Made by a program: the position numbers and the translations under genes | In this document: positions 1 to 64,000 of the stretch, one piece after another | How the letters are laid out: every line of letters starts with the position of its first letter | Position numbering within the stretch: the first letter of the stretch is position 1 | Notes under the pieces: model-generated | Databases searched by the model: none | Seen by the model: the letters and a program-made list of their open reading frames with translations, nothing else | What the model was told of the DNA's origin: nothing | From: a virus | IMG/VR virus record: IMGVR_UViG_3300049491_000383 | Span: 72,080 to 136,079 of that record | Length of the DNA stretch: 64,000 bases | Reading direction: 5' to 3' (one strand)

Positions 1-913
1 TTGCATTCAGCAGTTCCAGCTTTGCTTTGATGCTGTTGATAGTCAGCGTGACGTAACTAAGTTGTTCTCTGGATGCAGCAAAGTCCAGATCGCCGATTCC
101 AAACTCCAAAACAAGGCCGCATTCGAGCAAGCTGGCAACACTACCAATGTTCTTGCTAGGATCCGGAATGTTGTTCAACGGATAGGCAATGTTGCCCATC
201 AGCGCCATGCTGGCGTCGTGGTTGTAACCGCTCTTGGTGCGATAATGCACACCAGGAACAATATCCTTTTCCACATATTCGATGTTGCGGTGGTTGAATG
301 ATTCCACACCAGTGATAATCGGCTTCTTGTCGAACCATGCAAATACGGTATGTGCTTCGTTACGGAAGGACTGATAATCGTTGCGATCGGTAACGCTGAA
401 CTTAACTTCGACTCCGTTACCTTCGGTGGTGTCCGAAACAGCCATTTCCGCGATAGACGGGACACCGGATTCGTTGATGAATGCACTATAAATGCGTTGC
501 TTGCCGTCCTTGATAGCAGTGACGGTAAAGTTTTCCGTGTAACTGAAGGGTGACTTGGAACCAAGGCCCAGGGCGCCAATAAACGCATTGGAGTCAGTCT
601 TGGTAGATTCAAAATAGGTGGTGTAAATGTTGACAACCTGATTGGCGTCAAGTCCCATACCAAAGTCCTTTACCGCAAACCACGGCTCAAGGATGGTGGG
701 AAGATGTACTTCAAAGGGAACATCAGCCTTACCTGCGCCAACGTGGCTGTCTACTGCATTGCAGGAAAGCTCACGAATAATAGCGCGGATTTTGTTGGAG
801 TAAAGTCCGTCCGAAAGGATCTTAAATGCCTTAGCGGAATTGCGGATCTTGAATTCACCGGTAGTGCCCACATTGGACAGAACTACCTCATTTACGTCAG
901 CTGCAAGCTTCAT
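1..913 (-). CDS. rIIA: rIIA-like protein with GHKL/Hsp90-type ATPase N-terminus; runs off the window edge
   Basis: Manual translation from ATG at 913: MKLAADVNEV...AFKILSDGLYSNKIRAIIRELSCNAVDSH...KDFGMGL...YTTYFESTKTDSNAFIGALGLGSKSPFSY, typical of T4 rIIA. Missing from the ORF track because it is truncated. Confidence 0.85.
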   Translation of the reverse strand, partial: MKLAADVNEVVLSNVGTTGEFKIRNSAKAFKILSDGLYSNKIRAIIRELSCNAVDSHVGAGKADVPFEVHLPTILEPWFAVKDFGMGLDANQVVNIYTTYFESTKTDSNAFIGALGLGSKSPFSYTENFTVTAIKDGKQRIYSAFINESGVPSIAEMAVSDTTEGNGVEVKFSVTDRNDYQSFRNEAHTVFAWFDKKPIITGVESFNHRNIEYVEKDIVPGVHYRTKSGYNHDASMALMGNIAYPLNNIPDPSKNIGSVASLLECGLVLEFGIGDLDFAASREQLSYVTLTINSIKAKLELLNA

Positions 914-948
914 TGTGTGTCATCTTTCTGTGTTAACAATGTCTCTCT

Positions 949-977
949 ATTATGTATGTGTTACAGATCTATGTCAA
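949..977 (-). promoter_or_regulatory. sigma70-type promoter upstream of rIIA
   Basis: TTGACA-17 nt-CATAAT on the minus strand. Confidence 0.65.
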
Positions 978-1039
978 CTGGATAAATAGTAGTCTATGCG
1001 GAAATAGTTCCACATATTAGAGTAAAGGAGAGGCCCATT

Positions 1040-1456
1040 ATGGGAAGACCTATTCAGAAAAAGTGGTTCGGTCCATCCGCTACAGCCGGTAACCAAATCG
1101 TCGTAAATGGTGTGCGTTGGGCAGACAACACAACATCAACAAGTGCCTACATTGTTAAGCAAACAGGTTTCAACGCCTATGTTGTAAGCAATGGTACAAA
1201 GAATGAAATCGTATTCATGGTAAATGCAAACGCAGTTGGAGCATTGCTTCCGGGCCAGTGTTTCATTACAGCAACACCGTTCGGTGGTGCAGCACTTCCA
1301 TGCTACAAGATTGCACAGTTCCGCGTTGATATCTTCAACGTAGCAAATGCAGTTCCACGTGAGACAGGAGCTCCAGTTCCTGATGGAACAACAAGCTATA
1401 GCTGGTCAACCCAGCCTGCTGTTGCACCTGGACAAGCAGATTTGAACTTGGCGTAA
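1040..1456 (+). CDS. hypothetical protein, probably a virion structural protein
   Basis: 138 aa, strong SD (AAGGAGAGG), GATAAATA late-type motif at 981 and its own terminator. Confidence 0.6.
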   Translation: MGRPIQKKWFGPSATAGNQIVVNGVRWADNTTSTSAYIVKQTGFNAYVVSNGTKNEIVFMVNANAVGALLPGQCFITATPFGGAALPCYKIAQFRVDIFNVANAVPRETGAPVPDGTTSYSWSTQPAVAPGQADLNLA

Positions 1457-1472
1457 TATCCACAGTCAAAAT

Positions 1473-1495
1473 AAAAGGGCCCTTGCGGCCCTTTT
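1473..1495. terminator. bidirectional rho-independent terminator
   Basis: AAAAGGGCC-loop-GGCCCTTTT between convergent genes. Confidence 0.75.
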
Positions 1496-1512
1496 CCTTT
1501 TGGAAGATTAAT

Positions 1513-1833
1513 CTACCGTTCTTTCATTACTTTACGAATAATGTATTCGTCGTTTGGACTGTATGTCTTCATCTTCTTTTCTAGACGATTCATAAAGTCA
1601 AAATCCGGAGCTATAAAATAATAGTCTCCGGATTCTTCTTTAGCTTTGCTCATGATTCCTGCTAGAACACAAATTAGATATTCTGCTTCATCTGTAAATG
1701 TAATTGTTGCTGTTGATGGTTGTCCATCAAATGACAATGATGAATTCTTAATGCCATGGCAACGCATCAACCAGCCGATGAGTTCTAGCTCTCTGGTCGG
1801 TACTTTGACTTTTCTTTCAAAAATTGTTTCCAT
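1513..1833 (-). CDS. hypothetical protein
   Basis: 106-aa ORF. Confidence 0.55.
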   Translation of the reverse strand: METIFERKVKVPTRELELIGWLMRCHGIKNSSLSFDGQPSTATITFTDEAEYLICVLAGIMSKAKEESGDYYFIAPDFDFMNRLEKKMKTYSPNDEYIIRKVMKER

Positions 1834-1841
1834 TGTAGTTT

Positions 1842-1916
1842 TGGTCCCGCTTGCAGGAATCGAACCTGCGTCTAAGGTTTAGGAAACCCCTATACTCTCC
1901 ACTGTACTAAAGCGAG
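1842..1916 (-). tRNA. tRNA-Arg(CCT)
   Basis: Cloverleaf, loop TT-CCT-AA, T-loop TTCGATT, 3' CCA. Confidence 0.9.
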
Positions 1917-1921
1917 TTATT

Positions 1922-2011
1922 TGGAGGAAGATAATGGAATCGAACCATCCCCTGTTCTTCACAAAGGGCCGAGTTTTCGAGGCTCGTTATCGCCCAGCGA
2001 TGCTATCTTCC
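1922..2011 (-). tRNA. tRNA-Ser(CGA), atypical (possible 8/4 fold)
   Basis: Acceptor GGAAGATA/TATCTTCC, D-stem ATCGC/GCGAT, loop CT-CGA-AA, long variable arm, CCA. Confidence 0.75.
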
Positions 2012-2131
2012 AGTTAACTATTTATCCCAATTCGAAGAGAATTTCCTGCAACAAGTGAAGCCATACAAATCCGTTGATTATCGCTAGTATAACTATCGCT
2101 GCAAGTAACGCAAACCATTCAAGACCCGACA

Positions 2132-2302
2132 TTATCTTCTCTCGTCGTAGTCATGGTCTCGATCGAACTGTTCTTCTCGGTCCCGCTGGTGTTTTCTTTC
2201 CGCAGGATCGTCTTTCTTAAATCTTCGAGGACCTCTTTTTGTATCCTCGTAATCGTCATCATCGTAATCGTAATCTTCGTCTGACGGTGATCTTCTTGGC
2301 AT
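2132..2302 (-). CDS. small, highly charged (D/E/R-rich) protein
   Basis: Manual ORF MPRRSPSDEDYDYDDDDYED..., 56 aa with SD. Confidence 0.5.
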   Translation of the reverse strand: MPRRSPSDEDYDYDDDDYEDTKRGPRRFKKDDPAERKHQRDREEQFDRDHDYDERR

Positions 2303-2311
2303 ATCCTCTAA

Positions 2312-2545
2312 TTAGTTTTTAGCTAATTCCTGTCTAAGTCCAGTAAATCCGCCAGGTACAAGTTGTCCATCTTTGAAAATTTGTGGAACAGAACGTACCT
2401 TGCTTCCAACCCTTTCTTCCAAACTTCTCATATTTGCAGTGTCGTCGATGTCGATATAATCGTATTCGATAGATTTCGATTCACAGAGTGAAACTGCCTG
2501 CTTACAAAAGGTGCACCATTCCGCACCATAAATCTCAATCTTCAT
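2312..2545 (-). CDS. glutaredoxin
   Basis: CTFC active site, SVPQIF and GGF motifs. Confidence 0.9.
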   Translation of the reverse strand: MKIEIYGAEWCTFCKQAVSLCESKSIEYDYIDIDDTANMRSLEERVGSKVRSVPQIFKDGQLVPGGFTGLRQELAKN

Positions 2546-2594
2546 AGTAATATCTCCTTGGAGTATTACTTATCTCATCATACGCCATGACAAA

Positions 2595-2623
2595 ACTATA
2601 CAGATATCGTTGTTGCTTGTCAA
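2595..2623 (-). promoter_or_regulatory. sigma70-type promoter
   Basis: TTGACA-17 nt-TATAGT. Confidence 0.6.
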
Positions 2624-2832
2624 TCAATGACAGACATGAACTCTAAAGTGCCATCCGGGTATTCAAAAATACCAATTGTCTCCACCTTTCTTCCCGGGAA
2701 TGGGTTTCTTGCTGGAAATTCCGCCACCTTCAAAACGATTACATTCTTGCGGTATGTTTCTGTAATTTTAATAATTGTGCCCTTAAAGCCGTTGAATGAG
2801 AGTCTTCCGCCCTCTCTGAAAAATGATGCCAT
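2620..2832 (-). CDS. hypothetical protein
   Basis: 70-aa ORF in operon. Confidence 0.5.
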   Translation of the reverse strand: MASFFREGGRLSFNGFKGTIIKITETYRKNVIVLKVAEFPARNPFPGRKVETIGIFEYPDGTLEFMSVID

Positions 2833-2833
2833 G

Positions 2834-3355
2834 TTATCTCGGATATAATGTTACTATGGGTGTCCACAATGTACGATTCTTCATCTCAGTTAAATCTTTG
2901 ATGTAGAGTGCCACTTCAGTTGGATCCATCTTAGTTGCGTTAATTTGTTGAACACGTGGAGTATCTATATACCCGGGCTTCACTAACATAACCTTACACG
3001 GTTGATATGCTTGCTGCAACTGGAGACAAGCATCTTGTAACGCTCTTTTCTGCACATTATATGGTCGTGCAAAATTTGGATTATAATCGGCTGCGTCAGA
3101 CCCGATATTTACTATTAACTTTTCTTTATCCTTCCACTGTTCCCATAATTCGTAAAGGAGTGTTGTCTGTTCCCAACCTAAATCAGCATTGTTGATGAAA
3201 ATATCACAATCCTGAATTGTCAGGAACATTCGTTGTCTATTAGCACGAAGACGTAGATCAAATCCATTAGTCCTTGAAAACCCAATTACATCTGTATACA
3301 GGTTGGATAACTCTTTTCCAATGCCACTTGTGTGGCCAGTTATTGCAATCCTCAT
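2834..3355 (-). CDS. short-chain dehydrogenase/reductase-like protein
   Basis: ITGHTSGIG, FINNA, YxxxK (YNVQK), PGYIDT. Confidence 0.85.
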   Translation of the reverse strand: MRIAITGHTSGIGKELSNLYTDVIGFSRTNGFDLRLRANRQRMFLTIQDCDIFINNADLGWEQTTLLYELWEQWKDKEKLIVNIGSDAADYNPNFARPYNVQKRALQDACLQLQQAYQPCKVMLVKPGYIDTPRVQQINATKMDPTEVALYIKDLTEMKNRTLWTPIVTLYPR

Positions 3356-3912
3356 ACTGGTTTCTTGAGTTCTAATAAGGAACTAAGATCGTCTAGAACT
3401 AAATGTATTCTACGATTCCTACTACCATTTACAAATGTATGTTTCTTTCGTGTATCCACAATATAAAGATTGCCATCACAGGGAATGTGATAGAAGGATG
3501 CATCTTTTGGAAACAAAAACAAACAATCGGGATTCGTATCTATCACATAATGATAGCGCATAGATAAATCACCGTGTATGGTATAGCACTTAGGACCATC
3601 CATGGTCATAATTCTAAATCGTCCAATATTAGGTATAGACTGATACATTTCAAATAAGGATGTCGATTTGAATGCTTCGTTGAAGATTGTAAAATCCCTT
3701 TCTTCAAACTTGAATTCTTTTGATTCGTAATCAAAAATAGACCCGGTACACTCTAGTACCTTTTCTTCCATCGATAGCTCAAGAGTCTTTGGAGAATGAG
3801 TTAACCCAATCTGCGGTAAATTAAACTCTTCGATAAGAGTTAATGTATCTTTCTTAATTCTTTCAAAGTCGAATTTATACTCGGGTAGTTTTGTTACTAT
3901 GCGAGGATTCAT
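3352..3912 (-). CDS. 2OG-Fe(II) oxygenase / Asp-Asn beta-hydroxylase-like protein
   Basis: HGD...H.FVN...RIHLV double-stranded beta-helix signature. Confidence 0.65.
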   Translation of the reverse strand: MNPRIVTKLPEYKFDFERIKKDTLTLIEEFNLPQIGLTHSPKTLELSMEEKVLECTGSIFDYESKEFKFEERDFTIFNEAFKSTSLFEMYQSIPNIGRFRIMTMDGPKCYTIHGDLSMRYHYVIDTNPDCLFLFPKDASFYHIPCDGNLYIVDTRKKHTFVNGSRNRRIHLVLDDLSSLLELKKPV

Positions 3913-3913
3913 C

Positions 3914-3988
3914 TGGTGCCCCTAGCAGGAATCGAACCTGCATCTAATATTTCGGAAATACTTATTCTATCCATTGAACTATAGGGAC
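3914..3988 (-). tRNA. tRNA-Arg(CCG)
   Basis: Cloverleaf, loop TT-CCG-AA, CCA. Confidence 0.9.
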
Positions 3989-4443
3989 GTTGTCTGCCTT
4001 GCGGATTCTAGATATATCTCATCATATTTCCTACGATAGGATCTAGTTCCTTTGCCCTTATTTCTCCCGGCAAATGTTGGAGTCTGTGAATGGCAGTTTG
4101 GACACAGGAGTGTTAAATTTTCTTCCTTACTGTTAAGTCCATTACCATCAATGTGTTCTAAGGTAAGTGATAATGGTAAGCCTCTCCAGTCGGAAATACC
4201 ACATCCAGTACATTTATTCTCAAATTTTTCTTCTATATATCGACGTATATGTCTACTTATTCCATAAATTACATCACCGGTAATCGATCCGGATTTCCAT
4301 TGCTCTATGAAAATCCTGTGTTCTTCATCCTTTTGACATTTCTTACTGCAATATAAATTTGCATTACCGTGCTTAAAGTAATTCTCTTCATTACAATACA
4401 AACATCTATATGTTTTCTTACTTCCCACTATTCCGGTTGGCAT
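3979..4443 (-). CDS. HNH homing endonuclease with N-terminal Zn finger
   Basis: CxxC/YCSxxC, LEHIDG...N..NL.LLCPNCH. Confidence 0.9.
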   Translation of the reverse strand: MPTGIVGSKKTYRCLYCNEENYFKHGNANLYCSKKCQKDEEHRIFIEQWKSGSITGDVIYGISRHIRRYIEEKFENKCTGCGISDWRGLPLSLTLEHIDGNGLNSKEENLTLLCPNCHSQTPTFAGRNKGKGTRSYRRKYDEIYLESARQTTSL

Positions 4444-4484
4444 AAGGTATTACTCCTACTACAAAGTAGTATTTATACCTTTAG

Positions 4485-4558
4485 TGGTGCTGGATGAGAG
4501 AATCGGACTCTCGTTCTTTCTTTACGAGGGAAATGTAATGCCACTATACTAATCCAGC
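4485..4558 (-). tRNA. tRNA-Thr(CGT)
   Basis: Loop CT-CGT-AA, variant T-loop TCCGATT, CCA. Confidence 0.85.
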
Positions 4559-4713
4559 TTATCTTCTTCGGTAACCTGTTCTACAAGTTGCTGCCACCAG
4601 TTCTCAATTGAACCGTATTTTAATTTCCATGCTGTGTGATCTTCCGAACCTTCAACCATATTTACCGATCGGTTGACAGACATGGCCCACTCGGGAATTT
4701 CTTCTTCTGGCAT

Positions 4714-4953
4714 TTATTTCTTACTTGCTGCTATCATTAATGCTGCAATTCTTGCTGCCTCATCTTCGGCATAAGTTCCGTTGCGCTTTTTCAATTCAAT
4801 TAATTGTTCCTTGACCCACAAAGGAAAGTGTGATCCGGATAAGTTATTTATATCCTCTTCGGAATAATTTTCTATGTTGTCGATTACTTCCTGCTGTGCA
4901 GGTTTCTTCTTCATTTTCTTGAAGAACTTGTCCGGATTATAGAAACTACGCAT
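4714..4953 (-). CDS. hypothetical protein
   Basis: 79-aa ORF. Confidence 0.5.
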   Translation of the reverse strand: MRSFYNPDKFFKKMKKKPAQQEVIDNIENYSEEDINNLSGSHFPLWVKEQLIELKKRNGTYAEDEAARIAALMIAASKK

Positions 4954-4979
4954 CTCTATATTTATGACATAAATATTGT

Positions 4980-5453
4980 ATGCTCTTCAAATATTTAAGT
5001 CTACCAAAAATCCCGGACGAATTACTTCTTCACAACGAAGAAGATTTTACCGAGATGGAAAACATCTTCAAAAATAAAGGTTCCAGATTCTATAAACAAC
5101 ACCTTGTTACCAATCCGGAACTAAAAAAATTCATTGAGGACATTTTTGGCTGTCCCTGTTTCTGCACTTATCAGGTAATCAAAAATGGCATACCAGTACA
5201 TAAAGATTCAGGAAGAACTGAATGTATCAATTACCTAATTACCACAGGTGGTCCCGATGCAGCACTGGACTTCTACAATAATAGATTCAAGGTAGAACAT
5301 TCAGAAAAATTACCTGCCCATGTATGGCATTGGCTTAATGTTTCCGGACTACACGGTGTGTCGGGCCTAACATCAACACGGATTTCAATATCTATCGAAT
5401 TACGCGGTGAAAGTAATGTACTTGCACAAACCAGTAACGATTCCATTCTCTAA
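4980..5453 (+). CDS. 2OG-Fe(II) oxygenase-like protein
   Basis: HKD...H.V...R signature. Confidence 0.6.
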   Translation: MLFKYLSLPKIPDELLLHNEEDFTEMENIFKNKGSRFYKQHLVTNPELKKFIEDIFGCPCFCTYQVIKNGIPVHKDSGRTECINYLITTGGPDAALDFYNNRFKVEHSEKLPAHVWHWLNVSGLHGVSGLTSTRISISIELRGESNVLAQTSNDSIL

Positions 5454-5976
5454 AATACTCATTGACTTAACGGAAGAATATCTTAAGGATATGAATTCTG
5501 AAATGCTCTATGTTAAGGTTATTCCATTACCTAATATAGTACGAGATGGGATTAATGAATACCTACGAAGTAAAAATGTAGGAGATATCTTATCAGCACT
5601 TGCATTCAAGAGAAAGAATGTAACTGCATCCTATGTCTACAGCCATATTGATTGGTCATCAAAATGGGGAATAATGAATTGTTCTGTTGTTATTCCCACC
5701 TCGGGCCTGGGTGGGCAAGTCTGGTATGACGGCGATTACGATTTCAAAGGTGAGCAGGTCGCGGGTGCAAACGGTCTTGTTGATTACGGGAAGATAACCT
5801 GGAATGGGGTTGGTAATCTTTTAGAATCAGCAGATATCGTTGATGGACCGGAACTTGTTAGGACCGATCTTCCACATAATGCGTATTGTGATGGAAACGG
5901 ATATCGCACAACCTGCACAATTCGTTTTCACGGAAACGAAGACTTTGATACCTTATATAGGAAACTTAGTACCTAA
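5407..5976 (+). CDS. 2OG-Fe(II) oxygenase-like protein
   Basis: HID...PHNA...R.TCTIRF. Confidence 0.55.
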   Translation: MKVMYLHKPVTIPFSKILIDLTEEYLKDMNSEMLYVKVIPLPNIVRDGINEYLRSKNVGDILSALAFKRKNVTASYVYSHIDWSSKWGIMNCSVVIPTSGLGGQVWYDGDYDFKGEQVAGANGLVDYGKITWNGVGNLLESADIVDGPELVRTDLPHNAYCDGNGYRTTCTIRFHGNEDFDTLYRKLST

Positions 5977-6442
5977 TCTTTGTTTCATCAAACTCAAAGT
6001 AATATACGTTTCCATACCCGTATGCATTACTCATGAATTTATTACCAATGCAATCTGTATCTTTGTAGAAATACATCTTACCTTCATACATAAAAATAAT
6101 CATTAGGTAATCTAATTGCTTGATTTGGACTATGCGCTTATAGTCTTCAAACTTCTTATCGACTGTAAAACACTGCTTACCCTTAAATGGATAGAGTGAT
6201 GATTTCACTTTTACATCAACTGCAAATCTACCTTTTGGAGAGCCGGGTTTATTGTAAACACAGAAATCCGGTTGTATAACCTTTCCTTCTGTGCCTATCA
6301 TACGAGGCCCATATCCGTCGCCGTGGACTTGGCTTCGCGTATCTTCAACCAGACCGAAGTTCTTTATCAGATATTCAAAAACTGCATCTTCACCGGCTAT
6401 GCCGATAGCAAGGCTTTCCTGAAATTTATCGTCCGTTGACAA
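5966..6442 (-). CDS. PD-(D/E)XK nuclease-like protein
   Basis: G..GE, PDF...DVKVK. Confidence 0.6.
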   Translation of the reverse strand: MSTDDKFQESLAIGIAGEDAVFEYLIKNFGLVEDTRSQVHGDGYGPRMIGTEGKVIQPDFCVYNKPGSPKGRFAVDVKVKSSLYPFKGKQCFTVDKKFEDYKRIVQIKQLDYLMIIFMYEGKMYFYKDTDCIGNKFMSNAYGYGNVYYFEFDETKIRY

Positions 6443-6908
6443 TTATTTCTCTCGCTTTCATAAGCACAACACCAAGAAGATTCTGTCCATCCCACTGTGT
6501 CGGATCAGTTGCACGTGGATCGTTCTGTGTCATACCAATTCCCCACACCTTGTCATAGGGACTGGCTTCAACAATGATAGAATCACCAGTATCAAGCATG
6601 CAATTCAAACTGTAGGTATCTTGTGTGAATTTTGAAACAAGTGCCGGGACCATGATTTCTTGGCACGCGGCCATCCAGACTTCTTGATCAAACCCACGAA
6701 CCTGACGACCGAGGAATTTCTGTTTGCGTGGATGAGCCTGTTCCATAATCATTTCAGCAACATCAATGTCTTTGAAGAGCATTGCCTTCTTGTACATCAT
6801 ATATTGTTCGGAACAATTGTATCTGTGTCCTTCGTGATCAAAGGACTGTGGATACCAGTTGGAGAATGGGCTGTCAGATTCCCAGAAGAATGTGAATTTT
6901 TGTGTCAT
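6426..6908 (-). CDS. NADAR family protein (YbiA-like)
   Basis: FSNWY, SEQYMM..KA..F.D, K.LGR, VEASPYD.VWGIG, G.NLLG..LM; likely start MTQKF at 6908. Confidence 0.92.
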   Translation of the reverse strand: MTQKFTFFWESDSPFSNWYPQSFDHEGHRYNCSEQYMMYKKAMLFKDIDVAEMIMEQAHPRKQKFLGRQVRGFDQEVWMAACQEIMVPALVSKFTQDTYSLNCMLDTGDSIIVEASPYDKVWGIGMTQNDPRATDPTQWDGQNLLGVVLMKAREIIVNGR

Positions 6909-7101
6909 AGTGCTGATGCAATAAACATGACAACTGAAATTACTGAAAGAACTGCGGTAGCAATTGCTCCCCAGATCATCATAAATCCCCAAACAGTTTC
7001 GTAGTTGCCGACTTTGTTAACCATGTATAGGCCGAAGAAGGCCACAACCAAGGCGATAACAATCAATATTGCTAATATCATGTGTGTCTTTCAAAGTGAA
7101 A

Positions 7102-7175
7102 TGGTCCCTCGTGAAGGAGTCGAACCCTCCGAACCTGGTTTAGAAGACCTGGTGCCAAAATCCGTTGGACGAGAG
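7102..7175 (-). tRNA. tRNA-Arg(TCT), atypical D-arm
   Basis: Loop CT-TCT-AA, T-arm and CCA; D-stem abuts the acceptor stem. Confidence 0.7.
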
Positions 7176-7182
7176 AAATGTA

Positions 7183-7257
7183 TGGTAGGACTTACAGGGT
7201 TCGAACCTGTGACCTTCACAATGTCAATGTGATATTCTACCGCTGAAATAAAGTCCT
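7183..7257 (-). tRNA. tRNA-Val(GAC)
   Basis: Cloverleaf, loop TT-GAC-AT, CCA. Confidence 0.9.
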
Positions 7258-7483
7258 ATATTCTATTTACCTGATACGTGTCTTTGATGTTGTTATGAAA
7301 GAAAAAGCCTTTCGACGGTGCTTTCAACCAACGCTCAAATATTGTACGACTAATACCAGGGATTGAATATGAAATGCCGTTTGACAATCTCATAGTCAAT
7401 ACCTTGTTGGGTCTATTATATGTTAGATCGGAAATCCAGGCCGACATCACCTGCTTTTCATTAATGACTTCCGATGCTCTCAT
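7256..7483 (-). CDS. KTSC domain protein
   Basis: SAWI..Y...L...Y....F...L.APSKG.FF...IK..Y. Confidence 0.75.
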   Translation of the reverse strand: MRASEVINEKQVMSAWISDLTYNRPNKVLTMRLSNGISYSIPGISRTIFERWLKAPSKGFFFHNNIKDTYQVNRI

Positions 7484-7943
7484 TTCTTAAATATTCAACA
7501 AACCTATAATTATAGTTTTCGTTGCTCCCTGCTAGTGTACTATTTATCTTCCACTTTGTCAAGTCGATGCCAGGGAAAAATACATCGGCTTCAAAGTCTT
7601 GGTCAATGTGTGTAATGACTAACTTAGTTGCCAAATCAATTGTCTGTCTATAAATCGATGCACCACCAATCACCACAAGCTCATTGTAACAATGCTCAAC
7701 AGACAATGCGGATTCAATATCTTTTGCAACTACCACACCCATCATTTCCTGATGTGTTACAACAATATTCTTACGTCCCGGGAGTGGTCTTCCAATGCTT
7801 ACAAAAGTATTGGAGCCCATAATAACTACCTTACCCATTGTGTAAGACTTAAAATGTTTCATATCCTCCGGAATTTTCCAAAGAAGCTGATTTTTGAGTC
7901 CTAACTCATTATTCCGCCCAATAGCGGCGATAAGGGTAATCAT
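7461..7943 (-). CDS. folA: dihydrofolate reductase
   Basis: LIAA, W.IPEDMKHFK, IMG..TF.SIGRPLPGRKNIV, VIGGA.IY, D.FFP. Confidence 0.95.
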   Translation of the reverse strand: MITLIAAIGRNNELGLKNQLLWKIPEDMKHFKSYTMGKVVIMGSNTFVSIGRPLPGRKNIVVTHQEMMGVVVAKDIESALSVEHCYNELVVIGGASIYRQTIDLATKLVITHIDQDFEADVFFPGIDLTKWKINSTLAGSNENYNYRFVEYLRNESIGSH

Positions 7944-8146
7944 AGCGGCCAGCGAACATCCTTGATGTCGTCGGACTTAAGATCCTTCAGAATCTGGCGT
8001 TTTACCGGACCTAAACTCTGAATTAGCTCACCGGGCTTTGCATGGTTGTTTGTCGAGCTCAATACGTGATGCATCATAGCACCCTCGGCTAATTTCTGCA
8101 TTACTTCCTTAGCTTGATTACGCTTTGTCTTCATTTGAATCCTCAA
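7940..8146 (-). CDS. hypothetical protein
   Basis: 68-aa ORF in operon. Confidence 0.45.
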   Translation of the reverse strand: MRIQMKTKRNQAKEVMQKLAEGAMMHHVLSSTNNHAKPGELIQSLGPVKRQILKDLKSDDIKDVRWPL

Positions 8147-8414
8147 CCATTTCCCTTAGCTCAGTAAGGTTTGCTCTAAGATGCTTTAGTTTTTCAACCA
8201 GAAGCTCTGTAATCTTAACTAATGCTTCCATGGGAGGATACATTTTACGAATAGTATCACATTCAAGTTGAATCATTCTCATAGCTGCACGATTTTGAAT
8301 TGGTGCAGCCATGATTGATGCATTCAAATATTCTGTGCGCCGCCTCTCGAACTCAGCAGGGTCGGTTTCGTAAAGCCTTGACCATTCATCAAAGTTGAAT
8401 TTATCCATAGACAT
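8118..8414 (-). CDS. DUF3135-like hypothetical protein
   Basis: FDEW..L...DP.EFE..R pattern. Confidence 0.5.
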   Translation of the reverse strand: MSMDKFNFDEWSRLYETDPAEFERRRTEYLNASIMAAPIQNRAAMRMIQLECDTIRKMYPPMEALVKITELLVEKLKHLRANLTELREMVEDSNEDKA

Positions 8415-8426
8415 AGTGTAATATAT

Positions 8427-8957
8427 TTAGCCTAGGAAGTCAATAATCTTACCGACTGCGTCTCTGCCAGTTTCGATAATATGATAAGGAACTCCTTGAC
8501 TATTTAACATATTCTTAACGTCAATATCAAGTTCCTTAGCTTCATCCTCTGTCTGGAAACGACCTTTAGGATTGTAGGGCTTATTACGTACTAGGAAAAT
8601 ATTCAAGTTGTCATATATGTTGTATGCTTCTCGAATAGCTGTGCGCAATGAAGGGATTGGAAAATCGTCGGGCATATAGATTAGCCCAAGGAATAAAGGA
8701 CAGTCGGTAACGATTACATCTACATCCTGAGCGCATCTACGCAGGCGGAAATGTTGCTTACCGAAAATATATTCCTGTGCTTGGAAAACTTTGGGGACAC
8801 CTAAATGGTTTGTTCCAAATTCCCATGCTTTATCTTTTGCGTACTCTTGAACGTATTCGCAGTTTACACCACGAAACTTTAGCTCAGCAAAAACCGCCGC
8901 AGCGGTTGTTGATTTGCCTGTACCCGGACCACCATACAGATTTATTACCTTAGTCAT
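8427..8957 (-). CDS. P-loop kinase/ATPase (NadR/AAA_28-like)
   Basis: GGPGTGKST, EYAKD, GRFQTEDEA. Confidence 0.8.
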   Translation of the reverse strand: MTKVINLYGGPGTGKSTTAAAVFAELKFRGVNCEYVQEYAKDKAWEFGTNHLGVPKVFQAQEYIFGKQHFRLRRCAQDVDVIVTDCPLFLGLIYMPDDFPIPSLRTAIREAYNIYDNLNIFLVRNKPYNPKGRFQTEDEAKELDIDVKNMLNSQGVPYHIIETGRDAVGKIIDFLG

Positions 8958-8973
8958 TACTGACCTTTCACAA

Positions 8974-9063
8974 TGGAGGAAGCAGTGAGATTCGAACTCA
9001 CGGACCCGATTAAGAGTCGCTAGTTTTCAAGACTAGAGCCATCAGCCGCTCGGCCATACTTCC
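8974..9063 (-). tRNA. tRNA-Ser(TGA)
   Basis: Type II cloverleaf, loop CT-TGA-AA. Confidence 0.92.
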
Positions 9064-9068
9064 ATTTT

Positions 9069-9167
9069 TGGTAGGAGAACTTGGAATCGAACCAAGGACG
9101 TGCCCCTATCTGGGGCCACGGAGTGCCGGTGTATAAGGCCGGTGTTTTACCACTAAACTATTCTCCC
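9069..9167 (-). tRNA. tRNA-Ile(TAT) with long variable arm
   Basis: Loop CT-TAT-AC, ~28-nt variable region with GCCC/GGGC hairpin, ACCA end. Confidence 0.8.
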
Positions 9168-9330
9168 GAATACTTTACTTCTTTGCTTTGAATGCTGCCC
9201 ACTTTGCTGCAATTGCATTCTGAACCATCTTTGCCCAGAACGGTTGTGGGAAGTTCCATCCAATAAATGCACCAAGTGCAATCCATACTAATGTCATGAT
9301 AAACTCCTAGCACAAAATTGTGCTTAGTAT

Positions 9331-9609
9331 TTATCCTTTTGCAATTTTCCTGGCTGCAGAAATCTCGTTTTGGAACTCTTCTCTATTTCTAGCAAACAGA
9401 TCCCTGACTTCATCTCCAGTTAGTTCCCTGAATCTTCCGTCGGTCCATTCACTGTATGGACGAATCCATGCTTCTCGATCAAATGGCCAAACATGATTAT
9501 ATACAGTCCAGAGACTTTTGTCAACGGTACTCTTTGCCTCTGGCACAAGAACTTCATAGACACCACCATACCGGTGTTGGTAATATTTGTATACTTGTGG
9601 TTTTGTCAT
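9331..9609 (-). CDS. DUF1653-like protein
   Basis: YQHRYGGVYEVL...WIRP..W.DGRF. Confidence 0.65.
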   Translation of the reverse strand: MTKPQVYKYYQHRYGGVYEVLVPEAKSTVDKSLWTVYNHVWPFDREAWIRPYSEWTDGRFRELTGDEVRDLFARNREEFQNEISAARKIAKG

Positions 9610-9806
9610 TTCTTGATCGGGGTTGCAGGTGTGATAGTAACCGCACTGGCTGCCTGTGCAGGAGCAATAGCCTTCTGTTCCTTAACTTCCGGTTTTGGAT
9701 AAACTTTGATTGTTGGAATCAATCCGAGATCCTTGATAGGAAGTGTTGGTTGTGTTTGGGCAAGGGAGCAAACAGGAATCAATGCAACAATTAGAAAATA
9801 TTTCAT
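9606..9806 (-). CDS. small secreted hypothetical protein
   Basis: Signal-peptide-like N-terminus. Confidence 0.45.
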   Translation of the reverse strand: MKYFLIVALIPVCSLAQTQPTLPIKDLGLIPTIKVYPKPEVKEQKAIAPAQAASAVTITPATPIKK

Positions 9807-10546
9807 TATTGATTAGGTACAACTGTTGTATCTCTCCTTGGTCCGGTTAATGGTGGTAAATCAGTACGTTTTCCATCCCAATTTACTCCGTTGCATAATT
9901 GGTATGTGGTGGAACCAATTCGTGCATTTGCACAAAGGTCTGCAAGCTGAGCTCTAATTTGAGCATTCCTTGCCTCGACTGCAATTTTTCTATCATTAGC
10001 AATATTGAATTGATCAAAATTGCTCTTCATAGTATCGGAAATTTGATTAATTCGATCTGTTTGGCGCTTGATAACATCACGAATTGGAGCAAGTCTTGAA
10101 CGATCTAAATCTGTTACCATACCACGGATGGTTGCATCCCCGGATGATTTCATGTTGTTGATTCTTGCAGTGTAGGTTGCATTCATTGACATACACCAAT
10201 CATATCGAGCCTGCGGCAATTGACCGGTGCAACCAAACCCGTTGTATTCTGCCACTACTGCATCAATGCCAGCTTGTAAGGCTGCCTTCTTATCGTCAAT
10301 TTCTTTCTGCGCTACCACTGTAGCAGAAGCAAGGTTCTTATTCTGTTGATCTCTATTATCAGCCAGTACCCTGTTTTCCTTCATCAGGCGTTCATTTTCA
10401 AGAGTAAATCCCGAAAGTGTTCCTTGTAATGAAGTTGATTCCTGCAGACCGGCGCTTAAATCCGACATAAGGCTCGGAACAGTTACCTGCGAATACGCGG
10501 CAACAGATACAAAGCAGAGTGCAATCAGGGACATTTTGAATTTCAT
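9806..10546 (-). CDS. secreted coiled-coil hypothetical protein
   Basis: Signal peptide and heptad-rich body. Confidence 0.55.
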   Translation of the reverse strand: MKFKMSLIALCFVSVAAYSQVTVPSLMSDLSAGLQESTSLQGTLSGFTLENERLMKENRVLADNRDQQNKNLASATVVAQKEIDDKKAALQAGIDAVVAEYNGFGCTGQLPQARYDWCMSMNATYTARINNMKSSGDATIRGMVTDLDRSRLAPIRDVIKRQTDRINQISDTMKSNFDQFNIANDRKIAVEARNAQIRAQLADLCANARIGSTTYQLCNGVNWDGKRTDLPPLTGPRRDTTVVPNQ

Positions 10547-10565
10547 AAGTTCACCTTTGTGTGTA

Positions 10566-10639
10566 TGGAGCGGGATAGGAGAATCGAACTCCTTTGACTA
10601 GCTTGGAAGGCTAGGACACAACCAATATGCCAATCCCGC
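10566..10639 (-). tRNA. tRNA-Gly(TCC)
   Basis: Loop CT-TCC-AA, U73, CCA. Confidence 0.92.
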
Positions 10640-10640
10640 G

Positions 10641-11801
10641 TTATTTAAGATATTCTTTTAGATACTCTTCTGTTCTCTCAGCTAATACTGGATCAAAAGT
10701 AACATTCTGTAAGAAGCTATTAAACTGCTCAATTGTATTTAGTTCTTTCTGATCCAACAATTTTTGCAATCGGTCGTTAATTTCAATTCGGGCCATTTGA
10801 TCAACTATACCCGATTTCATCGAAGTTACATCAGTCTCAGAAATCGGGTTGATGTCAAATGTTATACCCTTAAACCCTTCTTGTCTAAGCTTCAATACAT
10901 ATTCCATTATATCTCTAACATTCATATAATTCATAATATTCATTGTGAACTTTATGATAATATTAGTATTTGGGTATTGTTTTCTTCTTTCCTGTAAACC
11001 CGACACAATGATCTTAAAATTTCGATCCCAGAGATTCCAGTTTAAATATTTGCGTGTTGGATTTTCACCAATTGCATCAAGACTACACATTAATACGATG
11101 TTAGGATGCTTATCAACAATACCATTTAGGATACCAAGTACGGCAGATCCATAAGATAGATTTGTAATAATAGAAATATACCTATTAGAATCAAATGGCA
11201 GAGCCATCATAAAATCAATGCAATCTTGGTCAAGCATTGGTTCACCACCAGTTACTTGCACGTTTTTAAGCAAGTTTACATCAAGTATATCGTGTATTCT
11301 TCTTGCTTCTGCAGGTCTTACTGCAATGCCTTTGAATTTAGTAAATCTCGATTGCTGATCTTCCCACATCGATGATACAGTCGGGTAGCAATAAACGCAC
11401 ATCAATTGACACTTGTTTGAAAATGCAATTTCAGCATTTCTAACAGGTTGATATACATCCAGATTTTTCCAATCTAATGGTCTACTGTCGTGGTGTGAGT
11501 GGCGGCGCCTGTATGATGGACCACCATCGTCGTCAATTTTCCAGCAAGAAGTGCATTGCGCATTCCTCTTGTTATCCTTAATGTCCCGACGAAGTTCAAT
11601 AAACTTCTTATTCAGTACACCTGTAACAGGATCAATTGGACTTGAACGAACTTTACAACAGGGAGAAACACTGTTGTCATAGAGATGAATCTGAGGCAAT
11701 CCAGTAAATGGAATTGTGCAACGATTATCTTGTGTCATAAATGTGACCCCATTGCCTTGTTCCACACTTCCCGTAAGTAGGAGGCTAGAGGGGGCATTCA
11801 C
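10641..11801 (-). CDS. radical SAM protein with N-terminal twitch/SPASM-like Cys domain
   Basis: CQLMCVYC, VTGGEP, N-terminal C..PF, CC and C..CW. Confidence 0.85.
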   Translation of the reverse strand: MNAPSSLLLTGSVEQGNGVTFMTQDNRCTIPFTGLPQIHLYDNSVSPCCKVRSSPIDPVTGVLNKKFIELRRDIKDNKRNAQCTSCWKIDDDGGPSYRRRHSHHDSRPLDWKNLDVYQPVRNAEIAFSNKCQLMCVYCYPTVSSMWEDQQSRFTKFKGIAVRPAEARRIHDILDVNLLKNVQVTGGEPMLDQDCIDFMMALPFDSNRYISIITNLSYGSAVLGILNGIVDKHPNIVLMCSLDAIGENPTRKYLNWNLWDRNFKIIVSGLQERRKQYPNTNIIIKFTMNIMNYMNVRDIMEYVLKLRQEGFKGITFDINPISETDVTSMKSGIVDQMARIEINDRLQKLLDQKELNTIEQFNSFLQNVTFDPVLAERTEEYLKEYLK

Positions 11802-11850
11802 CTCTTAATGCAGATGCTTTTAGAAACGATGCGCATCCACAAAATGAATT

Positions 11851-12051
11851 CTATACTACCAGTATCTGGTCTTCTGTCAGACCAATATCAACGCCTGTGT
11901 CAAGTTCAATGAGTTTATTCAGTGATGGCACAATGTCTTTTCTTGCTTTTTCTTTGTCCTTACTTGCAACATAGAAACCAGGAAAATCATCACAGATATA
12001 TATATGCCATCCATCAGTTTCCTTATGTTGAACTAGGACGGGAAAGTTCAT
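11851..12051 (-). CDS. HicB-like small protein
   Basis: W...C.DFPGF......E.A pattern. Confidence 0.4.
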   Translation of the reverse strand: MNFPVLVQHKETDGWHIYICDDFPGFYVASKDKEKARKDIVPSLNKLIELDTGVDIGLTEDQILVV

Positions 12052-12287
12052 GCAACCGAATTCCTAATGTCTTGTGCTGTACGGATTTCGTCTGCTTGAC
12101 GGATTAGGAATCGACCAAGTTGCTCAACCTGAGTAGGTGTTAGAAACATTTCACTACATCCACGAATTTCTTCGGGAAGAACGTGACGATCAAACTTGAC
12201 ATAAACCGATTCGGAGTACTCGTCGCTTTCGCGAACAGTTACATCGATTGTGAATGTCGGATTTGCATTAATTCTGAGTTGTGCCAT
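12048..12287 (-). CDS. hypothetical protein
   Basis: 79-aa ORF. Confidence 0.5.
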   Translation of the reverse strand: MAQLRINANPTFTIDVTVRESDEYSESVYVKFDRHVLPEEIRGCSEMFLTPTQVEQLGRFLIRQADEIRTAQDIRNSVA

Positions 12288-12304
12288 TTTGATTCCAAGT
12301 TAAT

Positions 12305-12380
12305 TGGTGCCCCCGCCATGATTCGAACACGGGACCCCCGCATTACAAGTGCGGTGCTCTACCAGCTGAGCTACAAGGGC
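12305..12380 (-). tRNA. tRNA-Thr(TGT)
   Basis: Canonical cloverleaf, loop CT-TGT-AA. Confidence 0.93.
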
Positions 12381-12433
12381 ATATCCTTATTTAGTATCTT
12401 ATTTTACAGCATTGTTCTTATATGGTCAAGCAC

Positions 12434-13255
12434 TCAATTAATTGAGCAAACTGCGCTCTTGGCCTTGTTAGCGCTCTTGGTCCGCGAGGGCCAAATTGTA
12501 TCTGCAAATTTCGCCTGTTTTGGCATAGGAAACACAAGCTTAGAGTCCTTTTGTACCTGTGCCAAGCTCGTCACAAATTGGTTCAACGAACCTTTTCCAG
12601 TTTCGTGCTTAAATTCAAACACAATAACTTCGTTGGTTTCAAGATCGACCAAAATCTTGTAGAATCCGTTTGGAACAGTTACCATGCTAGTACCGATTGT
12701 CTTATCTTGAGCTCTATTATAGACTGGGCCAGCATAGATTAGAATCCTGTGATCGCGATTAACTGCCCACGCGCGTGTCTGGGCTTCAAGCTTACTCCAA
12801 ATTCCGCGATTGAATGCTGGCAACTGTGGAGTCATGTTTGAAAGGATAAAACTTTCACGAGCTACTTCTGGATCCCAACTCATGTCTGCCGAGTTAGCAA
12901 TGTGACCCATATCATATCCGGATTTACTGTAATCCTTAACTTCTGCACGTTTATCTGCTGGAAGTGATCGATCAGATTTGAATGCACTTAGGCGCTTTTC
13001 GCAACCGGTTGCATTTGCTGGAGTAAGGACATAGGCAACCCACTGTGGGATCTTTGCCTTGTTATCGTGCTCAAGGAAATACGCTTTTCTGCAAATTAGG
13101 GTTGTATCCTGTTTTGCACCTGTTGGTTGACCAAACGGAACCTGTGCAGCACATTGCTTCACATCCAATGGATCTGACTGTGATTGTGCATTGGCTGTTG
13201 AAGCGAACGCAACTAGAATGGTAAGGAGTATATTTTTGATCATAAAAAAGCCCAT
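12434..13255 (-). CDS. DNA/RNA non-specific endonuclease (NucA/EndA family), secreted
   Basis: Signal peptide, SGYDMGH, SNMTPQ...FNRGIW..LE. Confidence 0.9.
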   Translation of the reverse strand: MGFFMIKNILLTILVAFASTANAQSQSDPLDVKQCAAQVPFGQPTGAKQDTTLICRKAYFLEHDNKAKIPQWVAYVLTPANATGCEKRLSAFKSDRSLPADKRAEVKDYSKSGYDMGHIANSADMSWDPEVARESFILSNMTPQLPAFNRGIWSKLEAQTRAWAVNRDHRILIYAGPVYNRAQDKTIGTSMVTVPNGFYKILVDLETNEVIVFEFKHETGKGSLNQFVTSLAQVQKDSKLVFPMPKQAKFADTIWPSRTKSANKAKSAVCSIN

Positions 13256-13305
13256 GTGATAATATACGTATTTATCACAGGGGCTGTCTACCTGGAGCGG
13301 GCAAG

Positions 13306-13494
13306 TTATTTCTTAGCAGGTGCTGCTACTTTCTTTGCCTTTTTTGCCTTCTTGACTTTCTTCTTTGCTGGTGTTGCCTTCTTGGCAGCGACAGCAGATG
13401 CTGCCTTTGCTGGTGCGGGTGCTACTGGAGCAGCAGCTGATGCACCAAACGACACTGCTAGTAGAACTGCAAGTGCTAATAGTGATTTCTTCAT
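13306..13494 (-). CDS. small secreted Lys/Ala-rich protein (Asr-like)
   Basis: MKKSLLALAVLLAVSFGASA followed by an AKK-rich tail; the ORF-track start overlaps a tRNA. Confidence 0.6.
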   Translation of the reverse strand: MKKSLLALAVLLAVSFGASAAAPVAPAPAKAASAVAAKKATPAKKKVKKAKKAKKVAAPAKK

Positions 13495-13511
13495 ATAATT
13501 CCTTTTTGTTA

Positions 13512-13587
13512 TGGAGCGGGTAAGGAGGCTCGAACTCCTGACATCTTGCTTGGCAAGCAAGCTCTCTACCAACTGAGATACACCCGC
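13512..13587 (-). tRNA. tRNA-Gly(GCC)
   Basis: Loop TT-GCC-AA, U73. Confidence 0.92.
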
Positions 13588-13603
13588 GGCAATCTATATT
13601 TAT

Positions 13604-14002
13604 CTAGTATAACGGAAGTCCCAATGATTTGCGACCTCTACCCTTATTTGCCGCACCACGATGTGGTGATTGACTGTGACAGTTGGGGCAGATTAGGCGA
13701 ACATTAGATGGTTTATCATCTGCAGAATTTCCATCAATATGATCAACCTCAAGTGTGATAGATTTCCCTAACCAATCAGTTACTGTGCAACCTTCATTTT
13801 CACAATTATATCCACGGTCTTTTGTAAGATATTTTCGTATGGTGGGACGATCAATCTTCTTTTCTAATGTCCCCGAATACCAGGCCTCTTTGTGTAGCTT
13901 TGATTTGTGCAATCCTCTGCATGTATTTGAACAATACTTTCCAGAAAACTGATGTGGAGAATATTCAAAATCTTTTTGACAATTAAGACAAGTAGCTTCC
14001 AT
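13604..14002 (-). CDS. HNH homing endonuclease
   Basis: YCS..C, LEVDHIDGN...N.RLICPNCH. Confidence 0.9.
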   Translation of the reverse strand: MEATCLNCQKDFEYSPHQFSGKYCSNTCRGLHKSKLHKEAWYSGTLEKKIDRPTIRKYLTKDRGYNCENEGCTVTDWLGKSITLEVDHIDGNSADDKPSNVRLICPNCHSQSPHRGAANKGRGRKSLGLPLY

Positions 14003-14095
14003 GGTAGAGTCCTTTTGATTTATTTATCACTCTACCGCACTCACTCAGTCGAAAAGGAGAGTCTCCAGACTCTCCTGCTCTACGCTACCGACCTC

Positions 14096-15529
14096 TTAGA
14101 AGTCGTAACGCTGGACCATGACGGTCTTCAGCATGATGCTGATCGGTGTCATTTCTTCACCACCTAGCACTGACTTAACAATGCTTGGAGAGAAGCCAGA
14201 CACAAGAGCTGCACCAGCCTTGTTATAGGTCACCGGGCTGTTACCGGCGCGGCCGTTCAAGTTCCAGAATACAACCTGCGGTACCTTGTACCCTGCAGCC
14301 TGATATTCCTTCTCGATGAACTCCATCGCCGATACGCTAACCGGGCCGCCGCCTGTCGAGTAACGACCGCTCTTACCAGTACCACCCGAAGTGATGCACT
14401 GGTCGAATTCCATGTCCGACAAGATCAAGACCTTTGTCGGCATTTCCTTCTGCGGAACCTTACCCTTGATTGCGGCAGACAAGATTAACTTGAATACTGC
14501 ACCCAGGTCGGTGTTCATTCCCCAATCCGAACGTTCCATCTGGTTGAAACGCTGTTCCAAAGTACCAGACAACTTTACCATCTGTGGCGAACCAGAGAAA
14601 GTAACGAACTGATCCTTGAACACACCACCCATACGCTCGGAAGTGTACAGGCCAAGTGATACAGCTACGTCCAGCGCAGTTACGCTACCGGATACGGCCA
14701 CACCGCTCATCGAGCCCGAAACGTCAACAACCGGTAGGATGTTTTCGTCAGAACCTTCCAAGTAGTTAGGCAATGCCTTCCACTGTGCGTTTGCAACAGC
14801 CTTGTCACCGTTACGAAGCGAACGGATCACATCGTAAGGGTACGCAACCGAAGCGTTGATCTTGGCTTCACCAGATTCCAACTTCTCCTTGTACTTTGCG
14901 TAACCGGCCGGGTCGTGCTTCAAGAATGCCTTCTGGTAACGACCAGCAGCAACTGAAGGAACGTGTGGGTACACGATTCCAGTCCAGTCCTGAGCGCACA
15001 TCTTCTGTTCAACAGTGTTGGACAGACCGACCAAAAGCTTACGGTAAGCCTTAGGAGTCAACTTCATGTACGAACGGATCTTGTTGGCTTGTTCGCCCTG
15101 ACGCGGCATCCACTTCGCGCACAGACCGTCTTGCACGTCGTTCAACGCGAAAGCAATCATGCGCAGAGCATCACGCTCCAGCACAGTACCAAAAGTCATC
15201 AAGACGTCGTCCCAACGACCAAGTTCGGGAACCTTCACCAACAGGCGTTCTGCAAGCTTCGGCTCGGAACGGATTACGTAACCGAACAGCTTACGGAAAG
15301 TTTCACGCTCACCCGCACCACCACGTGCGTCACGAGCCCATTCAAGGACACGGATCGCAACTTCGGAGTCTTCCACCAAAGCACCTGCGAAAGTGCTTGT
15401 GATGTCCTTACCACGGCTTGCACCGGCCAAGAAGAAGAGGTCCACGTTCTTGTTCAAAGACGAGGAGTTTGTAACTGCGCCGTTGGAAGTTACTGCGGAT
15501 GCGTTTACGGCTTCAAATAGTGTTGTCAT
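14096..15529 (-). CDS. DUF2828-type Ro60/TROVE-like protein with C-terminal vWA domain
   Basis: T.NGA...SS...VDLFF, RD.RGG.GER, GRWDD, AKWMPR, MIDAS DVSGSM, TDL..VF, SDMEFD, VFWNL, VSGFS. Confidence 0.85.
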   Translation of the reverse strand: MTTLFEAVNASAVTSNGAVTNSSSLNKNVDLFFLAGASRGKDITSTFAGALVEDSEVAIRVLEWARDARGGAGERETFRKLFGYVIRSEPKLAERLLVKVPELGRWDDVLMTFGTVLERDALRMIAFALNDVQDGLCAKWMPRQGEQANKIRSYMKLTPKAYRKLLVGLSNTVEQKMCAQDWTGIVYPHVPSVAAGRYQKAFLKHDPAGYAKYKEKLESGEAKINASVAYPYDVIRSLRNGDKAVANAQWKALPNYLEGSDENILPVVDVSGSMSGVAVSGSVTALDVAVSLGLYTSERMGGVFKDQFVTFSGSPQMVKLSGTLEQRFNQMERSDWGMNTDLGAVFKLILSAAIKGKVPQKEMPTKVLILSDMEFDQCITSGGTGKSGRYSTGGGPVSVSAMEFIEKEYQAAGYKVPQVVFWNLNGRAGNSPVTYNKAGAALVSGFSPSIVKSVLGGEEMTPISIMLKTVMVQRYDF

Positions 15530-15546
15530 TTTGTTTTTCCTTTATC

Positions 15547-15666
15547 AGAATCAGTTTTACTTTGCCTGCTGCTCTACCAACTGAGCTACCTCACTATTTC
15601 TAGTGAAGGCGGGACTCGAACCCACGACCGTCTGGTTATATTAAGTTTTGTTGCGGAATTGATTCT
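15547..15666 (-). ncRNA. YrlA-like circularly permuted tRNA mimic closed by the CMGCAA helix (family member A)
   Basis: AGAATCA-ATTCCGCAAC...T-arm GTGGG-TTCGAGT-CCCGC, acceptor stem closed by GAAA, D-arm GCTC-AGTTGGTA-GAGC...TGATTCT. Confidence 0.8.
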
Positions 15667-15724
15667 TTATTATAGAGAGGTATTCGATACAACTCAGTGT
15701 TCGGATACATCCATAAATAAAATC

Positions 15725-15823
15725 AGATTAGCTTTTGGCGAGTTTTTGCTTTCCCCTCCGGAAAGGTTCTTTGACCCGAAGGCCAAATAGTTCATGGTTT
15801 TATTTTGTTGCTGTAACTAATCT
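15725..15823 (-). ncRNA. CAGCAA-helix RNA with two internal hairpins (member B)
   Basis: AGATTAG-TTACAGCAAC...TTTGGCC-TTCG-GGTCAAA, CTTTCC/GGAAAG...CTAATCT. Confidence 0.7.
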
Positions 15824-15845
15824 TTAGTGTTTGCAAGTGTCTACT

Positions 15846-16226
15846 TTATACTTCTTCCACAATCTCGTCAATGAATTCAGTTACGTATCCGGGGTTTGGG
15901 CAACTTACAGCCGGGTCAACAAGAATTGTTGCTCCAATTGTAATCTCTTCATCGTCGGAATCAACCAACTCATAAGAGATATAGTAACCACCGGTGCCTG
16001 TAAACGAATGCCATTCATCGGGGAGTTCAACCTTGAGTTGCTTCTCTTTGATGATTACCTTAGCATTATTCATTGCACCCCTTCGAATCATCTCCTGAAT
16101 GCTTTTCATTACATCAAAAACATTCTGGGGTTCCGAAGGCCATTTAGTAACGCTCGTATTCTTCTCCCAAATAAAGGCTGCGGCCTCGTGTAAGGCTGCG
16201 AGAGGATACGATACATTAACAATCAT
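15846..16226 (-). CDS. hypothetical protein embedded between family RNAs
   Basis: 126-aa ORF. Confidence 0.55.
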   Translation of the reverse strand: MIVNVSYPLAALHEAAAFIWEKNTSVTKWPSEPQNVFDVMKSIQEMIRRGAMNNAKVIIKEKQLKVELPDEWHSFTGTGGYYISYELVDSDDEEITIGATILVDPAVSCPNPGYVTEFIDEIVEEV

Positions 16227-16251
16227 TGTGCTTCTTTCTAAAGTAGAAAAC

Positions 16252-16511
16252 AGAGTGATGTCAGGGACAAACTTTTCATCCGGAGATTACTAACTTTGCT
16301 AAGAGAGCCTAACCCCTCGTTCGAACCTTTTACATCGTCCTAGGATGTTTGCTGTACGTAACATCTGGTTTCAACGCCATGCTTCTTGAGGCTATAGCTC
16401 CACCAGAATTACTAATGCACACCTTCAACGGGTTGCCCCTCCACTATGCATCTTTTAACCAGCGCCATGATACGGATTTTACGCCGTGAATTGGTTTGCT
16501 GTATTCACTCT
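16252..16511 (-). ncRNA. large CAGCAA-helix RNA with two nested motif copies (member C)
   Basis: Outer AGAGTGA-ATACAGCAAA...TCACTCT; inner GATGTTA-CGTACAGCAAA...TGACATC. Confidence 0.65.
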
Positions 16512-16529
16512 TTGTATATAACAAGTCTT

Positions 16530-16559
16530 ATTATATAGTGTGTTTACTTATCCCGTCAA
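16530..16559 (-). promoter_or_regulatory. sigma70-type promoter for the RNA/DUF2828 operon
   Basis: TTGACG-18 nt-TATAAT. Confidence 0.6.
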
Positions 16560-16597
16560 CCTAAAACCGTTGCGATAATAGGTCAAAAATGACGGTT

Positions 16598-17344
16598 TTA
16601 TTTTTGCGATTGGACGTGTTGTAACTCTTTGTCAATGAAATCTGCACCACGCTTCAAAAGCCGCTTATAATCCGGAGAATTATTTTTATCTCGGAACATG
16701 CCTGCTACGTCATGTACTTCTAATTCATACTTGAGCATTTTGTGTGCCTTGTTTCGTGCCTCAATCTGTGGCAGGGCTGCAAGACGTTTGATCTTTGGTA
16801 CAAGAGAATTTAGGACTTGGACAAATCTAGCATTTATTTCTGCAGGCTGCGCCAGATACTTCATATCTGGAGCATAAGGATCGTTCTTCGACTTTCTATA
16901 TTCTTTATCTTTAGGAGTTGAATATCGCTTACTTGCTGCTACTCTGTATTCAGATTTAACATCGTCCAACATGTGTCTAAGTTCATGAGCTATCGTAGAC
17001 TTCATGAAATCCGATGATAGATAATCAGAGTTAAATATCATTGATTTAGTATTTGCATCCCAGAGGCCGCCAGGTGCATCTTTAGTGCCCGGATTTTCTT
17101 TTCTGACACGATCCAATAATGCAGAGTCGGACATGATGACAATCTTTATGTCATCTATTCCCTCAAATGGTGTGTCGAGGATTTGCCCAATCTTCCCTAC
17201 ATACAATGTTTCAGTATTTTCGTCGTCCCAATCTAAATCCTGATCTGCATATTTTTGCAGGAAAGAATAAAGCGGGTCAGCTAGGGAGATTAGTGCCCTA
17301 TCTTCTTCTGTAGTTTCAACTAGGAATAATTCTTGCAGTCTCAT
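16598..17344 (-). CDS. zincin-like metallopeptidase-motif protein
   Basis: HELRH motif and Y...P.EINAR. Confidence 0.55.
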   Translation of the reverse strand: MRLQELFLVETTEEDRALISLADPLYSFLQKYADQDLDWDDENTETLYVGKIGQILDTPFEGIDDIKIVIMSDSALLDRVRKENPGTKDAPGGLWDANTKSMIFNSDYLSSDFMKSTIAHELRHMLDDVKSEYRVAASKRYSTPKDKEYRKSKNDPYAPDMKYLAQPAEINARFVQVLNSLVPKIKRLAALPQIEARNKAHKMLKYELEVHDVAGMFRDKNNSPDYKRLLKRGADFIDKELQHVQSQK

Positions 17345-17375
17345 AGCGTATCCTTGATACGCTATTTATCACAAA

Positions 17376-17762
17376 TCAGGTAACAGCAACACCACGAAGA
17401 ATGTCAAACTCGTTTGGACGAAGTTTGAGTTCAATCATGATATCGCGGCGCTCTTCGTCTGTCTTTTTGATCCAGGCAGTCATAGACTTTTCATCACCAC
17501 GCATATAGGATGGCATATTGCCATCAATCCATTTAGCAAGGTCCTTGAAACTCCTACCGCTCCATGAACTATCAGCTCGTAGTATGGCTGTCTGAAAGTT
17601 ATTCTTCAGCACTGCTTCCAGAAAGCTCCCTGGTGGCAATCCATAAGCCATGTAGTTCCACAATCCTTCCCGAATAGCATCTGGAACAGAATCAAAATAG
17701 GCAAATGTTGCCGTAAATTGCGGATGGATTGATCTGTAGTCCATAAGTGGCCTATATTCCAT
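17376..17762 (-). CDS. hypothetical protein
   Basis: 128-aa ORF (Y...G.PPGSFL.AVL.N). Confidence 0.55.
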   Translation of the reverse strand: MEYRPLMDYRSIHPQFTATFAYFDSVPDAIREGLWNYMAYGLPPGSFLEAVLKNNFQTAILRADSSWSGRSFKDLAKWIDGNMPSYMRGDEKSMTAWIKKTDEERRDIMIELKLRPNEFDILRGVAVT

Positions 17763-17939
17763 TAATGGATCTTGAATCCAGTAAGGTTAAGCAACCAGCC
17801 AAGAACGTAGAGCAGGGCCAACAATGGCCACGCAATTCCGAGCAGTAACGAGTCCTGTTTGGAGACAGAACTCTCGCGTGTGCGGTAAGCAACGATTCCA
17901 CCAATCAGAAAATAAATCAACAGTGCAGTTAAAATCATA

Positions 17940-19025
17940 TCAATCCTCTTCCTTTAATAGGAATTTGTTGCTGATGGTTTTGAAACTAAAACCACCATCC
18001 ATTCTCTTGTAAACAAGACCTTCACGAATCGCATGCTTGATGCTAGGACCTTCTGCAAATGCAAGCAACTTATCCACATCAAACAACCCGAATTCATACA
18101 ATGGAACATCCATATGCAGAACAGGGACATGATGTACCATCTCGCGATTTACACCTCGTGCCCAAAGCTCATCCAAAATCAGATGACGTTCTCTCGGAGG
18201 TACATAACCACCTGTGGTAATATTGAAGATGTCAAACACAAACAATTTATGCGAAGCAAATGCCTCACGATTCTTCTGTATACCCGGGCCCATGAGCTCA
18301 GCTTGTACAGCAAAATCTCTGTCAAAAGAGCGCATAATATCGTGTAGCCCGCTGTCTACAAACATGCGTACCAAACTATTGTGCTCGTTTTTAGGATCAT
18401 CCAACTTCAGTTCCCAATTACGACCGCAAACACCCGGAACACCATCCTTTACAAATGCAGTAAAGGAAGTACCATCGAACTTCATGCTGATTTCGTAACG
18501 TGCATCCGCGTTATCAACAAAGATATCGCGCTTCATGTTTTGGCAACGTTCCTGATCAGTCTTTCGAATGAATGCAGGGAAGTTACCCTTCACTTGACCA
18601 GCAAGTTCTGTAGGAATGGCAGCTTCATACTTCTGGATATCCAACAAGTCAGATACGTCGGTGCCGACCATAAAGAACTCTGAAAGTTCCTGTCCTTCAT
18701 CTTCGTCGGAATCAATAAAGTCGTTGAAGAACAAATTCACAGGTAATGCAAGGCCCTGGCTGAGCTGACCACGCAACTTAATAGTCTTGATACGGAAACC
18801 CTCACGCTCTCCCATTCTCTTGGAGGAGTTTCTGCGCAAGATTTCGAATTCGGGACGGACAGGCAAATGGCTGTCGATTTCAAAGTAGACACACAAATCG
18901 CCCACATTGAATTCAGACTTCTTTACCACGCATTGCCAGCCATCAATTTTTGCCAGCTGAACTAAGTCCGCACCTTCGATAGGTAGCAGATCATCAATCC
19001 TACGTATTGTTGCAAGCTTTCTCAT
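17940..19025 (-). CDS. ATP-dependent RNA ligase, DRB0094/Rnl5 family
   Basis: N-terminal OB fold (I.GAD..., YFEIDS, KLRGQLSQGL), KTDQER, motif I KFDG, EGLVYK, SFK.IS. Confidence 0.9.
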   Translation of the reverse strand: MRKLATIRRIDDLLPIEGADLVQLAKIDGWQCVVKKSEFNVGDLCVYFEIDSHLPVRPEFEILRRNSSKRMGEREGFRIKTIKLRGQLSQGLALPVNLFFNDFIDSDEDEGQELSEFFMVGTDVSDLLDIQKYEAAIPTELAGQVKGNFPAFIRKTDQERCQNMKRDIFVDNADARYEISMKFDGTSFTAFVKDGVPGVCGRNWELKLDDPKNEHNSLVRMFVDSGLHDIMRSFDRDFAVQAELMGPGIQKNREAFASHKLFVFDIFNITTGGYVPPRERHLILDELWARGVNREMVHHVPVLHMDVPLYEFGLFDVDKLLAFAEGPSIKHAIREGLVYKRMDGGFSFKTISNKFLLKEED

Positions 19026-19053
19026 AAGACACCTATTTTACATTAGTACAAAT

Positions 19054-19083
19054 GGAAATGCTACCTTCCCAGGTAGCATTTCC
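19054..19083. terminator. strong hairpin, possible terminator or processing signal
   Basis: GGAAATGCTACCT/AGGTAGCATTTCC inverted repeat. Confidence 0.5.
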
Positions 19084-19296
19084 GGCGAGTTAATTACTCG
19101 TCTTCATCGTCTCGGTAGTTGCGATAAGGACTTGCGTATCGAGCGTCTACCAATACTCCGGGCTGTCTTGGGTCTCTTACCCAAATCGCATTTTCACAGC
19201 TTGCGGACCATTTACATTTGTTGCAACCACTCCAGAAGTTGTCTTCCCACATGGTTGCTTCATCTGTATTCCCACACTTGGGGCAACGAACGCCCA

Positions 19297-20220
19297 TTAC
19301 TTCTTCTTGGTAGCGACAGCCGGGGTCGGCAGGTCGTAGTAGGCCCACTTACCCTTGTTGGCTGCATCCACTTGTGCCCAGGCCGGGTGAGCGCCATCAG
19401 CATCTTGGAAGACACCGATGTTGTCATACACACACTTGCGGAAGCTGGCCAACATGCCAAGCTTGTCCGGAGTGTTGTAGGTACGTGTCACCAGCAGAGC
19501 TTCAGTGGCAATCGTGCCAACTGCGGTCGGGCTCAGCTTCGGATACGACAGCTTGTCAGCCACATACACAGTCTTCAGCAGTTCCACAGTCTTCGGCTGG
19601 AAACCCACGAGCTTGAACTCGGCACCCAGCGCCTTGACGTTGCCCAGGGGTTGACCACCAACCATCATCACGCCTTGCACTTGACCAGCTTTCAACAGGG
19701 CGAGAGCTTCATCATTGTCCTTGGCAGGAACAACAGTGTAGTTCACCTGACCTTGCAGCTTCACCAGCTGGGCGGTAATCATGGAACCACCTGCGGCAGC
19801 AACCTTCATGTTGGCAAGGTCTTCCACAGTATTGAACACAACTTCCTTGCCGCCGAAGCCAGCAACGCCACCACTCTTCAGACCCGAAGCCGACAACACA
19901 ACAACGTGAGCCGCTTCACGGTTGAAAGCAACCAGCGTCTTGATGTTGCCCAGGTCGCGGCCTTGTGCCGAAGCGAACAGTGCATCGGTCTGCATGAATG
20001 CAGCGCCAACTTCCTTGCCGCTCAGCTTGTCGAGGTTTTCCAGCGAACCGCTCGAAGGAACTTCGATCATCGCCATTTGGTCACCGCACTTTTCAGCAAT
20101 GTTGGCGAACAGCGCGTGGTAAGTACCCTTCGGACCACCAGTTGCCACCTTCACTTGTTGAGCTTGTGCGGCCATTGCACATACAGCCAGCACGGCTGCA
20201 AAAATCATCTTTTGTTTCAT
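19297..20220 (-). CDS. TAXI-family TRAP transporter solute-binding protein
   Basis: Signal peptide, VATGGPKGTYH, S.GSLENL, MQTD. Confidence 0.8.
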   Translation of the reverse strand: MKQKMIFAAVLAVCAMAAQAQQVKVATGGPKGTYHALFANIAEKCGDQMAMIEVPSSGSLENLDKLSGKEVGAAFMQTDALFASAQGRDLGNIKTLVAFNREAAHVVVLSASGLKSGGVAGFGGKEVVFNTVEDLANMKVAAAGGSMITAQLVKLQGQVNYTVVPAKDNDEALALLKAGQVQGVMMVGGQPLGNVKALGAEFKLVGFQPKTVELLKTVYVADKLSYPKLSPTAVGTIATEALLVTRTYNTPDKLGMLASFRKCVYDNIGVFQDADGAHPAWAQVDAANKGKWAYYDLPTPAVATKKK

Positions 20221-20398
20221 GTTACTCTTTCTGTGTTGAATGTGTTTAGTTAATCTTCAGGCCTTGCAACGCACCAGCATTGGGATCAACCTGTTGCGTA
20301 TTGCTCGTTGGATGCGGTGCGCTGTCATCGTATGTCAAAACATACACCGCAACAAGAATTGCCAGAACAAACAATGTTCCAAAAATTCGTGCTTTCAT

Positions 20399-21214
20399 TT
20401 AGCGACTCACTTTCTGTGTTTCGCGAACTTGCGTTACAGGGATCTCCAGTACCACAGATTCACTATGACCTAATTGTGCTGCAGGTTGGGCAGGCTTGTC
20501 GACCGCATCTACATCCAGGGCCGCTGCAACTTCAAGTTGAGCGAATGCCATGTTCATGGATTCAAAGACCGCATCACATGCTGTATCAGCCTTCAACTTC
20601 TCGAATGCATCACCAGTGTCCATACCAGCGGCACGGTTGGCTTCAATCGCGTCCTTGGACATTTCGTAATATGCCTTCATTTCTTCCAGCTTGTTGTCGC
20701 CGTCTTCCAGTGAAGTCTGTGCTTCGGAAAGCGCCTTCTTCTTGCGTTCAACCAAATCAGTCATACGTGCAAGTTGGGTCTCGAATTCATGGGCGCGGGC
20801 AGGATACTTCAATTTGAACTTTTCAACCTTGTCCTTGAAATTGGAGCGTGCAGTGATAGCTTGAGTTACCGAAGCCTTGAAGACATTGTATGCCTGCTTC
20901 TTTGCGATAAGCAATGCTGTCAATGTTTCAATTGGGTTCTGTTCCGCTGCGGCAGTAACCTTTTGAATGTGCTCAACCTTCTCAGCATCGATAAGGCGAT
21001 ACTTCCAGTTTGCAACCTTGAGTGCAAACCACGGAGAAAGCTGGACGAGGACAAATGCAATTGCGGCGGCAACGCCAAGACCTACCAAGCCGCCAATTGC
21101 CATGAAGATGAACGGCGCCACGATTAGGCCGATAACACCCATGCCAGCAAGGGTGGCGATAAGCTTCAGACGGTTGTGTTTCTGTTCAATCAATGCGGGA
21201 GTTTGTGTTTCCAC
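20399..21214 (-). CDS. membrane-anchored coiled-coil protein (PspA-like)
   Basis: Two N-terminal TM segments and a long coiled coil. Confidence 0.5.
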   Translation of the reverse strand: METQTPALIEQKHNRLKLIATLAGMGVIGLIVAPFIFMAIGGLVGLGVAAAIAFVLVQLSPWFALKVANWKYRLIDAEKVEHIQKVTAAAEQNPIETLTALLIAKKQAYNVFKASVTQAITARSNFKDKVEKFKLKYPARAHEFETQLARMTDLVERKKKALSEAQTSLEDGDNKLEEMKAYYEMSKDAIEANRAAGMDTGDAFEKLKADTACDAVFESMNMAFAQLEVAAALDVDAVDKPAQPAAQLGHSESVVLEIPVTQVRETQKVSR

Positions 21215-21279
21215 TGTATGTCCTTTCTGTGTTAGACCATCATACTATATAAGTATGTCAATCTTGTGTCAATCAAACC

Positions 21280-21363
21280 TGGTACCCCAACCCGGACTCG
21301 AACCGGGACGCCTCTCAGCAGCAGATTTTGAGTCTGCCGTGTCTACCATTCCACCATCAGGGC
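21280..21363 (-). tRNA. tRNA-Leu(CAA)
   Basis: Type II cloverleaf, loop CT-CAA-AA. Confidence 0.93.
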
Positions 21364-21731
21364 ATTTTGAATAACGTCTTGTGTGCGTATTTATTCGTTT
21401 CTCTAACTTCGTTGTGCAATAAATGTTCCCACTCAATGCCCAATTCTTTCAACTTAGCAATTGCTTCATCTCGTGTGACTCTGATACGGAATCTCTTATC
21501 GGTTTCACTGTGTTCGTAAGGAGCAACATATCCTTCAGTATGACTACGTTCATACATAAGACCTTCTTTTGCAAGCAATGAAAGGCAACGATGAATATGT
21601 CCTCGATTTTCGCCTGGAAAATGAAAGCAAAACTGTGATAGTCCAAAGCCAGAGCCATAGGCTGGATTATTTTGAAGTGCCCTGATTAGCAGCACCTCTT
21701 CACGAACTTTATCGAGGAGTTTTGGATCCAC
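21357..21731 (-). CDS. hypothetical protein (possible winged HTH)
   Basis: 124-aa ORF. Confidence 0.45.
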   Translation of the reverse strand: MDPKLLDKVREEVLLIRALQNNPAYGSGFGLSQFCFHFPGENRGHIHRCLSLLAKEGLMYERSHTEGYVAPYEHSETDKRFRIRVTRDEAIAKLKELGIEWEHLLHNEVRETNKYAHKTLFKMP

Positions 21732-21960
21732 GTTGCTTCTCTTGTTGATAATTTACATAGCTAGTGCGAAATGCGTCAGAGAGAAATGCATACAAAATTG
21801 TGCCCCAGAAAGAAAGGGCTGCAATTGTAAGCACGACTCCAATAATGACATGGACTGCGTAAGAAGCTCCAACAACTAATACAGTTACCAGCATACACGG
21901 AAGTATCAATGCAGGATCCCTACCAAATGCACGCTTAATAAGCCAACGAATGTGATCCAT
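21709..21960 (-). CDS. small membrane protein
   Basis: Two TM segments. Confidence 0.5.
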   Translation of the reverse strand: MDHIRWLIKRAFGRDPALILPCMLVTVLVVGASYAVHVIIGVVLTIAALSFWGTILYAFLSDAFRTSYVNYQQEKQRGSKTPR

Positions 21961-21961
21961 A

Positions 21962-22360
21962 TTAGAAGAGTGGCAGATTGCCAGTTATAAGGTTGATTTT
22001 GGCGGCGTCATCGGGACCGACGCCTACAGCAGTAAGTGTAGGCACGCCATTAAATTCTGTCAAGCCTGCATCTGTAATCAATGCTGTAGCGATACCCGCC
22101 TTCTTTGCTTGATTGTAGATTTCGGCAAGTTGGTCATCTGTTTCTACATAACAGGTAATCTTTGTAAACCTACCAATGATCCATTCATAGACAAAGGGAT
22201 TTTCAAGATTGATAACGAAATTCTGGCACTCGGGATCCATCCGACCAAGTGATAACAGGGCACCAAGACTTGCATGGGCACCCTGTGCAACATATTTTCC
22301 TGTTCGTAGATTTTGCGATTTAGGAAACTTCTTCATTACCAATACTTGCTTACTCGCCAT
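21962..22360 (-). CDS. pth2: peptidyl-tRNA hydrolase, Pth2 family
   Basis: KQVLV, GK.VAQ..HAS, KI, DAGLTEF, T.AVGVGP, ITGNLPL. Confidence 0.9.
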   Translation of the reverse strand: MASKQVLVMKKFPKSQNLRTGKYVAQGAHASLGALLSLGRMDPECQNFVINLENPFVYEWIIGRFTKITCYVETDDQLAEIYNQAKKAGIATALITDAGLTEFNGVPTLTAVGVGPDDAAKINLITGNLPLF

Positions 22361-22607
22361 ACAATGTCCAGTATATTTTGAATGCGTTGAAATCGTCTTC
22401 AGTTTCAAATTCTAAAGCATCAACGTCTTCAGGATTATCATTATCAATAATCGAGCCGTGATATTTCTTAATAGCCTTATCGAGTTCAAAATTCATTAAG
22501 GCTTGTTTATGCGTAGGTATATCTTTTGTAGTACACAAGACAAAGTTTCTCCACCAGACAGGGCAGGCGGAGAAACATGTGAACATGGTGAAGTCGATCT
22601 TCACCAT
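22350..22607 (-). CDS. hypothetical protein
   Basis: 85-aa ORF. Confidence 0.45.
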   Translation of the reverse strand: MVKIDFTMFTCFSACPVWWRNFVLCTTKDIPTHKQALMNFELDKAIKKYHGSIIDNDNPEDVDALEFETEDDFNAFKIYWTLYGE

Positions 22608-22614
22608 GTTGGAC

Positions 22615-23232
22615 TTACTTCAGTGCAGCAACAGCCGAGTCGTACACCTTGTGGTACACGCCGCGGAAGAACTTGGTTACCAGCAGTTGGATACCGTTGA
22701 TCAGGTCGCCGACGATGTTTTCCACCATGGAGAACGGCCAAATCATGATCCACGCAGTGATGGTGCCAAGCATTGCCTTCGGATGAAGTTGTGCCAGAAC
22801 ACGTTCCTTGTTGGAGGCACTGGTGTCACGGTTGGCTTCAACCACCTTCTCGGCGTGACGCTTGTATCGCCAGAAGCTCCAGAACAGGCCGATTGCAATG
22901 TAAGCAACAGCACCAATTCCAAGCGCGATCAGGGAGACGTTGAAGAACAGGTATGCGACGCCCATCGAAACCAACGCAGCAAACACAGCCCAGCCACGTG
23001 CGCCGTTGTGTTCAAACAAAATGCCAAGCACGATCAGCGCAATCAGCGCCGGCCATGTAAGCAGGAAGCCTGCAGCGAAGGCAAAGAGAGAAGCGAAGAA
23101 GCCGACTTCAACGGCAGTAGTGACAGCACCAACAACTGGTGCAGATGCTGCAACAGCCGGAGCAACCGTACCAGCGAATGCAGCCGATGCGCCCAACATA
23201 GCGGTCAGAGCCGCCAGAGATTTCTTAAACAT
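22615..23232 (-). CDS. multi-pass membrane protein
   Basis: Signal peptide and several TM segments. Confidence 0.6.
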   Translation of the reverse strand: MFKKSLAALTAMLGASAAFAGTVAPAVAASAPVVGAVTTAVEVGFFASLFAFAAGFLLTWPALIALIVLGILFEHNGARGWAVFAALVSMGVAYLFFNVSLIALGIGAVAYIAIGLFWSFWRYKRHAEKVVEANRDTSASNKERVLAQLHPKAMLGTITAWIMIWPFSMVENIVGDLINGIQLLVTKFFRGVYHKVYDSAVAALK

Positions 23233-23315
23233 GTGTATCCTTTGTGTGTTAATAAGTGAGCGCACCTATTGCGCCCACTAACTATAAGTGCAGTCGACCT
23301 TAATGTCAACGTGGT

Positions 23316-23705
23316 TTAGAATGCACCAGCCTTGTAGGACATTGTGGCTGCGGTGAAACTACGCTTCCACGACCACTCGTCAAGAACAAGTTGGTTGAAC
23401 ACGTCTTCTTCAACTTCAATAACATCCTCTACCGACAATTCCAACATACGGATTGCACGCTTGTAATCATTCTCGTAGGACACGGGTGCGCCGGGCATGC
23501 TCTTCATCTTCTTGAAGTCTTCCAGATCAGCAGTCTTGGCAAGCTTTACATTGCCTTGTGCAATCTGCAGTACCAACTTCTTGTAATCCTCAACGGATTC
23601 AACAAATTGTGCAACGTGTGTAATCTTGTTGGCTTGCACAATGGCAAGCAACTCAAGACGATTCATTTTGATGGCGTTCATAACATTCCTCGATGGGTTT
23701 AGCAT
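23316..23705 (-). CDS. conserved phage hypothetical protein
   Basis: Y.RAIRMLELSV...F.QLVLDEW.W; likely start MLNPS. Confidence 0.6.
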   Translation of the reverse strand: MLNPSRNVMNAIKMNRLELLAIVQANKITHVAQFVESVEDYKKLVLQIAQGNVKLAKTADLEDFKKMKSMPGAPVSYENDYKRAIRMLELSVEDVIEVEEDVFNQLVLDEWSWKRSFTAATMSYKAGAF

Positions 23706-23721
23706 ATTTGATCTTTCTTGA

Positions 23722-23814
23722 TGGCGGATGGGTAGGGAATCGAACCCTCGGCAGTTTTCACCACTCCACTTACTTTCCAAGTAAGGCTTGTATCCCAGAC
23801 AAGATACCGCATCC
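23722..23814 (-). tRNA. tRNA-Ser(GGA), atypical (8/4-like)
   Basis: Loop TT-GGA-AA, long variable arm, G73, bulged 8-bp acceptor with 4-bp T-stem. Confidence 0.75.
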
Positions 23815-23856
23815 AGATATGAAAGTATACACGAACGTGATACTTATGTCAACCTT

Positions 23857-24105
23857 TTAGCCAAGCAATGCTGCTACCAAAAGATACTCTTCTACTAACT
23901 CTATGTCGTTATTTATTCTTATTAACAGGGCATCAGCACGATGTTTCTGCCCCTGTCTAACCAATACTTCTGCTCTCGAAAGTTCAGTAACTTGGTGCTG
24001 AATATTACCAATCATCTTCTTTACATCAGCACCGTGAACCAAAGAGGATGCCTTTCGAAGCAATGTTACTTCGATTGGCGGCCAATCAAGACTGTTCTGA
24101 ATCAT
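23857..24105 (-). CDS. hypothetical protein
   Basis: 82-aa ORF. Confidence 0.5.
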   Translation of the reverse strand: MIQNSLDWPPIEVTLLRKASSLVHGADVKKMIGNIQHQVTELSRAEVLVRQGQKHRADALLIRINNDIELVEEYLLVAALLG

Positions 24106-24758
24106 CTGTTATTGATATCATTTATCGTCTTGGATAGAAGAATCAAATCTAACTTCAAAACCTCAACTTCGTAATCAGTTAGTTTCTTTGTTACGTGAAC
24201 TACCATGTATCCGGGAATATTATTTCCAAACACCGGAGGAATCGGAACTCGGCAAGACATTGTTAGTTTAGTAGCAAGGTCCGGCCAGACGCGAGCCAAA
24301 CCACCACCGGTAAATGGATCACAATGTGTTTCCCCGGTTATCAATGCAATTACCTGTGCATTATTCGAAGAATCATTCTTAATGAACATTGGCAGTGCGC
24401 CATCGCCTCCGTTAAGTCTTTCGTAGATGATCTTCTTTAGTTCATCACTGTTGAAGGCACGGTATATTGGAAGGCGCGTGTTCTTTTCAAATTGGAAGGT
24501 TAGAACTGTGAGATAAACCACCTCTGTATGCTTTCGCATAAAGATACCTATGGTTTGTTCCGATTCCGGTGGAATATGAACAAACGGTTTATTTCCAGTT
24601 GATGATTCAGACGAAAATAAAAACTTCCCTAATGCCGGTGCCTGAGTATATCCTATATATCCTATTAGTCCAAACATGATTAGAAGTCCGACAGCTAATA
24701 CCCTTTTAAAGGTTGCCTTTTCTAATATTGGTACTATAGATGCAAAAAACTTTTCCAT
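24102..24758 (-). CDS. single-TM protein with GAF-like domain, possible T4 T-like holin
   Basis: N-terminal TM and C-terminal C..P..G.. GAF-like region; weak inference. Confidence 0.35.
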   Translation of the reverse strand: MEKFFASIVPILEKATFKRVLAVGLLIMFGLIGYIGYTQAPALGKFLFSSESSTGNKPFVHIPPESEQTIGIFMRKHTEVVYLTVLTFQFEKNTRLPIYRAFNSDELKKIIYERLNGGDGALPMFIKNDSSNNAQVIALITGETHCDPFTGGGLARVWPDLATKLTMSCRVPIPPVFGNNIPGYMVVHVTKKLTDYEVEVLKLDLILLSKTINDINNR

Positions 24759-24847
24759 GAATCTCCGATGCACTAAAATTGTGCAACTATGTGGGTTTAT
24801 GCACATATTTATCGGATGTACTTGGATATACTCTGTAGGGATTTATC

Positions 24848-24932
24848 TGGTGCGGATAAGAGGACTCGAACCTCCACGCCTTTCGGCACAAGCACCTCAA
24901 GCTTGCGTGACTACCAATTCCACCATATCCGC
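24848..24932 (-). tRNA. tRNA-Leu(GAG)
   Basis: Type II cloverleaf, loop TT-GAG-GT. Confidence 0.93.
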
Positions 24933-24938
24933 AGGTGT

Positions 24939-25382
24939 TTATTTCTTATCTAGATAGGTGAATTCTCGCCTAAAATAAATTAGACTCATTACCCATCCTA
25001 TATTAACTAGATAATTTAGGATTACGGGCCAGGCTACTATAGGATTTAGAATAGCTAGAACAATAAGGGATCCGTAAAGAACAAATGTTCCCGACATTAA
25101 AAGATAGGCAATCTTCGAAATCTTTTCTTCACATTCCTTCTTACCATATGTACCGTAAATCAATGTAAAGGTCATCCCGACAATACACAATACCCAGAGC
25201 GCTATAATATAAGGAGAAAACATGGCGCCTATACCTGTAAGTGCCAGGGCTCTTTGAGAGGTCTGAAAACCAACAGTGAGGAAGAAATCCCAGGTTAGTG
25301 TTATTGTGAAGAGAACACGTAACATGATTAGCATTTTGTATGCTAATTCTTTCCAGACAATTTGATCTTCTCGTAGGTCCAT
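24939..25382 (-). CDS. membrane protein
   Basis: About four TM segments. Confidence 0.55.
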   Translation of the reverse strand: MDLREDQIVWKELAYKMLIMLRVLFTITLTWDFFLTVGFQTSQRALALTGIGAMFSPYIIALWVLCIVGMTFTLIYGTYGKKECEEKISKIAYLLMSGTFVLYGSLIVLAILNPIVAWPVILNYLVNIGWVMSLIYFRREFTYLDKK

Positions 25383-25411
25383 GATATATTTATCATTATG
25401 GATCCAAAATA

Positions 25412-25491
25412 TGGTTGCAGTGCCTCGAGAGTCGAACCGAGCTTTTCCCTGGCTTATGAGACCTGGTGCGTCTGCCGGACGCCCGCCTGCT
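25412..25491 (-). tRNA. tRNA-Met/Ile2(CAT), atypical
   Basis: Loop CT-CAT-AA, bulged T-stem, ACCA end. Confidence 0.65.
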
Positions 25492-25780
25492 ATTGATCAT
25501 GGAGTTGGGTGTCGCAGCAAAACAAACTCCAAGTCTTGCATAAGAATCGCCGGGCTTCGATTCACGCGCCGTACCCATTACAGGATGGTTGCCACCATTT
25601 AACCAGCATATCAATTTTACGTGAAAAATGACAAATATGTCAAGTGATAGTCGGTATCATATATCAGAGGCTGATTCACAGCTTCAAGCATCGTTAGAAC
25701 CTATTGCATATCACTCAACAAAAATAGTAATTGGTAGAACATATACCAATGGTGCTATTAACACTATCATAAAATAATTC

Positions 25781-25854
25781 TGGTTGCGTGGCCTCGGAAT
25801 CGAACCGGCCCTTAAGGTTATGAGCCTCACGTGCTACCATCACACTCGCCCGCA
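25781..25854 (-). tRNA. tRNA-Met/Ile2(CAT), atypical
   Basis: Loop CT-CAT-AA, bulged T-stem, ACCA end. Confidence 0.7.
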
Positions 25855-25858
25855 ATTG

Positions 25859-26077
25859 TTATTTTTCTATTATACTTGCACTTAGGACACGAGTCAACAT
25901 GGTTGTGACTTCGAGTCTAATTATTTGACTTTTCTTTAGATCTTTGAAATTTATTCCCGGTGTATTCGGATGAAGATGATAAACATTTCCATTGGACACT
26001 TTTACGTAGGCGATATTGTACCCTGCCGAGACTTCGACAACTTGCCCCTCAATAAAGAATGGACGTTCACCTGACAT
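25859..26077 (-). CDS. hypothetical protein (OB-fold-like)
   Basis: 72-aa ORF. Confidence 0.45.
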   Translation of the reverse strand: MSGERPFFIEGQVVEVSAGYNIAYVKVSNGNVYHLHPNTPGINFKDLKKSQIIRLEVTTMLTRVLSASIIEK

Positions 26078-26084
26078 CCACTAT

Positions 26085-26315
26085 TTATACTTTTTCTGAA
26101 ATTTTATCTCCGAACCGAAGTATTAATGCTGTCTCTTGTTCTGGTGTAACAAGGCATTCTAATGTGTCTTGATTGCTTAAAACTCGGCAGCCAGTTGCCA
26201 TATCGTTCAAATAAAAACTGCCGTTGTCAACAATATCAAGTCCAACGACATTCTCTTCAAGTATTTCAAAATACTCAGATCCAACATCGGAAAATTTAAT
26301 GTATAGTTTCTTCAT
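26085..26315 (-). CDS. hypothetical protein
   Basis: 76-aa ORF. Confidence 0.45.
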   Translation of the reverse strand: MKKLYIKFSDVGSEYFEILEENVVGLDIVDNGSFYLNDMATGCRVLSNQDTLECLVTPEQETALILRFGDKISEKV

Positions 26316-26320
26316 GTGTT

Positions 26321-26394
26321 TGGTGCTCTTAGCAGTAATCGAAACTGCGATACTATCGTACCAAGATAGTGTTATGCCACTTAACTATAAGAGC
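26321..26394 (-). tRNA. tRNA-Thr(GGT)
   Basis: Loop TT-GGT-AC, CCA. Confidence 0.88.
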
Positions 26395-26638
26395 GAAAAT
26401 GTAGAGCAGTGTCCGAAGCCGTTACTGCCGAGGCTATGAAGTGCGTCAAGGGCTATCTTCACAACATACTTATCTCTAAAGGGATGATAGACCGCAACTA
26501 TAGCGTGATCAAGGATAACTTATCCTTCGACATATCAAACTCATCAGATAAAATGTGGTAGGATATAATTCAATTTAATATTATATCACTGGCTTACGAG
26601 TGTAATTTCAAATAACTCAGAAAGCATACCACTAAAAC

Positions 26639-26851
26639 TTATTCCGGTGCTACGGCACCACGTGATCTACTGGCTGCGCCCTTATCGTTGTCCTTTGACT
26701 TGAGTGCTGCACGACGCGCGGCTTCTTCATGAAGTTGGGCGTCAATCATCATCCTCTTGAATGCACCCTTTTCGTGTGCATCCTTAAACGTTCCGAGAGC
26801 CAATGCAGTCTTGGTAGAACGCAGCATACGGAAGTTCTTATCTGGTGTCAT
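26639..26851 (-). CDS. hypothetical protein
   Basis: 70-aa ORF. Confidence 0.5.
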   Translation of the reverse strand: MTPDKNFRMLRSTKTALALGTFKDAHEKGAFKRMMIDAQLHEEAARRAALKSKDNDKGAASRSRGAVAPE

Positions 26852-27201
26852 GTTGTATCTTTCGTTTTAGGTGTGTTTTGTCTAATGTGCTGTCTAATCG
26901 TTATCGCTTGTTCTCGAAGAGCCTTTGTTCTCTTCTCCTGCAAGTCCTGTCTCTTGTTGGTCTCTAATATAGCACGCTGCATCTCTTTAAGTCTATCTCC
27001 AAAACCATCTTCTAGGGTCTTGGCCTTCATTTGATTCTGCGTGACTTCAATTATAACTGCATTCTGCATCGGAACAAAAGTCCTGGATTTAACTCTCCAA
27101 TCTTCTTCATCCAATGTAATTGTATCACCTATCGTGGGGACATGGCTTCCTTCACTAAGGAACAAATCTTCACCATATTCGTCAACGTATAATACTTGCA
27201 T
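26848..27201 (-). CDS. hypothetical protein with C-terminal coiled coil
   Basis: 117-aa ORF. Confidence 0.5.
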   Translation of the reverse strand: MQVLYVDEYGEDLFLSEGSHVPTIGDTITLDEEDWRVKSRTFVPMQNAVIIEVTQNQMKAKTLEDGFGDRLKEMQRAILETNKRQDLQEKRTKALREQAITIRQHIRQNTPKTKDTT

Positions 27202-27209
27202 CTTTTCCT

Positions 27210-27285
27210 TGGCTCCCCGACGTGGGCTCGAACCACGGACCTACGGATTAACAGTCCGACGCTCTACCGACTGAGCTATCGGGGA
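27210..27285 (-). tRNA. tRNA-Asn(GTT)
   Basis: Canonical, loop CT-GTT-AA. Confidence 0.95.
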
Positions 27286-27293
27286 ATTGTCTT

Positions 27294-27369
27294 TGGTGGA
27301 GGTGACAGGACTCGAACCCGCTACCTACTGCTTGCAAAGCAGCCGCTCTCCCAGCTGAGCTACACCCCC
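27294..27369 (-). tRNA. tRNA-Ala(TGC)
   Basis: G3:U70, loop TT-TGC-AA. Confidence 0.95.
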
Positions 27370-27374
27370 AAATT

Positions 27375-27743
27375 CTACTCGATAAGAAAACAAAGTCCGT
27401 TTTGGAAAACTAATTCCTTTGCCTTATCTATCCGTTTTCCATCACACACAAAATATGCAGCGGAATAAGGATTATAACTTACACAACCCTCTCTGTCAAG
27501 TAGTCTACTATTCAGAATAGGATATTTTTTAACAGTATATTTATCCGCTACGACGAAAGCATGCACGTTCTTCTGATGCTCTTTAAGAACTTTCTGCCTA
27601 CCCTTTTCATTGACCTTGAATTCTACATCCTCAGCGGTAAATGTAAAAGGTCTGTCAATTACCCTCCCATTATAACGTACAGAAAATCCCTTTGTTCTAA
27701 GGTTTCTATAAATGTAGTATCGCGCTTTCATTCTATCTCGCAA
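27375..27743 (-). CDS. conserved phage hypothetical protein
   Basis: YRNL...FSV...F.VNE.GRQ.V....KNVHAFV...YNPY. Confidence 0.6.
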   Translation of the reverse strand: MRDRMKARYYIYRNLRTKGFSVRYNGRVIDRPFTFTAEDVEFKVNEKGRQKVLKEHQKNVHAFVVADKYTVKKYPILNSRLLDREGCVSYNPYSAAYFVCDGKRIDKAKELVFQNGLCFLIE

Positions 27744-28132
27744 TGCATTGATACGGTTGTCAATCCTACACCGTTTGCAAGAACACCATTTTGTAATAGG
27801 TATTCTTTCTGCACACCGTAAGCTTCTCTCTCAAGTTCAATGATGTGCTGGCAGGTACGATGTGGCTTACCATTCTTTTCTTGCAGATAATGCACATCTT
27901 CATGAACCACAATAGACGCAGCAATCTGGTTACCTTCCACATCAAGTTTATCCCAAATATAAACAGTGTCGCCACCACGGAACCAACCTACAACTTTGCA
28001 GTTCGGGCTACCGCCACATGCTTCTTTGACAAAGAATTCTTTAGGCTTGAACTCTACCTTTGGTGGTTCGGCATTTGGGTAGCCACTTAAAGTGACTGCC
28101 CAAGAAAACAAAATTGAATAAAGCTCAGTCAC
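27728..28132 (-). CDS. HExxH-motif hypothetical protein
   Basis: VHEDVHYLQ...E.EAY..Q. Confidence 0.55.
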   Translation of the reverse strand: MTELYSILFSWAVTLSGYPNAEPPKVEFKPKEFFVKEACGGSPNCKVVGWFRGGDTVYIWDKLDVEGNQIAASIVVHEDVHYLQEKNGKPHRTCQHIIELEREAYGVQKEYLLQNGVLANGVGLTTVSMHCEIE

Positions 28133-28886
28133 GTTCGCCGGTTGCCAAATTAATGTGTTCTTCTTTCATCAGTACAACCCAATCATGCCCTGGTTCCCAG
28201 CCATCCATACGAATGCACTTTTGCAATGGTAGTGACGGTAGTTCCCAATAACCAAACTTTTCTGTGATGGTTAGAATCTTCTCTGGAATCTTGGATAGGT
28301 CAACGTAACGAAGCTTCCACGACGTATCATCTCCCCAAACGCATCCGCACAAGAATCCAAAATTGCAATACTGAAGACTAACAAAATCATCGCTTTCGAT
28401 TTCTGATTTGAATTCTTCTGGTTCCGAGTCACAATCTACATAGTAGGAATCATATGTATCATCCTTACCCTGTATATTCATTGTGTGCTTAGAATGCACA
28501 TACTGTGGAATATAGATTTCTGTCGGGCAAAATCCGTGAGCAGATTCATTCTCTCCGCACCAATCCTCGATTCGATCATCGTGCAATTTCATCACACGGG
28601 TGGCTGTATAGCTGGCACTGTAGAGTGCATACCATTCATTGTTTACTTGAAACGGATAGAAGGTCTGTGATCCGAAACTTGAATAGTTCCGAAGATACTC
28701 TCCTGTGAGTTTGTCATCTCTAAAGATTGAAACTTTAGTGGAGTTCCATGTCCCTGGTCTATTTTGTACTTGTGACAAAACAACCGAAAATGGAGTATGT
28801 GCGTATTTTTTGATTATATCGAGTTGCATATTAAAAATTAGGTGAGTGTTTTGCTGACCGGTCACTAAGTTACCTGCATGGCTCAA
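28125..28886 (-). CDS. hypothetical protein (start may be downstream)
   Basis: 253-aa ORF with GCVWGDDTSWK. Confidence 0.55.
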   Translation of the reverse strand: MSHAGNLVTGQQNTHLIFNMQLDIIKKYAHTPFSVVLSQVQNRPGTWNSTKVSIFRDDKLTGEYLRNYSSFGSQTFYPFQVNNEWYALYSASYTATRVMKLHDDRIEDWCGENESAHGFCPTEIYIPQYVHSKHTMNIQGKDDTYDSYYVDCDSEPEEFKSEIESDDFVSLQYCNFGFLCGCVWGDDTSWKLRYVDLSKIPEKILTITEKFGYWELPSLPLQKCIRMDGWEPGHDWVVLMKEEHINLATGERD

Positions 28887-29109
28887 ACGGTTTTCAACAA
28901 GATAAATTAATATCCAGCTACTTTGCCAGACCTTGCCGCGCTTTCATCCTATAGTGAATGTCCTATAGTTCTTTTGCCCATTTTCCCAACACCCGGGAGG
29001 AGACCTATTAAGAAAAGATTATAGGCTGGAGATCACTTTATCATTATGGTCCAACATAATCACCGGCAAGTCTCTTTCTTGGCTGCCCTTTACCCAATAA
29101 CAGTGTATG

Positions 29110-29733
29110 CTATTTACGACCAAAGCGCAATGACAAACCAAGTTTCTGGCCTTTGAACTTACTTGTACAATGTACCAATCTGTTGTCAAAAACAATCATG
29201 CTTGTAGGCTGAAATAGAAATGCTTCTCCACTCAACCCAAAATAACAATCAATAGGGTAGTGAGATAGATATTTCTTATGGAATTTCTTATCAATTGGTT
29301 TGTATGTGTGGTTTACAAGTTGCCAATGATCGCATGGTCGTCCAGGAACGCCAGTGTTTACTTCAAAATGGATAATATCGTGTGTTAGGCACCAAGTAAC
29401 TGAATCTACATACCAGGCTTGGTCAAACACCACAAGACTTGCTTGTTGTCCGCTGTATTCTAACGGAATTACTACATTGATTTCATTGCCCTGGCTAACT
29501 CTGTAATCAGTATGCGGAAGATAGGGTTGCGTGTGTTTGTAGAAATTTCCACTCTTAAATTCGAGATCAGTACCTAATGCTTTTTCACAATAAGGTAGAA
29601 CTAAAGACAACGAAAGGCCGGGGTCGGCCTTATTCATTGTTGATGTTTGATAATCACTACGAGAATTGTAATCTTTAATAACTTCGTCGATTACAATTTG
29701 TGGAATTATGTTTTGATGATATTCTCGTAGCAT
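29110..29733 (-). CDS. 2OG-Fe(II) oxygenase-like protein
   Basis: HTD...FD...HCTS...K.GLS. Confidence 0.6.
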   Translation of the reverse strand: MLREYHQNIIPQIVIDEVIKDYNSRSDYQTSTMNKADPGLSLSLVLPYCEKALGTDLEFKSGNFYKHTQPYLPHTDYRVSQGNEINVVIPLEYSGQQASLVVFDQAWYVDSVTWCLTHDIIHFEVNTGVPGRPCDHWQLVNHTYKPIDKKFHKKYLSHYPIDCYFGLSGEAFLFQPTSMIVFDNRLVHCTSKFKGQKLGLSLRFGRK

Positions 29734-29964
29734 AGGAATTAGTGCTATGGATGGTTAATCCTTTTCACTATTCATTTTACACGATCCCAAATCGTGACCT
29801 ACTGACTGGCTCGAGCGTCCGAGGCACTAGAATAGCAACAGCCTAACACGAGGCTGGCATGAATACTCCATGCTGTAGTTTTTGCCCCGTAAATCCGGCA
29901 ACCCGATACCAGTTAGACTCCGGCGGAGTATTGAGGGACCTTTACGGTCAACCATCCTCAAGAT

Positions 29965-30042
29965 TGGTCGGAGTACAAGGATTCGAACCTTGGACCCTCT
30001 GCTCCCAAAGCAGATGCGCTAACCAGGCTGCGCTACACTCCG
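29965..30042 (-). tRNA. tRNA-Pro(TGG)
   Basis: Canonical, loop TT-TGG-GA. Confidence 0.95.
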
Positions 30043-30236
30043 AATAAGGTATTTATGTTTCGCCGCGGTGTTTTCGAAGTACCAAAGCTAACGTTTCAAC
30101 TCACGTATCAATAGTGTTTTAAGATGCCATGATAAGGACACTCAAGATGTATAGACCTACGCCTATTACCGAGATTTAAGAGTGCTGCAATGTTACTCTG
30201 ACAGAAATTTTAACGTCCCCTGCCTGACGCGAAATC

Positions 30237-30312
30237 TGGTGGGCGATGAGAGATTCGAACTCCCGACCCGCTCCATGTAAAAGAGCTATTCTAACCGCTG
30301 AAATAATCGCCC
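30237..30312 (-). tRNA. tRNA-Val(TAC)
   Basis: Loop TT-TAC-AT. Confidence 0.9.
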
Positions 30313-30335
30313 AAATCTCTTAACTTACTTCTATT

Positions 30336-30596
30336 TTAACTTCTAAGTATCAGGACTGTCAAGTCTGGATCATCTAATGTTCCGGTCAATAAACGAACAG
30401 AACAGACAGTCTCCCTTCTTTCTTGTATTTCCCAGGTGCAATTTTTCCATAAAAATTCACCAACCGATTCATCAACAAATGTAGAACACTCTCCCCAAAC
30501 AACTCTATCCTCTACTACAGCGTCTGCTATAGCTGGTAGAATTTTTTGGTTAAATCCGTAACACTTAATGAATCTTAAATCTTGTGGCCAGGACAT
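30336..30596 (-). CDS. hypothetical protein
   Basis: 86-aa ORF. Confidence 0.4.
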   Translation of the reverse strand: MSWPQDLRFIKCYGFNQKILPAIADAVVEDRVVWGECSTFVDESVGEFLWKNCTWEIQERRETVCSVRLLTGTLDDPDLTVLILRS

Positions 30597-30898
30597 ATTA
30601 TGAATGTTGTAGTGTCGAAATCTTCAGAATGTGTGGGCTCATCGACTAAGCTAAGGGACTTGCACCCTATCCGATATACTATTTCTAGTAGTGACCATTG
30701 CTTCTGCTAGACATTTTCTACAACGAAATTTTTACTCAATAGCCGAAAGTTGATCAAGGGTGATCTTGTATCCGTTATACACAAAATAGGGGCCTGTATC
30801 ATCCACTCTGTGAGCGTCAACCTTCTCTGCTTCCGTCAATTTCTTAAATTCTTTTACGTCTTCTAACGATGCTTGTTCCATTTTTTTATCCTTATATC

Positions 30899-30951
30899 AG
30901 AATGCTTATTTTCAAATTACAAGTTTGATTTTTAGTTGCTGAACGCATTCT
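30899..30951 (-). ncRNA. CAGCAA-helix RNA with Thr(UGU) anticodon stem-loop mimic (member D)
   Basis: AGAATGC-GTTCAGCAAC...TCAAA-CTTGTAA-TTTGA...GCATTCT. Confidence 0.75.
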
Positions 30952-31255
30952 TCAAGACTTCGTAACTGCGTCGTCTGTATTTATCACATTTCTACGGTTA
31001 AATTAGAATGACTTAAACCGCTTTTTCACCAATTCTACAATGTACAAGGACTCTTAGAAATTCCAGATGTGCGCCGGATATTCGCCTGCACTCAATGGGC
31101 CAATTATTCCCACATACCAACCGCCAACTTATTACACAATTTAGATCAGCGCGATGGGCACTTCGATATAATCACCTCGGTCGATAACCGATACTAATTA
31201 GGGTGAAAGATTTATATCAAAACGTTTTGGTATCGGTCGGGCCGTACCGGTCACT

Positions 31256-31564
31256 CTAAACCTTTCTATCTATCCATTCTTCCCACTCTTTACAACCGGT
31301 GGGTGGACCATCAATTAAATCATCATCAAATGGGCCTTGATTTTCTGCTAACGCAATCGGCCCAAATGGAGGATCCTCAATGAACTCGACGTTACCATCG
31401 AAATCATCATCAAATTCAAAACCTGTTTCACCTACGTGATTCTTACCAACCCAATCCGACATTATAATAATCGGACCTGCAACTACCAGAAGGTAAACAG
31501 ACATCAATGCTGCACCAATGGGTGTAATACCACTGGATCTTAACATCCTGTAGTCATCGAACAT
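31256..31564 (-). CDS. hypothetical membrane protein with acidic tail
   Basis: 102-aa ORF with one TM segment. Confidence 0.45.
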   Translation of the reverse strand: MFDDYRMLRSSGITPIGAALMSVYLLVVAGPIIIMSDWVGKNHVGETGFEFDDDFDGNVEFIEDPPFGPIALAENQGPFDDDLIDGPPTGCKEWEEWIDRKV

Positions 31565-31830
31565 TAAAGCTTTACCTTGGTGTCGTGAACAATCAGTTCA
31601 ATCTTTTCACGGATGACAGGGACTTCAAAATTCTCAAACATTGCAACGGTCGAACGAAGTCTTTCCCACATGTCCTTATAGTCTTTAGAGTGCGATGTGA
31701 GGTAGAAAAAGTTCTTATCACCGAGCACTGGATCGCGAGCAATCTCGGATGTCTTCCAATGACAAAGTTTTGCAATGTTGGTGGCTGTTGCTGCGTCGTC
31801 TGTGGATACAGTAATGTGGCATTCAAACAT
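31564..31830 (-). CDS. hypothetical protein
   Basis: FECHITV...REKIE. Confidence 0.5.
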   Translation of the reverse strand: MFECHITVSTDDAATATNIAKLCHWKTSEIARDPVLGDKNFFYLTSHSKDYKDMWERLRSTVAMFENFEVPVIREKIELIVHDTKVKL

Positions 31831-32020
31831 TTTAGTCTTTCAGGTAGATTGTGGATTCATCTCTTGCAGTCTTAACAAGAAGTTCTCTCAGCACAGCAAG
31901 GTGACCAGAATCGCGAGTGTACTTCAATTCTTCTCTTTCAAATTTTTGACGTGTCTGGATGGCCTCGTACAACATCATTTGAAACGTGCTTCTATAGACT
32001 TCCATATGTTTCTTTCTGTG

Positions 32021-32104
32021 TGGTGCCCAAGGTGAGATTCGAACTCACAATCCTCGCGGCGCTGGCTTCTAAGACCAGAGTGTATCCCGTTCCACCACTT
32101 GGGC
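32021..32104 (-). tRNA. tRNA-Leu(TAG)
   Basis: Type II cloverleaf, loop CT-TAG-AA. Confidence 0.92.
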
Positions 32105-32514
32105 AATATTATGTCAAATCCCGAACTGAAACTTCTGTATCTGCCGTGACAAGTTCAATAGTGGGTTCAACCACATAGAACTGCCCATGTCCGTCCCGCC
32201 TGATATTTCCCATAATCTGCTGCGTAAGTACATCAACAGTTTCGGAAGCTCTCAAAGGAGCGGTTGCAGTTGTCAAGTTGTTCATTATAGATTCTATTCC
32301 TTATTTATGCAAGTTCACCAGCCGTGCTTGCGTTCTTCCTCTTCTTCCATTTCTGAAAGCATTTTTCGCCAGTTGTACCTGTTTCTTTCGTCACATTCTA
32401 CATCACCGCAAAGGGCAACGCTTGTATCGCCAAACCAAAATGCTGCTGGCTTTTTTCTGCACATGTCGCAAAGACCCTTCGGACCTGACCAACCTTTTGT
32501 TTGAATTGTTTCAC

Positions 32515-32709
32515 TCATAGTCCAGACCTTTCTACTTCAGAACGAATTTTTTCTGTTAGATTCGTAATGATAATAGCACCTTCTCTAATCTCAAACTCAA
32601 GTTCATCGCCTTCTATCCAACCATTCTTTTCAATGAGTTCTGGAGGAAATGGGAGAATCAATTCACCGTGCTCATCTTCCTCGATTGTCACTTCCCAAGA
32701 ATTGTTCAT
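32515..32709 (-). CDS. AbrB/MazE-like small DNA-binding protein
   Basis: G.LILPFP.EL....GW.EGD.LEF. Confidence 0.6.
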   Translation of the reverse strand: MNNSWEVTIEEDEHGELILPFPPELIEKNGWIEGDELEFEIREGAIIITNLTEKIRSEVERSGL

Positions 32710-33053
32710 TTTAGACCTGCTAGTTTTTCTATGTATGCTTTCGAAACCATTGGAGATATTCCCGACATTGCCATTGCCGAAGTAACATTCATCTCGGCTT
32801 GTTCGCCGCGACCCTGTTTCTCTTGATTTCTTAACTTCTCGACTACCAAGTCGGATTCATCGTATTCAAGTACAACTGTACCGGCAGGATTCTTTGAGTT
32901 TCGTTCTGTAGCATCCCTGACGAAGGTTAAGGCTTCGTGATACCTCTTGCACTTGGTTACTTTTCGCCAAATGGAAAAGAAAGATTTTTCATTCTTCCTC
33001 TGAATCTTATATGGAAGCAAATCATTATTGGTAGCAACAATTCTGTATTTCAT
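32706..33053 (-). CDS. hypothetical protein
   Basis: 115-aa ORF. Confidence 0.45.
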   Translation of the reverse strand: MKYRIVATNNDLLPYKIQRKNEKSFFSIWRKVTKCKRYHEALTFVRDATERNSKNPAGTVVLEYDESDLVVEKLRNQEKQGRGEQAEMNVTSAMAMSGISPMVSKAYIEKLAGLK

Positions 33054-33445
33054 CGCTCTAATATCCTGCGTGGCTTATTTGTTTTTCTAGAATAACGAAT
33101 AGTGGCCCACGTACCACTTCTTAATACTTCATTATCTGTTTTTGGAGAACCAATAAGAAAATCAGTCTCATCAACTATTTTATGATCACGGGCCAAATAG
33201 GGCAAGGGATCGCGATATTCATCACATTTCTTGAATGCTCTTTTCCCGTCTGATTGCGGGAGGTGACCTACAATCTTCACTTCAGGGAAGAATAGCCTGA
33301 CAATGTCGTGCGCATCGGCGTCTGCACCAATACAATCTCCGTGGTGAAATTCAGTCACACCAAGTTCTTCCAACTTTAGAACAAACTGTTCTTTCTGGTG
33401 TTGGCTCATTCCTGCTTGTGTACCTGTAAATCCTACCTTAGACAT
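33050..33445 (-). CDS. SLOG/DprA-like nucleotide-binding protein
   Basis: VGFTG, HGDCIGAD, RD..IVD, SGTWATIRY. Confidence 0.7.
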   Translation of the reverse strand: MSKVGFTGTQAGMSQHQKEQFVLKLEELGVTEFHHGDCIGADADAHDIVRLFFPEVKIVGHLPQSDGKRAFKKCDEYRDPLPYLARDHKIVDETDFLIGSPKTDNEVLRSGTWATIRYSRKTNKPRRILER

Positions 33446-33622
33446 ATCCGTGTATGCCTGCCAATTTCATTACTAAATAATCACCTTCTTCAAACTGACC
33501 AGCACCTTCACAATATTTGCACTCAACGTGAACTTCCGAGTATCCCCACGGGCGTTGATGTGCTTCCATTTGTTCACCGGATCCATCGCAGTCCGGACAT
33601 ACAACGTATTTGAGTTCTTCAG

Positions 33623-33877
33623 TCATCCGAATGTTATTTTGAATGCTGTGGCATCGTCTTCATTCCTGAAGGCATATTGAAGATACGTGAAATTATCTTT
33701 ACCCTTTCGGTATTGATAATTACCATCACCGGCGCGAGTCTTTAGCCAATAACGAACGCCAGGATTCCAGTCCTGGCGTTTCATCTTTACCTTGTACGGA
33801 AATTCAGACAAGGTCACGAAGTTCCAAATACATCTTGTGGTACTTTTCGATTCGCTTGACGTCTTTTTCGGTAACAC
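33623..33877 (-). CDS. hypothetical protein
   Basis: YAFRNEDDATAFKITFG, a C-terminal motif common in jumbo-phage proteins. Confidence 0.4.
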   Translation of the reverse strand: MLPKKTSSESKSTTRCIWNFVTLSEFPYKVKMKRQDWNPGVRYWLKTRAGDGNYQYRKGKDNFTYLQYAFRNEDDATAFKITFG

Positions 33878-34241
33878 CCTTCAAACGACGAATATCACTA
33901 TTATGACGCAAATCGGCAAGCTTCACACGGATAGCATCCGGATTGGCCTTAATCTTTGCCAAGTATTCGTCATTGGTTTCTCCGGGCACTTTTGTCATTG
34001 AGCGAATGCCTTCAATGACACGCTCGGAAAATCCCATCTCACGAAGCAGAGCATACGTAATGTTCTTGCGATCTTCAATCAGGTCATGACCTACAGCAAT
34101 TTGCTGAAGCTCGTCATCATCCGACTTCAGATAATGCATAACCTTCAGACAATGAAGCACGTAAGGAACACCACCCTTGTCATAGATGCCATCGAATTCG
34201 GTTGTAACCAAAACGATCATTTTGTTCAGGTTATGCTTCAT
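33804..34241 (-). CDS. RelA/SpoT-type HD hydrolase (small alarmone hydrolase-like)
   Basis: G.PY..H, HDLIED, VKLADLRHN. Confidence 0.8.
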   Translation of the reverse strand: MKHNLNKMIVLVTTEFDGIYDKGGVPYVLHCLKVMHYLKSDDDELQQIAVGHDLIEDRKNITYALLREMGFSERVIEGIRSMTKVPGETNDEYLAKIKANPDAIRVKLADLRHNSDIRRLKGVTEKDVKRIEKYHKMYLELRDLV

Positions 34242-34264
34242 AGAGTTCTCCTAGTGCTTACAGT

Positions 34265-34744
34265 TTAGCACTCAGAGTTCAATGTGTCAACAAGAACTTG
34301 GAAGGTGTATCTATCCGAGAAGAAACTAGGTGGCTTGATTTCGCCGTAATGTCGATACCAATCCGGACGTTGATTTAATCGTTCGATAATCCGATTAACA
34401 TTTACCTTGATTTCATCGGGCGTGGGAAACCAATCATTACCAATATGTTCATCCGGCATCTCATGTAAGAAGGCTTCGAACGCATTGAAATCTGATATGT
34501 TGAAGTTTCTCTTCTTTAATTCTCGAGTAAGATTTTGATGGCGAATATACAACCAGCCCATCTTATTGTAGAAGAATTTGACATGCCCGGTTGAAAGTGT
34601 GTACTTTGCAGGTATGTCAGCCATTGAAACTGCTTTGGCTAGATTCTTTCTAACCTTTGCCGGAATCATCTTGAGCTCGCGCCATTCGGCAAATAAATGC
34701 TGATCGGCTAAATCTTCGGGCGGAACTAAATTTACTCTTGTCAT
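34265..34744 (-). CDS. denV: pyrimidine-dimer DNA glycosylase / endonuclease V
   Basis: MTRVNLV...L.DQHL.AEWRE, GHVKFFYNK, RP.WYRH. Confidence 0.95.
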   Translation of the reverse strand: MTRVNLVPPEDLADQHLFAEWRELKMIPAKVRKNLAKAVSMADIPAKYTLSTGHVKFFYNKMGWLYIRHQNLTRELKKRNFNISDFNAFEAFLHEMPDEHIGNDWFPTPDEIKVNVNRIIERLNQRPDWYRHYGEIKPPSFFSDRYTFQVLVDTLNSEC

Positions 34745-34814
34745 ATGTTGGAACGAGGACTCGAACCTCGACTATTATAAAATAGGGACCGTGCTACCTT
34801 TACACTATTCCAAA
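34745..34814 (-). pseudogene. degenerate tRNA-like element without CCA
   Basis: D-arm and T-arm (CGAGG-TTCGAGT-CCTCG) intact, irregular anticodon arm. Confidence 0.5.
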
Positions 34815-34902
34815 CTAAAAAGTTACTGCGTAGAGACTCGAACTCTATATACCATCCTTACATGCACGAGTGCAGTGGAGGAGCATCCAAGGCAGTAATA
34901 AT

Positions 34903-34978
34903 TGGCGCGTTGTCGGGGGATCGAACCCCGTCACCTTCAGATTTAGAATCCGCCGCTCTCCCACTGAGCTAACAACGC
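34903..34978 (-). tRNA. amber suppressor tRNA (anticodon CTA)
   Basis: Full cloverleaf, anticodon arm GCGGA-TT-CTA-AA-TCTGA, G73, CCA. Confidence 0.85.
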
Positions 34979-35011
34979 ATGAGCCCATTTTACAGGCTCT
35001 TTCTCTTACTG

Positions 35012-35338
35012 TCAATAGGTGTGGCGATACAAATCCCATTTACGGAAAAATGCTCGTTCACGATCATTTATAACAGGTCGGGTACAGATTGCACTGTAAC
35101 CCATACCATTATCGGGTTCATAGAACATATAATGGTCGATTCCAGCACAATCAATCTTTCGTGAAATCATCTTCAAATCATCCTCATCTCTTGCGGAGAG
35201 AAGGATGAGACTTGAGACATCTTTATACTCCGAATGCGGAAGCATTTTGCCTGCTTCATGACAGGCATGTCCAAGTTGCACAATCTTCTGTTCAGGAGAA
35301 AGATCTTCCCGAATAAAAGTGTAGATGTATGAATTCAT
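35012..35338 (-). CDS. Pth2-like protein (PTRHD1-type)
   Basis: Y.FIR.DL...VQ..HA...FYEPD....SAI. Confidence 0.7.
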   Translation of the reverse strand: MNSYIYTFIREDLSPEQKIVQLGHACHEAGKMLPHSEYKDVSSLILLSARDEDDLKMISRKIDCAGIDHYMFYEPDNGMGYSAICTRPVINDRERAFFRKWDLYRHTY

Positions 35339-35724
35339 TTGATTCCCGCATTCTTTGTTGTCTTTGCTGCTTCGAGCAACTGCTTCATTTCGTCTTCATC
35401 CAACCACTTTGCAAAGTTAGAATACTTAATAGAATTCAATGCCGTCTCCAGTGCTCCGTAAGGGTATGCACCGTTCTCGAGCTTTACTTTGTTTGTGATG
35501 GGCTTGAAGGATCTATGCAGACGCGACTTTGCACCTTCGGGCACCTGTTCCTTACGGAGAGCTCGATAGACGCACAATGCGGCAATATCTTCTTTGGTTA
35601 CTTCGCGGGAGGCAGCAAGTGCTTTCCACTGTGGACGAATGTCCTTGATTGGCTTTGCAGCCTCCGGAGCTTGGGTTGTTGCTTCGGTCTTGGCCTCATC
35701 GGCCTTCTTCAAAAAGTTAAACAT
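35335..35724 (-). CDS. hypothetical protein
   Basis: 129-aa ORF with F.PITN..KL.NG. Confidence 0.55.
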   Translation of the reverse strand: MFNFLKKADEAKTEATTQAPEAAKPIKDIRPQWKALAASREVTKEDIAALCVYRALRKEQVPEGAKSRLHRSFKPITNKVKLENGAYPYGALETALNSIKYSNFAKWLDEDEMKQLLEAAKTTKNAGIK

Positions 35725-36152
35725 GATTTATTCCTTAAAAATTAGTTTGATTAGATAACAAAATTGCAATGCATACGATCAAACGTTTTTAGGAACTATC
35801 TTCAAAAACCTACATCATGGTAGTATTCTCCGTTGGTTAATAGATTACAGTGTAGTAGAACTTTTCGGGTATAAACCGACTGTGCAAGAGGCTTTCACCA
35901 TACACTCCTATACTACAACTGTATTTATGTCTTGAGTAAATTCTCCCGGTTCAAAGACGGGCGGGCAAGCCAGTGCTAATGCACTCCCCTAGCATACTCA
36001 AGACATAAACACAGATTATCACTTTTAATGATAACATAGATCCTATCCGGTATCGCGCTTGCCGGCCTCCTGTTTCCAGGCGAACACTTGTTCTAAAGGA
36101 TATGTGTTTATGAGCCACTACTTTAACAATAGTGGCTCTACCTGTCAACTGG

Positions 36153-37094
36153 TTAGACTATTTCCAAACCAGTACCGCATTCACTGCAAAATTTAGCATT
36201 CGCCTTATTCACGTGTCCGCATGTTGTGCATTTTTGCTTGGCTCTCGCAACCACTGGTGCAACAATATTGATTGCCCCGGCGCGGCCGGCCAAACGAAGA
36301 ATGATAACGTGGGATTGTGCTTCAGACTTGAATCCATAGACTGTGTGGAACTTTTGTTCAACCTTTGAACCTGGTACAGTAATACCGACATCATTGGTAA
36401 CAGTTACTTCTGCAGGTGCAGCAGTTTCTGTTGAGTCAAGTGTTGAGAAACTATCCATTGTTGCAGAGTTGTATGCTGCGTTTGATCCACTTACTGCATT
36501 TGCAGAAAATGTGGCATTCATTGCCTGGGCCATTCCGCCACCATCATCGACGGCACCACGAATATTTGCAGACTTTACCGAAGCTGATCCAAGTTTCACA
36601 TTGGACAGATTACCAGAGGTGCTCGATACAGAACCATAGTACGGACCGTTGAATGGTGGTGACCAGAACGACCTTCTATAGGTTGGATAATACCAATCAT
36701 CGTAATGATGATGAACTGTAGTGGTAACAACTGGTTCTTCTTGTTCGAACCAAAACTCAACACGGACAACGCCGTCATCCATCTTGATACCACGTGGGCC
36801 ATCTTCGATCTTTTGTGTGCGTTCAATGAACTTAAAGGCGTTGCCTTCGTCCATATTTCCGTTGCGGATAAAACGCTTCATTTCAACTTCAGCGTTTGCA
36901 TTCACAATAATATTTTCACCATCAAGGACATCTTGTCCATCGATGTGTAATGTGAACTTTGCTCTACGGGAGTTGAGGTTTTTAACTAGAACGCTGAATT
37001 CACTTCCAAACGGTAAGTGAACTAGGTCTTTTGCTTCTTTGAGAATTTTGCCGTTGGCCTTGATAGCCACGACGAATTTTGAATCGTACATCAT
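36153..37094 (-). CDS. hypothetical protein with C-terminal zinc ribbon
   Basis: LPFGSEF...IDG.DV; C-terminal CTTCG...FCSECG. Confidence 0.65.
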   Translation of the reverse strand: MMYDSKFVVAIKANGKILKEAKDLVHLPFGSEFSVLVKNLNSRRAKFTLHIDGQDVLDGENIIVNANAEVEMKRFIRNGNMDEGNAFKFIERTQKIEDGPRGIKMDDGVVRVEFWFEQEEPVVTTTVHHHYDDWYYPTYRRSFWSPPFNGPYYGSVSSTSGNLSNVKLGSASVKSANIRGAVDDGGGMAQAMNATFSANAVSGSNAAYNSATMDSFSTLDSTETAAPAEVTVTNDVGITVPGSKVEQKFHTVYGFKSEAQSHVIILRLAGRAGAINIVAPVVARAKQKCTTCGHVNKANAKFCSECGTGLEIV

Positions 37095-37200
37095 GTTTTC
37101 CTTTCTTACAGCACACTGAGTAAGTGCTCAATAGTTTAAAACTCAGTTAGGTACCCACTGTGGGCAAAACTATTTATCACCGGCACAAAATTATGCCAAA

Positions 37201-37222
37201 GAAAATGGGGCCGAAGCCCCAT
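37201..37222 (-). terminator. terminator after tmRNA
   Basis: ATGGGGC-TTCG-GCCCCAT followed by TTT. Confidence 0.75.
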
Positions 37223-37610
37223 GGTATTTTGGTTTACAAGGTATAACCTACCCCGGAGTCTAGTGTTTCTTAGGCAGCTAGGAGCATCATGTCGCTATCA
37301 GCCAAGGCTGAAAGGTCAAGAGCTGTCTCAGTTGTAATTGCGTTTGCTTTTACGGTTTGTGCTTGATTTACGGTCATCGCCTACCGTGTTGTCCACTCTC
37401 GTACTCTTTACCCCGTCGAATACCTGGTCCGCCCCATTATTAAACATACCGTGAAAAATTCGAATTCTCTTTCCTGCCCATACAACAGGTGACCGTCTTT
37501 AAGCTGGAGTCGAACCAGCAATAACCCATTCGATATGTTTAATGGTGGAGCGGGCGGGAATCGAACCCGCGTCCGGAACACTTTTCTGTTCGCTTCATAC
37601 AACAATAACT
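37222..37610 (-). ncRNA. ssrA: circularly permuted (two-piece) tmRNA
   Basis: The T-arm and ...CGCTCCACCA end (37543) lie upstream of the 5' end GGGGCGGACCAGGTATTCGAC (37435). G3:U70 is present. The tag ORF at 37347-37270 reads ANAITTETALDLSALADSDMMLLAA*. Confidence 0.9.
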
Positions 37611-37639
37611 AACTACTTTATAGCATTCTATTTATCTTG

Positions 37640-38149
37640 TCAACCATCCTGAAAGCAGATCTTATCCACTTTTACGTTGAATTCTAACTGTGCATGTGAA
37701 CGCACAACAAAGAAATGTATGCGATCGTTACTGATAGGATTTTCTGGATTTATTACCATATCACCTTTTCTCATACCTGCTTGATATGCGGGATAAAATT
37801 CAGGAATATGTGTTATCACATTTGTTTGCGGATTCCAAATAAATCCAACACCCTTATATGACTTATCCTTACCGTCACATACTCGTTCGTCTGTTTTATA
37901 GGTCGGCTTTGGAATTGGCAAATCACTCTTTAATGGAAGAAGATTATCAATAACGGGTTGCGGTTTTTCTTTTGGTAGTAACCTAACCTCTATACGCTTC
38001 TCTTCTTTTTTTGGAACTGTTGCTTCCGGAACAGGCGGAGTTGAAGTCACAACATACTTCTTTGGAAAATGTATTAGGTGATAAAACATTATCGTCGCAT
38101 GGATAGCGATTGATAAACTCAACCACGGAAGAATAGACTTTTTCTCCAA
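37640..38149 (-). CDS. membrane-anchored Pro-rich protein with PDZ-like domain
   Basis: TM S..IH, Pro-rich linker, Y.GVG...PA.QAGM..GD. Confidence 0.55.
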   Translation of the reverse strand: MEKKSILPWLSLSIAIHATIMFYHLIHFPKKYVVTSTPPVPEATVPKKEEKRIEVRLLPKEKPQPVIDNLLPLKSDLPIPKPTYKTDERVCDGKDKSYKGVGFIWNPQTNVITHIPEFYPAYQAGMRKGDMVINPENPISNDRIHFFVVRSHAQLEFNVKVDKICFQDG

Positions 38150-38159
38150 CTCGTTCCCC

Positions 38160-38828
38160 TTACCACATTAAATCGAAGTAACCTCTCATTACCTTACTAA
38201 CTGTAGCACTTGCACCAGTGTTGTGATCTTTTACACTATCATCCTGAAAACGATATGTACGGATCTTATCACCACGCATGCCAGATCCGACCTGTTGTTT
38301 ACGATCACTATCTAGGTTCTGTTTGAACTCTCTGCGTGCTTGTGAACTAAGTGTCTCTAGCAGTGCTTGTTTCGCCGATTCTAGGCTATTTTGCCTAGAA
38401 CGACATTGTGCTGTGGCAGTCTGGCCTGTAGGCAAATACGTCATACGACACGAATTTTGATGTTTATTTCTGTGTTGGCCGCCTGCACCTGTGCCGCTAT
38501 ACCATTCAATTCTAAAATCAGATTCCTTGTATTCTTCTACACGCAATTCGGGATCAGTGATCGCAACTGTTACGGTGCTGGTATGAACTCTGCCTTTGCG
38601 CTCTGTTGGAGGTACTCGTTGAATACGGTGACCACCTGCCTCATTCTGTAACTTAGATAAATCTGTGCCAACTACTTCTAAAAAGATTTCGCCCGGCACT
38701 TCCTTAACTATGCGATTGATTCAGCCGACTCTATCGCAGTGTCGTTGGTATGCTTGAGCAAGATCCATTGCGAATAGCTTGCTATCTTCTCCGCCTTCGG
38801 CGGCACGTATTTCAATAACTCTCTTCAT
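38160..38828 (-). CDS. prfA: RF1-like class I peptide chain release factor lacking domain 1, with in-frame TGA at codon 36
   Basis: SD GGAGG and ATG at 38828; EIRAAEGGEDSKLF...VG*INR; HRIQRVPPTE (PxT), GAGGQH, RSRQ.S, KIRTY.F. Confidence 0.85.
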
Positions 38829-38846
38829 ATTGCCTCCATAAAAACT

Positions 38847-38924
38847 TGGCGGGGCGTACGGGATTCGAACCCGTGGTCTCTGACGTGACAGGCCAGCGCA
38901 TTAGGCCAACTATGCTAACGCCCC
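38847..38924 (-). tRNA. tRNA-Asp(GTC)
   Basis: Canonical, loop CT-GTC-AC, G73. Confidence 0.93.
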
Positions 38925-38927
38925 AAA

Positions 38928-39266
38928 TTTGATTACCCTATAGCCGGGGTTCTGTGCCTCTTTCGAGCGACAATCATTCATCTACGGTATTTAGCCGTCC
39001 TCCCCAGGTTTCAATCTGGATCATAGGTGCCACAACCCGAACCCTCGGCGAACAGCGTCAACGAGTTCTGTTTGTGTTACTGCGGGATCGTTGTGGTACA
39101 AGCGTGTTATGAACGTATAGTGCAGGGTCTCATCGACCTGGGGCCACTCTATCCATTTCCTTATGGGCGTTCTATAGCGTATAACACTTCCACAGAGCGA
39201 TGAACCCTGTTCTATGCAGGCCCGAACTTCCTCTACCTTTCAGCAGCGATTGTCCAGGTAATCAAA
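38928..39266 (-). ncRNA. rnpB: RNase P RNA
   Basis: P1 TTTGATTACC/GGTAATCAAA, GACAATCGC...GAGGAAGTTCGGGC (CR-I), AGATGAATGATTGTC (CR-IV), ACAGAACCCCGGCTATA (CR-V). Confidence 0.88.
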
Positions 39267-39579
39267 TATTGTAATAATCAAACTTCTCTAGTCTTCTAAG
39301 TAACTCGTCTCTCAGAGCATCCAGTGCGTATGGGGCACGTGGTGGGGTCTGAACAGGGTCGTAATGATGAATTTTAACTTCATCCTCATACCATTCGAGA
39401 AGCTTTTTGCTTGTTTCATTTTCTATTGTCATGATTATTTGTTCGGTTGAGATACCACCGGGCGTCGACTAACGCCCTGCTGTATATTCACTCTCGGAAT
39501 GCAGTCCTAAAGCATGGAATCGCTACCAACCTAAAATGTAGTCTTAGCGGTACCTCAGGACTAAGTGTAGCTGTAATCG

Positions 39580-39849
39580 CTACTTGATGCAAGAATTCAG
39601 TGCAGCCAAAAGCTCTTCCTCGTATCCGAGATGTAACTTTCTATCTGCAAGTGTTGCCTTTGTCTTTTCAAAAACATCCTGATCTTCGGATAATTTGTCA
39701 AAACTAAACTCTGGCTTTGTTGGAACGGTAGCCTTGCAAGGCATTGCTACCGGAACTTCAACGCGCTGAATTACTGTGTTGATAAGTGGTGCATCTGTTG
39801 CACAACCTGCAAGAAACAATGCTGCTACCAATACGAGTTTATTTTGCAT
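39580..39849 (-). CDS. o-spanin lipoprotein (Rz1-like)
   Basis: Lipobox LAGC, Pro-rich, overlaps the i-spanin end. Confidence 0.75.
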   Translation of the reverse strand: MQNKLVLVAALFLAGCATDAPLINTVIQRVEVPVAMPCKATVPTKPEFSFDKLSEDQDVFEKTKATLADRKLHLGYEEELLAALNSCIK

Positions 39850-40225
39850 TTTTAATCTCCTCGTTAATTAGTTGATTAGCTGCATCGCATTTTGACACAT
39901 TCTGTGGGGAGACTCTTTTTAGAAGTGCATCTGCCTGTTTCTTAAAACTGTCAGCTTTGACTTTTGCCTTTGCGACTTCAGCAGCACCAGCTTTCTCGCG
40001 TGCGTCAGAATCGGCCTTTAGTTTATCAATCGCAGCATTTTGTTCTGTGATTGCACCTTGCAGACTCTTAACAGATGCCTGAGAAATAGCAAGCTCAGCA
40101 ACAAGATTTTTCTTCTCGGTTTCACAGTGTTTAAGCTCGGTTTTTATAAAAGCAATGTATATACCCAGGGCAACAACTATCACCCCGATGATAACATACT
40201 TATTTGTTAGCAATGATAACCACAT
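39839..40225 (-). CDS. i-spanin (Rz-like)
   Basis: N-terminal TM, coiled coil and C-terminal Cys. Confidence 0.75.
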   Translation of the reverse strand: MWLSLLTNKYVIIGVIVVALGIYIAFIKTELKHCETEKKNLVAELAISQASVKSLQGAITEQNAAIDKLKADSDAREKAGAAEVAKAKVKADSFKKQADALLKRVSPQNVSKCDAANQLINEEIKNAK

Positions 40226-40246
40226 AATAGAACCTCTTCGTTTCTA

Positions 40247-41017
40247 TTATTTATCAGATCCTAGACGTAATAGTGGGATGAAGATACGGCAGGGATCATA
40301 TTCCCACCATTTAGATCCGAAATCAAACTTAGCTGGGTATTTGTGATGATTATTGTGCCAGCCCTGTCCCCAACCTAAATACCCAAGTGGTACAAAGTTA
40401 GAACTGATATCATCTGTGTCAAAGTTTCTGTATCCAAGACTTGGCCAATGTCCAAAGACATTTACTGAAAAATCTTGAAGCATTGATATTGTTGCTGCAA
40501 TGCAGTATCCAAATAGAAGTGCTTTCCAACTTACAAGTCCAAGAAGGATAACAAATATCCATACAAGTTTGAAGTAATGTTTATGTGCAAATACGTGATT
40601 GGGTTTACGCAGTAGTTTCACAGCATATTTGTGATTCACAGATTGTGCTGTAACATGAAATATCCAACCAATAAATGCATACCATTTTCCCTTGTTAGGT
40701 GTATGTGGATCTTTTTCGGTATCGGCATGTGGGTGGTGATAACCCATATGTGTTGCTACCCAGGTGATTGAACTACTCTGGCAGGCAAGTGTTCCACATG
40801 TAAGAATAACATTATCAAGCCAAGGTTTCAATATATAACAACGGTGACTATATACTCTGTGAAATCCGGTAGCAATACCGAGCCCACTGAGTAATACCCA
40901 GAAGATAAAAGTAAGCAGGAGCCACGCATATGCCCCCGTTATTATCATTGTTGTAAGACCGATAATGCCCAATAGTGTTATCGGTAATACAATTAACCCG
41001 AAGTACCTAAAATTCAT
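40247..41017 (-). CDS. membrane fatty-acid desaturase (delta-9 type)
   Basis: His boxes HRVYSH, HMGYHH, WHNNHH; DPH.P. Confidence 0.92.
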   Translation of the reverse strand: MNFRYFGLIVLPITLLGIIGLTTMIITGAYAWLLLTFIFWVLLSGLGIATGFHRVYSHRCYILKPWLDNVILTCGTLACQSSSITWVATHMGYHHPHADTEKDPHTPNKGKWYAFIGWIFHVTAQSVNHKYAVKLLRKPNHVFAHKHYFKLVWIFVILLGLVSWKALLFGYCIAATISMLQDFSVNVFGHWPSLGYRNFDTDDISSNFVPLGYLGWGQGWHNNHHKYPAKFDFGSKWWEYDPCRIFIPLLRLGSDK

Positions 41018-41637
41018 AAAAATCCTGCTATTGGCAACTCCGTTGGTCTATGTTCAGACTTCAAAAACGCGCATCGTACAAGTGAATCAACCGGCATAAG
41101 TGTCCTGTTGAACAATATTTGCCAAGGAACAAGATAGATGCACTTTGTCTTGGCTGGTACAACAAACTCATTAACAAAATCGTATCTTTCTCTATTGTAT
41201 TTACTAAATGCAAGACGTCGGTATGTTGCCTCATACTTAAGATTAAACATAGAGAAGAATTTATATCTTCCATTATCTTCGTTATATTTGATTGCTGCAT
41301 CTAGGGCATATTTGATATGAGATTGATTCTTACTTCTAACTTGTGTCCAAAACCAATCCGGTGTTTCTACAGACTCATAAAAAGAAACGTAAGATGTAAT
41401 AATACCATCCTCGTCAAATGTTCCGAATGCTTTAAAGTTTTGAAGATTGGTAAGGTACGTATCGCAGAATACCGAATAGGCCATATATAGGAAATCCGGA
41501 TCTGATTTACTAAATGATCCGCTGGCATCGGGAGTTTCTTCCGATAACTTTACTCCCATATATTTGTTCCTGTAGAACAGATGAGCTATGGATTCCCGAT
41601 GTGTTTTATTTAATAGTTCAACTCTCATATTCACCAT
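41014..41637 (-). CDS. GNAT-like hypothetical protein
   Basis: FGTFDEDG..SY pattern; cluster context. Confidence 0.4.
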   Translation of the reverse strand: MVNMRVELLNKTHRESIAHLFYRNKYMGVKLSEETPDASGSFSKSDPDFLYMAYSVFCDTYLTNLQNFKAFGTFDEDGIITSYVSFYESVETPDWFWTQVRSKNQSHIKYALDAAIKYNEDNGRYKFFSMFNLKYEATYRRLAFSKYNRERYDFVNEFVVPAKTKCIYLVPWQILFNRTLMPVDSLVRCAFLKSEHRPTELPIAGFL

Positions 41638-42544
41638 TCAACATTTTAATTACAGTCTTTAATGAAATCCCGTCTAGGCTAGGTTCAAACCTCTTTGTTT
41701 GATCTAGCGAAATTCCCTTATATGCTTCATAATTGAATCCCAGAAGCCTTTCAAACCCGTGTGTCTTTTTCTTTACTCTTAGGCCAGGGTACAATCTACG
41801 AAGAACATTATTCTTTGTTGAGACTGAGCTTAGTTTATAATTGTACCTCTCGCTGAACAAATTTTGCATTGTTTCGTCTTCAAGGTAATACATAAGCAAT
41901 TCAGGAGTATAGGAAAACCACTCATTTACTAAAGGTATATTATACTTTTCTGAAAATCTCATTGCTGATGCGTCTTCATTTTCTCTAAATGTGTAGTACC
42001 AGTCAGTACCGAGTTTACTAACACCACGAGTAAATAGGGCTTCGCCGCCCATTACAGATGGCATACCTAATTTTAGAATGTGGTAATAAACAAGCAGGTA
42101 TGTTACCTGTGTGCATTGTATAGTTTTTCCAAACTCGGCGGCGGCGCCCGAATAATAAAAATCCTTAACATCGAAATCTAAGATTTCGAGATCAATACTA
42201 AGGTCTTTAGCAATTTCAATCGCTTCAAGAATATCGGGCGCATTGTAATCATCCTTAAATCTAACCGCTGCACATTTTGGCTTAATTCCAATATCAAGAA
42301 AATTTCTTAGTACAATCTCACTGTCAGTACCACCGGACAGGAAGATAACTAAGTCTTTCCCAAATTCATTATAGACAGAATCAGCGGTACGCCTTAATTC
42401 AGAACAATAATTACTTCGTTGATAATGATCAAAATCAATGGTGCCAAGCTGAACTGAAAACTTCTCAGATGCGTTCTCTCTATATCCGAACTCTCTTCCG
42501 CCAATAGAATAGCGTAAGTGATTATTCAGAGTATAATTGGTCAT
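41618..42544 (-). CDS. PP-loop (adenine nucleotide alpha-hydrolase-like) ATPase
   Basis: FLSGGTDSE motif. Confidence 0.7.
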   Translation of the reverse strand: MTNYTLNNHLRYSIGGREFGYRENASEKFSVQLGTIDFDHYQRSNYCSELRRTADSVYNEFGKDLVIFLSGGTDSEIVLRNFLDIGIKPKCAAVRFKDDYNAPDILEAIEIAKDLSIDLEILDFDVKDFYYSGAAAEFGKTIQCTQVTYLLVYYHILKLGMPSVMGGEALFTRGVSKLGTDWYYTFRENEDASAMRFSEKYNIPLVNEWFSYTPELLMYYLEDETMQNLFSERYNYKLSSVSTKNNVLRRLYPGLRVKKKTHGFERLLGFNYEAYKGISLDQTKRFEPSLDGISLKTVIKMLNGEYES

Positions 42545-42765
42545 TTCATTAACTGTAATAGATCACCAACTGTAAGTATTGGTGTGTCTGGATCGTCAAT
42601 TGTCACATTCATTTCGTCTTCGTAGGCCATCTGCAATTCAACAATATCAAGTGAGTCCAAATTTAGGTCACTTAGAAGTGTATCTTCAGTGAAGTTGGGA
42701 ACATCACCTCCCTGCATTTCAGCAATGGTCTTTTGTAGAAAACTTTTCTTTGAATCAAGGTTCAT
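42541..42765 (-). CDS. acpP: acyl carrier protein
   Basis: DLNLDSLDIVEL.M..ED, TVGDL; acidic, 74 aa. Confidence 0.9.
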   Translation of the reverse strand: MNLDSKKSFLQKTIAEMQGGDVPNFTEDTLLSDLNLDSLDIVELQMAYEDEMNVTIDDPDTPILTVGDLLQLMK

Positions 42766-42766
42766 T

Positions 42767-43294
42767 TTATTTCCTTAGCTGAACTACATATTGTTCAGTG
42801 TTGTAAACGGATTTTATACCGATGGGTTGAAATTGTCTGTAGATATCCGGCCAGTTGTTGAACAGTGCAGGTCTCTTTCCTTTTTCTGCCAAACAAAACC
42901 AGTCGTATATTGTCTTGTTATATTTATTGCAGGTTATCCACACTTTGTCAAAGTCTGAACAGGCTTCGAGCATTTTGGGTAAACACGTTTCTGCAAAAAT
43001 GTATTTTGCACGATGTGATTTTGAAATGAATGCTCTTGTTAAGACTAGAGCTGTAGAGTCATCATATTGATTCCATCCTGCACTTGCAAGATACTCTCCG
43101 TTCTCTTCCATAACGTAATACATTCCATTCTTGTATCTTCCATCTTTAAGTACATAAAATAGATTTGAATTTACTTCCGAGAATGTAGGGGAGTAATTTT
43201 CTATAATTCTCTCATCATCAATATTACTAAGTCCTTGCTTAAGGATATTGATCACATGCTCATTCGAAAGATCTTGAATTTCGTGTATGTTCAT
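42767..43294 (-). CDS. GNAT-family acyltransferase
   Basis: YY.ME.GEYLASAG, TRAFIS..HR.K. Confidence 0.6.
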   Translation of the reverse strand: MNIHEIQDLSNEHVINILKQGLSNIDDERIIENYSPTFSEVNSNLFYVLKDGRYKNGMYYVMEENGEYLASAGWNQYDDSTALVLTRAFISKSHRAKYIFAETCLPKMLEACSDFDKVWITCNKYNKTIYDWFCLAEKGKRPALFNNWPDIYRQFQPIGIKSVYNTEQYVVQLRK

Positions 43295-43324
43295 AGCCCA
43301 TATTTATACCCGGTAAATAACGAC

Positions 43325-44218
43325 ATGACTAACATTGAAACAAAGTTTGCACATAGGGCTAGAAAAATACTCAACTTCAAAAAGGCCTATCTTCAACTTC
43401 CAAACACACCCATAATGATGTTGGGAAAAATTGATGTTGCCAAGTTAACAGAATTTTTACAAAAGTTGCCTATGATGAAAGCATTCCCGAGTAGGTCAAC
43501 AGGATTCGCAAACATGTCCGAGTATCTAACAAAGAATGATTTAGATCCGGATTCACTCTATACAAGCGATGTTGCTCGCCAGTTGGACAATCTAATAGAT
43601 CCAATCTCCGACGAAGTCCGCAGATGCATCTCCCGTACACTTGATCACACCGTAATGATTGTTAGGGGAGTAATTGATACTATTGACGAGAACTCCTGCA
43701 TTATTCCGCACAGTGACGGATTTGTTTTTCACAAACTATCATTTCGCGTGCATATCCCGTTGTTTGTTACAGAAAAATCTATAGGTGTAAATTTTAATCC
43801 GTGGACCTGTAAACCCTATAGTTGGAAGATGGAAACTGTGGGCGGCATCTATCTTTTCAATAATTTTGAGCCACATACTGTTTCTGTACTTGACACCGGC
43901 ACTAGGGCACACCTAATATTTGATGTATCAGTTGGTGATTTAATTAGTGATTGTGATTCCGAAGGCGGGTATATTGAGGCAAAAAGAGTATTAGCAAGCA
44001 GGGGAGATTTGACTACAGATTCCTATAGCCCCAACACAATTACTCATACAGTTTCTAACTTTACAATTAGAAACAAATTGAGTTCTATCTATGCAGGATT
44101 AGAGCCAAAGAAAAGCCTGCTTGAGCAGGCTTCAATTGAATCGGTTGCAGAATCTCGTCTGTGGATTAAGCAACTTTTAAATTTTGAATTAGATAACGGA
44201 AACGTCAGGCATATCTGA
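43325..44218 (+). CDS. Asp/Asn beta-hydroxylase-like 2OG-Fe(II) oxygenase
   Basis: IIPHSD, RVHIPL, FNN..PHTV, R.HLIFD. Confidence 0.75.
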   Translation: MTNIETKFAHRARKILNFKKAYLQLPNTPIMMLGKIDVAKLTEFLQKLPMMKAFPSRSTGFANMSEYLTKNDLDPDSLYTSDVARQLDNLIDPISDEVRRCISRTLDHTVMIVRGVIDTIDENSCIIPHSDGFVFHKLSFRVHIPLFVTEKSIGVNFNPWTCKPYSWKMETVGGIYLFNNFEPHTVSVLDTGTRAHLIFDVSVGDLISDCDSEGGYIEAKRVLASRGDLTTDSYSPNTITHTVSNFTIRNKLSSIYAGLEPKKSLLEQASIESVAESRLWIKQLLNFELDNGNVRHI

Positions 44219-44779
44219 TTTAAAGGCTTTCTTTAAGGCCACATCATAGGGCTTTACTTTACCTGCAATCCATTGGTCGAGACCGTTAGTTGGAATTTCT
44301 CCTGCCTTAACAATCGCGTAGGTATGAATAGTATATTGCTTCCAAATCCTGGAAGTTTTCTTTGTCTTCTCCTGGGTCTGCGCCCATTCTAGCGGAAGCG
44401 ACCATCTAATAATTGTTCTTCCCTTTTCTTCGGCAAGTTTGATTGCTGCTTCCCATGCTTCGTCAAGCCCATTCTTTGAATAGTTCCATGGATATCTTGA
44501 TTTCGGGTTTACGGTCAGATAAGACATCAGCCAATCGCGCTCGCATGGTGTTGCAAATGTCTGCACCAAAACTGCGGAAAGTAGATTGCCATCAAAAGAA
44601 CCCCAGACAAAGTTCTTACCGTCTGGAGTTGTGACTAATAACGAAAGCTTAACAAAGGTTTCTCTAGCGTCTTCTAGCGAGATAGGATGAACTCCCATAC
44701 GTTTGCGGGAGAGTACAATTTCCTCAAGCTGCGGTAGTGAATCAACTTCAAGCAATCTTACTTGAAATTGATTTACCAT
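44189..44779 (-). CDS. GNAT-like hypothetical protein
   Basis: VWGSFDG..., AI.LAEEKG pattern. Confidence 0.45.
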   Translation of the reverse strand: MVNQFQVRLLEVDSLPQLEEIVLSRKRMGVHPISLEDARETFVKLSLLVTTPDGKNFVWGSFDGNLLSAVLVQTFATPCERDWLMSYLTVNPKSRYPWNYSKNGLDEAWEAAIKLAEEKGRTIIRWSLPLEWAQTQEKTKKTSRIWKQYTIHTYAIVKAGEIPTNGLDQWIAGKVKPYDVALKKAFKSDMPDVSVI

Positions 44780-45078
44780 TATACCTGTTGTCTAGTAATG
44801 CTGATGCTATTAGCCGAGCAGTATGCATCTCTATCAGCGAAGAATGTCGGAAGAGCTGCGTCTAGATCAGCCAAGAAGCCGTCGAGTTCCGTTTGATTTC
44901 CGTATTCTGCAACAGATGTGCAAGTAAGCATATCTCCGGAATATTCGTAAGAATATACAGGTGAATGCGAACTGTCAATCATAACTTGCTGAAATGCTGC
45001 TGCAACTGTTGGTGCCGAATCAAGATAAAACTTTACTTCGACTGCTGGACGAACATAAGTTGTGGTTACTGTGATCAT
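44779..45078 (-). CDS. hypothetical protein
   Basis: 99-aa ORF in cluster. Confidence 0.5.
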   Translation of the reverse strand: MITVTTTYVRPAVEVKFYLDSAPTVAAAFQQVMIDSSHSPVYSYEYSGDMLTCTSVAEYGNQTELDGFLADLDAALPTFFADRDAYCSANSISITRQQV

Positions 45079-45087
45079 TTTATTTCC

Positions 45088-45897
45088 TTAAATCAATTTT
45101 GCTGTTTTTACATTGGTAGCAAGACCAATTTTCTCTAACAGAGTGATAACAATAAAGCTAATGTCTACCTCTTTAGTAGATAATCCGAAACGTGCGCTGC
45201 CGGGATACTTGTGATGGTTATTGTGCCATCCTTCTCCAAAAATAGCTAATCCAAGAATTGGATTATTTTGACTCTTATCTGGCACTTCTTCAAAGTTTCT
45301 GTAACTCACAGAACTCTTTGAATGGCCAAACCAATTCAAGATATTACTTGCCAAAATTGACATGACTACTGGGATTACGAATACGTAGAAAAACATTGTA
45401 TAGCTAATGAGTGCAAGTACCAATCCAATTGATCCAAGAATCCCAAAATAGTATCTGTGCCAGAATCTAAAATATGGATCCCTGGCAATATCCTTAATAC
45501 CTTGTGCGCTAACTCTCGGGTATGCACCAAACAATGTTTTCCACACACTTGTTGGTGGATGTGGATCTAAATTCTTATCAGAATATCTGTGATGCTGACG
45601 GTGAGTCATAACCCACATAATTGGGCTGCCGGTACCAGCCATACACGCAAAGGTAGCAAATACTTTTTGGACTACCGGATGAAGCTTAACTGCCTTGTGA
45701 GTTAGTGTTCTGTGGTACGTAATACTTACGCCTAAACAGATAAAACAGAAATACAATACTAAAGAAGCGGCTATACCAATCCAACTAAATGCTACAGTAA
45801 ACGGAGATAGCAAAACTAAGATGAAAAGAAAAATATTGAAGGTAAGGAGAGTAGCAGGGTTGTTACCCTTAATGATTCCCTTAATTGTGTTGATCAT
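45088..45897 (-). CDS. second membrane fatty-acid desaturase (delta-9 type)
   Basis: HRTLTH, HRQHH, DPH.P, GEGWHNNHH. Confidence 0.92.
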   Translation of the reverse strand: MINTIKGIIKGNNPATLLTFNIFLFILVLLSPFTVAFSWIGIAASLVLYFCFICLGVSITYHRTLTHKAVKLHPVVQKVFATFACMAGTGSPIMWVMTHRQHHRYSDKNLDPHPPTSVWKTLFGAYPRVSAQGIKDIARDPYFRFWHRYYFGILGSIGLVLALISYTMFFYVFVIPVVMSILASNILNWFGHSKSSVSYRNFEEVPDKSQNNPILGLAIFGEGWHNNHHKYPGSARFGLSTKEVDISFIVITLLEKIGLATNVKTAKLI

Positions 45898-46715
45898 TCA
45901 GTTCTCCTTGTAGCATAATGCTCTTCAAGTCCTGTTTTTTGTAAAAATTCTGGTGAAAATTTGCCATCAACTCTAATAGAGAAAGTTGATGTATCTACAA
46001 TATCCGAACCGTGCCATGTGCCGTTATCAAACGTATTTATCACTCCGTTGGTATATTGTTTTTCAAAGTTCTCATCTAATACAAACATTTTCTTAATTTT
46101 CTTGGGTATGATTAATAAGAACTGGTCTTTTCTACTTTGTAAATCAGCGTAATCACAATGAACTTCGGTACACGTTCTACGCTCAGTAATAAAAAGCATC
46201 ACTCTGCCAATCTCACTAAAGGCTCCGCTATCTTCAATCCATTTACGGAGTTCCGGAAATAGCTCATACGCCTCTGTATCGTGATTCATTGCTGCGATAT
46301 GTTTTGCAGCAAACATTCCAACATAATTTTTGTAGGTTCTAAGTAAGAGCTTCTTGCCAAGCCCAATTGTGGGATATGCAAACTTTGTATATTCATAAAT
46401 TTCTCTATCGTTCAACCCTTCATTCTTTAGCTGATCAATCATACCAGACTCTTTCATTGCTCCCTGCTGATATACTGTGACCTCTGGTACTGTTTGATTA
46501 TAGAGAGCATATTTAGATCCAATAATAACTGGTTCCCAATACTTTTCTGCCTTCACCACTGATTTAATCAAATCGTGATGAATATTCTCAAGTCCTGCGA
46601 CATCAAGATATTCATCAAAATTTACTGTCCACTGCCCCTTAATCTTAAACGGCAGGGCTCGGCGATTAGCCAAGACTTGCTTGGTAGATAAGTCTGAGTG
46701 CATCTTCGTCCCCAT
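45894..46715 (-). CDS. 2OG-Fe(II) oxygenase-like protein
   Basis: IGRVMLF...HCD...WHG...SIRVDG.F. Confidence 0.55.
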   Translation of the reverse strand: MGTKMHSDLSTKQVLANRRALPFKIKGQWTVNFDEYLDVAGLENIHHDLIKSVVKAEKYWEPVIIGSKYALYNQTVPEVTVYQQGAMKESGMIDQLKNEGLNDREIYEYTKFAYPTIGLGKKLLLRTYKNYVGMFAAKHIAAMNHDTEAYELFPELRKWIEDSGAFSEIGRVMLFITERRTCTEVHCDYADLQSRKDQFLLIIPKKIKKMFVLDENFEKQYTNGVINTFDNGTWHGSDIVDTSTFSIRVDGKFSPEFLQKTGLEEHYATRRTE

Positions 46716-47376
46716 ATTTTTCAGTGATTTTATTTACATGGTACTTGTATTGATCCATAATTCTTGTCGGTGTATGATTCGTATCTTTTTTCCATAGTTC
46801 TGCATGTTTTTCTACATGCTCGTTTGCCATAATATCAAGTATGATATGTAGTCTATCATCTGTTCCATAATTAAATGCAGCGTGCGGAACAATATTATCT
46901 AAGTCAAAAAGATATCCCTGACGCATGTGATAATAGACAATTTCATAATCCTTGTCTGGAATAAAGTGAAAATTTCTACATCTGTTATTTGTCTTAAGGA
47001 CGCAATGTACTCTATGTGAAAGTTCATGATACAGGCGAGGATCTAAGTGTGGCAAGACCTGTGCGTTGACTGGTGAGAGTAAAACCTGCGATCTAAAAAT
47101 TGTGTGATTGTTGAAATGTGTATTAATCAACCAATCATACAAAGGGGAAAGTTGATACTTAAGTCTATCAACTGGTGGTATTAGACTTCCAAAATAATTT
47201 GCTGGCGTAAAGAAATCTGTTGTGGCATCATACCTAAACACCGCATTAAAGAATGCGTGTTCTTGTGTTTTGGAACTTTCGTCGTGCAAATCAAGTGTAT
47301 CTGCAACACCAATACAATACTGAATAAGATCTTCGGGAATCTTCCCCATTTCTATTGTCAGTTCAGGTAATCTCAT
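46666..47376 (-). CDS. Asp/Asn beta-hydroxylase-like oxygenase
   Basis: VLPHLD, RVH..L.TN, PHAAFN.G..DRLHIILD. Confidence 0.78.
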   Translation of the reverse strand: MRLPELTIEMGKIPEDLIQYCIGVADTLDLHDESSKTQEHAFFNAVFRYDATTDFFTPANYFGSLIPPVDRLKYQLSPLYDWLINTHFNNHTIFRSQVLLSPVNAQVLPHLDPRLYHELSHRVHCVLKTNNRCRNFHFIPDKDYEIVYYHMRQGYLFDLDNIVPHAAFNYGTDDRLHIILDIMANEHVEKHAELWKKDTNHTPTRIMDQYKYHVNKITEKYGDEDALRLIYQASLG

Positions 47377-47453
47377 GTTTCGCCATAATAGTATCTTATA
47401 TTTATCAAGCCAAAAACTTTGGTCCGATAAATACACAACCAGGAGGACAAGGC

Positions 47454-48764
47454 ATGTTTTGTAACACAGTTTGGAATGGTTTATACATTCTTCCCTACGG
47501 AGATATTAGACTCTGCTCAATCGGAAATAACCAAGATCCGACATTAGAAATGAATGCTGCAAGGGACAGAGATGGTAATATCATGAACATTCTGACTCAT
47601 GATATTAAAGAGATTATGAACTCGGATAAACATCGAGAAGTTCGTAGAGTCAACATGGCTGATCCAACTGCCTGGAGTCCACATTGCTCATGTTGTGAAA
47701 ATAGAGAGATTGTTACAAACTTCAATCGTGAACATAAAAATAAGAGTAGACGCATCTATCTTATGCAGGTAGACACAAATGGCGTTGCCTCTGAAAATGA
47801 TTTTCAAAACAAGGCCACAGAAGATGGTTCTGTAGATTGGTATCCACGAAGCCTGGACATTCGCTTTGGTAATTTATGTAATCAGAAATGTGTTATGTGC
47901 AGTCCAGAATTTAGTCACTTGTGGTATGATGATCAGAATGCATGGAATGAAAAGAAAGGCGTTAAGAAAATAGAATTTCATAATGGCCAACCGATGACAT
48001 TATTGAAGAATAAACATGATAAATGGATTCAGCCTACAGAAATGCAATGGTATGATGATCCGCGTTGGTGGCCAAAATTTGAAGAAATGATGCCACACCT
48101 ACGTCACATCTATATCACCGGTGGTGAACCAATGATTACACCGGGCCACGACACTATGCTTGATAAGCTTATTGAATCTGGTAATGCCAAGAATATTTTG
48201 TTAGAATACGATACAAATTGCAGTGTGGTAAATGACAAGATTGCTGGCCGTTGGGTCCACTTTAAGAAAGTTGACCTGCGTGGTAGTATGGATGCTATTG
48301 GTGCAGAGTATGAACTCATCCGTTCGGGCGGTAAGTGGGACCGCTTTGTTACAAATGTCAAGAAACTTAAAGAATACGAAAAAGATTCAAATAAGAAAAT
48401 TACACTGAGTGCGCTTACCTCTTGTGTTCAAACTAGCACAGCCTACAGCATTGTTGAGTCCGAAGAATGGTGTAAGTCTATCGGCATTGGTTATCATATT
48501 CGTTTCCTTGAAGGACCTCCACGTCATAGTGCAACAAATCTTCCAAGAGAGGCAAAGCTTGAACTCATCGAATACTATAGAAGTAAGGACACTGACAAAT
48601 CAAAATTGGTTGTTGCGTTTCTAAAGAAACAACTAGAATTGGGCGACACAAAACATATGAAGAGCTATATTGAATTTATGGACTTCCTCGATGTTCGAAG
48701 GAAGACAAATTGGAGAGAAACTCTTCCTAAGATTAGTGACTTGTTAGAAAGAACAATGAAATGA
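47454..48764 (+). CDS. radical SAM protein with N-terminal twitch domain
   Basis: GNLCNQKCVMC, YITGGEP; SD AGGAGG. Confidence 0.88.
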   Translation: MFCNTVWNGLYILPYGDIRLCSIGNNQDPTLEMNAARDRDGNIMNILTHDIKEIMNSDKHREVRRVNMADPTAWSPHCSCCENREIVTNFNREHKNKSRRIYLMQVDTNGVASENDFQNKATEDGSVDWYPRSLDIRFGNLCNQKCVMCSPEFSHLWYDDQNAWNEKKGVKKIEFHNGQPMTLLKNKHDKWIQPTEMQWYDDPRWWPKFEEMMPHLRHIYITGGEPMITPGHDTMLDKLIESGNAKNILLEYDTNCSVVNDKIAGRWVHFKKVDLRGSMDAIGAEYELIRSGGKWDRFVTNVKKLKEYEKDSNKKITLSALTSCVQTSTAYSIVESEEWCKSIGIGYHIRFLEGPPRHSATNLPREAKLELIEYYRSKDTDKSKLVVAFLKKQLELGDTKHMKSYIEFMDFLDVRRKTNWRETLPKISDLLERTMK

Positions 48765-49273
48765 CAAATCTGATTAGGCGTGTGGAAAAAGAGGATGCTG
48801 CAAAGATGCTCTCCGAAATTTCTACTATAGAAGATCTATTTGGTAATCATTATCGTGGAAACACCGCATACAAAGGCAGTGCTCTCGATGATGGGAAGTC
48901 CGTATGGATACACGAAGGAAAGCTCGATGATATTTTCCTTCTTGATGATAAGCTTCCCTTTGTATCTTCATACATTCGTGACACTCTAAATCTATTAGAT
49001 TCAAAGAAGGTGGGTCGTGCCTATGTCTACAATTTGGGTCCAGGACTCGAAATATTTGAACACGTAGATAGGCAACAATACTATCACATTACAAAAAGAT
49101 ACCATATCTACTTTGATGTCACAGATATTGAAATTAGACATAGTGGTCCTCCTGTTGAGTCGAATACCGTTATCTTTTTCAATCCTCTAGAACCACACGC
49201 ATACAAGAACAATTCAGACAAACCGCTAATCTTTATAGTATTCGATACTTACAATGAAACAAGAAATATTTAA
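48761..49273 (+). CDS. beta-hydroxylase-like oxygenase
   Basis: HVD..Y...RYH, PHAY.N...IFIVFD. Confidence 0.65.
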   Translation: MTNLIRRVEKEDAAKMLSEISTIEDLFGNHYRGNTAYKGSALDDGKSVWIHEGKLDDIFLLDDKLPFVSSYIRDTLNLLDSKKVGRAYVYNLGPGLEIFEHVDRQQYYHITKRYHIYFDVTDIEIRHSGPPVESNTVIFFNPLEPHAYKNNSDKPLIFIVFDTYNETRNI

Positions 49274-50150
49274 GGTACAAGAGCTGTATCCAAAAGAGGG
49301 AATGCTTGTCATTTGGTCATTGGGCAATTTCTGCCCATACAAGTGTACCTATTGCAGTCCGCACTATAATGATGGACGAGATCCATATCACTCTTTAGAA
49401 AATATTAATTCTACATTGGCTCTGATTCCAAAGCAGTCTAGGATTATATTTTCGGGTGGTGAGCCAACCTATCATCCTAACTTTGAAGAAATATTAGATA
49501 ACAAACCCGACCATTTTACATATGGTGTAATCAGTAATGGCGCAAGACCGTATGCGTTTTGGGAAAGGGTATTATCAAAACTATCACCAATCATTCTTAC
49601 ATTCCATTCCGAATTTGCAACACTAGATCGATTTCTAGAAACTGCAATGCTTTGCAAGCCCAGACTTCAGAGAATTAATCTAACAATGATTCCATGGATG
49701 TGGGAAGAGAGTGTGAATGCATATGAGACATTTACAAAATTCGGATTACCTGTATCTCCAAAACCACTTGTGAAAGATTTTGGATTTAAATCAAGTTCTC
49801 TAATTGATCAATACCTACCCGAACAGGTAGAGTGGATTAAGAGCAAGAACAACGACGGTGAATTAAAGTACATCGGGCTGTATAATTCAAAAGGCGATCT
49901 TCTAAAGAAGACTAATCCATCTGAGATGTTATCCTCTGGAGAGACAAACTTCCTCGGGTGGCAATGCCATACCCCATCAAAAACTTTGTACATAAACACC
50001 GACGGGAAAATCTATGACACCTCGTGCAAGCAGAGACGCCTTTTAGGCACAGTATCCACCGGTTTTACGCTACAAACAGACCCTGTCACCTGCCAGCAAG
50101 ACTTCTGCTGGTGTCACCCAGACATAGCTCCACTAAAAATCAAGCCATAA
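49254..50150 (+). CDS. radical SAM protein
   Basis: CPYKCTYC, FSGGEPT, C-terminal Cys cluster. Confidence 0.88.
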   Translation: MKQEIFKVQELYPKEGMLVIWSLGNFCPYKCTYCSPHYNDGRDPYHSLENINSTLALIPKQSRIIFSGGEPTYHPNFEEILDNKPDHFTYGVISNGARPYAFWERVLSKLSPIILTFHSEFATLDRFLETAMLCKPRLQRINLTMIPWMWEESVNAYETFTKFGLPVSPKPLVKDFGFKSSSLIDQYLPEQVEWIKSKNNDGELKYIGLYNSKGDLLKKTNPSEMLSSGETNFLGWQCHTPSKTLYINTDGKIYDTSCKQRRLLGTVSTGFTLQTDPVTCQQDFCWCHPDIAPLKIKP

Positions 50151-50180
50151 AAAAAGCTCGTTACCTTTCGATAACGAGCT
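50149..50180 (-). terminator. terminator for the minus-strand tRNA transcript
   Basis: AGCTCGTTA/TAACGAGCT hairpin followed by T7 on the minus strand. Confidence 0.65.
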
Positions 50181-50184
50181 AGAA

Positions 50185-50260
50185 TGGCACCCCGCTAGGG
50201 ATTCGAACCCCAACCGCGCAGCTTTGGAGGCCGGCATGCTGCCAATAACACTTGCGAGAT
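50185..50260 (-). tRNA. tRNA-Trp(CCA)
   Basis: Loop CT-CCA-AA, G73. Confidence 0.85.
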
Positions 50261-50265
50261 ATATG

Positions 50266-50340
50266 TGGAGCCGCCAAGAGGAATCGAACCCCTATTTGAA
50301 CGTTCGTAGCGTTCTGTCCTATCCGTTGAACGATGGCGAC
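50266..50340 (-). tRNA. tRNA-Arg(ACG)
   Basis: Loop CT-ACG-AA. Confidence 0.9.
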
Positions 50341-50358
50341 ATGTAATTATTTATGATT

Positions 50359-50433
50359 TGGCAGGGGAGGAAGGGATCGAACCTTCTAACCTGGTTTCAA
50401 AGACCAGTATGCATACCATTGCATATCACCCCA
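50359..50433 (-). tRNA. tRNA-Gln(TTG)
   Basis: Loop CT-TTG-AA, G73. Confidence 0.88.
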
Positions 50434-50444
50434 ACTGTATAGAC

Positions 50445-50501
50445 AGAATACGTTTTATTTTCAATTAAAAGTTGATTTTTTGAAATTGCTGAATGTATTC
50501 T
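50445..50501 (-). ncRNA. CAGCAA-helix RNA with Lys(UUU) anticodon stem-loop mimic (member E)
   Basis: AGAATAC-ATTCAGCAAT...TCAA-CTTTTAA-TTGA...GTATTCT. Confidence 0.75.
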
Positions 50502-50511
50502 TTAGAAAACT

Positions 50512-50748
50512 TTACTTTACGAAGTTGGGTTGACCTTCTCGGGCTTTCCACTTCAAATGGATCCATCCTTTTGGTACATAATGACTAATTCCAGTCTCGT
50601 CAAACAGACGATGACCTCCTGCACTAACCGATAACTTCGATGGCTTTGAAATTGTTACAACTTCTCCGCCAGGAAATGTGTATGAGCGGTAATCTTCGCT
50701 CGAAATATCTGAAAAGATATTGCTTGATTCATTAACAAATGGTGTCAT
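50512..50748 (-). CDS. conserved phage hypothetical protein
   Basis: Likely start MTPFVNES after SD AGGAGG; the longer ORF-track version overlaps a tRNA. Confidence 0.55.
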   Translation of the reverse strand: MTPFVNESSNIFSDISSEDYRSYTFPGGEVVTISKPSKLSVSAGGHRLFDETGISHYVPKGWIHLKWKAREGQPNFVK

Positions 50749-50831
50749 AAGACCTCCTAATTGATTAAAACACTTACTTGCCTTGGAAATCAAGGACGAA
50801 GTGTATTGAATCATATTTATCTGATTTCTAT

Positions 50832-50908
50832 TGGTACCCCTAGTTGGATTCGAACCTACAACCAACAGATTTTAAGTCTGTCCGCACTACCGATTAGCGT
50901 ATAGGGGC
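50832..50908 (-). tRNA. tRNA-Leu(TAA) with short variable loop
   Basis: Loop CT-TAA-AA, 4-5 nt variable loop, A73. Confidence 0.85.
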
Positions 50909-51093
50909 ATAAAAGATCAGTATGAGTTCGAATTTTGCTGTGAACCTGCAGCCGGTTATTCCACAGTTGAGGGCTATGCCTTGCCACAGATGCACCCCGG
51001 CTCGACAATATTCGACCAACCTTCCAGGAGCTTGCTCACAATGTCCTGGATAAAGCCCGGTGTGACTGTGTCTCCCCATACTGAAGGGCAAAA

Positions 51094-51185
51094 TGGAGGC
51101 CAGGGTTGGATTCGAACCAACGATGTATACCTGGGTAGTTTCCCGCTTTGCAGACGGGTGCGTTCGGCCGCTTTGCTACCTGGCC
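51094..51185 (-). tRNA. tRNA-Cys(GCA) with extended variable region
   Basis: Loop CT-GCA-AA, U73, ~20-nt variable region. Confidence 0.82.
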
Positions 51186-51335
51186 ATATTCTGACTGCTA
51201 ATGTATTAGACCGTTGCAGTACATATGCAACAGTATACCACCTGCATTGCAAGTGAGCAAGATCAATCTAATAACGTAGTAACTTCGTTTATAATCCGAC
51301 GTATACCACCGCTGTAGCACATACAGGTCGGCTTC

Positions 51336-51713
51336 TTAGGTTGCGTCTGCGCCCAATTCTTCCTGAAGCTTCTTGAACATTTTGATCTTGGATGCCTTAT
51401 CCTTTAGTTCCTTCTTGAACTTACGCTCAAGTGCAGCTTCTTCTCTCTTCTTTTTTTCCTCTTCGGCCTTCTTGGCTTCAGCGTTAGCAATTGCTAAGTA
51501 ATCCTTGAGGGTTCTTGCAACGAATGCCTTTGTATCTAACGGCTGTTCAAGAATTTGAAATCCCATTCTTGGTGCTGCGAATTGCAGAGCCTTAAACTCT
51601 TCATCAGTAACTGATTCCCATTCAGTAATGCTAGTTACAATCTTGTTGTAATCTTCACCATCATATCCAGAATAGAATTCACGTGATGTGATAATTGCAA
51701 TCTTGTGTGTCAT
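51336..51713 (-). CDS. hypothetical protein with C-terminal coiled coil
   Basis: Likely start MTHKIAII. Confidence 0.5.
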   Translation of the reverse strand: MTHKIAIITSREFYSGYDGEDYNKIVTSITEWESVTDEEFKALQFAAPRMGFQILEQPLDTKAFVARTLKDYLAIANAEAKKAEEEKKKREEAALERKFKKELKDKASKIKMFKKLQEELGADAT

Positions 51714-51801
51714 AGTTTTCCTTATATAGTCAGAGTGCGCTTTCTTTTCAAGATAATGGTTTGAAATTGTTTTAGGTTTGCGGTAAACACTCTTTAGAAA
51801 G

Positions 51802-51885
51802 TGGTGGGGCGTCCAGGTAACGATCCTGGCGGGCCGAAGCAACGGATTTACAGTCCGCTCCATCTCCTTAGTGGTCTACCACCCC
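51802..51885 (-). tRNA. tRNA-Tyr(GTA), atypical T-loop
   Basis: Loop CT-GTA-AA, variable arm, T-loop ATCGTTA. Confidence 0.8.
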
Positions 51886-51956
51886 GTATTGGTCAGCAGA
51901 ACGTTGCCAGCGTGGAGAAACATTGTCTATGAGAACAAGCGGTTCTACTCCAATAT

Positions 51957-52247
51957 CTATACACCATCTGCTTCAGCTATTGCTGCCATCAGGCATAATG
52001 CAAGAACTCTTCGCTTTTGGTTTGTTGGTTCCTTCGGTGAACCAAACGTTCCTCTATACAATGTATTATTGTATTTTTCATTTTGAAACAAGTAACACAT
52101 CGCCATAGCTTCCGGAATGTTGTAGTTGAAGAATTCCATTGACATGGGCTTCTTATATTTCACCATGTAGATAGCTGTGCAACAAAACAAAGCCTTTCCA
52201 GACTCCACTAGCTTTGCTGCTTCAAGGTATAGTGTACTTGTCTTCAT
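51957..52247 (-). CDS. hypothetical protein
   Basis: 96-aa ORF. Confidence 0.45.
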   Translation of the reverse strand: MKTSTLYLEAAKLVESGKALFCCTAIYMVKYKKPMSMEFFNYNIPEAMAMCYLFQNEKYNNTLYRGTFGSPKEPTNQKRRVLALCLMAAIAEADGV

Positions 52248-52421
52248 TTATCAATCTCAATGTCTTCGCCACGAAGTTTTGCAACTGTCGCAGCTTCTTT
52301 ACACTTCTTTGATTTACAAAAGTAAGTCCTTCCTATGCCCTTGCGATCATTTGGCTGCAAGGAAAACATATACTTTCTGCAATTATCACAGTGAACATCA
52401 ATTGTTCTGCTTGTCATATTA

Positions 52422-52497
52422 TGGTAGGCCCTGACAGCATCGAACTGTCATCACTCCGCTTAAAAGGCGGGTCTCTAGCCATTTGAGTTAAGGACCC
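52422..52497 (-). tRNA. tRNA-Lys(TTT)
   Basis: Loop CT-TTT-AA. Confidence 0.9.
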
Positions 52498-52506
52498 ATT
52501 GTATTG

Positions 52507-52581
52507 TGGTAGGACCGGGGAATTTCGAAATCCCGACCAACGGATTAAAAGTCCGCTGCTCTTCCTCTGAGCTACGATCCC
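52507..52581 (-). tRNA. tRNA-Lys(TTT), second copy
   Basis: Loop CT-TTT-AA. Confidence 0.88.
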
Positions 52582-52586
52582 TCAGA

Positions 52587-52883
52587 TTATTTCGATGGTT
52601 TAGTTAGGACTTCGTGTCCATCTCCTTGTTGTCCCGGTGTTGCCATTGTAGTTCCTTGTGACGCGATGCGCCTGTTAAGTAATTCTCTTAAATCTTTCAT
52701 GTTGCCTGCCTGTGCTCCGGTCATCCAATGATTAAGACTGGGTGAAAGATAATATGCAAGCTTTCTATATAGGTCGCTATCGCCTTCTGTCTCCTCAACA
52801 TGCTTCTGAAGAAGCAATGCATTAGACAGGGCAATACTGAGACTGTTCTCAATGTGATCGATATAATTCTTCACAACGTCCAT
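52587..52883 (-). CDS. hypothetical protein
   Basis: Likely start MDVVKNY. Confidence 0.45.
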   Translation of the reverse strand: MDVVKNYIDHIENSLSIALSNALLLQKHVEETEGDSDLYRKLAYYLSPSLNHWMTGAQAGNMKDLRELLNRRIASQGTTMATPGQQGDGHEVLTKPSK

Positions 52884-52895
52884 TGTAATCCTTAG

Positions 52896-52984
52896 TGGCG
52901 GATGATAGAGGATTTGAACCTCTGGACCGTTTATAGGTCGACGGTTTAGCAAACCGTTGCAATAAGCCTCTCTGCCAATCATCC
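52896..52984 (-). tRNA. tRNA-Ser(GCT)
   Basis: Type II, loop TT-GCT-AA, G73. Confidence 0.9.
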
Positions 52985-53135
52985 AAATTTTAAATCCTTG
53001 TAGGGAGTCGAACCCTGAGAGTATCAGTCTCTAGACCTTAGCCGTGTACCTACTAGATTTCGGGTTGCCTTTCTCTGATACATACTCGGCATGCGGTCCT
53101 ACTTCTCGTTCGGCGATCTAACAAGGACAAGTCTA

Positions 53136-53378
53136 TTATAGAGTCGTTGCTTTCTCAGAAGCAATCGACTCCAGATGCTTGCGAATGTAACGCATGAATA
53201 GCATCGCTTTATCTTCTCTTAGAAATACACCGTCTCCCACATCCTCAATAGGAACAGGGAACTCAAAACCATCAACTTCTTTGTCAAATGCCTCAACGCG
53301 GTAGAATAATTCTCCCTTGCGGTACATTACAAATTGAACACGGTTACCAGAGGCAACGTATGATTTTAAAGTTGGCAT
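53136..53378 (-). CDS. conserved phage hypothetical protein
   Basis: YRKGEL.Y...FEFPVP..D.GDG.F...DKA..FMRYIRK. Confidence 0.65.
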   Translation of the reverse strand: MPTLKSYVASGNRVQFVMYRKGELFYRVEAFDKEVDGFEFPVPIEDVGDGVFLREDKAMLFMRYIRKHLESIASEKATTL

Positions 53379-53500
53379 ATCTTTCCTTTATTATTGAATT
53401 CACAGCGCCAGGAATCGAACCTAGAGTACCAATATGAACGGAATCGAACCGTCTCTTCGGGCTGCGCGCGGTTCCCGGGCACCAAGCCTCACTGTGAAAC

Positions 53501-53577
53501 TGGCAAGGGATCTCGGACTCGAACCGAGGCTTTCATGGCTCAGAACCACGCTACTCTTCCCGTTAAGCTACTCCCCA
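53501..53577 (-). tRNA. tRNA-Gln(CTG)
   Basis: Loop TT-CTG-AG, G73. Confidence 0.82.
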
Positions 53578-53662
53578 ATTGTCTTTGGTGCCCCCGGGCT
53601 TACACCTACTACCTCATGTGGCCTACATGAGCGTTCTTCCATTCCAGGATGAGAGCATTATT

Positions 53663-53738
53663 TGGCATGCCTACGGGGAATCGAACCCCGCTTTACACCG
53701 TGAAAGGGTGTCGTCCTAAACCGATAGACGATAGGCAC
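53663..53738 (-). tRNA. tRNA-Glu(TTC)
   Basis: Loop CT-TTC-AC. Confidence 0.92.
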
Positions 53739-53744
53739 AATGTA

Positions 53745-53816
53745 TGGCAAGGGCGATGAGAATCGAACTCATTCCAACCAGGTTCAAAGCCTAGTGTCTC
53801 TCCAAGAGTCGCCCCA
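53745..53816 (-). tRNA. tRNA-Gln(TTG), compact D-arm
   Basis: Loop CT-TTG-AA; D-arm CTCT-TGG-AGAG. Confidence 0.75.
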
Positions 53817-53822
53817 ATTGTA

Positions 53823-53899
53823 TGGCATCCCCATTGGGATTCGAACCCAACTTTCCACCTTGAGAGGGTAGCGTCCTGAAACCACTAGACGATGGAGAT
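53823..53899 (-). tRNA. tRNA-Glu(CTC)
   Basis: Loop CT-CTC-AA. Confidence 0.9.
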
Positions 53900-53910
53900 A
53901 TAAATATATC

Positions 53911-54360
53911 GTGTTAAAACAAATAGATACAGATCCATTCATTGAATATCCAGAACTGCTCGACATCTGGCCACATAGGCGAGTCGAAATACTCCGTGAT
54001 GTACAGGATTGTTTGGAACATCCAGAACTTGAGCGAATGTTTCTAATAATTTACAACAACAAACCGGTAGGTATCACAGGTTATTACCAATATGATAACC
54101 AAGTCGGTCTAAACTGGCACGGTATTCTTAAAGAATACAGCGGGTATGGATACGGACTAGCAGCACTTAAGGAATTACTTCCTCTTGCCATTGCCCATTA
54201 TCCCAATGCTACATATCTAATTGAAGAATTACCTGCAATCTCTGAAAAAGAACTTAGTAGTTTCTTTCTAAAGGCCGGCTTTATGAAAACAAACATACTT
54301 GTTGATAAACCGTGGATCACAGACGATACCGATTGGATCGAATATCGTCTAAAACTCTAA
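53911..54360 (+). CDS. GNAT-family acetyltransferase
   Basis: PVGITG, WHGIL.EYSG.GYG, FFLKAGF. Confidence 0.75.
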   Translation: MLKQIDTDPFIEYPELLDIWPHRRVEILRDVQDCLEHPELERMFLIIYNNKPVGITGYYQYDNQVGLNWHGILKEYSGYGYGLAALKELLPLAIAHYPNATYLIEELPAISEKELSSFFLKAGFMKTNILVDKPWITDDTDWIEYRLKL

Positions 54361-54550
54361 TCCCAACCAAGCGTTACCTCTGTAACATACAGATGGCACA
54401 TGACGCTCTTATAATTCAGCCTAATTAGGAGGTTGGCACCATTTTTATAAGTGATGACTCCACGATTATATCGTTTATGTATGGCCATCCACGTGGGGAC
54501 CCGTACCTTGTCACCTACTTGAAATATGTGCCGTGCCATTGTTATCCTTA

Positions 54551-54621
54551 TGGACCCACCGGAGGGATTCGAACCCCCTACATGACGTTCGTAGCGTCTT
54601 GGCTATTCCAATAGCGGTGAG
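54551..54621 (-). tRNA. tRNA-Arg(ACG), compact D-arm
   Basis: Loop CT-ACG-AA; D-arm CTATT-GG-AATAG. Confidence 0.7.
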
Positions 54622-54893
54622 ATTAATAATATTTATCAAATACAGTCAGTTGACGTCTTTGCTTACTATAGTATTCTCTCTCAAGTCTGTCAACATCGGC
54701 TGCGTCTTGCGGATGGCCGGCTGTGATGTAAGCTTCCAGGTTGTGATGGTAGCTAGGCTCTGCGAAAATTTCTTTGATGTAAGCGATAAAGTTTGAAAAC
54801 ATAATGTGCTCCTTAGTATTGATAACTATTTACCAATATTTGCTGCATTGCAGCATTTATATCAGTATAAACACTAAGAACCACAAAAGTCAA

Positions 54894-54969
54894 TGGTCGC
54901 GTATGGTGGATTCGAACCACCGTATTCATTCTTATGAGGAATGCGCTCTAGCCTCTCTGCCAATACGCG
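54894..54969 (-). tRNA. tRNA-Met/Ile2(CAT)
   Basis: Loop CT-CAT-AA. Confidence 0.85.
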
Positions 54970-54980
54970 ATAAAATAATC

Positions 54981-55036
54981 AGGATACCTTTTTGCTTTTT
55001 TACAGAAAAGTTGATTTGGGTTGCGGAATGTATCCT
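54981..55036 (-). ncRNA. CCGCAA-helix RNA with Tyr(GUA)-like loop (member F)
   Basis: AGGATAC-ATTCCGCAAC...CTTTT-CTGTAAA-AAAG...GTATCCT. Confidence 0.7.
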
Positions 55037-55099
55037 TTAGAAACAGTGACCGGCTTTATCATTATATCAGATAGTGATTATAAAGCTCTCGGCCGAAAA

Positions 55100-55194
55100 T
55101 GGCGGATGGTGATGGATTTGAACCACAACCCTTTGGAAAGGGTCAAATATGATTCCAGTGATTTGCGTGCTTGCCTATCGCACTTCAACCATCC
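55100..55194 (-). tRNA. tRNA-Ser(GGA)-like, irregular anticodon stem
   Basis: GGATGGT/ACCATCC-G-CCA, variable arm ACCCTTT/AAAGGGT, CT-GGA-AT. Confidence 0.6.
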
Positions 55195-55197
55195 AGA

Positions 55198-55698
55198 TTA
55201 AAGACTATTACTTACGAAATAATCCCTTATGGTATTGTAGGTATGGGGCAATTTAAACCCTAACCCAAGAACATACCGTGTTTCACCTAAATTTAATACT
55301 GAATGAGTAGATTGAGTATTTAGCAGATACATTCCGCCGGGCTCATATACCAATTCTTCTATATTTTTCTTATTACTATGCTCTGCGTCTTCTCCATACA
55401 CCGTATGTGAGTGACCAGACCATATTTCAATGTTTAGTGCTGCTGTTCTATCTGCATCCACATGCCATTTATACCAATAATTAGCAGGTGTACGGAAAAT
55501 GTTTGATTTTACACCAAACTCTTTCATTATTTTGTCTACAACAGGATCAATTATAACACCCTGCGATATGTTAAGTACATCAAAACCATAACCAATGTTG
55601 TTCCAGGTATGATCTTTTGAGAAAATGTATTCCCTAACTTCGTTTAAAGATTGAAACTGTGAGTTGAGCTTGATGAAATTGTTATTCATATCTAACAT
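55198..55698 (-). CDS. 2OG-Fe(II) oxygenase-like protein
   Basis: WHVD..R.AALN, LLNT...HSV.N...RY. Confidence 0.6.
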   Translation of the reverse strand: MLDMNNNFIKLNSQFQSLNEVREYIFSKDHTWNNIGYGFDVLNISQGVIIDPVVDKIMKEFGVKSNIFRTPANYWYKWHVDADRTAALNIEIWSGHSHTVYGEDAEHSNKKNIEELVYEPGGMYLLNTQSTHSVLNLGETRYVLGLGFKLPHTYNTIRDYFVSNSL

Positions 55699-56242
55699 AC
55701 TTACTAAAAATTTCTAAACTCTCTGTAAGCGTTACCCAATTGTTATTCTTCTTAAAGAAAACACTTACACTCCATCGTTTCTCGTTGCTTGTGTTAAACA
55801 CTGCATGTGGAGTACCGGCATCTATCAGGCACCATCCAGATAATGCTTGTTCTTCTAGCTGAACACTATCTGCGAAATCAAAAGGTACATACACGGTACC
55901 GATAGCCGAATTCTTTGACACTTTATCTGCCCGGCAACGAGCATTGATGTCATACCAGCGCATTGTGCTACCAGTACCACCAATGACATAGTTAAGTTTG
56001 CTTCTACTTTCCCATTTATCTGGTAGTAGTGTGCCATCTATGTGACAACTTCTACTATTTGTATTAGGTTGCATATGAAATATCTCCATATGTCCTATAG
56101 TGAGTCCCAGATTCTGGAATAGTTTATGGATATCGGGGTGTATCTGTGTGTCAGTATCTAACCTAGTATGATATTGATCCTTTGGTAAATCTGCATTTAC
56201 AAAGGGAAACATATCTAGATTGATGTTGACACTATACTTCAT
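55682..56242 (-). CDS. 2OG-Fe(II) oxygenase-like protein
   Basis: HIDG, PHAV.N...RWSVS. Confidence 0.6.
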   Translation of the reverse strand: MKYSVNINLDMFPFVNADLPKDQYHTRLDTDTQIHPDIHKLFQNLGLTIGHMEIFHMQPNTNSRSCHIDGTLLPDKWESRSKLNYVIGGTGSTMRWYDINARCRADKVSKNSAIGTVYVPFDFADSVQLEEQALSGWCLIDAGTPHAVFNTSNEKRWSVSVFFKKNNNWVTLTESLEIFSKYVRYE

Positions 56243-57057
56243 TTATAAATCTTTGCGTGATCGAATGCAATTCTATGCAGAACACGCTCTTCCATATTCT
56301 CAAAATACCAACGCTTGTGAATACTTAACCATTGTTCAGAGATAACAATATCGCCATCTTGCCAATTATGATGGTACATGTATTTTTCTTGCAGTACATG
56401 TGCCTTAAGTTTCTCAAGTATAGTACGAAACTTAGTTTCTTCACAGTCCTTGAAGCCAAAGATTTGTAAGAATGGCAAAAATAACCCTGTCTCACCCTCT
56501 TCGTTAGTTTGAACTAGCTTAATTGGATTGTTTAGGTTGACGTGATCTTTGAAATATTCGGAAGTTGAGTATTGACCGTTCTTGTATCCACAATAGATTT
56601 CAATATCCTTAATCTGTTCTTTTAGCAATGGATGCAAATCACGATAACTCATGATGTTGTTTATCCAGCTTGTTCTAGAGCCGACAGTACCCTGTTCAGC
56701 ATAAAGCCAAATTAGGGGATTTCTTACAGGATTAGATGGTTGATTAGCGTGCCAATCAAGATCTTCTTTATGGCCAAACAGTCCTTCTTGGCCGTCAGCA
56801 TTCTTTTTACCTGTAACTCTAATGACATTGTCAGAGAGTGCTATGTGCTTTGCTCTCTCCATGTTGTTCTGTTGGACATTACCTGCAATTTTGCAGAATC
56901 TAACCTCATCATCTAGCGTTAGCGTCTGCTGCGGGAATACAACTACCATGTTCTTTACGGTTAGGCGGATAACCTCTCTTACTTCGTCTTCTGACAAAGT
57001 TCGAATGTCATCTCTAATGATTATTGTCCAACCATTCTCGTGTAGCTCAATCTTCAT
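56239..57057 (-). CDS. TauD/TfdA-family dioxygenase
   Basis: LDWHAN, H.WQDGDIVI, IHKR, R.LHR. Confidence 0.85.
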   Translation of the reverse strand: MKIELHENGWTIIIRDDIRTLSEDEVREVIRLTVKNMVVVFPQQTLTLDDEVRFCKIAGNVQQNNMERAKHIALSDNVIRVTGKKNADGQEGLFGHKEDLDWHANQPSNPVRNPLIWLYAEQGTVGSRTSWINNIMSYRDLHPLLKEQIKDIEIYCGYKNGQYSTSEYFKDHVNLNNPIKLVQTNEEGETGLFLPFLQIFGFKDCEETKFRTILEKLKAHVLQEKYMYHHNWQDGDIVISEQWLSIHKRWYFENMEERVLHRIAFDHAKIYK

Positions 57058-57259
57058 TCTTCATTCCCCATTTAATCTTAAGCCATACTCTTTCGTGTAT
57101 ATAATAATCAAGGCTTAGGAGAACATGAAGTGCGGTAGCAAAGCCTGCTGAGGCCATAATGCTTCCTGTAAATAAAAATGTCCAGAAGATAGTGAATAGC
57201 CAGGCAGTAAGCCTATAACTTATCATACGAGCAATTGTTCTCTTATGTGTTTCAATCAT
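57047..57259 (-). CDS. DUF2061-like small membrane protein
   Basis: ETHKRT.ARMISYR...YYIHERVW..I.WG. Confidence 0.75.
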   Translation of the reverse strand: MIETHKRTIARMISYRLTAWLFTIFWTFLFTGSIMASAGFATALHVLLSLDYYIHERVWLKIKWGMKNED

Positions 57260-57310
57260 AATATGCCTAAACAAATATTTATATGATGTGTTAACACGCG
57301 ATTTTGTTTC

Positions 57311-57384
57311 TGGTGCGGGCGGCGGGAATCGAACCCGCGAATGAACATTGGCAATGTTCGAGTATACCACTTACTTACACACGC
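57311..57384 (-). tRNA. tRNA-Gly(GCC) with A73
   Basis: Loop TT-GCC-AA; discriminator A instead of U. Confidence 0.82.
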
Positions 57385-57389
57385 ATATA

Positions 57390-57481
57390 TGGCGGAAGAA
57401 GGACGTGTCGATCGCCTACCGGCTCGTCACCGATACACCTGTTTTCAAGGCAGAGACTGAGGCCGCTCAGTGTCATCTTCC
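57390..57481 (-). tRNA. selC-like (8/4) tRNA-Ser(TGA)
   Basis: GGAAGATG/CTTCTTCC-G-CCA, 6-bp D-stem ACTGAG-CGGC-CTCAGT, CT-TGA-AA, long variable arm, T-loop ATCGACA. Confidence 0.72.
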
Positions 57482-57485
57482 ATAT

Positions 57486-57561
57486 TGGTACCTGGTGTAG
57501 GACTCGAACCTACATAAGTCATCTTGTAAGGATGGCGGTTAACCTCTCACACCAACCAGGC
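57486..57561 (-). tRNA. tRNA-Val(TAC)
   Basis: Loop CT-TAC-AA. Confidence 0.85.
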
Positions 57562-57569
57562 ATTGTTTG

Positions 57570-57642
57570 TCTACGTCATACGGGCTCCGATCCCGTGACC
57601 CCCGCCCTTGCCGGCGGTGCTCTCCCTCTGAGCTAATGGCGT
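57570..57642 (-). pseudogene. tRNA-like element with 6-nt anticodon loop and no CCA
   Basis: D-arm GCTC/GAGC, CCGCC-GGCAAG-GGCGG, T-loop ATCGGAG. Confidence 0.5.
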
Positions 57643-57675
57643 CTCTGTATAACTCTTCAACGAAGAGATAGTGAA

Positions 57676-57751
57676 TGGTGCCGCGGACTGGAATCGAACC
57701 AGTGACACATAACTTTTCAGGCTACTGCTCTACCAACTGAGCTACCACGGC
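57676..57751 (-). tRNA. tRNA-Phe(GAA)
   Basis: Canonical, loop CT-GAA-AA. Confidence 0.93.
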
Positions 57752-58020
57752 ATAAATTTTGGTGGACCTAAAGGTGTATAGGATAGTGACTTCTATGGGC
57801 CCATTGACTTGGTGGATAGTGCAGGAATCGAACCTAGCGAGCGCCCGTCGGCTTTCACAGTACCATACTAAATGGGAATCGAACCCAAATACTCTCCATT
57901 TACTACCCATAACTGACGGAATCTACGGGATTCGAACCCGCCACTCCCTATGTTGGAAGCTACTCCAAGACTTGTTCAGCATAGTGCGCCTAGGGCCGAA
58001 CTTATCACAGATCTCATAAC

Positions 58021-58097
58021 TGGTACCCCCGGTTGGATTCGAACCTACAACCATCAACTTTTGAGGCTGACCGCGCTACCAATTAGCGTACGGGGGC
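58021..58097 (-). tRNA. tRNA-Leu(CAA) with short variable loop
   Basis: Loop CT-CAA-AA; paralog of the tRNA at 50832. Confidence 0.85.
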
Positions 58098-58106
58098 ATT
58101 GAAATT

Positions 58107-58182
58107 TGGAGTGTACGATAGGAGTCGAACCTACATAAAACAGGGTTGCAATCTGTTCCCTAGCCTTTCGGGTCACGCACAC
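58107..58182 (-). tRNA. tRNA-Cys(GCA)
   Basis: Loop TT-GCA-AC, U73. Confidence 0.85.
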
Positions 58183-58302
58183 ATTGTAAGGCACCCGCCG
58201 GAGGGAATCTAACCCTCGATATATCCCAGCATCTAGGGACCTTGTTCATTTACAGCCGGAAGAGTTTGCTCCGGGCAATGACGACAGCATTGAAAACTAT
58301 TA

Positions 58303-58375
58303 GGGGTGACTAACGGGGTTCAAACCCGTACAAAGATCTTCACAGGATCTGATGCTTTCATTACATCATAGTCAC
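58303..58375 (-). tRNA. tRNA-His(GTG), no encoded CCA
   Basis: Loop CT-GTG-AA, C73. Confidence 0.7.
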
Positions 58376-58396
58376 ACCTAATAGCTCTTAGGTGTT

Positions 58397-58470
58397 TGGG
58401 GTGTCTTGGGGAATCGAACCCTCGCCTGCTGATTCACAGTCAGCTTTGCTACCACTACACTAAAGGCACC
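58397..58470 (-). tRNA. tRNA-His(GTG)
   Basis: G-1:C73, loop CT-GTG-AA. Confidence 0.88.
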
Positions 58471-58482
58471 ATTGAATAAAAC

Positions 58483-58598
58483 AGGTTCGCATTATACGTG
58501 CTACCACTACACTAAAGCGACGACCAACCTCGCTCCCAGGACTCGAACCTGGCCCTTCCATTTTCAAGATGAATAATTTTTGTTGCTGAAACGAACCT
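58483..58598 (-). ncRNA. circularly permuted tRNA(UGA) closed by the CAGCAA helix (member G)
   Basis: AGGTTCG-TTTCAGCAAC, TTCAT-CTTGAAA-ATGGA, T-arm CCAGG/CCTGG, looped acceptor GAGCGA/TCGCTT, D-arm, CGAACCT. Confidence 0.8.
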
Positions 58599-58615
58599 AA
58601 CGGTCGAAATAAATC

Positions 58616-58717
58616 AGGATGTTTGGCTTTGGACCAGGAGTCGAACCCTATTGCCATGCCCCCTCTGGGCTGGTCCGCTGAGTTTTGGTAGCGATTTTAG
58701 ATTGCTGAAACCATCCT
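58616..58717 (-). ncRNA. CAGCAA-helix RNA with T-loop domain (member H)
   Basis: AGGATG-GTTTCAGCAAT...GG-TTCGACT-CC...CATCCT. Confidence 0.7.
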
Positions 58718-58724
58718 TTAAACT

Positions 58725-58800
58725 TGGTACCCCAGAGGAGATTCGAACTCCCACACTTAGTTTCTAAGACTAATACGACTGCCAATTACGTCACCGGGGC
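58725..58800 (-). tRNA. tRNA-Leu(TAG) with short variable loop
   Basis: Loop CT-TAG-AA, variable loop GTGT. Confidence 0.85.
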
Positions 58801-58807
58801 ATATATA

Positions 58808-58884
58808 TGGTGCGGTAGGTGGGACTCGAACCCACAAGATTTAGTTTCTAAGACTAACACGTATACCAATTCCGTCACAACCGC
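58808..58884 (-). tRNA. tRNA-Leu(TAG) with short variable loop
   Basis: Loop CT-TAG-AA, variable loop ATCT. Confidence 0.87.
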
Positions 58885-58976
58885 ATAAAATTTTCGGAGT
58901 AGTGGCAGGGCATCCCCACTTGGAATCCCACATAATCCTGTTGGTCTGTTGTGTGGCCACACATCATTCCACGTCC

Positions 58977-59054
58977 TGGCTCCAGGAACTGGAATCGAAC
59001 CAGTCTAATCTTGGTTAACAGCCAAGCGGTTGACACCATGTCGCCTCTCCCGGA
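58977..59054 (-). tRNA. tRNA-Asn(GTT)
   Basis: Loop CT-GTT-AA, G73. Confidence 0.82.
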
Positions 59055-59128
59055 ATTGTATTTTCAAAGTAGGTACCCGTCTACCAGCCCACAGTGGACC
59101 CAATAGAACATCCTCGTATACTTCAATC

Positions 59129-59204
59129 TGGCCCGTTCTGCAGGATTCGAACCTACTTCATGTGCTCTTCAGGCACCTGCTATGACCACATCAGCTAAGA
59201 ACGG
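59129..59204 (-). tRNA. tRNA-Phe(GAA)
   Basis: Loop CT-GAA-GA; unusual C1:G72 and G73. Confidence 0.82.
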
Positions 59205-59209
59205 ATATA

Positions 59210-59286
59210 TGGCGGGCCGTGAGCGATTCGAACGCCCAACACGCAGTTTTGGAGACTGCTGTTCTGCCAATTGGAACTAACGACCC
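59210..59286 (-). tRNA. tRNA-Trp(CCA)
   Basis: Loop CT-CCA-AA, G73. Confidence 0.9.
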
Positions 59287-59365
59287 ATAATTTAGATTGG
59301 GCTTCACACCCACAATTGTCTGTTGCCTAGCGCATTGTTCAGGCTTACAGCTAACCCATCGATTT

Positions 59366-59441
59366 TGGCTCCGTGAGAACGATTCGAACGCTCCTCTTCC
59401 GGTTAACAGCCGGAGGTACTCACCGAGAATACGATCACGGA
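59366..59441 (-). tRNA. tRNA-Asn(GTT)
   Basis: Loop CT-GTT-AA, G73. Confidence 0.85.
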
Positions 59442-59442
59442 A

Positions 59443-59832
59443 TTATCTTATTACAAATTCATCATACTTCAAACTTTTTCCAAATGTGATACTATGTTTT
59501 ACCAGTATCTTATTTTTTGGAACTAATGCTTTTAGCTCTGTCTGGATATGATACAAAAATATCATATCCCAGTCTTGCATTGATGCATCCTTACATGTAG
59601 TGTTGGTACCATTGTTACCACCCTTTACATTTATTTCAAATCTTTCAGCGCCGGCATCAAATTGGCTACTTGTCTTTACTTGTACCTTAAATAATTTACT
59701 ATCTTTAGATACAACCAGATCCCAATCTTCGCTATCAGTTAACGGTATACATACGCCATAACCAGCTTTGGTAAAATATGCAATTGCCTGGCCGAGACCA
59801 GCGTTACCTTGCTTTAAACTATTTTGGAACAT
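59443..59832 (-). CDS. PD-(D/E)XK homing-endonuclease-like protein
   Basis: G..G...AI.YF...GY.V..P..D...WDLVV...KVQVKT. Confidence 0.8.
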   Translation of the reverse strand: MFQNSLKQGNAGLGQAIAYFTKAGYGVCIPLTDSEDWDLVVSKDSKLFKVQVKTSSQFDAGAERFEINVKGGNNGTNTTCKDASMQDWDMIFLYHIQTELKALVPKNKILVKHSITFGKSLKYDEFVIR

Positions 59833-60003
59833 ATAACTCCTGACTATAAGTCAGTTATTTATCACCGTTTGCATTGGAGCCCAATGGTCGTGTATACCGA
59901 TAGCGACGCGATTGTCGGGCATTGATTTGTCTGACATATATAGGAATTGAACCTAGTAGATCCTCTAGTCGGGGACCGGCCGCCATGCAATATGTCAATA
60001 CTC

Positions 60004-60074
60004 TGGCAGTGTATATAGGATTCTAACCTAGTCACCCTTCCGAAACAGGGCAGGTGTCCGCACGGAGATACACT
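60004..60074 (-). tRNA. atypical tRNA-like gene with 8-nt anticodon loop; identity unclear
   Basis: AGTGTAT/ATACACT-G-CCA, T-loop TTAGAAT, GCCCT-GTTTCGGA-AGGGT. Confidence 0.5.
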
Positions 60075-60082
60075 ATTGTTTC

Positions 60083-60156
60083 TGGTAGGTCCTAAAGGAT
60101 TCGAACCTTTGTGAATCGCCTATCAAGCAATCATTCTACCATTGAATTAAGGACCC
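60083..60156 (-). tRNA. tRNA-Ile(GAT)
   Basis: Loop TT-GAT-AG. Confidence 0.88.
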
Positions 60157-60161
60157 ATTAT

Positions 60162-60233
60162 TGGAGCGGGCGACAGGATTCGAACCTGCATCTTTCAGCT
60201 TGGAAGGCTAAACGTATTCCCTAAACCGCACGC
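60162..60233 (-). tRNA. tRNA-Gly(TCC), reduced D-arm
   Basis: Loop CT-TCC-AA, U73. Confidence 0.75.
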
Positions 60234-60359
60234 ATATACGTGCCAGGTGATTTATAACGCGATTCACTGACTCCCGCGACTTACGGATGGGTTCACATGT
60301 ACAAGGTTAACCCACCTATCTTATGTTCTTACCTAGCACCGAAGTGCCAGGATTTTGTC

Positions 60360-61388
60360 TTACGCTGGGACGTTAACCCAGATCATCAGGCCCATTCCCT
60401 TGGTCAACTTACGGTTAACCGACGTGGATTGCACGTAGATTTCGTAGTTGGCATGGTTGCCCGGAGCAAGCTTGACATCGCCGGAGTGCGGGAGGCCGAG
60501 CAGGTCGCGTGCATTGAAGCCACTGTAGACAGCACCGGACGTCTTGTCACGGATGGCAATCTGTTTGTAGCCCTGGACGGTTTCAGTCTTCTTCAACTCG
60601 TAGAACGCACAGCCCTTTGTAAAGGTAATGCCCTGGTCGTTGACGAAATCACGAATCTGTGCGCCATCATTGGCAGCATCCACTTCGTAGACTTCAACTT
60701 GCTTGGAGATGTCAACCAACTCGGTCTTCACTTCCTTCAGGGTCACATTGCTCAGGTCCGCGTAGAACTTGTCGGTTGCATTGATACCGCGTGCCTTGGC
60801 AGCATAAAAACCCTTGAAAGCACTCTTGGTCATCACAGTCGACGCAGCAATACCACGTTCCGATTGTTCCCATTCCTGGATGTTGCCTTCCGGAATACCG
60901 TATTGGGTAAGCTGATGCTTATAGCCCGCAGGTACTCGGAACACAAATGTCCAACGATCGGTCATTTGCAGCTTCTTGATCAGCTTCGCAATTGCCGGAC
61001 CGGTGTACTTGCGACTTGCATTTTCGCCACCGTCAGTTGTGGTGAACACCACAAAGGATACGCTGGGATCATCCGCATCGGGCACTGCCTGGAGTTGTTC
61101 AACCAATTCACCCACTGCATCAAACAGCGGAGTACCACGTCCACGAGCACTGTAGCTAGACTCCAGCAACGGCTTCAGTGCCGAAACAGAGGAGTTACTA
61201 ACGACAGTACGCACTTCATCAGTGCTGCCGTATCCAAGTTCGACCACAGTCACAACGGTATCAATACCGTGGGTGGCTGCTTCTTCCTTGATGGATTCAA
61301 TGTTTTCGTTGTAATCACGTGCGGCGTGGCGTGCAATGTTAGCCATCGAGCCGGAGTGATCTCGTGCAAGTCCTTGGTATACTTTCAT
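60360..61388 (-). CDS. vWA-domain protein
   Basis: MIDAS DHSGSM, TPLFDAV, TTDGGENAS; C-terminal VQSTSVNRKL. Confidence 0.85.
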   Translation of the reverse strand: MKVYQGLARDHSGSMANIARHAARDYNENIESIKEEAATHGIDTVVTVVELGYGSTDEVRTVVSNSSVSALKPLLESSYSARGRGTPLFDAVGELVEQLQAVPDADDPSVSFVVFTTTDGGENASRKYTGPAIAKLIKKLQMTDRWTFVFRVPAGYKHQLTQYGIPEGNIQEWEQSERGIAASTVMTKSAFKGFYAAKARGINATDKFYADLSNVTLKEVKTELVDISKQVEVYEVDAANDGAQIRDFVNDQGITFTKGCAFYELKKTETVQGYKQIAIRDKTSGAVYSGFNARDLLGLPHSGDVKLAPGNHANYEIYVQSTSVNRKLTKGMGLMIWVNVPA

Positions 61389-61455
61389 GTGTGCCTTTCT
61401 GTTTGATGTAGTGAATCTACCTCTACACTATAATACAGTTGGCTCTTTGTGTCAA

Positions 61456-61572
61456 TGGTGCCGCCGCCGGGAATCGAACACCGGATCTACTCCTTGTAAT
61501 GGAATTTAGATTGCTGTATGTATCCTTGACAGGATCACCTTTTTAGTTGTGTTGCCTTTACACTACAGCGAC
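61456..61572 (-). ncRNA. CCA-ending tRNA(UAC)-like RNA with the CAGCAA helix inserted between the D and anticodon arms (member I)
   Basis: GTCGCTG/CGGCGGC-A-CCA, D-arm, insert ATCCT-GTCA-AGGAT-ACATACAGCAAT, TTCC-ATTACAA-GGAG, T-arm. Confidence 0.78.
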
Positions 61573-61723
61573 ATTGATTGGAGTCCGTTTATACGCATTA
61601 TATGCAATACAGTGATAGGGAAAACGGATAAAAATTGGCCCCACGATGACATGATTACAGTGGTCAACAACAGGGATTGATTCAATCATCCTAATATGAT
61701 ACAGTGATCAGGGAAGACGATTT

Positions 61724-61799
61724 TGGTGGGTTCGCCCGGCATCGAACCGGGATCTCGCTGCTTAAGAGGCAGGACTCTAGCCATTTGAGTTACAAACCC
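61724..61799 (-). tRNA. tRNA-Lys(CTT)
   Basis: Loop CT-CTT-AA. Confidence 0.9.
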
Positions 61800-61813
61800 G
61801 TAACTAAGAAACT

Positions 61814-61904
61814 TGGCGGGCGCGTCACGGAGTCGAACCGGACTTTAGCGTATTTGGAGAACGCCTCATCAGACCATAAGCCTAATATAAAGCCTTAGTC
61901 GCCC
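61814..61904 (-). tRNA. tRNA-Trp(CCA)-like with expanded D region
   Basis: GCGT-T-CTCCAAA-T-ACGC, T-loop TTCGACT, G73 CCA; long D-region hairpin. Confidence 0.55.
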
Positions 61905-61909
61905 ATAAC

Positions 61910-61984
61910 TGGCATCCTGTACGAGAATCGAACTCGCCTGAATAGGTTGAAAGCCTACGGACCTCACCAGAAGTCAAACAGGAT
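61910..61984 (-). tRNA. tRNA-Glu(TTC)
   Basis: Loop CT-TTC-AA, G73. Confidence 0.82.
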
Positions 61985-62268
61985 ATAAATTTTGAAGTTG
62001 TTATCCAAACACACGAGGAGAATCGAACTCCCACACACGCCTTGCTGACGCCGCACTGCCATTATGCTACATGCTCATTTCTAAAGACCTACGTCAACAG
62101 TTACAGAAGAAACGTGGATACAACTATTAAAGTCAGTTGACGCTGACTATAATTCTTTGAATGCTATTTGCAGGGGAGTCGAACACGCCACCTTAATGTA
62201 TCTAGATTGGTAAACACACTAATGTACCGACCAGAGATCCAATCACCTCTATGCACGGTTGCAAAATC

Positions 62269-62343
62269 TGGTGGCTCAACTAGGAATCGGACCTAGGACC
62301 TACGCCTTATCAAGACGGTGCTCTGCCATTGAGCTACTGAGCC
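62269..62343 (-). tRNA. tRNA-Ile(GAT)
   Basis: Loop TT-GAT-AA; T-loop TCCGATT. Confidence 0.88.
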
Positions 62344-62469
62344 AAATTAATGTAAGTTTCGTTTGTGGTGTTGAATAGGCATTACGGCCTTGATACAAAT
62401 CTGCGCTCTCTGTGTCCGCGCATAAGCAACCCTTACGTTACCAACGTATCGAATAGTTGTATCATTGAT

Positions 62470-62543
62470 TGGTCAGGATACTCAGAATCGAACTGAGGCT
62501 TCCACGCTCCGAAGGTGGGATGATACCATTTCATCATATCCTG
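62470..62543 (-). tRNA. tRNA-Pro(CGG)
   Basis: C1:G72, loop TT-CGG-AG. Confidence 0.82.
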
Positions 62544-62810
62544 TTAAAACTTAGAAATCTTCTGAGACAGGTCCTTTGCTTCTTCTAGGATTCCCATTGC
62601 CTTAGGATCTTCTTTCTTTGGTTCTTCTTTCTTTACTTCTTCCTTCTTTGCTTGACCGCAGCAACCACACTTTTCAGTATGTTGAAGTGCTCTGGTATAA
62701 ATTTTCCAGAACGCAAATAGATTGCCTAAGACAACCATAAGAAGAGTAAAAATAGTAAACAATCCAAACATTAACGGTACGTACATAAGATATCTCCAAC
62801 TGGATATCAT
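62544..62810 (-). CDS. small membrane protein
   Basis: Likely start MISSWRYL; TM segment and charged tail. Confidence 0.45.
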   Translation of the reverse strand: MISSWRYLMYVPLMFGLFTIFTLLMVVLGNLFAFWKIYTRALQHTEKCGCCGQAKKEEVKKEEPKKEDPKAMGILEEAKDLSQKISKF

Positions 62811-62850
62811 ATTTATGTGTAAGCCGTTCCAGCTTAAAATTGTAGTTAAT

Positions 62851-62928
62851 TGGTCTGCGTGGCTGGGTTCGAACCAGCGGCCTCCGAGTTCCAAGCCCGG
62901 CCGTCTACCTGACTGACAATACACGCAG
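62851..62928 (-). tRNA. tRNA-Pro(TGG)
   Basis: Loop CT-TGG-AA. Confidence 0.88.
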
Positions 62929-63078
62929 TTATAAAATTCAGTAGATCCGTATCATTAGCGTTCGTGCTACGTGCCCAGTTACTTCCCTATCGTTTCAGGG
63001 TTCACTTATACTGAAATACATTTGTTTAGAAGCGTAGGGGGCGTCAAAAGCTGATTATACATTCTTCTAAACTAAAAT

Positions 63079-63153
63079 TGGTGCTCCGTGGAGGATTCGA
63101 ACCCCCCTCTCTAGACTACAAAACTAGCATTCTACCGAATGAACTAACAGAGC
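63079..63153 (-). tRNA. tRNA-Thr(TGT)
   Basis: Loop TT-TGT-AG. Confidence 0.85.
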
Positions 63154-63154
63154 A

Positions 63155-63562
63155 TTAATAACTTTTACCCTTGGCATATAGTTGGCGGCGATAATGTCGT
63201 CCATTACCATAGTTTTTCGCCTTATATGTAGGGGTCTTGCTATGGCAATTCGGACACAGAAGTTCTATGTTATCTTCCATATCATTCTGACTATTGCCAT
63301 CTTTATGTTCGAGTTCAAGTGTTATAGGTTCACCCAACCATGTATCATTATGACACATATTGCATTCACCAGCTTGTTTCTCAAACAAATATCTTTTCAA
63401 CCATCCGGGCGAGCCTGCTACACGAGTAGATTTTCCCGTAAGTTTCCATTCAGCTACACGAAGTTCGTATATAGCATCCTGTTGACATTTATGATTACAG
63501 TATTTTCCATTTGACCAGTTTGGTTTATGGACATCTTTCTTACATTGTTGGCAAATAAACAT
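63155..63562 (-). CDS. HNH homing endonuclease
   Basis: YCN..C, LELEHKDGN...N..LLCPNCH. Confidence 0.9.
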   Translation of the reverse strand: MFICQQCKKDVHKPNWSNGKYCNHKCQQDAIYELRVAEWKLTGKSTRVAGSPGWLKRYLFEKQAGECNMCHNDTWLGEPITLELEHKDGNSQNDMEDNIELLCPNCHSKTPTYKAKNYGNGRHYRRQLYAKGKSY

Positions 63563-63594
63563 GTCTTGCTAATATAATTGGCTAAGCTAAGCCA

Positions 63595-63623
63595 ATTATA
63601 TTACGTAGATCTTCTTTTGTCAA
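63595..63623 (-). promoter_or_regulatory. consensus sigma70 promoter overlapped by a 14-bp inverted repeat
   Basis: TTGACA-17 nt-TATAAT; TAATATAATTGGCT/AGCCAATTATATTA. Confidence 0.7.
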
Positions 63624-63629
63624 CCAAAT

Positions 63630-63704
63630 TGGCGCCGTAGACGAGAATCGAACTCGCTTGCATCCGCTAGACAGGCGGCGACCCTTCCAAAGAGCTACTA
63701 CGGC
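63630..63704 (-). tRNA. tRNA-Asp(GTC)
   Basis: Loop CT-GTC-TA, G73. Confidence 0.8.
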
Positions 63705-63749
63705 AAATATGTTGAGTATTTATATAGACGCTCTCCAGCGCCATTGTTA

Positions 63750-63820
63750 TGGTGGACCTGTGGGGAGTTGAACCCCAAGCGTCGCATTGCAAGTGCAATT
63801 CCTGACCCGTCAGCAAGCCC
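63750..63820 (-). tRNA. tRNA-Ala(TGC), compact D-arm
   Basis: G3:U70, A73, loop CT-TGC-AA; D-arm CTGAC-GG-GTCAG. Confidence 0.78.
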
Positions 63821-63967
63821 ATATTAAATTCCTAAGACTACCTGCAGGTAGTTGTCGTCTCGAGAGGGCGAGTTTTAACAAACCATACTTCACGTTAAAA
63901 CCAATGCCTGGCTTTCGCCGGCGGGCGCTACTTGGGACTCAAGCCCTTCGTCTATCTTAGGAAAGAT

Positions 63968-64000
63968 TGGTGGGTGCTATAGGATTCGAACCTATTCAGG
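63968..64000 (-). tRNA. 3' part of a tRNA, truncated by the window edge
   Basis: T-arm ATAGG-TTCGAAT-CCTAT and ...CACCCACCA. Confidence 0.75.

What the first reader, a model, noticed from the sequence alone, without database searches (positions are those of the whole stretch)
61456..61572. Linear CCA-ending tRNA with the CAGCAA module inserted at position 26/27, the un-permuted isomer of the family
The RNA has a normal acceptor stem with ACCA, a D-arm and a T-arm, and a Val(UAC)-like loop (TTCC-AT TAC AA-GGAG). About 44 nt are inserted between the D and anticodon arms, containing the family helix closed by a loop (ATCCT-GTCA-AGGAT) followed by ACATACAGCAAT. This is the circular permutation of member G, which shows that the module is grafted at a fixed tRNA position. 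It could be a chargeable tRNA tethered to a Ro60-like protein. A second vWA-domain gene (60360-61388) follows immediately downstream.
Basis: partly seen in the sequence, partly recalled or inferred. Interest (0 to 1): 0.88.

Follow-up and report, generated by a model that had tools for sequence, protein, structure and literature searches.

The report
Phage tRNA carrying Ro60-partner handle
A giant phage encodes a complete, CCA-ended tRNA-shaped RNA with a conserved 42-base docking hairpin spliced into its hinge, one of a large phage family that travels with a Ro60-like protein and swaps its anticodon unusually fast, which does not seem to be described in print.

Summary
On the minus strand, 61572->61456 is a 117-nt cloverleaf (7-bp acceptor, D arm, UAC anticodon arm, T arm, ACCA) with 42 nt inserted between positions 26 and 27. 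The insert is the family "handle" (helix + CAGCAA) closed by a loop. Rfam's tRNA model scores it 28.8 bits (cut-off 29). ARAGORN calls tRNA-Val only when the insert is removed in silico.

It is not a one-off. One narrow DNA pattern plus a covariance model found 62 such RNAs in viral contigs. 21 of 28 base pairs show compensatory changes. The handle helix itself covaries in copies found independently of the pattern.

A DUF2828/DUF7788 (Ro60-like) gene is present in 49 of 78 handle-bearing records, in 5 of 5 near-complete ones, and in 0 of 21 control records.

The anticodon changes completely between near-identical copies, and 11 of 62 loops have 8 nt, so ordinary decoding is unlikely.

The downstream gene has a vWA fold. 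Its adjacency to handle RNAs recurs in three arrangements, but the gene is neither necessary nor sufficient for them.

Most likely reading: a Y-RNA-like adaptor or bait for the Ro60-like protein. Binding, charging and expression are untested. This scan had already noted the handle family in this genome.

The parts
61456..61572 (-). Whole RNA: 117-nt tRNA-shaped RNA with the handle inserted at 26/27 and an encoded ACCA end
   Evidence: (110.7 bits with model R2)
61566..61572 (-). Acceptor stem 5' strand (RNA 1-7); pairs with 61460-61466
   Evidence: In the family, 7 of 7 acceptor pairs show changes on both sides and 98.6% of cells are paired.
61549..61563 (-). D arm (RNA 10-24) with A14, G18, G19 and A21
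   Evidence: invariant columns; 3 of 4 pairs with double changes
61539..61547 (-). A-rich 5' linker of the insert (RNA 26-34)
   Evidence: Unpaired in the MFE fold; A-rich in the family alignment
61520..61538 (-). Closed handle hairpin (RNA 35-53): GUG-AUCCU-GUCA-AGGAU-AC
   Evidence: The sixth pair covaries (UA 32, CG 5, GC 5, AU 4) and the seventh is G-C in 50 of 62. Other core helices occur in L126, L135 and L118.
61511..61516 (-). CAGCAA motif (RNA 57-62), preceded by the 3-nt spacer AUA
   Evidence: C, G, C and A were fixed by the search pattern in the 62 hits. The motif recurs as CMGCAA in the 8 linear members of the window.
61506..61510 (-). 3' linker of the insert (RNA 63-67)
61489..61505 (-). 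Anticodon arm (RNA 68-84); anticodon UAC at 61496-61498
   Evidence: The loop is hypervariable in the family.
61467..61484 (-). T arm (RNA 89-106) with one bulged U and the loop UUCGAUU
   Evidence: The bulge recurs in the close clade and in L135.
61456..61466 (-). Acceptor 3' strand, discriminator A and CCA
61597..61602 (-). TATAAT box 24 nt upstream of the mature 5' end; probable own promoter, which implies a leader removed by RNase P (inferred)
   Evidence: The stretch ATATAATGCGTATAAACGGA is conserved in L005. The consensus scan did not flag it, because there is no -35 box.
61427..61455 (-). Sigma-70-like promoter (TTGACA-17-TATAGT) of the vWA gene, starting one base after CCA
   Evidence: 11 of 12 matches. 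TTGACA after CCA is conserved in L001-L006.
60360..61388 (-). P0001: 342-aa protein with an N-terminal vWA domain (DxSxS at residues 10-14) and a C-terminal domain of unknown fold
58483..58598 (-). Permuted sister RNA ('member G'): handle at the termini, acceptor stem closed by a loop
14096..15529 (-). DUF2828 + DUF7788 (Ro60-like) protein, the presumed handle-binding partner, 46 kb away
   Evidence: E 1e-26 and 3.8e-51; nearest named clusters are TROVE + vWA_Ro60; a lead only

Best explanation
The element is a stable small RNA cut out of the phage's tRNA-gene row like any tRNA: RNase P at the 5' end, and an encoded CCA at the 3' end. It folds into a normal L-shaped tRNA body. From its hinge (position 26/27) a 42-nt module hangs on two A-rich single-stranded linkers. 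The module is a 7-bp helix with a one-base irregularity, conserved A-AG/CU-G distal ends, and the single-stranded CAGCAA. It is the same 'handle' that forms the termini of the phage's other small RNAs.

The handle most likely docks the phage's DUF2828/DUF7788 protein, a Ro60-like TROVE + vWA ring. On this reading the RNA is a Y-RNA analogue. The handle holds the ring, and the tRNA body is the effector module.

The anticodon triplet is replaced wholesale between otherwise near-identical copies, and many loops have 8 nt. The body therefore probably serves as a bait or adaptor for proteins that read tRNA anticodon loops, not as a decoder. Candidates are host anticodon nucleases and the phage's own RNA-repair enzymes, such as the RNA ligase beside the Ro-like gene.

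Shown here: the structure, conservation and covariation; the co-occurrence and synteny with the Ro-like gene; the anticodon hypervariability.

Inferred: processing, binding of the handle to the Ro-like protein, and the bait function.
For: 1. A real, selected RNA.
- 62 model hits at 72 bits or more in 59 viral loci plus the window.
- 93.2% of pair cells are standard pairs against 73.6% in shuffles. 21 of 28 pairs have changes on both sides. The covariation score is 0.486 against 0.136, with 0 of 500 shuffles as high, and slid controls reach at most 0.117.
- tRNA tertiary nucleotides are invariant or nearly so: U8, A14, G18, the U54-U55 pair of the T loop, C56.

2. The handle is a module.
- The same architecture sits at the termini of 8 linear RNAs in the window.
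- Its helix covaries in copies not fixed by my pattern: ACUCU/AGAGU in L126, UUUCU/AGAAA in L135, AUUCU/AGAAU in L135 and L118. The CUG-NN-AAG ends are kept.

3. Link to the Ro60-like gene.
- PF25043 is present in 32 of 50 and 17 of 28 handle-bearing records, 49 of 78 in all and 48 over the cut-off.
- It is present in 5 of 5 records that are at least 90% complete.
- It is present in 0 of 21 control records that matched the DNA pattern without any tRNA context.
- In 8 loci the closed-handle tRNA lies 0.1-2.5 kb upstream of that gene on the same strand: L074, L090, L097, L029, L087, L058, L040, L073.
- In G134 the order is P0001 homolog, then five handle RNAs, then the Ro-like gene.

4. Not an ordinary decoder.
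- 29 different loops among 62 copies, 11 of them with 8 nt.
- Of 35 pairs at least 90% identical outside the loop, 9 differ in the anticodon. L062 and L010 differ at 3 of 114 positions outside the loop but at all 3 anticodon letters.
- The two outer anticodon-stem pairs are unpaired in 35 of 54 and 18 of 58 copies.
- The window already has two standard tRNA-Val(UAC) genes.

5. Precedent. Bacterial YrlA Y RNAs carry a tRNA-like domain, and M. smegmatis YrlA is cut by RNase P and receives CCA (PMC4201824, passages read).
Against: - No experiment or RNA-seq run shows the RNA, its ends, or any binding.
- In this window the Ro-like gene is 46 kb away.
- 29 of 78 handle-bearing records show no Ro-like gene. 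Almost all of these are fragments, but G004, estimated 71% complete, also lacks it.
- The handle has neither the GNCGAA motif nor the 5'/3'-end stem that define known Ro60 sites. No Rfam family other than tRNA matched.
- That the DUF2828/DUF7788 protein is Ro60-like rests here on Pfam names and a language-model look-alike search. A sequence search of the PDB found nothing.
- The window copy itself has a perfectly canonical 7-nt UAC loop with A73, which are ValRS-type features, so this copy could be charged.
- Val anticodons (UAC, CAC, GAC) make up about half of its close clade, which hints at some retained tRNA-Val function.
- The 5-bp core of the handle is invariant in the 62 hits only because my search pattern fixed it.
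Confidence: 0.55

Rival explanations
1. It is a working tRNA-Val(UAC). The insert is either tolerated during charging and decoding, or it is an intron-like element removed by a phage nuclease and the phage RNA ligase to give a 75-nt tRNA.
For: - All tRNA hallmarks, an encoded CCA and A73 + UAC are present.
- ARAGORN calls tRNA-Val once the insert is removed in silico.
- Val anticodons (UAC x4, CAC x3, GAC x2) are the commonest in the close clade.
- An RNA ligase gene lies in the window at 17940-19025.
Against: - There is no bulge-helix-bulge pairing at the junctions. Both flanks are A-rich and unpaired.
- At 42 nt and position 26/27, the insert does not fit group I introns.
- The same module forms the ends of linear RNAs, where it cannot be an intron.
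- The module is as conserved as the tRNA body, and more conserved than the anticodon.
- 8-nt loops and anticodon swaps occur on an unchanged body.
- Two standard tRNA-Val(UAC) genes already exist in the window.
Confidence: 0.15
2. The tRNA body is only a scaffold. It gives the handle precise RNase P and 3'-end processing within the tRNA row and protects it from exonucleases. The anticodon arm has no target and simply drifts.
For: - The element sits in a row of 56 tRNA genes.
- Handles occur on many different bodies: minihelix, a body without an anticodon arm, a body without an acceptor stem.
- Chen et al. proposed that the tRNA fold protects YrlA from nucleases (PMC4201824).
Against: - Drift does not explain why positions 32, 33, 37 and 38 and the inner stem stay fixed while all three anticodon letters change between copies that are 97% identical elsewhere.
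- Drift does not explain why the loops remain recognisable anticodon loops: A/C at 32, U at 33, AA at 37-38.
Confidence: 0.15
3. The handle, or this tRNA in particular, is bound by the adjacent vWA protein P0001, instead of or together with the Ro60-like protein.
For: - A closed-handle tRNA lies directly upstream of a P0001 homolog in the window and 12 other contigs.
- It lies directly downstream of one in 2 contigs, L135 and L140.
- Arrays of linear-handle RNAs follow the homolog in L174 and L167.
- That makes three arrangements in all.
Against: - Only 12 of 80 loci with a P0001 relative have such a tRNA within 1.5 kb.
- P0001 relatives are found in 10 of 30 large handle-bearing records and in 3 of 5 complete ones.
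- The protein family is very large, with 9503 representatives at E <= 0.001. It occurs mostly in phage records without the Ro-like gene: 43 of 49 have no match.
- vWA domains usually bind proteins, not RNA (general knowledge).
Confidence: 0.1
4. It is a decaying tRNA gene disrupted by a small selfish insertion.
For: - It scores just under Rfam's tRNA cut-off.
- The T stem has a bulge.
- Some relatives look damaged: L107:789-899 has lost the hairpin loop, and L033:8597-8710 has a non-canonical T loop.
Against: - Compensatory changes in every stem across 62 copies.
- The insertion point is always the same.
- The gene order is conserved down to 55% protein identity.
Confidence: 0.03

Closest known systems
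Bacterial and phage YrlA Y RNAs with Ro60/Rsr (Chen et al. 2014, PMC4201824; passages read)
   Same: - A small RNA that combines a protein-docking helix with a tRNA-like domain (D and T arms, acceptor-like stem).
- Often encoded just upstream of a TROVE + vWA protein on the same strand.
- M. smegmatis YrlA is even cut by RNase P and gains CCA.
   Different: - YrlA's ends lie in the Ro-binding stem, and that stem replaces the anticodon arm. Here the ends are a true acceptor stem with an encoded CCA, a full anticodon arm is kept, and the docking helix is an internal closed hairpin at 26/27.
- The motif is CMGCAA next to the helix, not GNCGAAN0-1G.
- The protein is the DUF2828/DUF7788 type, not Pfam TROVE.
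- No Rfam model other than tRNA matched.
Thermus phage phiLo Ro60 with Yrl1 and Yrl2 (PMC12135203; abstract and passages read)
   Same: A phage-encoded Ro60-type ring with phage-encoded partner RNAs upstream of its gene. The authors propose that it co-opts a host RNA enzyme.
   Different: Those RNAs are canonical stem-bulge-stem Y RNAs with a CGAA motif. No complete tRNA body, anticodon arm or CCA end is described.
Ordinary phage tRNAs that counter tRNA-cleaving defences (PMC10264068, PMC11555353; search listing and abstracts only)
   Same: Phage tRNA genes whose anticodon loops differ from the host's in ways tied to host anticodon nucleases. The anticodon-focused variation here fits the same conflict.
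   Different: Those are standard 75-90-nt decoding tRNAs. None carries a protein-docking insert, and the swap of whole anticodons on one body is not described there, as far as the abstracts show.
Permuted and intron-bearing tRNA genes of archaea and red algae; tRNA introns at non-canonical positions (PMC4090602, search listing and abstract only; otherwise recalled)
   Same: Extra sequence at positions other than 37/38, and permuted gene order, as in the sister RNA at 58483-58598.
   Different: Those depend on a bulge-helix-bulge motif and a splicing endonuclease, and the extra sequence is discarded. Here there is no such motif, and the insert is the most conserved part.
Engineered 'tRNA scaffolds' for expressing RNA inserts in bacteria (recalled, not looked up)
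   Same: A foreign structured RNA carried inside a tRNA body, so that the cell processes and stabilises it.
   Different: The synthetic scaffolds replace the anticodon arm. This is a natural case at the hinge, with the anticodon arm retained.
tmRNA
   Same: A tRNA-like acceptor/T domain fused to another functional module. The window has its own permuted tmRNA at 37270-37604.
   Different: tmRNA lacks an anticodon arm and carries a reading frame. There is no sequence or model match to this element.

Membership tests
tRNA (Rfam RF00005) | Scores at or above the curated gathering score (29 bits) over the full model | tested here: not met
   28.8 bits, model positions 1-71 with a 53-nt insertion. 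It misses by 0.2 bits because of the insert.
tRNA (Rfam RF00005) | Cloverleaf with 7-bp acceptor, 4-bp D, 5-bp anticodon and 5-bp T stems, and the conserved U8, A14, G18-G19 and T-loop UUCRA | tested here: met
   The T stem has one bulged U.
tRNA (Rfam RF00005) | 7-nt anticodon loop with U33 and a purine at 37 | tested here: met
   AUUACAA in the window copy. 51 of 62 family members have 7-nt loops and 11 have 8-nt loops.
tRNA (Rfam RF00005) | Aminoacylation and use in decoding | not testable with these tools
   No RNA run holds the locus. This needs biochemistry.
Y RNA / YrlA (Ro60 partner RNAs) | Match to the curated Rfam model | tested here: not met
   cmscan at E <= 10 over 55000-64000 and over 61400-61720 lists only tRNA-clan matches and chance hits.
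Y RNA / YrlA (Ro60 partner RNAs) | Conserved GNCGAAN0-1G (CGAA) motif in the Ro-binding region (PMC4201824) | tested here: not met
   No G-N-C-G-A-A in the 117 nt, read directly. The family motif is CMGCAA.
Y RNA / YrlA (Ro60 partner RNAs) | Long stem formed by the RNA's own 5' and 3' ends that carries the protein site | tested here: not met
   The ends form the acceptor stem, and the site is an internal closed hairpin. The feature is met by the linear sister RNAs.
Y RNA / YrlA (Ro60 partner RNAs) | tRNA-like domain | tested here: met
Y RNA / YrlA (Ro60 partner RNAs) | Encoded within about 4 kb of the Ro60-type gene on the same strand | tested here: inconclusive
   The window copy is 46 kb away. 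Relatives lie 0.1-2.5 kb upstream in 8 loci. Co-occurrence is 49 of 78 against 0 of 21.
Y RNA / YrlA (Ro60 partner RNAs) | Physical binding to the Ro60-type protein | not testable with these tools
   No RNA-protein prediction or assay is available.
Archaeal/eukaryal-type tRNA intron | Bulge-helix-bulge motif across both exon-intron junctions | tested here: not met
   Both junctions lie in unpaired A-rich linkers.
Group I intron in a tRNA gene | A ribozyme core of hundreds of nt, usually in the anticodon loop | tested here: not met
   The insert is 42 nt at 26/27, and no intron family matched.
vWA domain (for P0001) | Rossmann-like vWA fold | tested here: met
   Residues 1-206: Z 19.4, rmsd 2.3, 174 aligned to 4wfq_A, and many A-domains at Z 14-18. 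Foldseek E about 1e-6. Model pLDDT 81.9.
vWA domain (for P0001) | MIDAS DxSxS motif | tested here: met
   D10, S12 and S14 are invariant in 27 and in 18 homologs.
vWA domain (for P0001) | Match to a Pfam VWA model | tested here: not met
   0 families at E <= 0.01

The most novel reading that the evidence does not exclude
Handle-tagged tRNAs are a phage counter-defence device. Each is a genuine, possibly chargeable, tRNA body that carries a Ro60-like ring on its hinge. Its anticodon is re-tuned quickly to match whichever host anticodon nuclease, or other tRNA-directed immune enzyme, the phage meets. The ring-bound bait either soaks up the nuclease or hands cut tRNA ends to the phage's RNA ligase. 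This would be a natural, programmable protein-on-tRNA adaptor and a new branch of Ro60/Y-RNA biology.
Probability: 0.2. Interest if true: 0.92.

Novelty: new variant of a known kind. Interest (0 to 1): 0.8.

Why it matters
The effector side of Ro60/Y-RNA particles is still poorly understood, and nobody knows why bacterial Y RNAs mimic tRNA. This is a widespread phage class (at least 62 distinct copies from one narrow search) in which the mimic is a complete tRNA and the docking module is a separable cassette. The anticodon is the fast-evolving part. That points directly at anticodon-reading proteins as the targets and makes the question testable with a handful of transcripts and one recombinant protein.

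It also shows that standard tRNA finders miss a whole class of tRNA-shaped genes in huge phages. ARAGORN missed the window copy and the copies in 6 of 6 related loci.

The design is a natural precedent for displaying a protein on a tRNA hinge.

My literature searches found no description of it. Supplementary tables of PMC4201824, which list phage YrlA candidates, could not be opened and might include relatives.

Tried and rejected
- **RNA expression.** The look-up of sequencing runs listed 24 DNA holders and no RNA holder. Expression, ends and splicing could not be examined, and I did not use read laying.

- **P0001 with the Ro-like protein.** Complex prediction gave 'no answer' (score 0.00). 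This is neither for nor against binding.

- **C-terminal domain of P0001 (residues 222-342).** Folded alone, pLDDT 88.7. The best structural match was Z 4.8, so no fold is assigned.

- **Ro-like protein against PDB sequences.** Nothing below E 0.35.

- **P0001 against the Ro-like protein by BLASTP.** No similarity.

- **Phage GenBank collection.** A distant blastn search with 60300-61800 hit only a tRNA-Lys.

- **A looser viral scan.** Of its 118 new loci, none held a handle; two showed a hairpin by chance. It was uninformative.

- **Cellular genomes.** 0 of its 120 stretches had a T loop downstream. This is weak evidence that the class is viral and no proof of absence.

- **First covariance model, R1.** It used the RNAalifold consensus and captured only 17 pairs. 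I replaced it with R2, which uses my own structure. The R2-fitted alignment leans towards that structure.

- **Rows dropped.** Before I left out of the 113 pattern loci those whose element was letter-identical to one already kept, and those that showed no tRNA context by eye. 21 of the latter served as controls, and L036 was not held. The sorting by eye is my own judgement.

- **Intron, pseudogene and mobile-insertion readings.** Considered and set low; see the rival explanations.

- **The look-up of encoding contigs.** I asked the synteny question with the search for related loci on alignment A6 instead.
Full report
**Context.** The window is part of a 136-kb fragment of a virus record, estimated 35% complete. 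Nearly all genes lie on the minus strand. ARAGORN tRNA or tmRNA genes, and Rfam finds a permuted tmRNA. The window also holds a DUF2828 + DUF7788 protein at 14096-15529 and an RNA ligase at 17940-19025. Earlier notes of this scan had already described a family of small RNAs in this genome that share a 'handle' and travel with that protein. They gave me the coordinates of the other members, which I re-read myself.

**The observation.** Read on the minus strand, 61572->61456 is a 117-nt RNA.
- It has a 7-bp acceptor stem, U8, a D arm with A14/G18G19/A21, and a 5-bp anticodon stem.
- The anticodon loop is AUUACAA (U33, UAC, A37).
- It has a 4-nt variable loop and a T arm with the canonical UUCGAUU loop and one bulged U.
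- It ends in discriminator A and an encoded CCA.
- Between position 25/26 and the anticodon stem lie 42 extra nucleotides: an A-rich linker, the hairpin GUG-AUCCU-GUCA-AGGAU-AC, the spacer AUA, CAGCAA, and a second short linker.

Rfam's tRNA model aligns end to end with a 53-nt insertion and scores 28.8 bits, 0.2 under the cut-off. ARAGORN does not see it. It calls tRNA-Val(tac) when the 42 nt are removed inside a script. RNAfold returns the cloverleaf plus the hairpin with unpaired linkers, z = -2.0.

**Relation to the family.** Eight minus-strand RNAs in the window share 5'-A-AG-N5-N3-CMGCAA ... N5-CU-G-3', and the two N5-containing strands pair. They lie at 15547, 15725, 16252, 30899, 50445, 54981, 58483 and 58616.
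- A mononucleotide-shuffled window gives 0-9 such hits of any sequence. The true members are set apart by the AG start and the CUG end.
- In the element studied here the same two strands are present in the opposite order and joined by a loop (CUG-UC-AAG).
- The permuted tRNA at 58483-58598 shares 19 of 24 letters with its acceptor/D-arm half and folds with the handle at its termini.

**It is a large, conserved class.**
- The downstream ORF (P0001) has six relatives in IMG/VR at 62-89% identity. All six loci carry the element upstream on the same strand. In five, TTGACA follows CCA directly. In L002 an HNH ORF has landed between them, with a duplicated 10-nt end. ARAGORN misses all six.
- The pattern ATCCTGNNAAGGATNNNNNCNGCA found 113 viral stretches. 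By eye about two thirds sit in a tRNA context.
- A covariance model with 28 pairs (R2) separates them cleanly. There are 62 hits at 72-130 bits in the window plus 59 loci. Ordinary tRNAs score below 58 bits.
- On the 62-sequence alignment, 93.2% of pair cells are standard pairs, against 73.6% in shuffles. 21 of 28 pairs have changes on both sides. The covariation score is 0.486 against 0.136, with 0 of 500 shuffles as high. Slid structures reach at most 0.117.
- Per helix: acceptor 7 of 7 pairs with double changes, D 3 of 4, T 4 of 5, anticodon stem 5 of 5. In the anticodon stem the two outer pairs are often unpaired.
- The alignment was fitted to my structure, and the five core handle pairs were fixed by the search pattern.
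- Independent copies, found through the protein instead of the pattern, show other cores: ACUCU/AGAGU in L126, UUUCU/AGAAA and AUUCU/AGAAU in L135, AUUCU/AGAAU in L118. They keep CUG-NN-AAG.
- The sixth handle pair covaries (UA 32, CG 5, GC 5, AU 4, other 16). It is followed by a one-base bulge and a G-C pair. The window copy has an A.G mismatch or a shifted register at the sixth position.

**The handle is portable.** In relatives it replaces the anticodon arm of a CCA-ended tRNA-like RNA (L135:3557-3646, and a copy in L118). It replaces the acceptor stem of an RNA that keeps the D arm, a Lys(UUU) anticodon arm and the T arm (L174:2812-2905). It also sits on minihelices (L015, L072, L117, L118). 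'A fixed tRNA position' therefore holds for this class only.

**Link to the Ro60-like protein.**
- PF25043 (DUF7788) was found in 32 of 50 and 17 of 28 records that carry handle RNAs, 49 of 78 in all. Open frames are 470-520 aa, like the window's 477 aa.
- It was found in 5 of 5 of those estimated at least 90% complete. It was found in 0 of 21 control records that matched the DNA pattern by chance, 5 of which are at least 90% complete.
- Most records without it are small fragments. G004, at 71% complete, is the main exception.
- In 8 loci the closed-handle tRNA is 0.1-2.5 kb upstream of the gene. This is the YrlA/Rsr arrangement described by Chen et al. (PMC4201824).
- That the protein is Ro60-like I could only support indirectly. 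The evidence is the Pfam names and a language-model look-alike search, in which 27 of 30 named neighbours outside its own families are TROVE + vWA_Ro60, score 0.92-0.93. A PDB sequence search was blank.

**The anticodon.**
- Among the 62 copies there are 29 different loops: 51 of 7 nt and 11 of 8 nt.
- Positions 32, 33, 37 and 38 and the inner stem (UUCC/GGAR) are conserved across clades whose acceptor, D and T stems have all changed.
- The anticodon itself flips between near-identical RNAs. L062 and L010 differ at 3 of 114 positions outside the loop but read UCU and GUC. The window (UAC) and L037 (GUC) differ at 9 of 110.
- 9 of 35 pairs at least 90% identical outside the loop have different anticodons.
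- In the close, P0001-linked clade the loops read UAC, CAC, GAC, UCC, UCU, GUC, CAU, GAU, and 8-nt forms.
- The discriminator follows the clade, not the anticodon.
- The body is not close to the phage's own tRNA-Val genes, and the window already has two standard tRNA-Val(UAC) genes.
- This pattern fits selection on what the loop displays better than it fits decoding or plain drift.

**The downstream gene.**
- P0001 has no Pfam hit. Its model (pLDDT 81.9) has a vWA fold in residues 1-206, Z 19.4 to 4wfq_A. The DxSxS motif is invariant. The C-terminal domain has no structural match.
- The family is very large: 1723 and 9503 hits.
- Of 80 viral loci with a relative, 12 have a closed-handle tRNA within 1.5 kb, 10 upstream and 2 downstream. 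L174 and L167 have arrays of linear-handle RNAs downstream.
- In G134 the order is P0001 homolog, then handle RNAs, then the Ro-like gene.
- Relatives occur in only 10 of 30 large handle-bearing records, and in 3 of 5 complete ones.
- Only 6 of 49 other P0001-bearing records have a DUF7788 match, 4 of them over the cut-off.
- The association is therefore recurrent where both exist, but not obligate.

**Mechanism.** I think the RNA is made from its own promoter. A conserved TATAAT lies at 61597-61602, 24 nt upstream. I think it is trimmed like a tRNA, folds as an L with the handle on flexible A-rich tethers, and is held through the handle by the Ro60-like ring. The tRNA body would then act as a Y-RNA-type effector module that presents an anticodon arm to tRNA-reading proteins. 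Only the structure, the co-occurrence and the anticodon behaviour are shown. The rest is inferred. The closest precedent is YrlA, including the RNase P-cut, CCA-tailed M. smegmatis form. This RNA fails three of YrlA's defining features (model match, CGAA motif, terminal stem), so I file it as a new variant that works like a Y RNA, not as a member.

**Literature.** Searches for DUF2828, Y RNA/Ro60/phage/tRNA-like, TROVE/RNA repair/phage, huge phages/tRNA/intron/decoy and phage tRNA/anticodon loop/PrrC returned no description of tRNAs with such an insert. The jumbo-phage survey notes only that some jumbo phages carry a TROVE protein, which in cells works with a tRNA-like partner (PMC7824862). 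Supplements were closed.

**Limits.** No transcript data exist. All relatives are metagenomic fragments. The counts depend on one narrow DNA pattern. The sorting into tRNA context and no context was done by eye.

Noticed in passing
window 9069-9167 (-): A 96-99-nt tRNA-like gene scores 58.2 bits with Rfam tRNA and 46.5 bits with my model. ARAGORN does not call it. It may carry an insert or a long arm.
   Followed up: no
window 61913-61985 (-) and 62008-62076 (-): Two further tRNA-like matches are missing from ARAGORN's list: a tRNA-Sec-like match of 42.2 bits (cut-off 47) and a tRNA match of 30.1 bits.
   Followed up: no
window 57572-57642 (-) and 34903-34978 (-): ARAGORN reports a tRNA with a two-letter anticodon 'ca', and an amber-reading tRNA labelled Pyl (cta).
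   Followed up: no
window 61573-61723 (-): The spacer between tRNA-Lys and the element holds two copies of a promoter-like motif, CCCT(G)ATCACTGTAT...ATAT(T/A)A. Between them is a small hairpin, AGGAUGAUUGAAUCAAUCCCUG, that resembles a handle helix without CAGCAA.
   Followed up: partly
L002:2428-2943: A 171-aa HNH-type ORF is inserted exactly between the element's CCA and the vWA gene's promoter. The last 10 nt of the RNA gene are duplicated at the ORF's end. It looks like a homing endonuclease that landed at the tRNA 3' end.
   Followed up: partly
L036:3190-4500 (GVMAG record): A giant-virus metagenome bin carries a tandem array of about 50-nt repeats. Each holds a closed handle-like hairpin (YCUG-NN-AAGR) followed by CAGCA. 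The record was not held for the protein search.
   Followed up: no
L059:6388-8300 and L092 (GVMAG records): In L059 a relative 28% identical to the Ro-like protein is followed directly by hairpins that end in ACAGCAAAC. The handle-protein pairing may reach giant viruses.
   Followed up: no
L135:3557-3646; L118 (-) near 9541 and 9624: There are CCA-ended tRNA-like RNAs in which the closed handle replaces the anticodon arm. Next to one of them is a minihelix (GGGAC...GUCCC-GCCA) that carries a closed handle.
   Followed up: partly
L174:2737-3399: Five linear-handle RNAs lie in a row after a P0001 homolog. One keeps the D arm, a Lys(UUU) anticodon arm and the T arm, with the handle in place of the acceptor stem. 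The Ro-like gene follows in the same record.
   Followed up: partly
G029 / L051:926-1936 (-): The P0001 homolog of this record has one in-frame TAA. The closed-handle tRNA upstream of it is intact, with a UAC loop.
   Followed up: no
L107:662-899 and L033:8597-8818: Two closed-handle tRNAs lie in tandem. The second copy looks damaged in each: the hairpin loop is lost in L107, and the T loop is non-canonical in L033.
   Followed up: no
window 61467-61484 (-) and relatives: A single bulged U or C sits at the same place in the T stem throughout the P0001-linked clade and in L135. This is unusual for tRNAs.
   Followed up: partly
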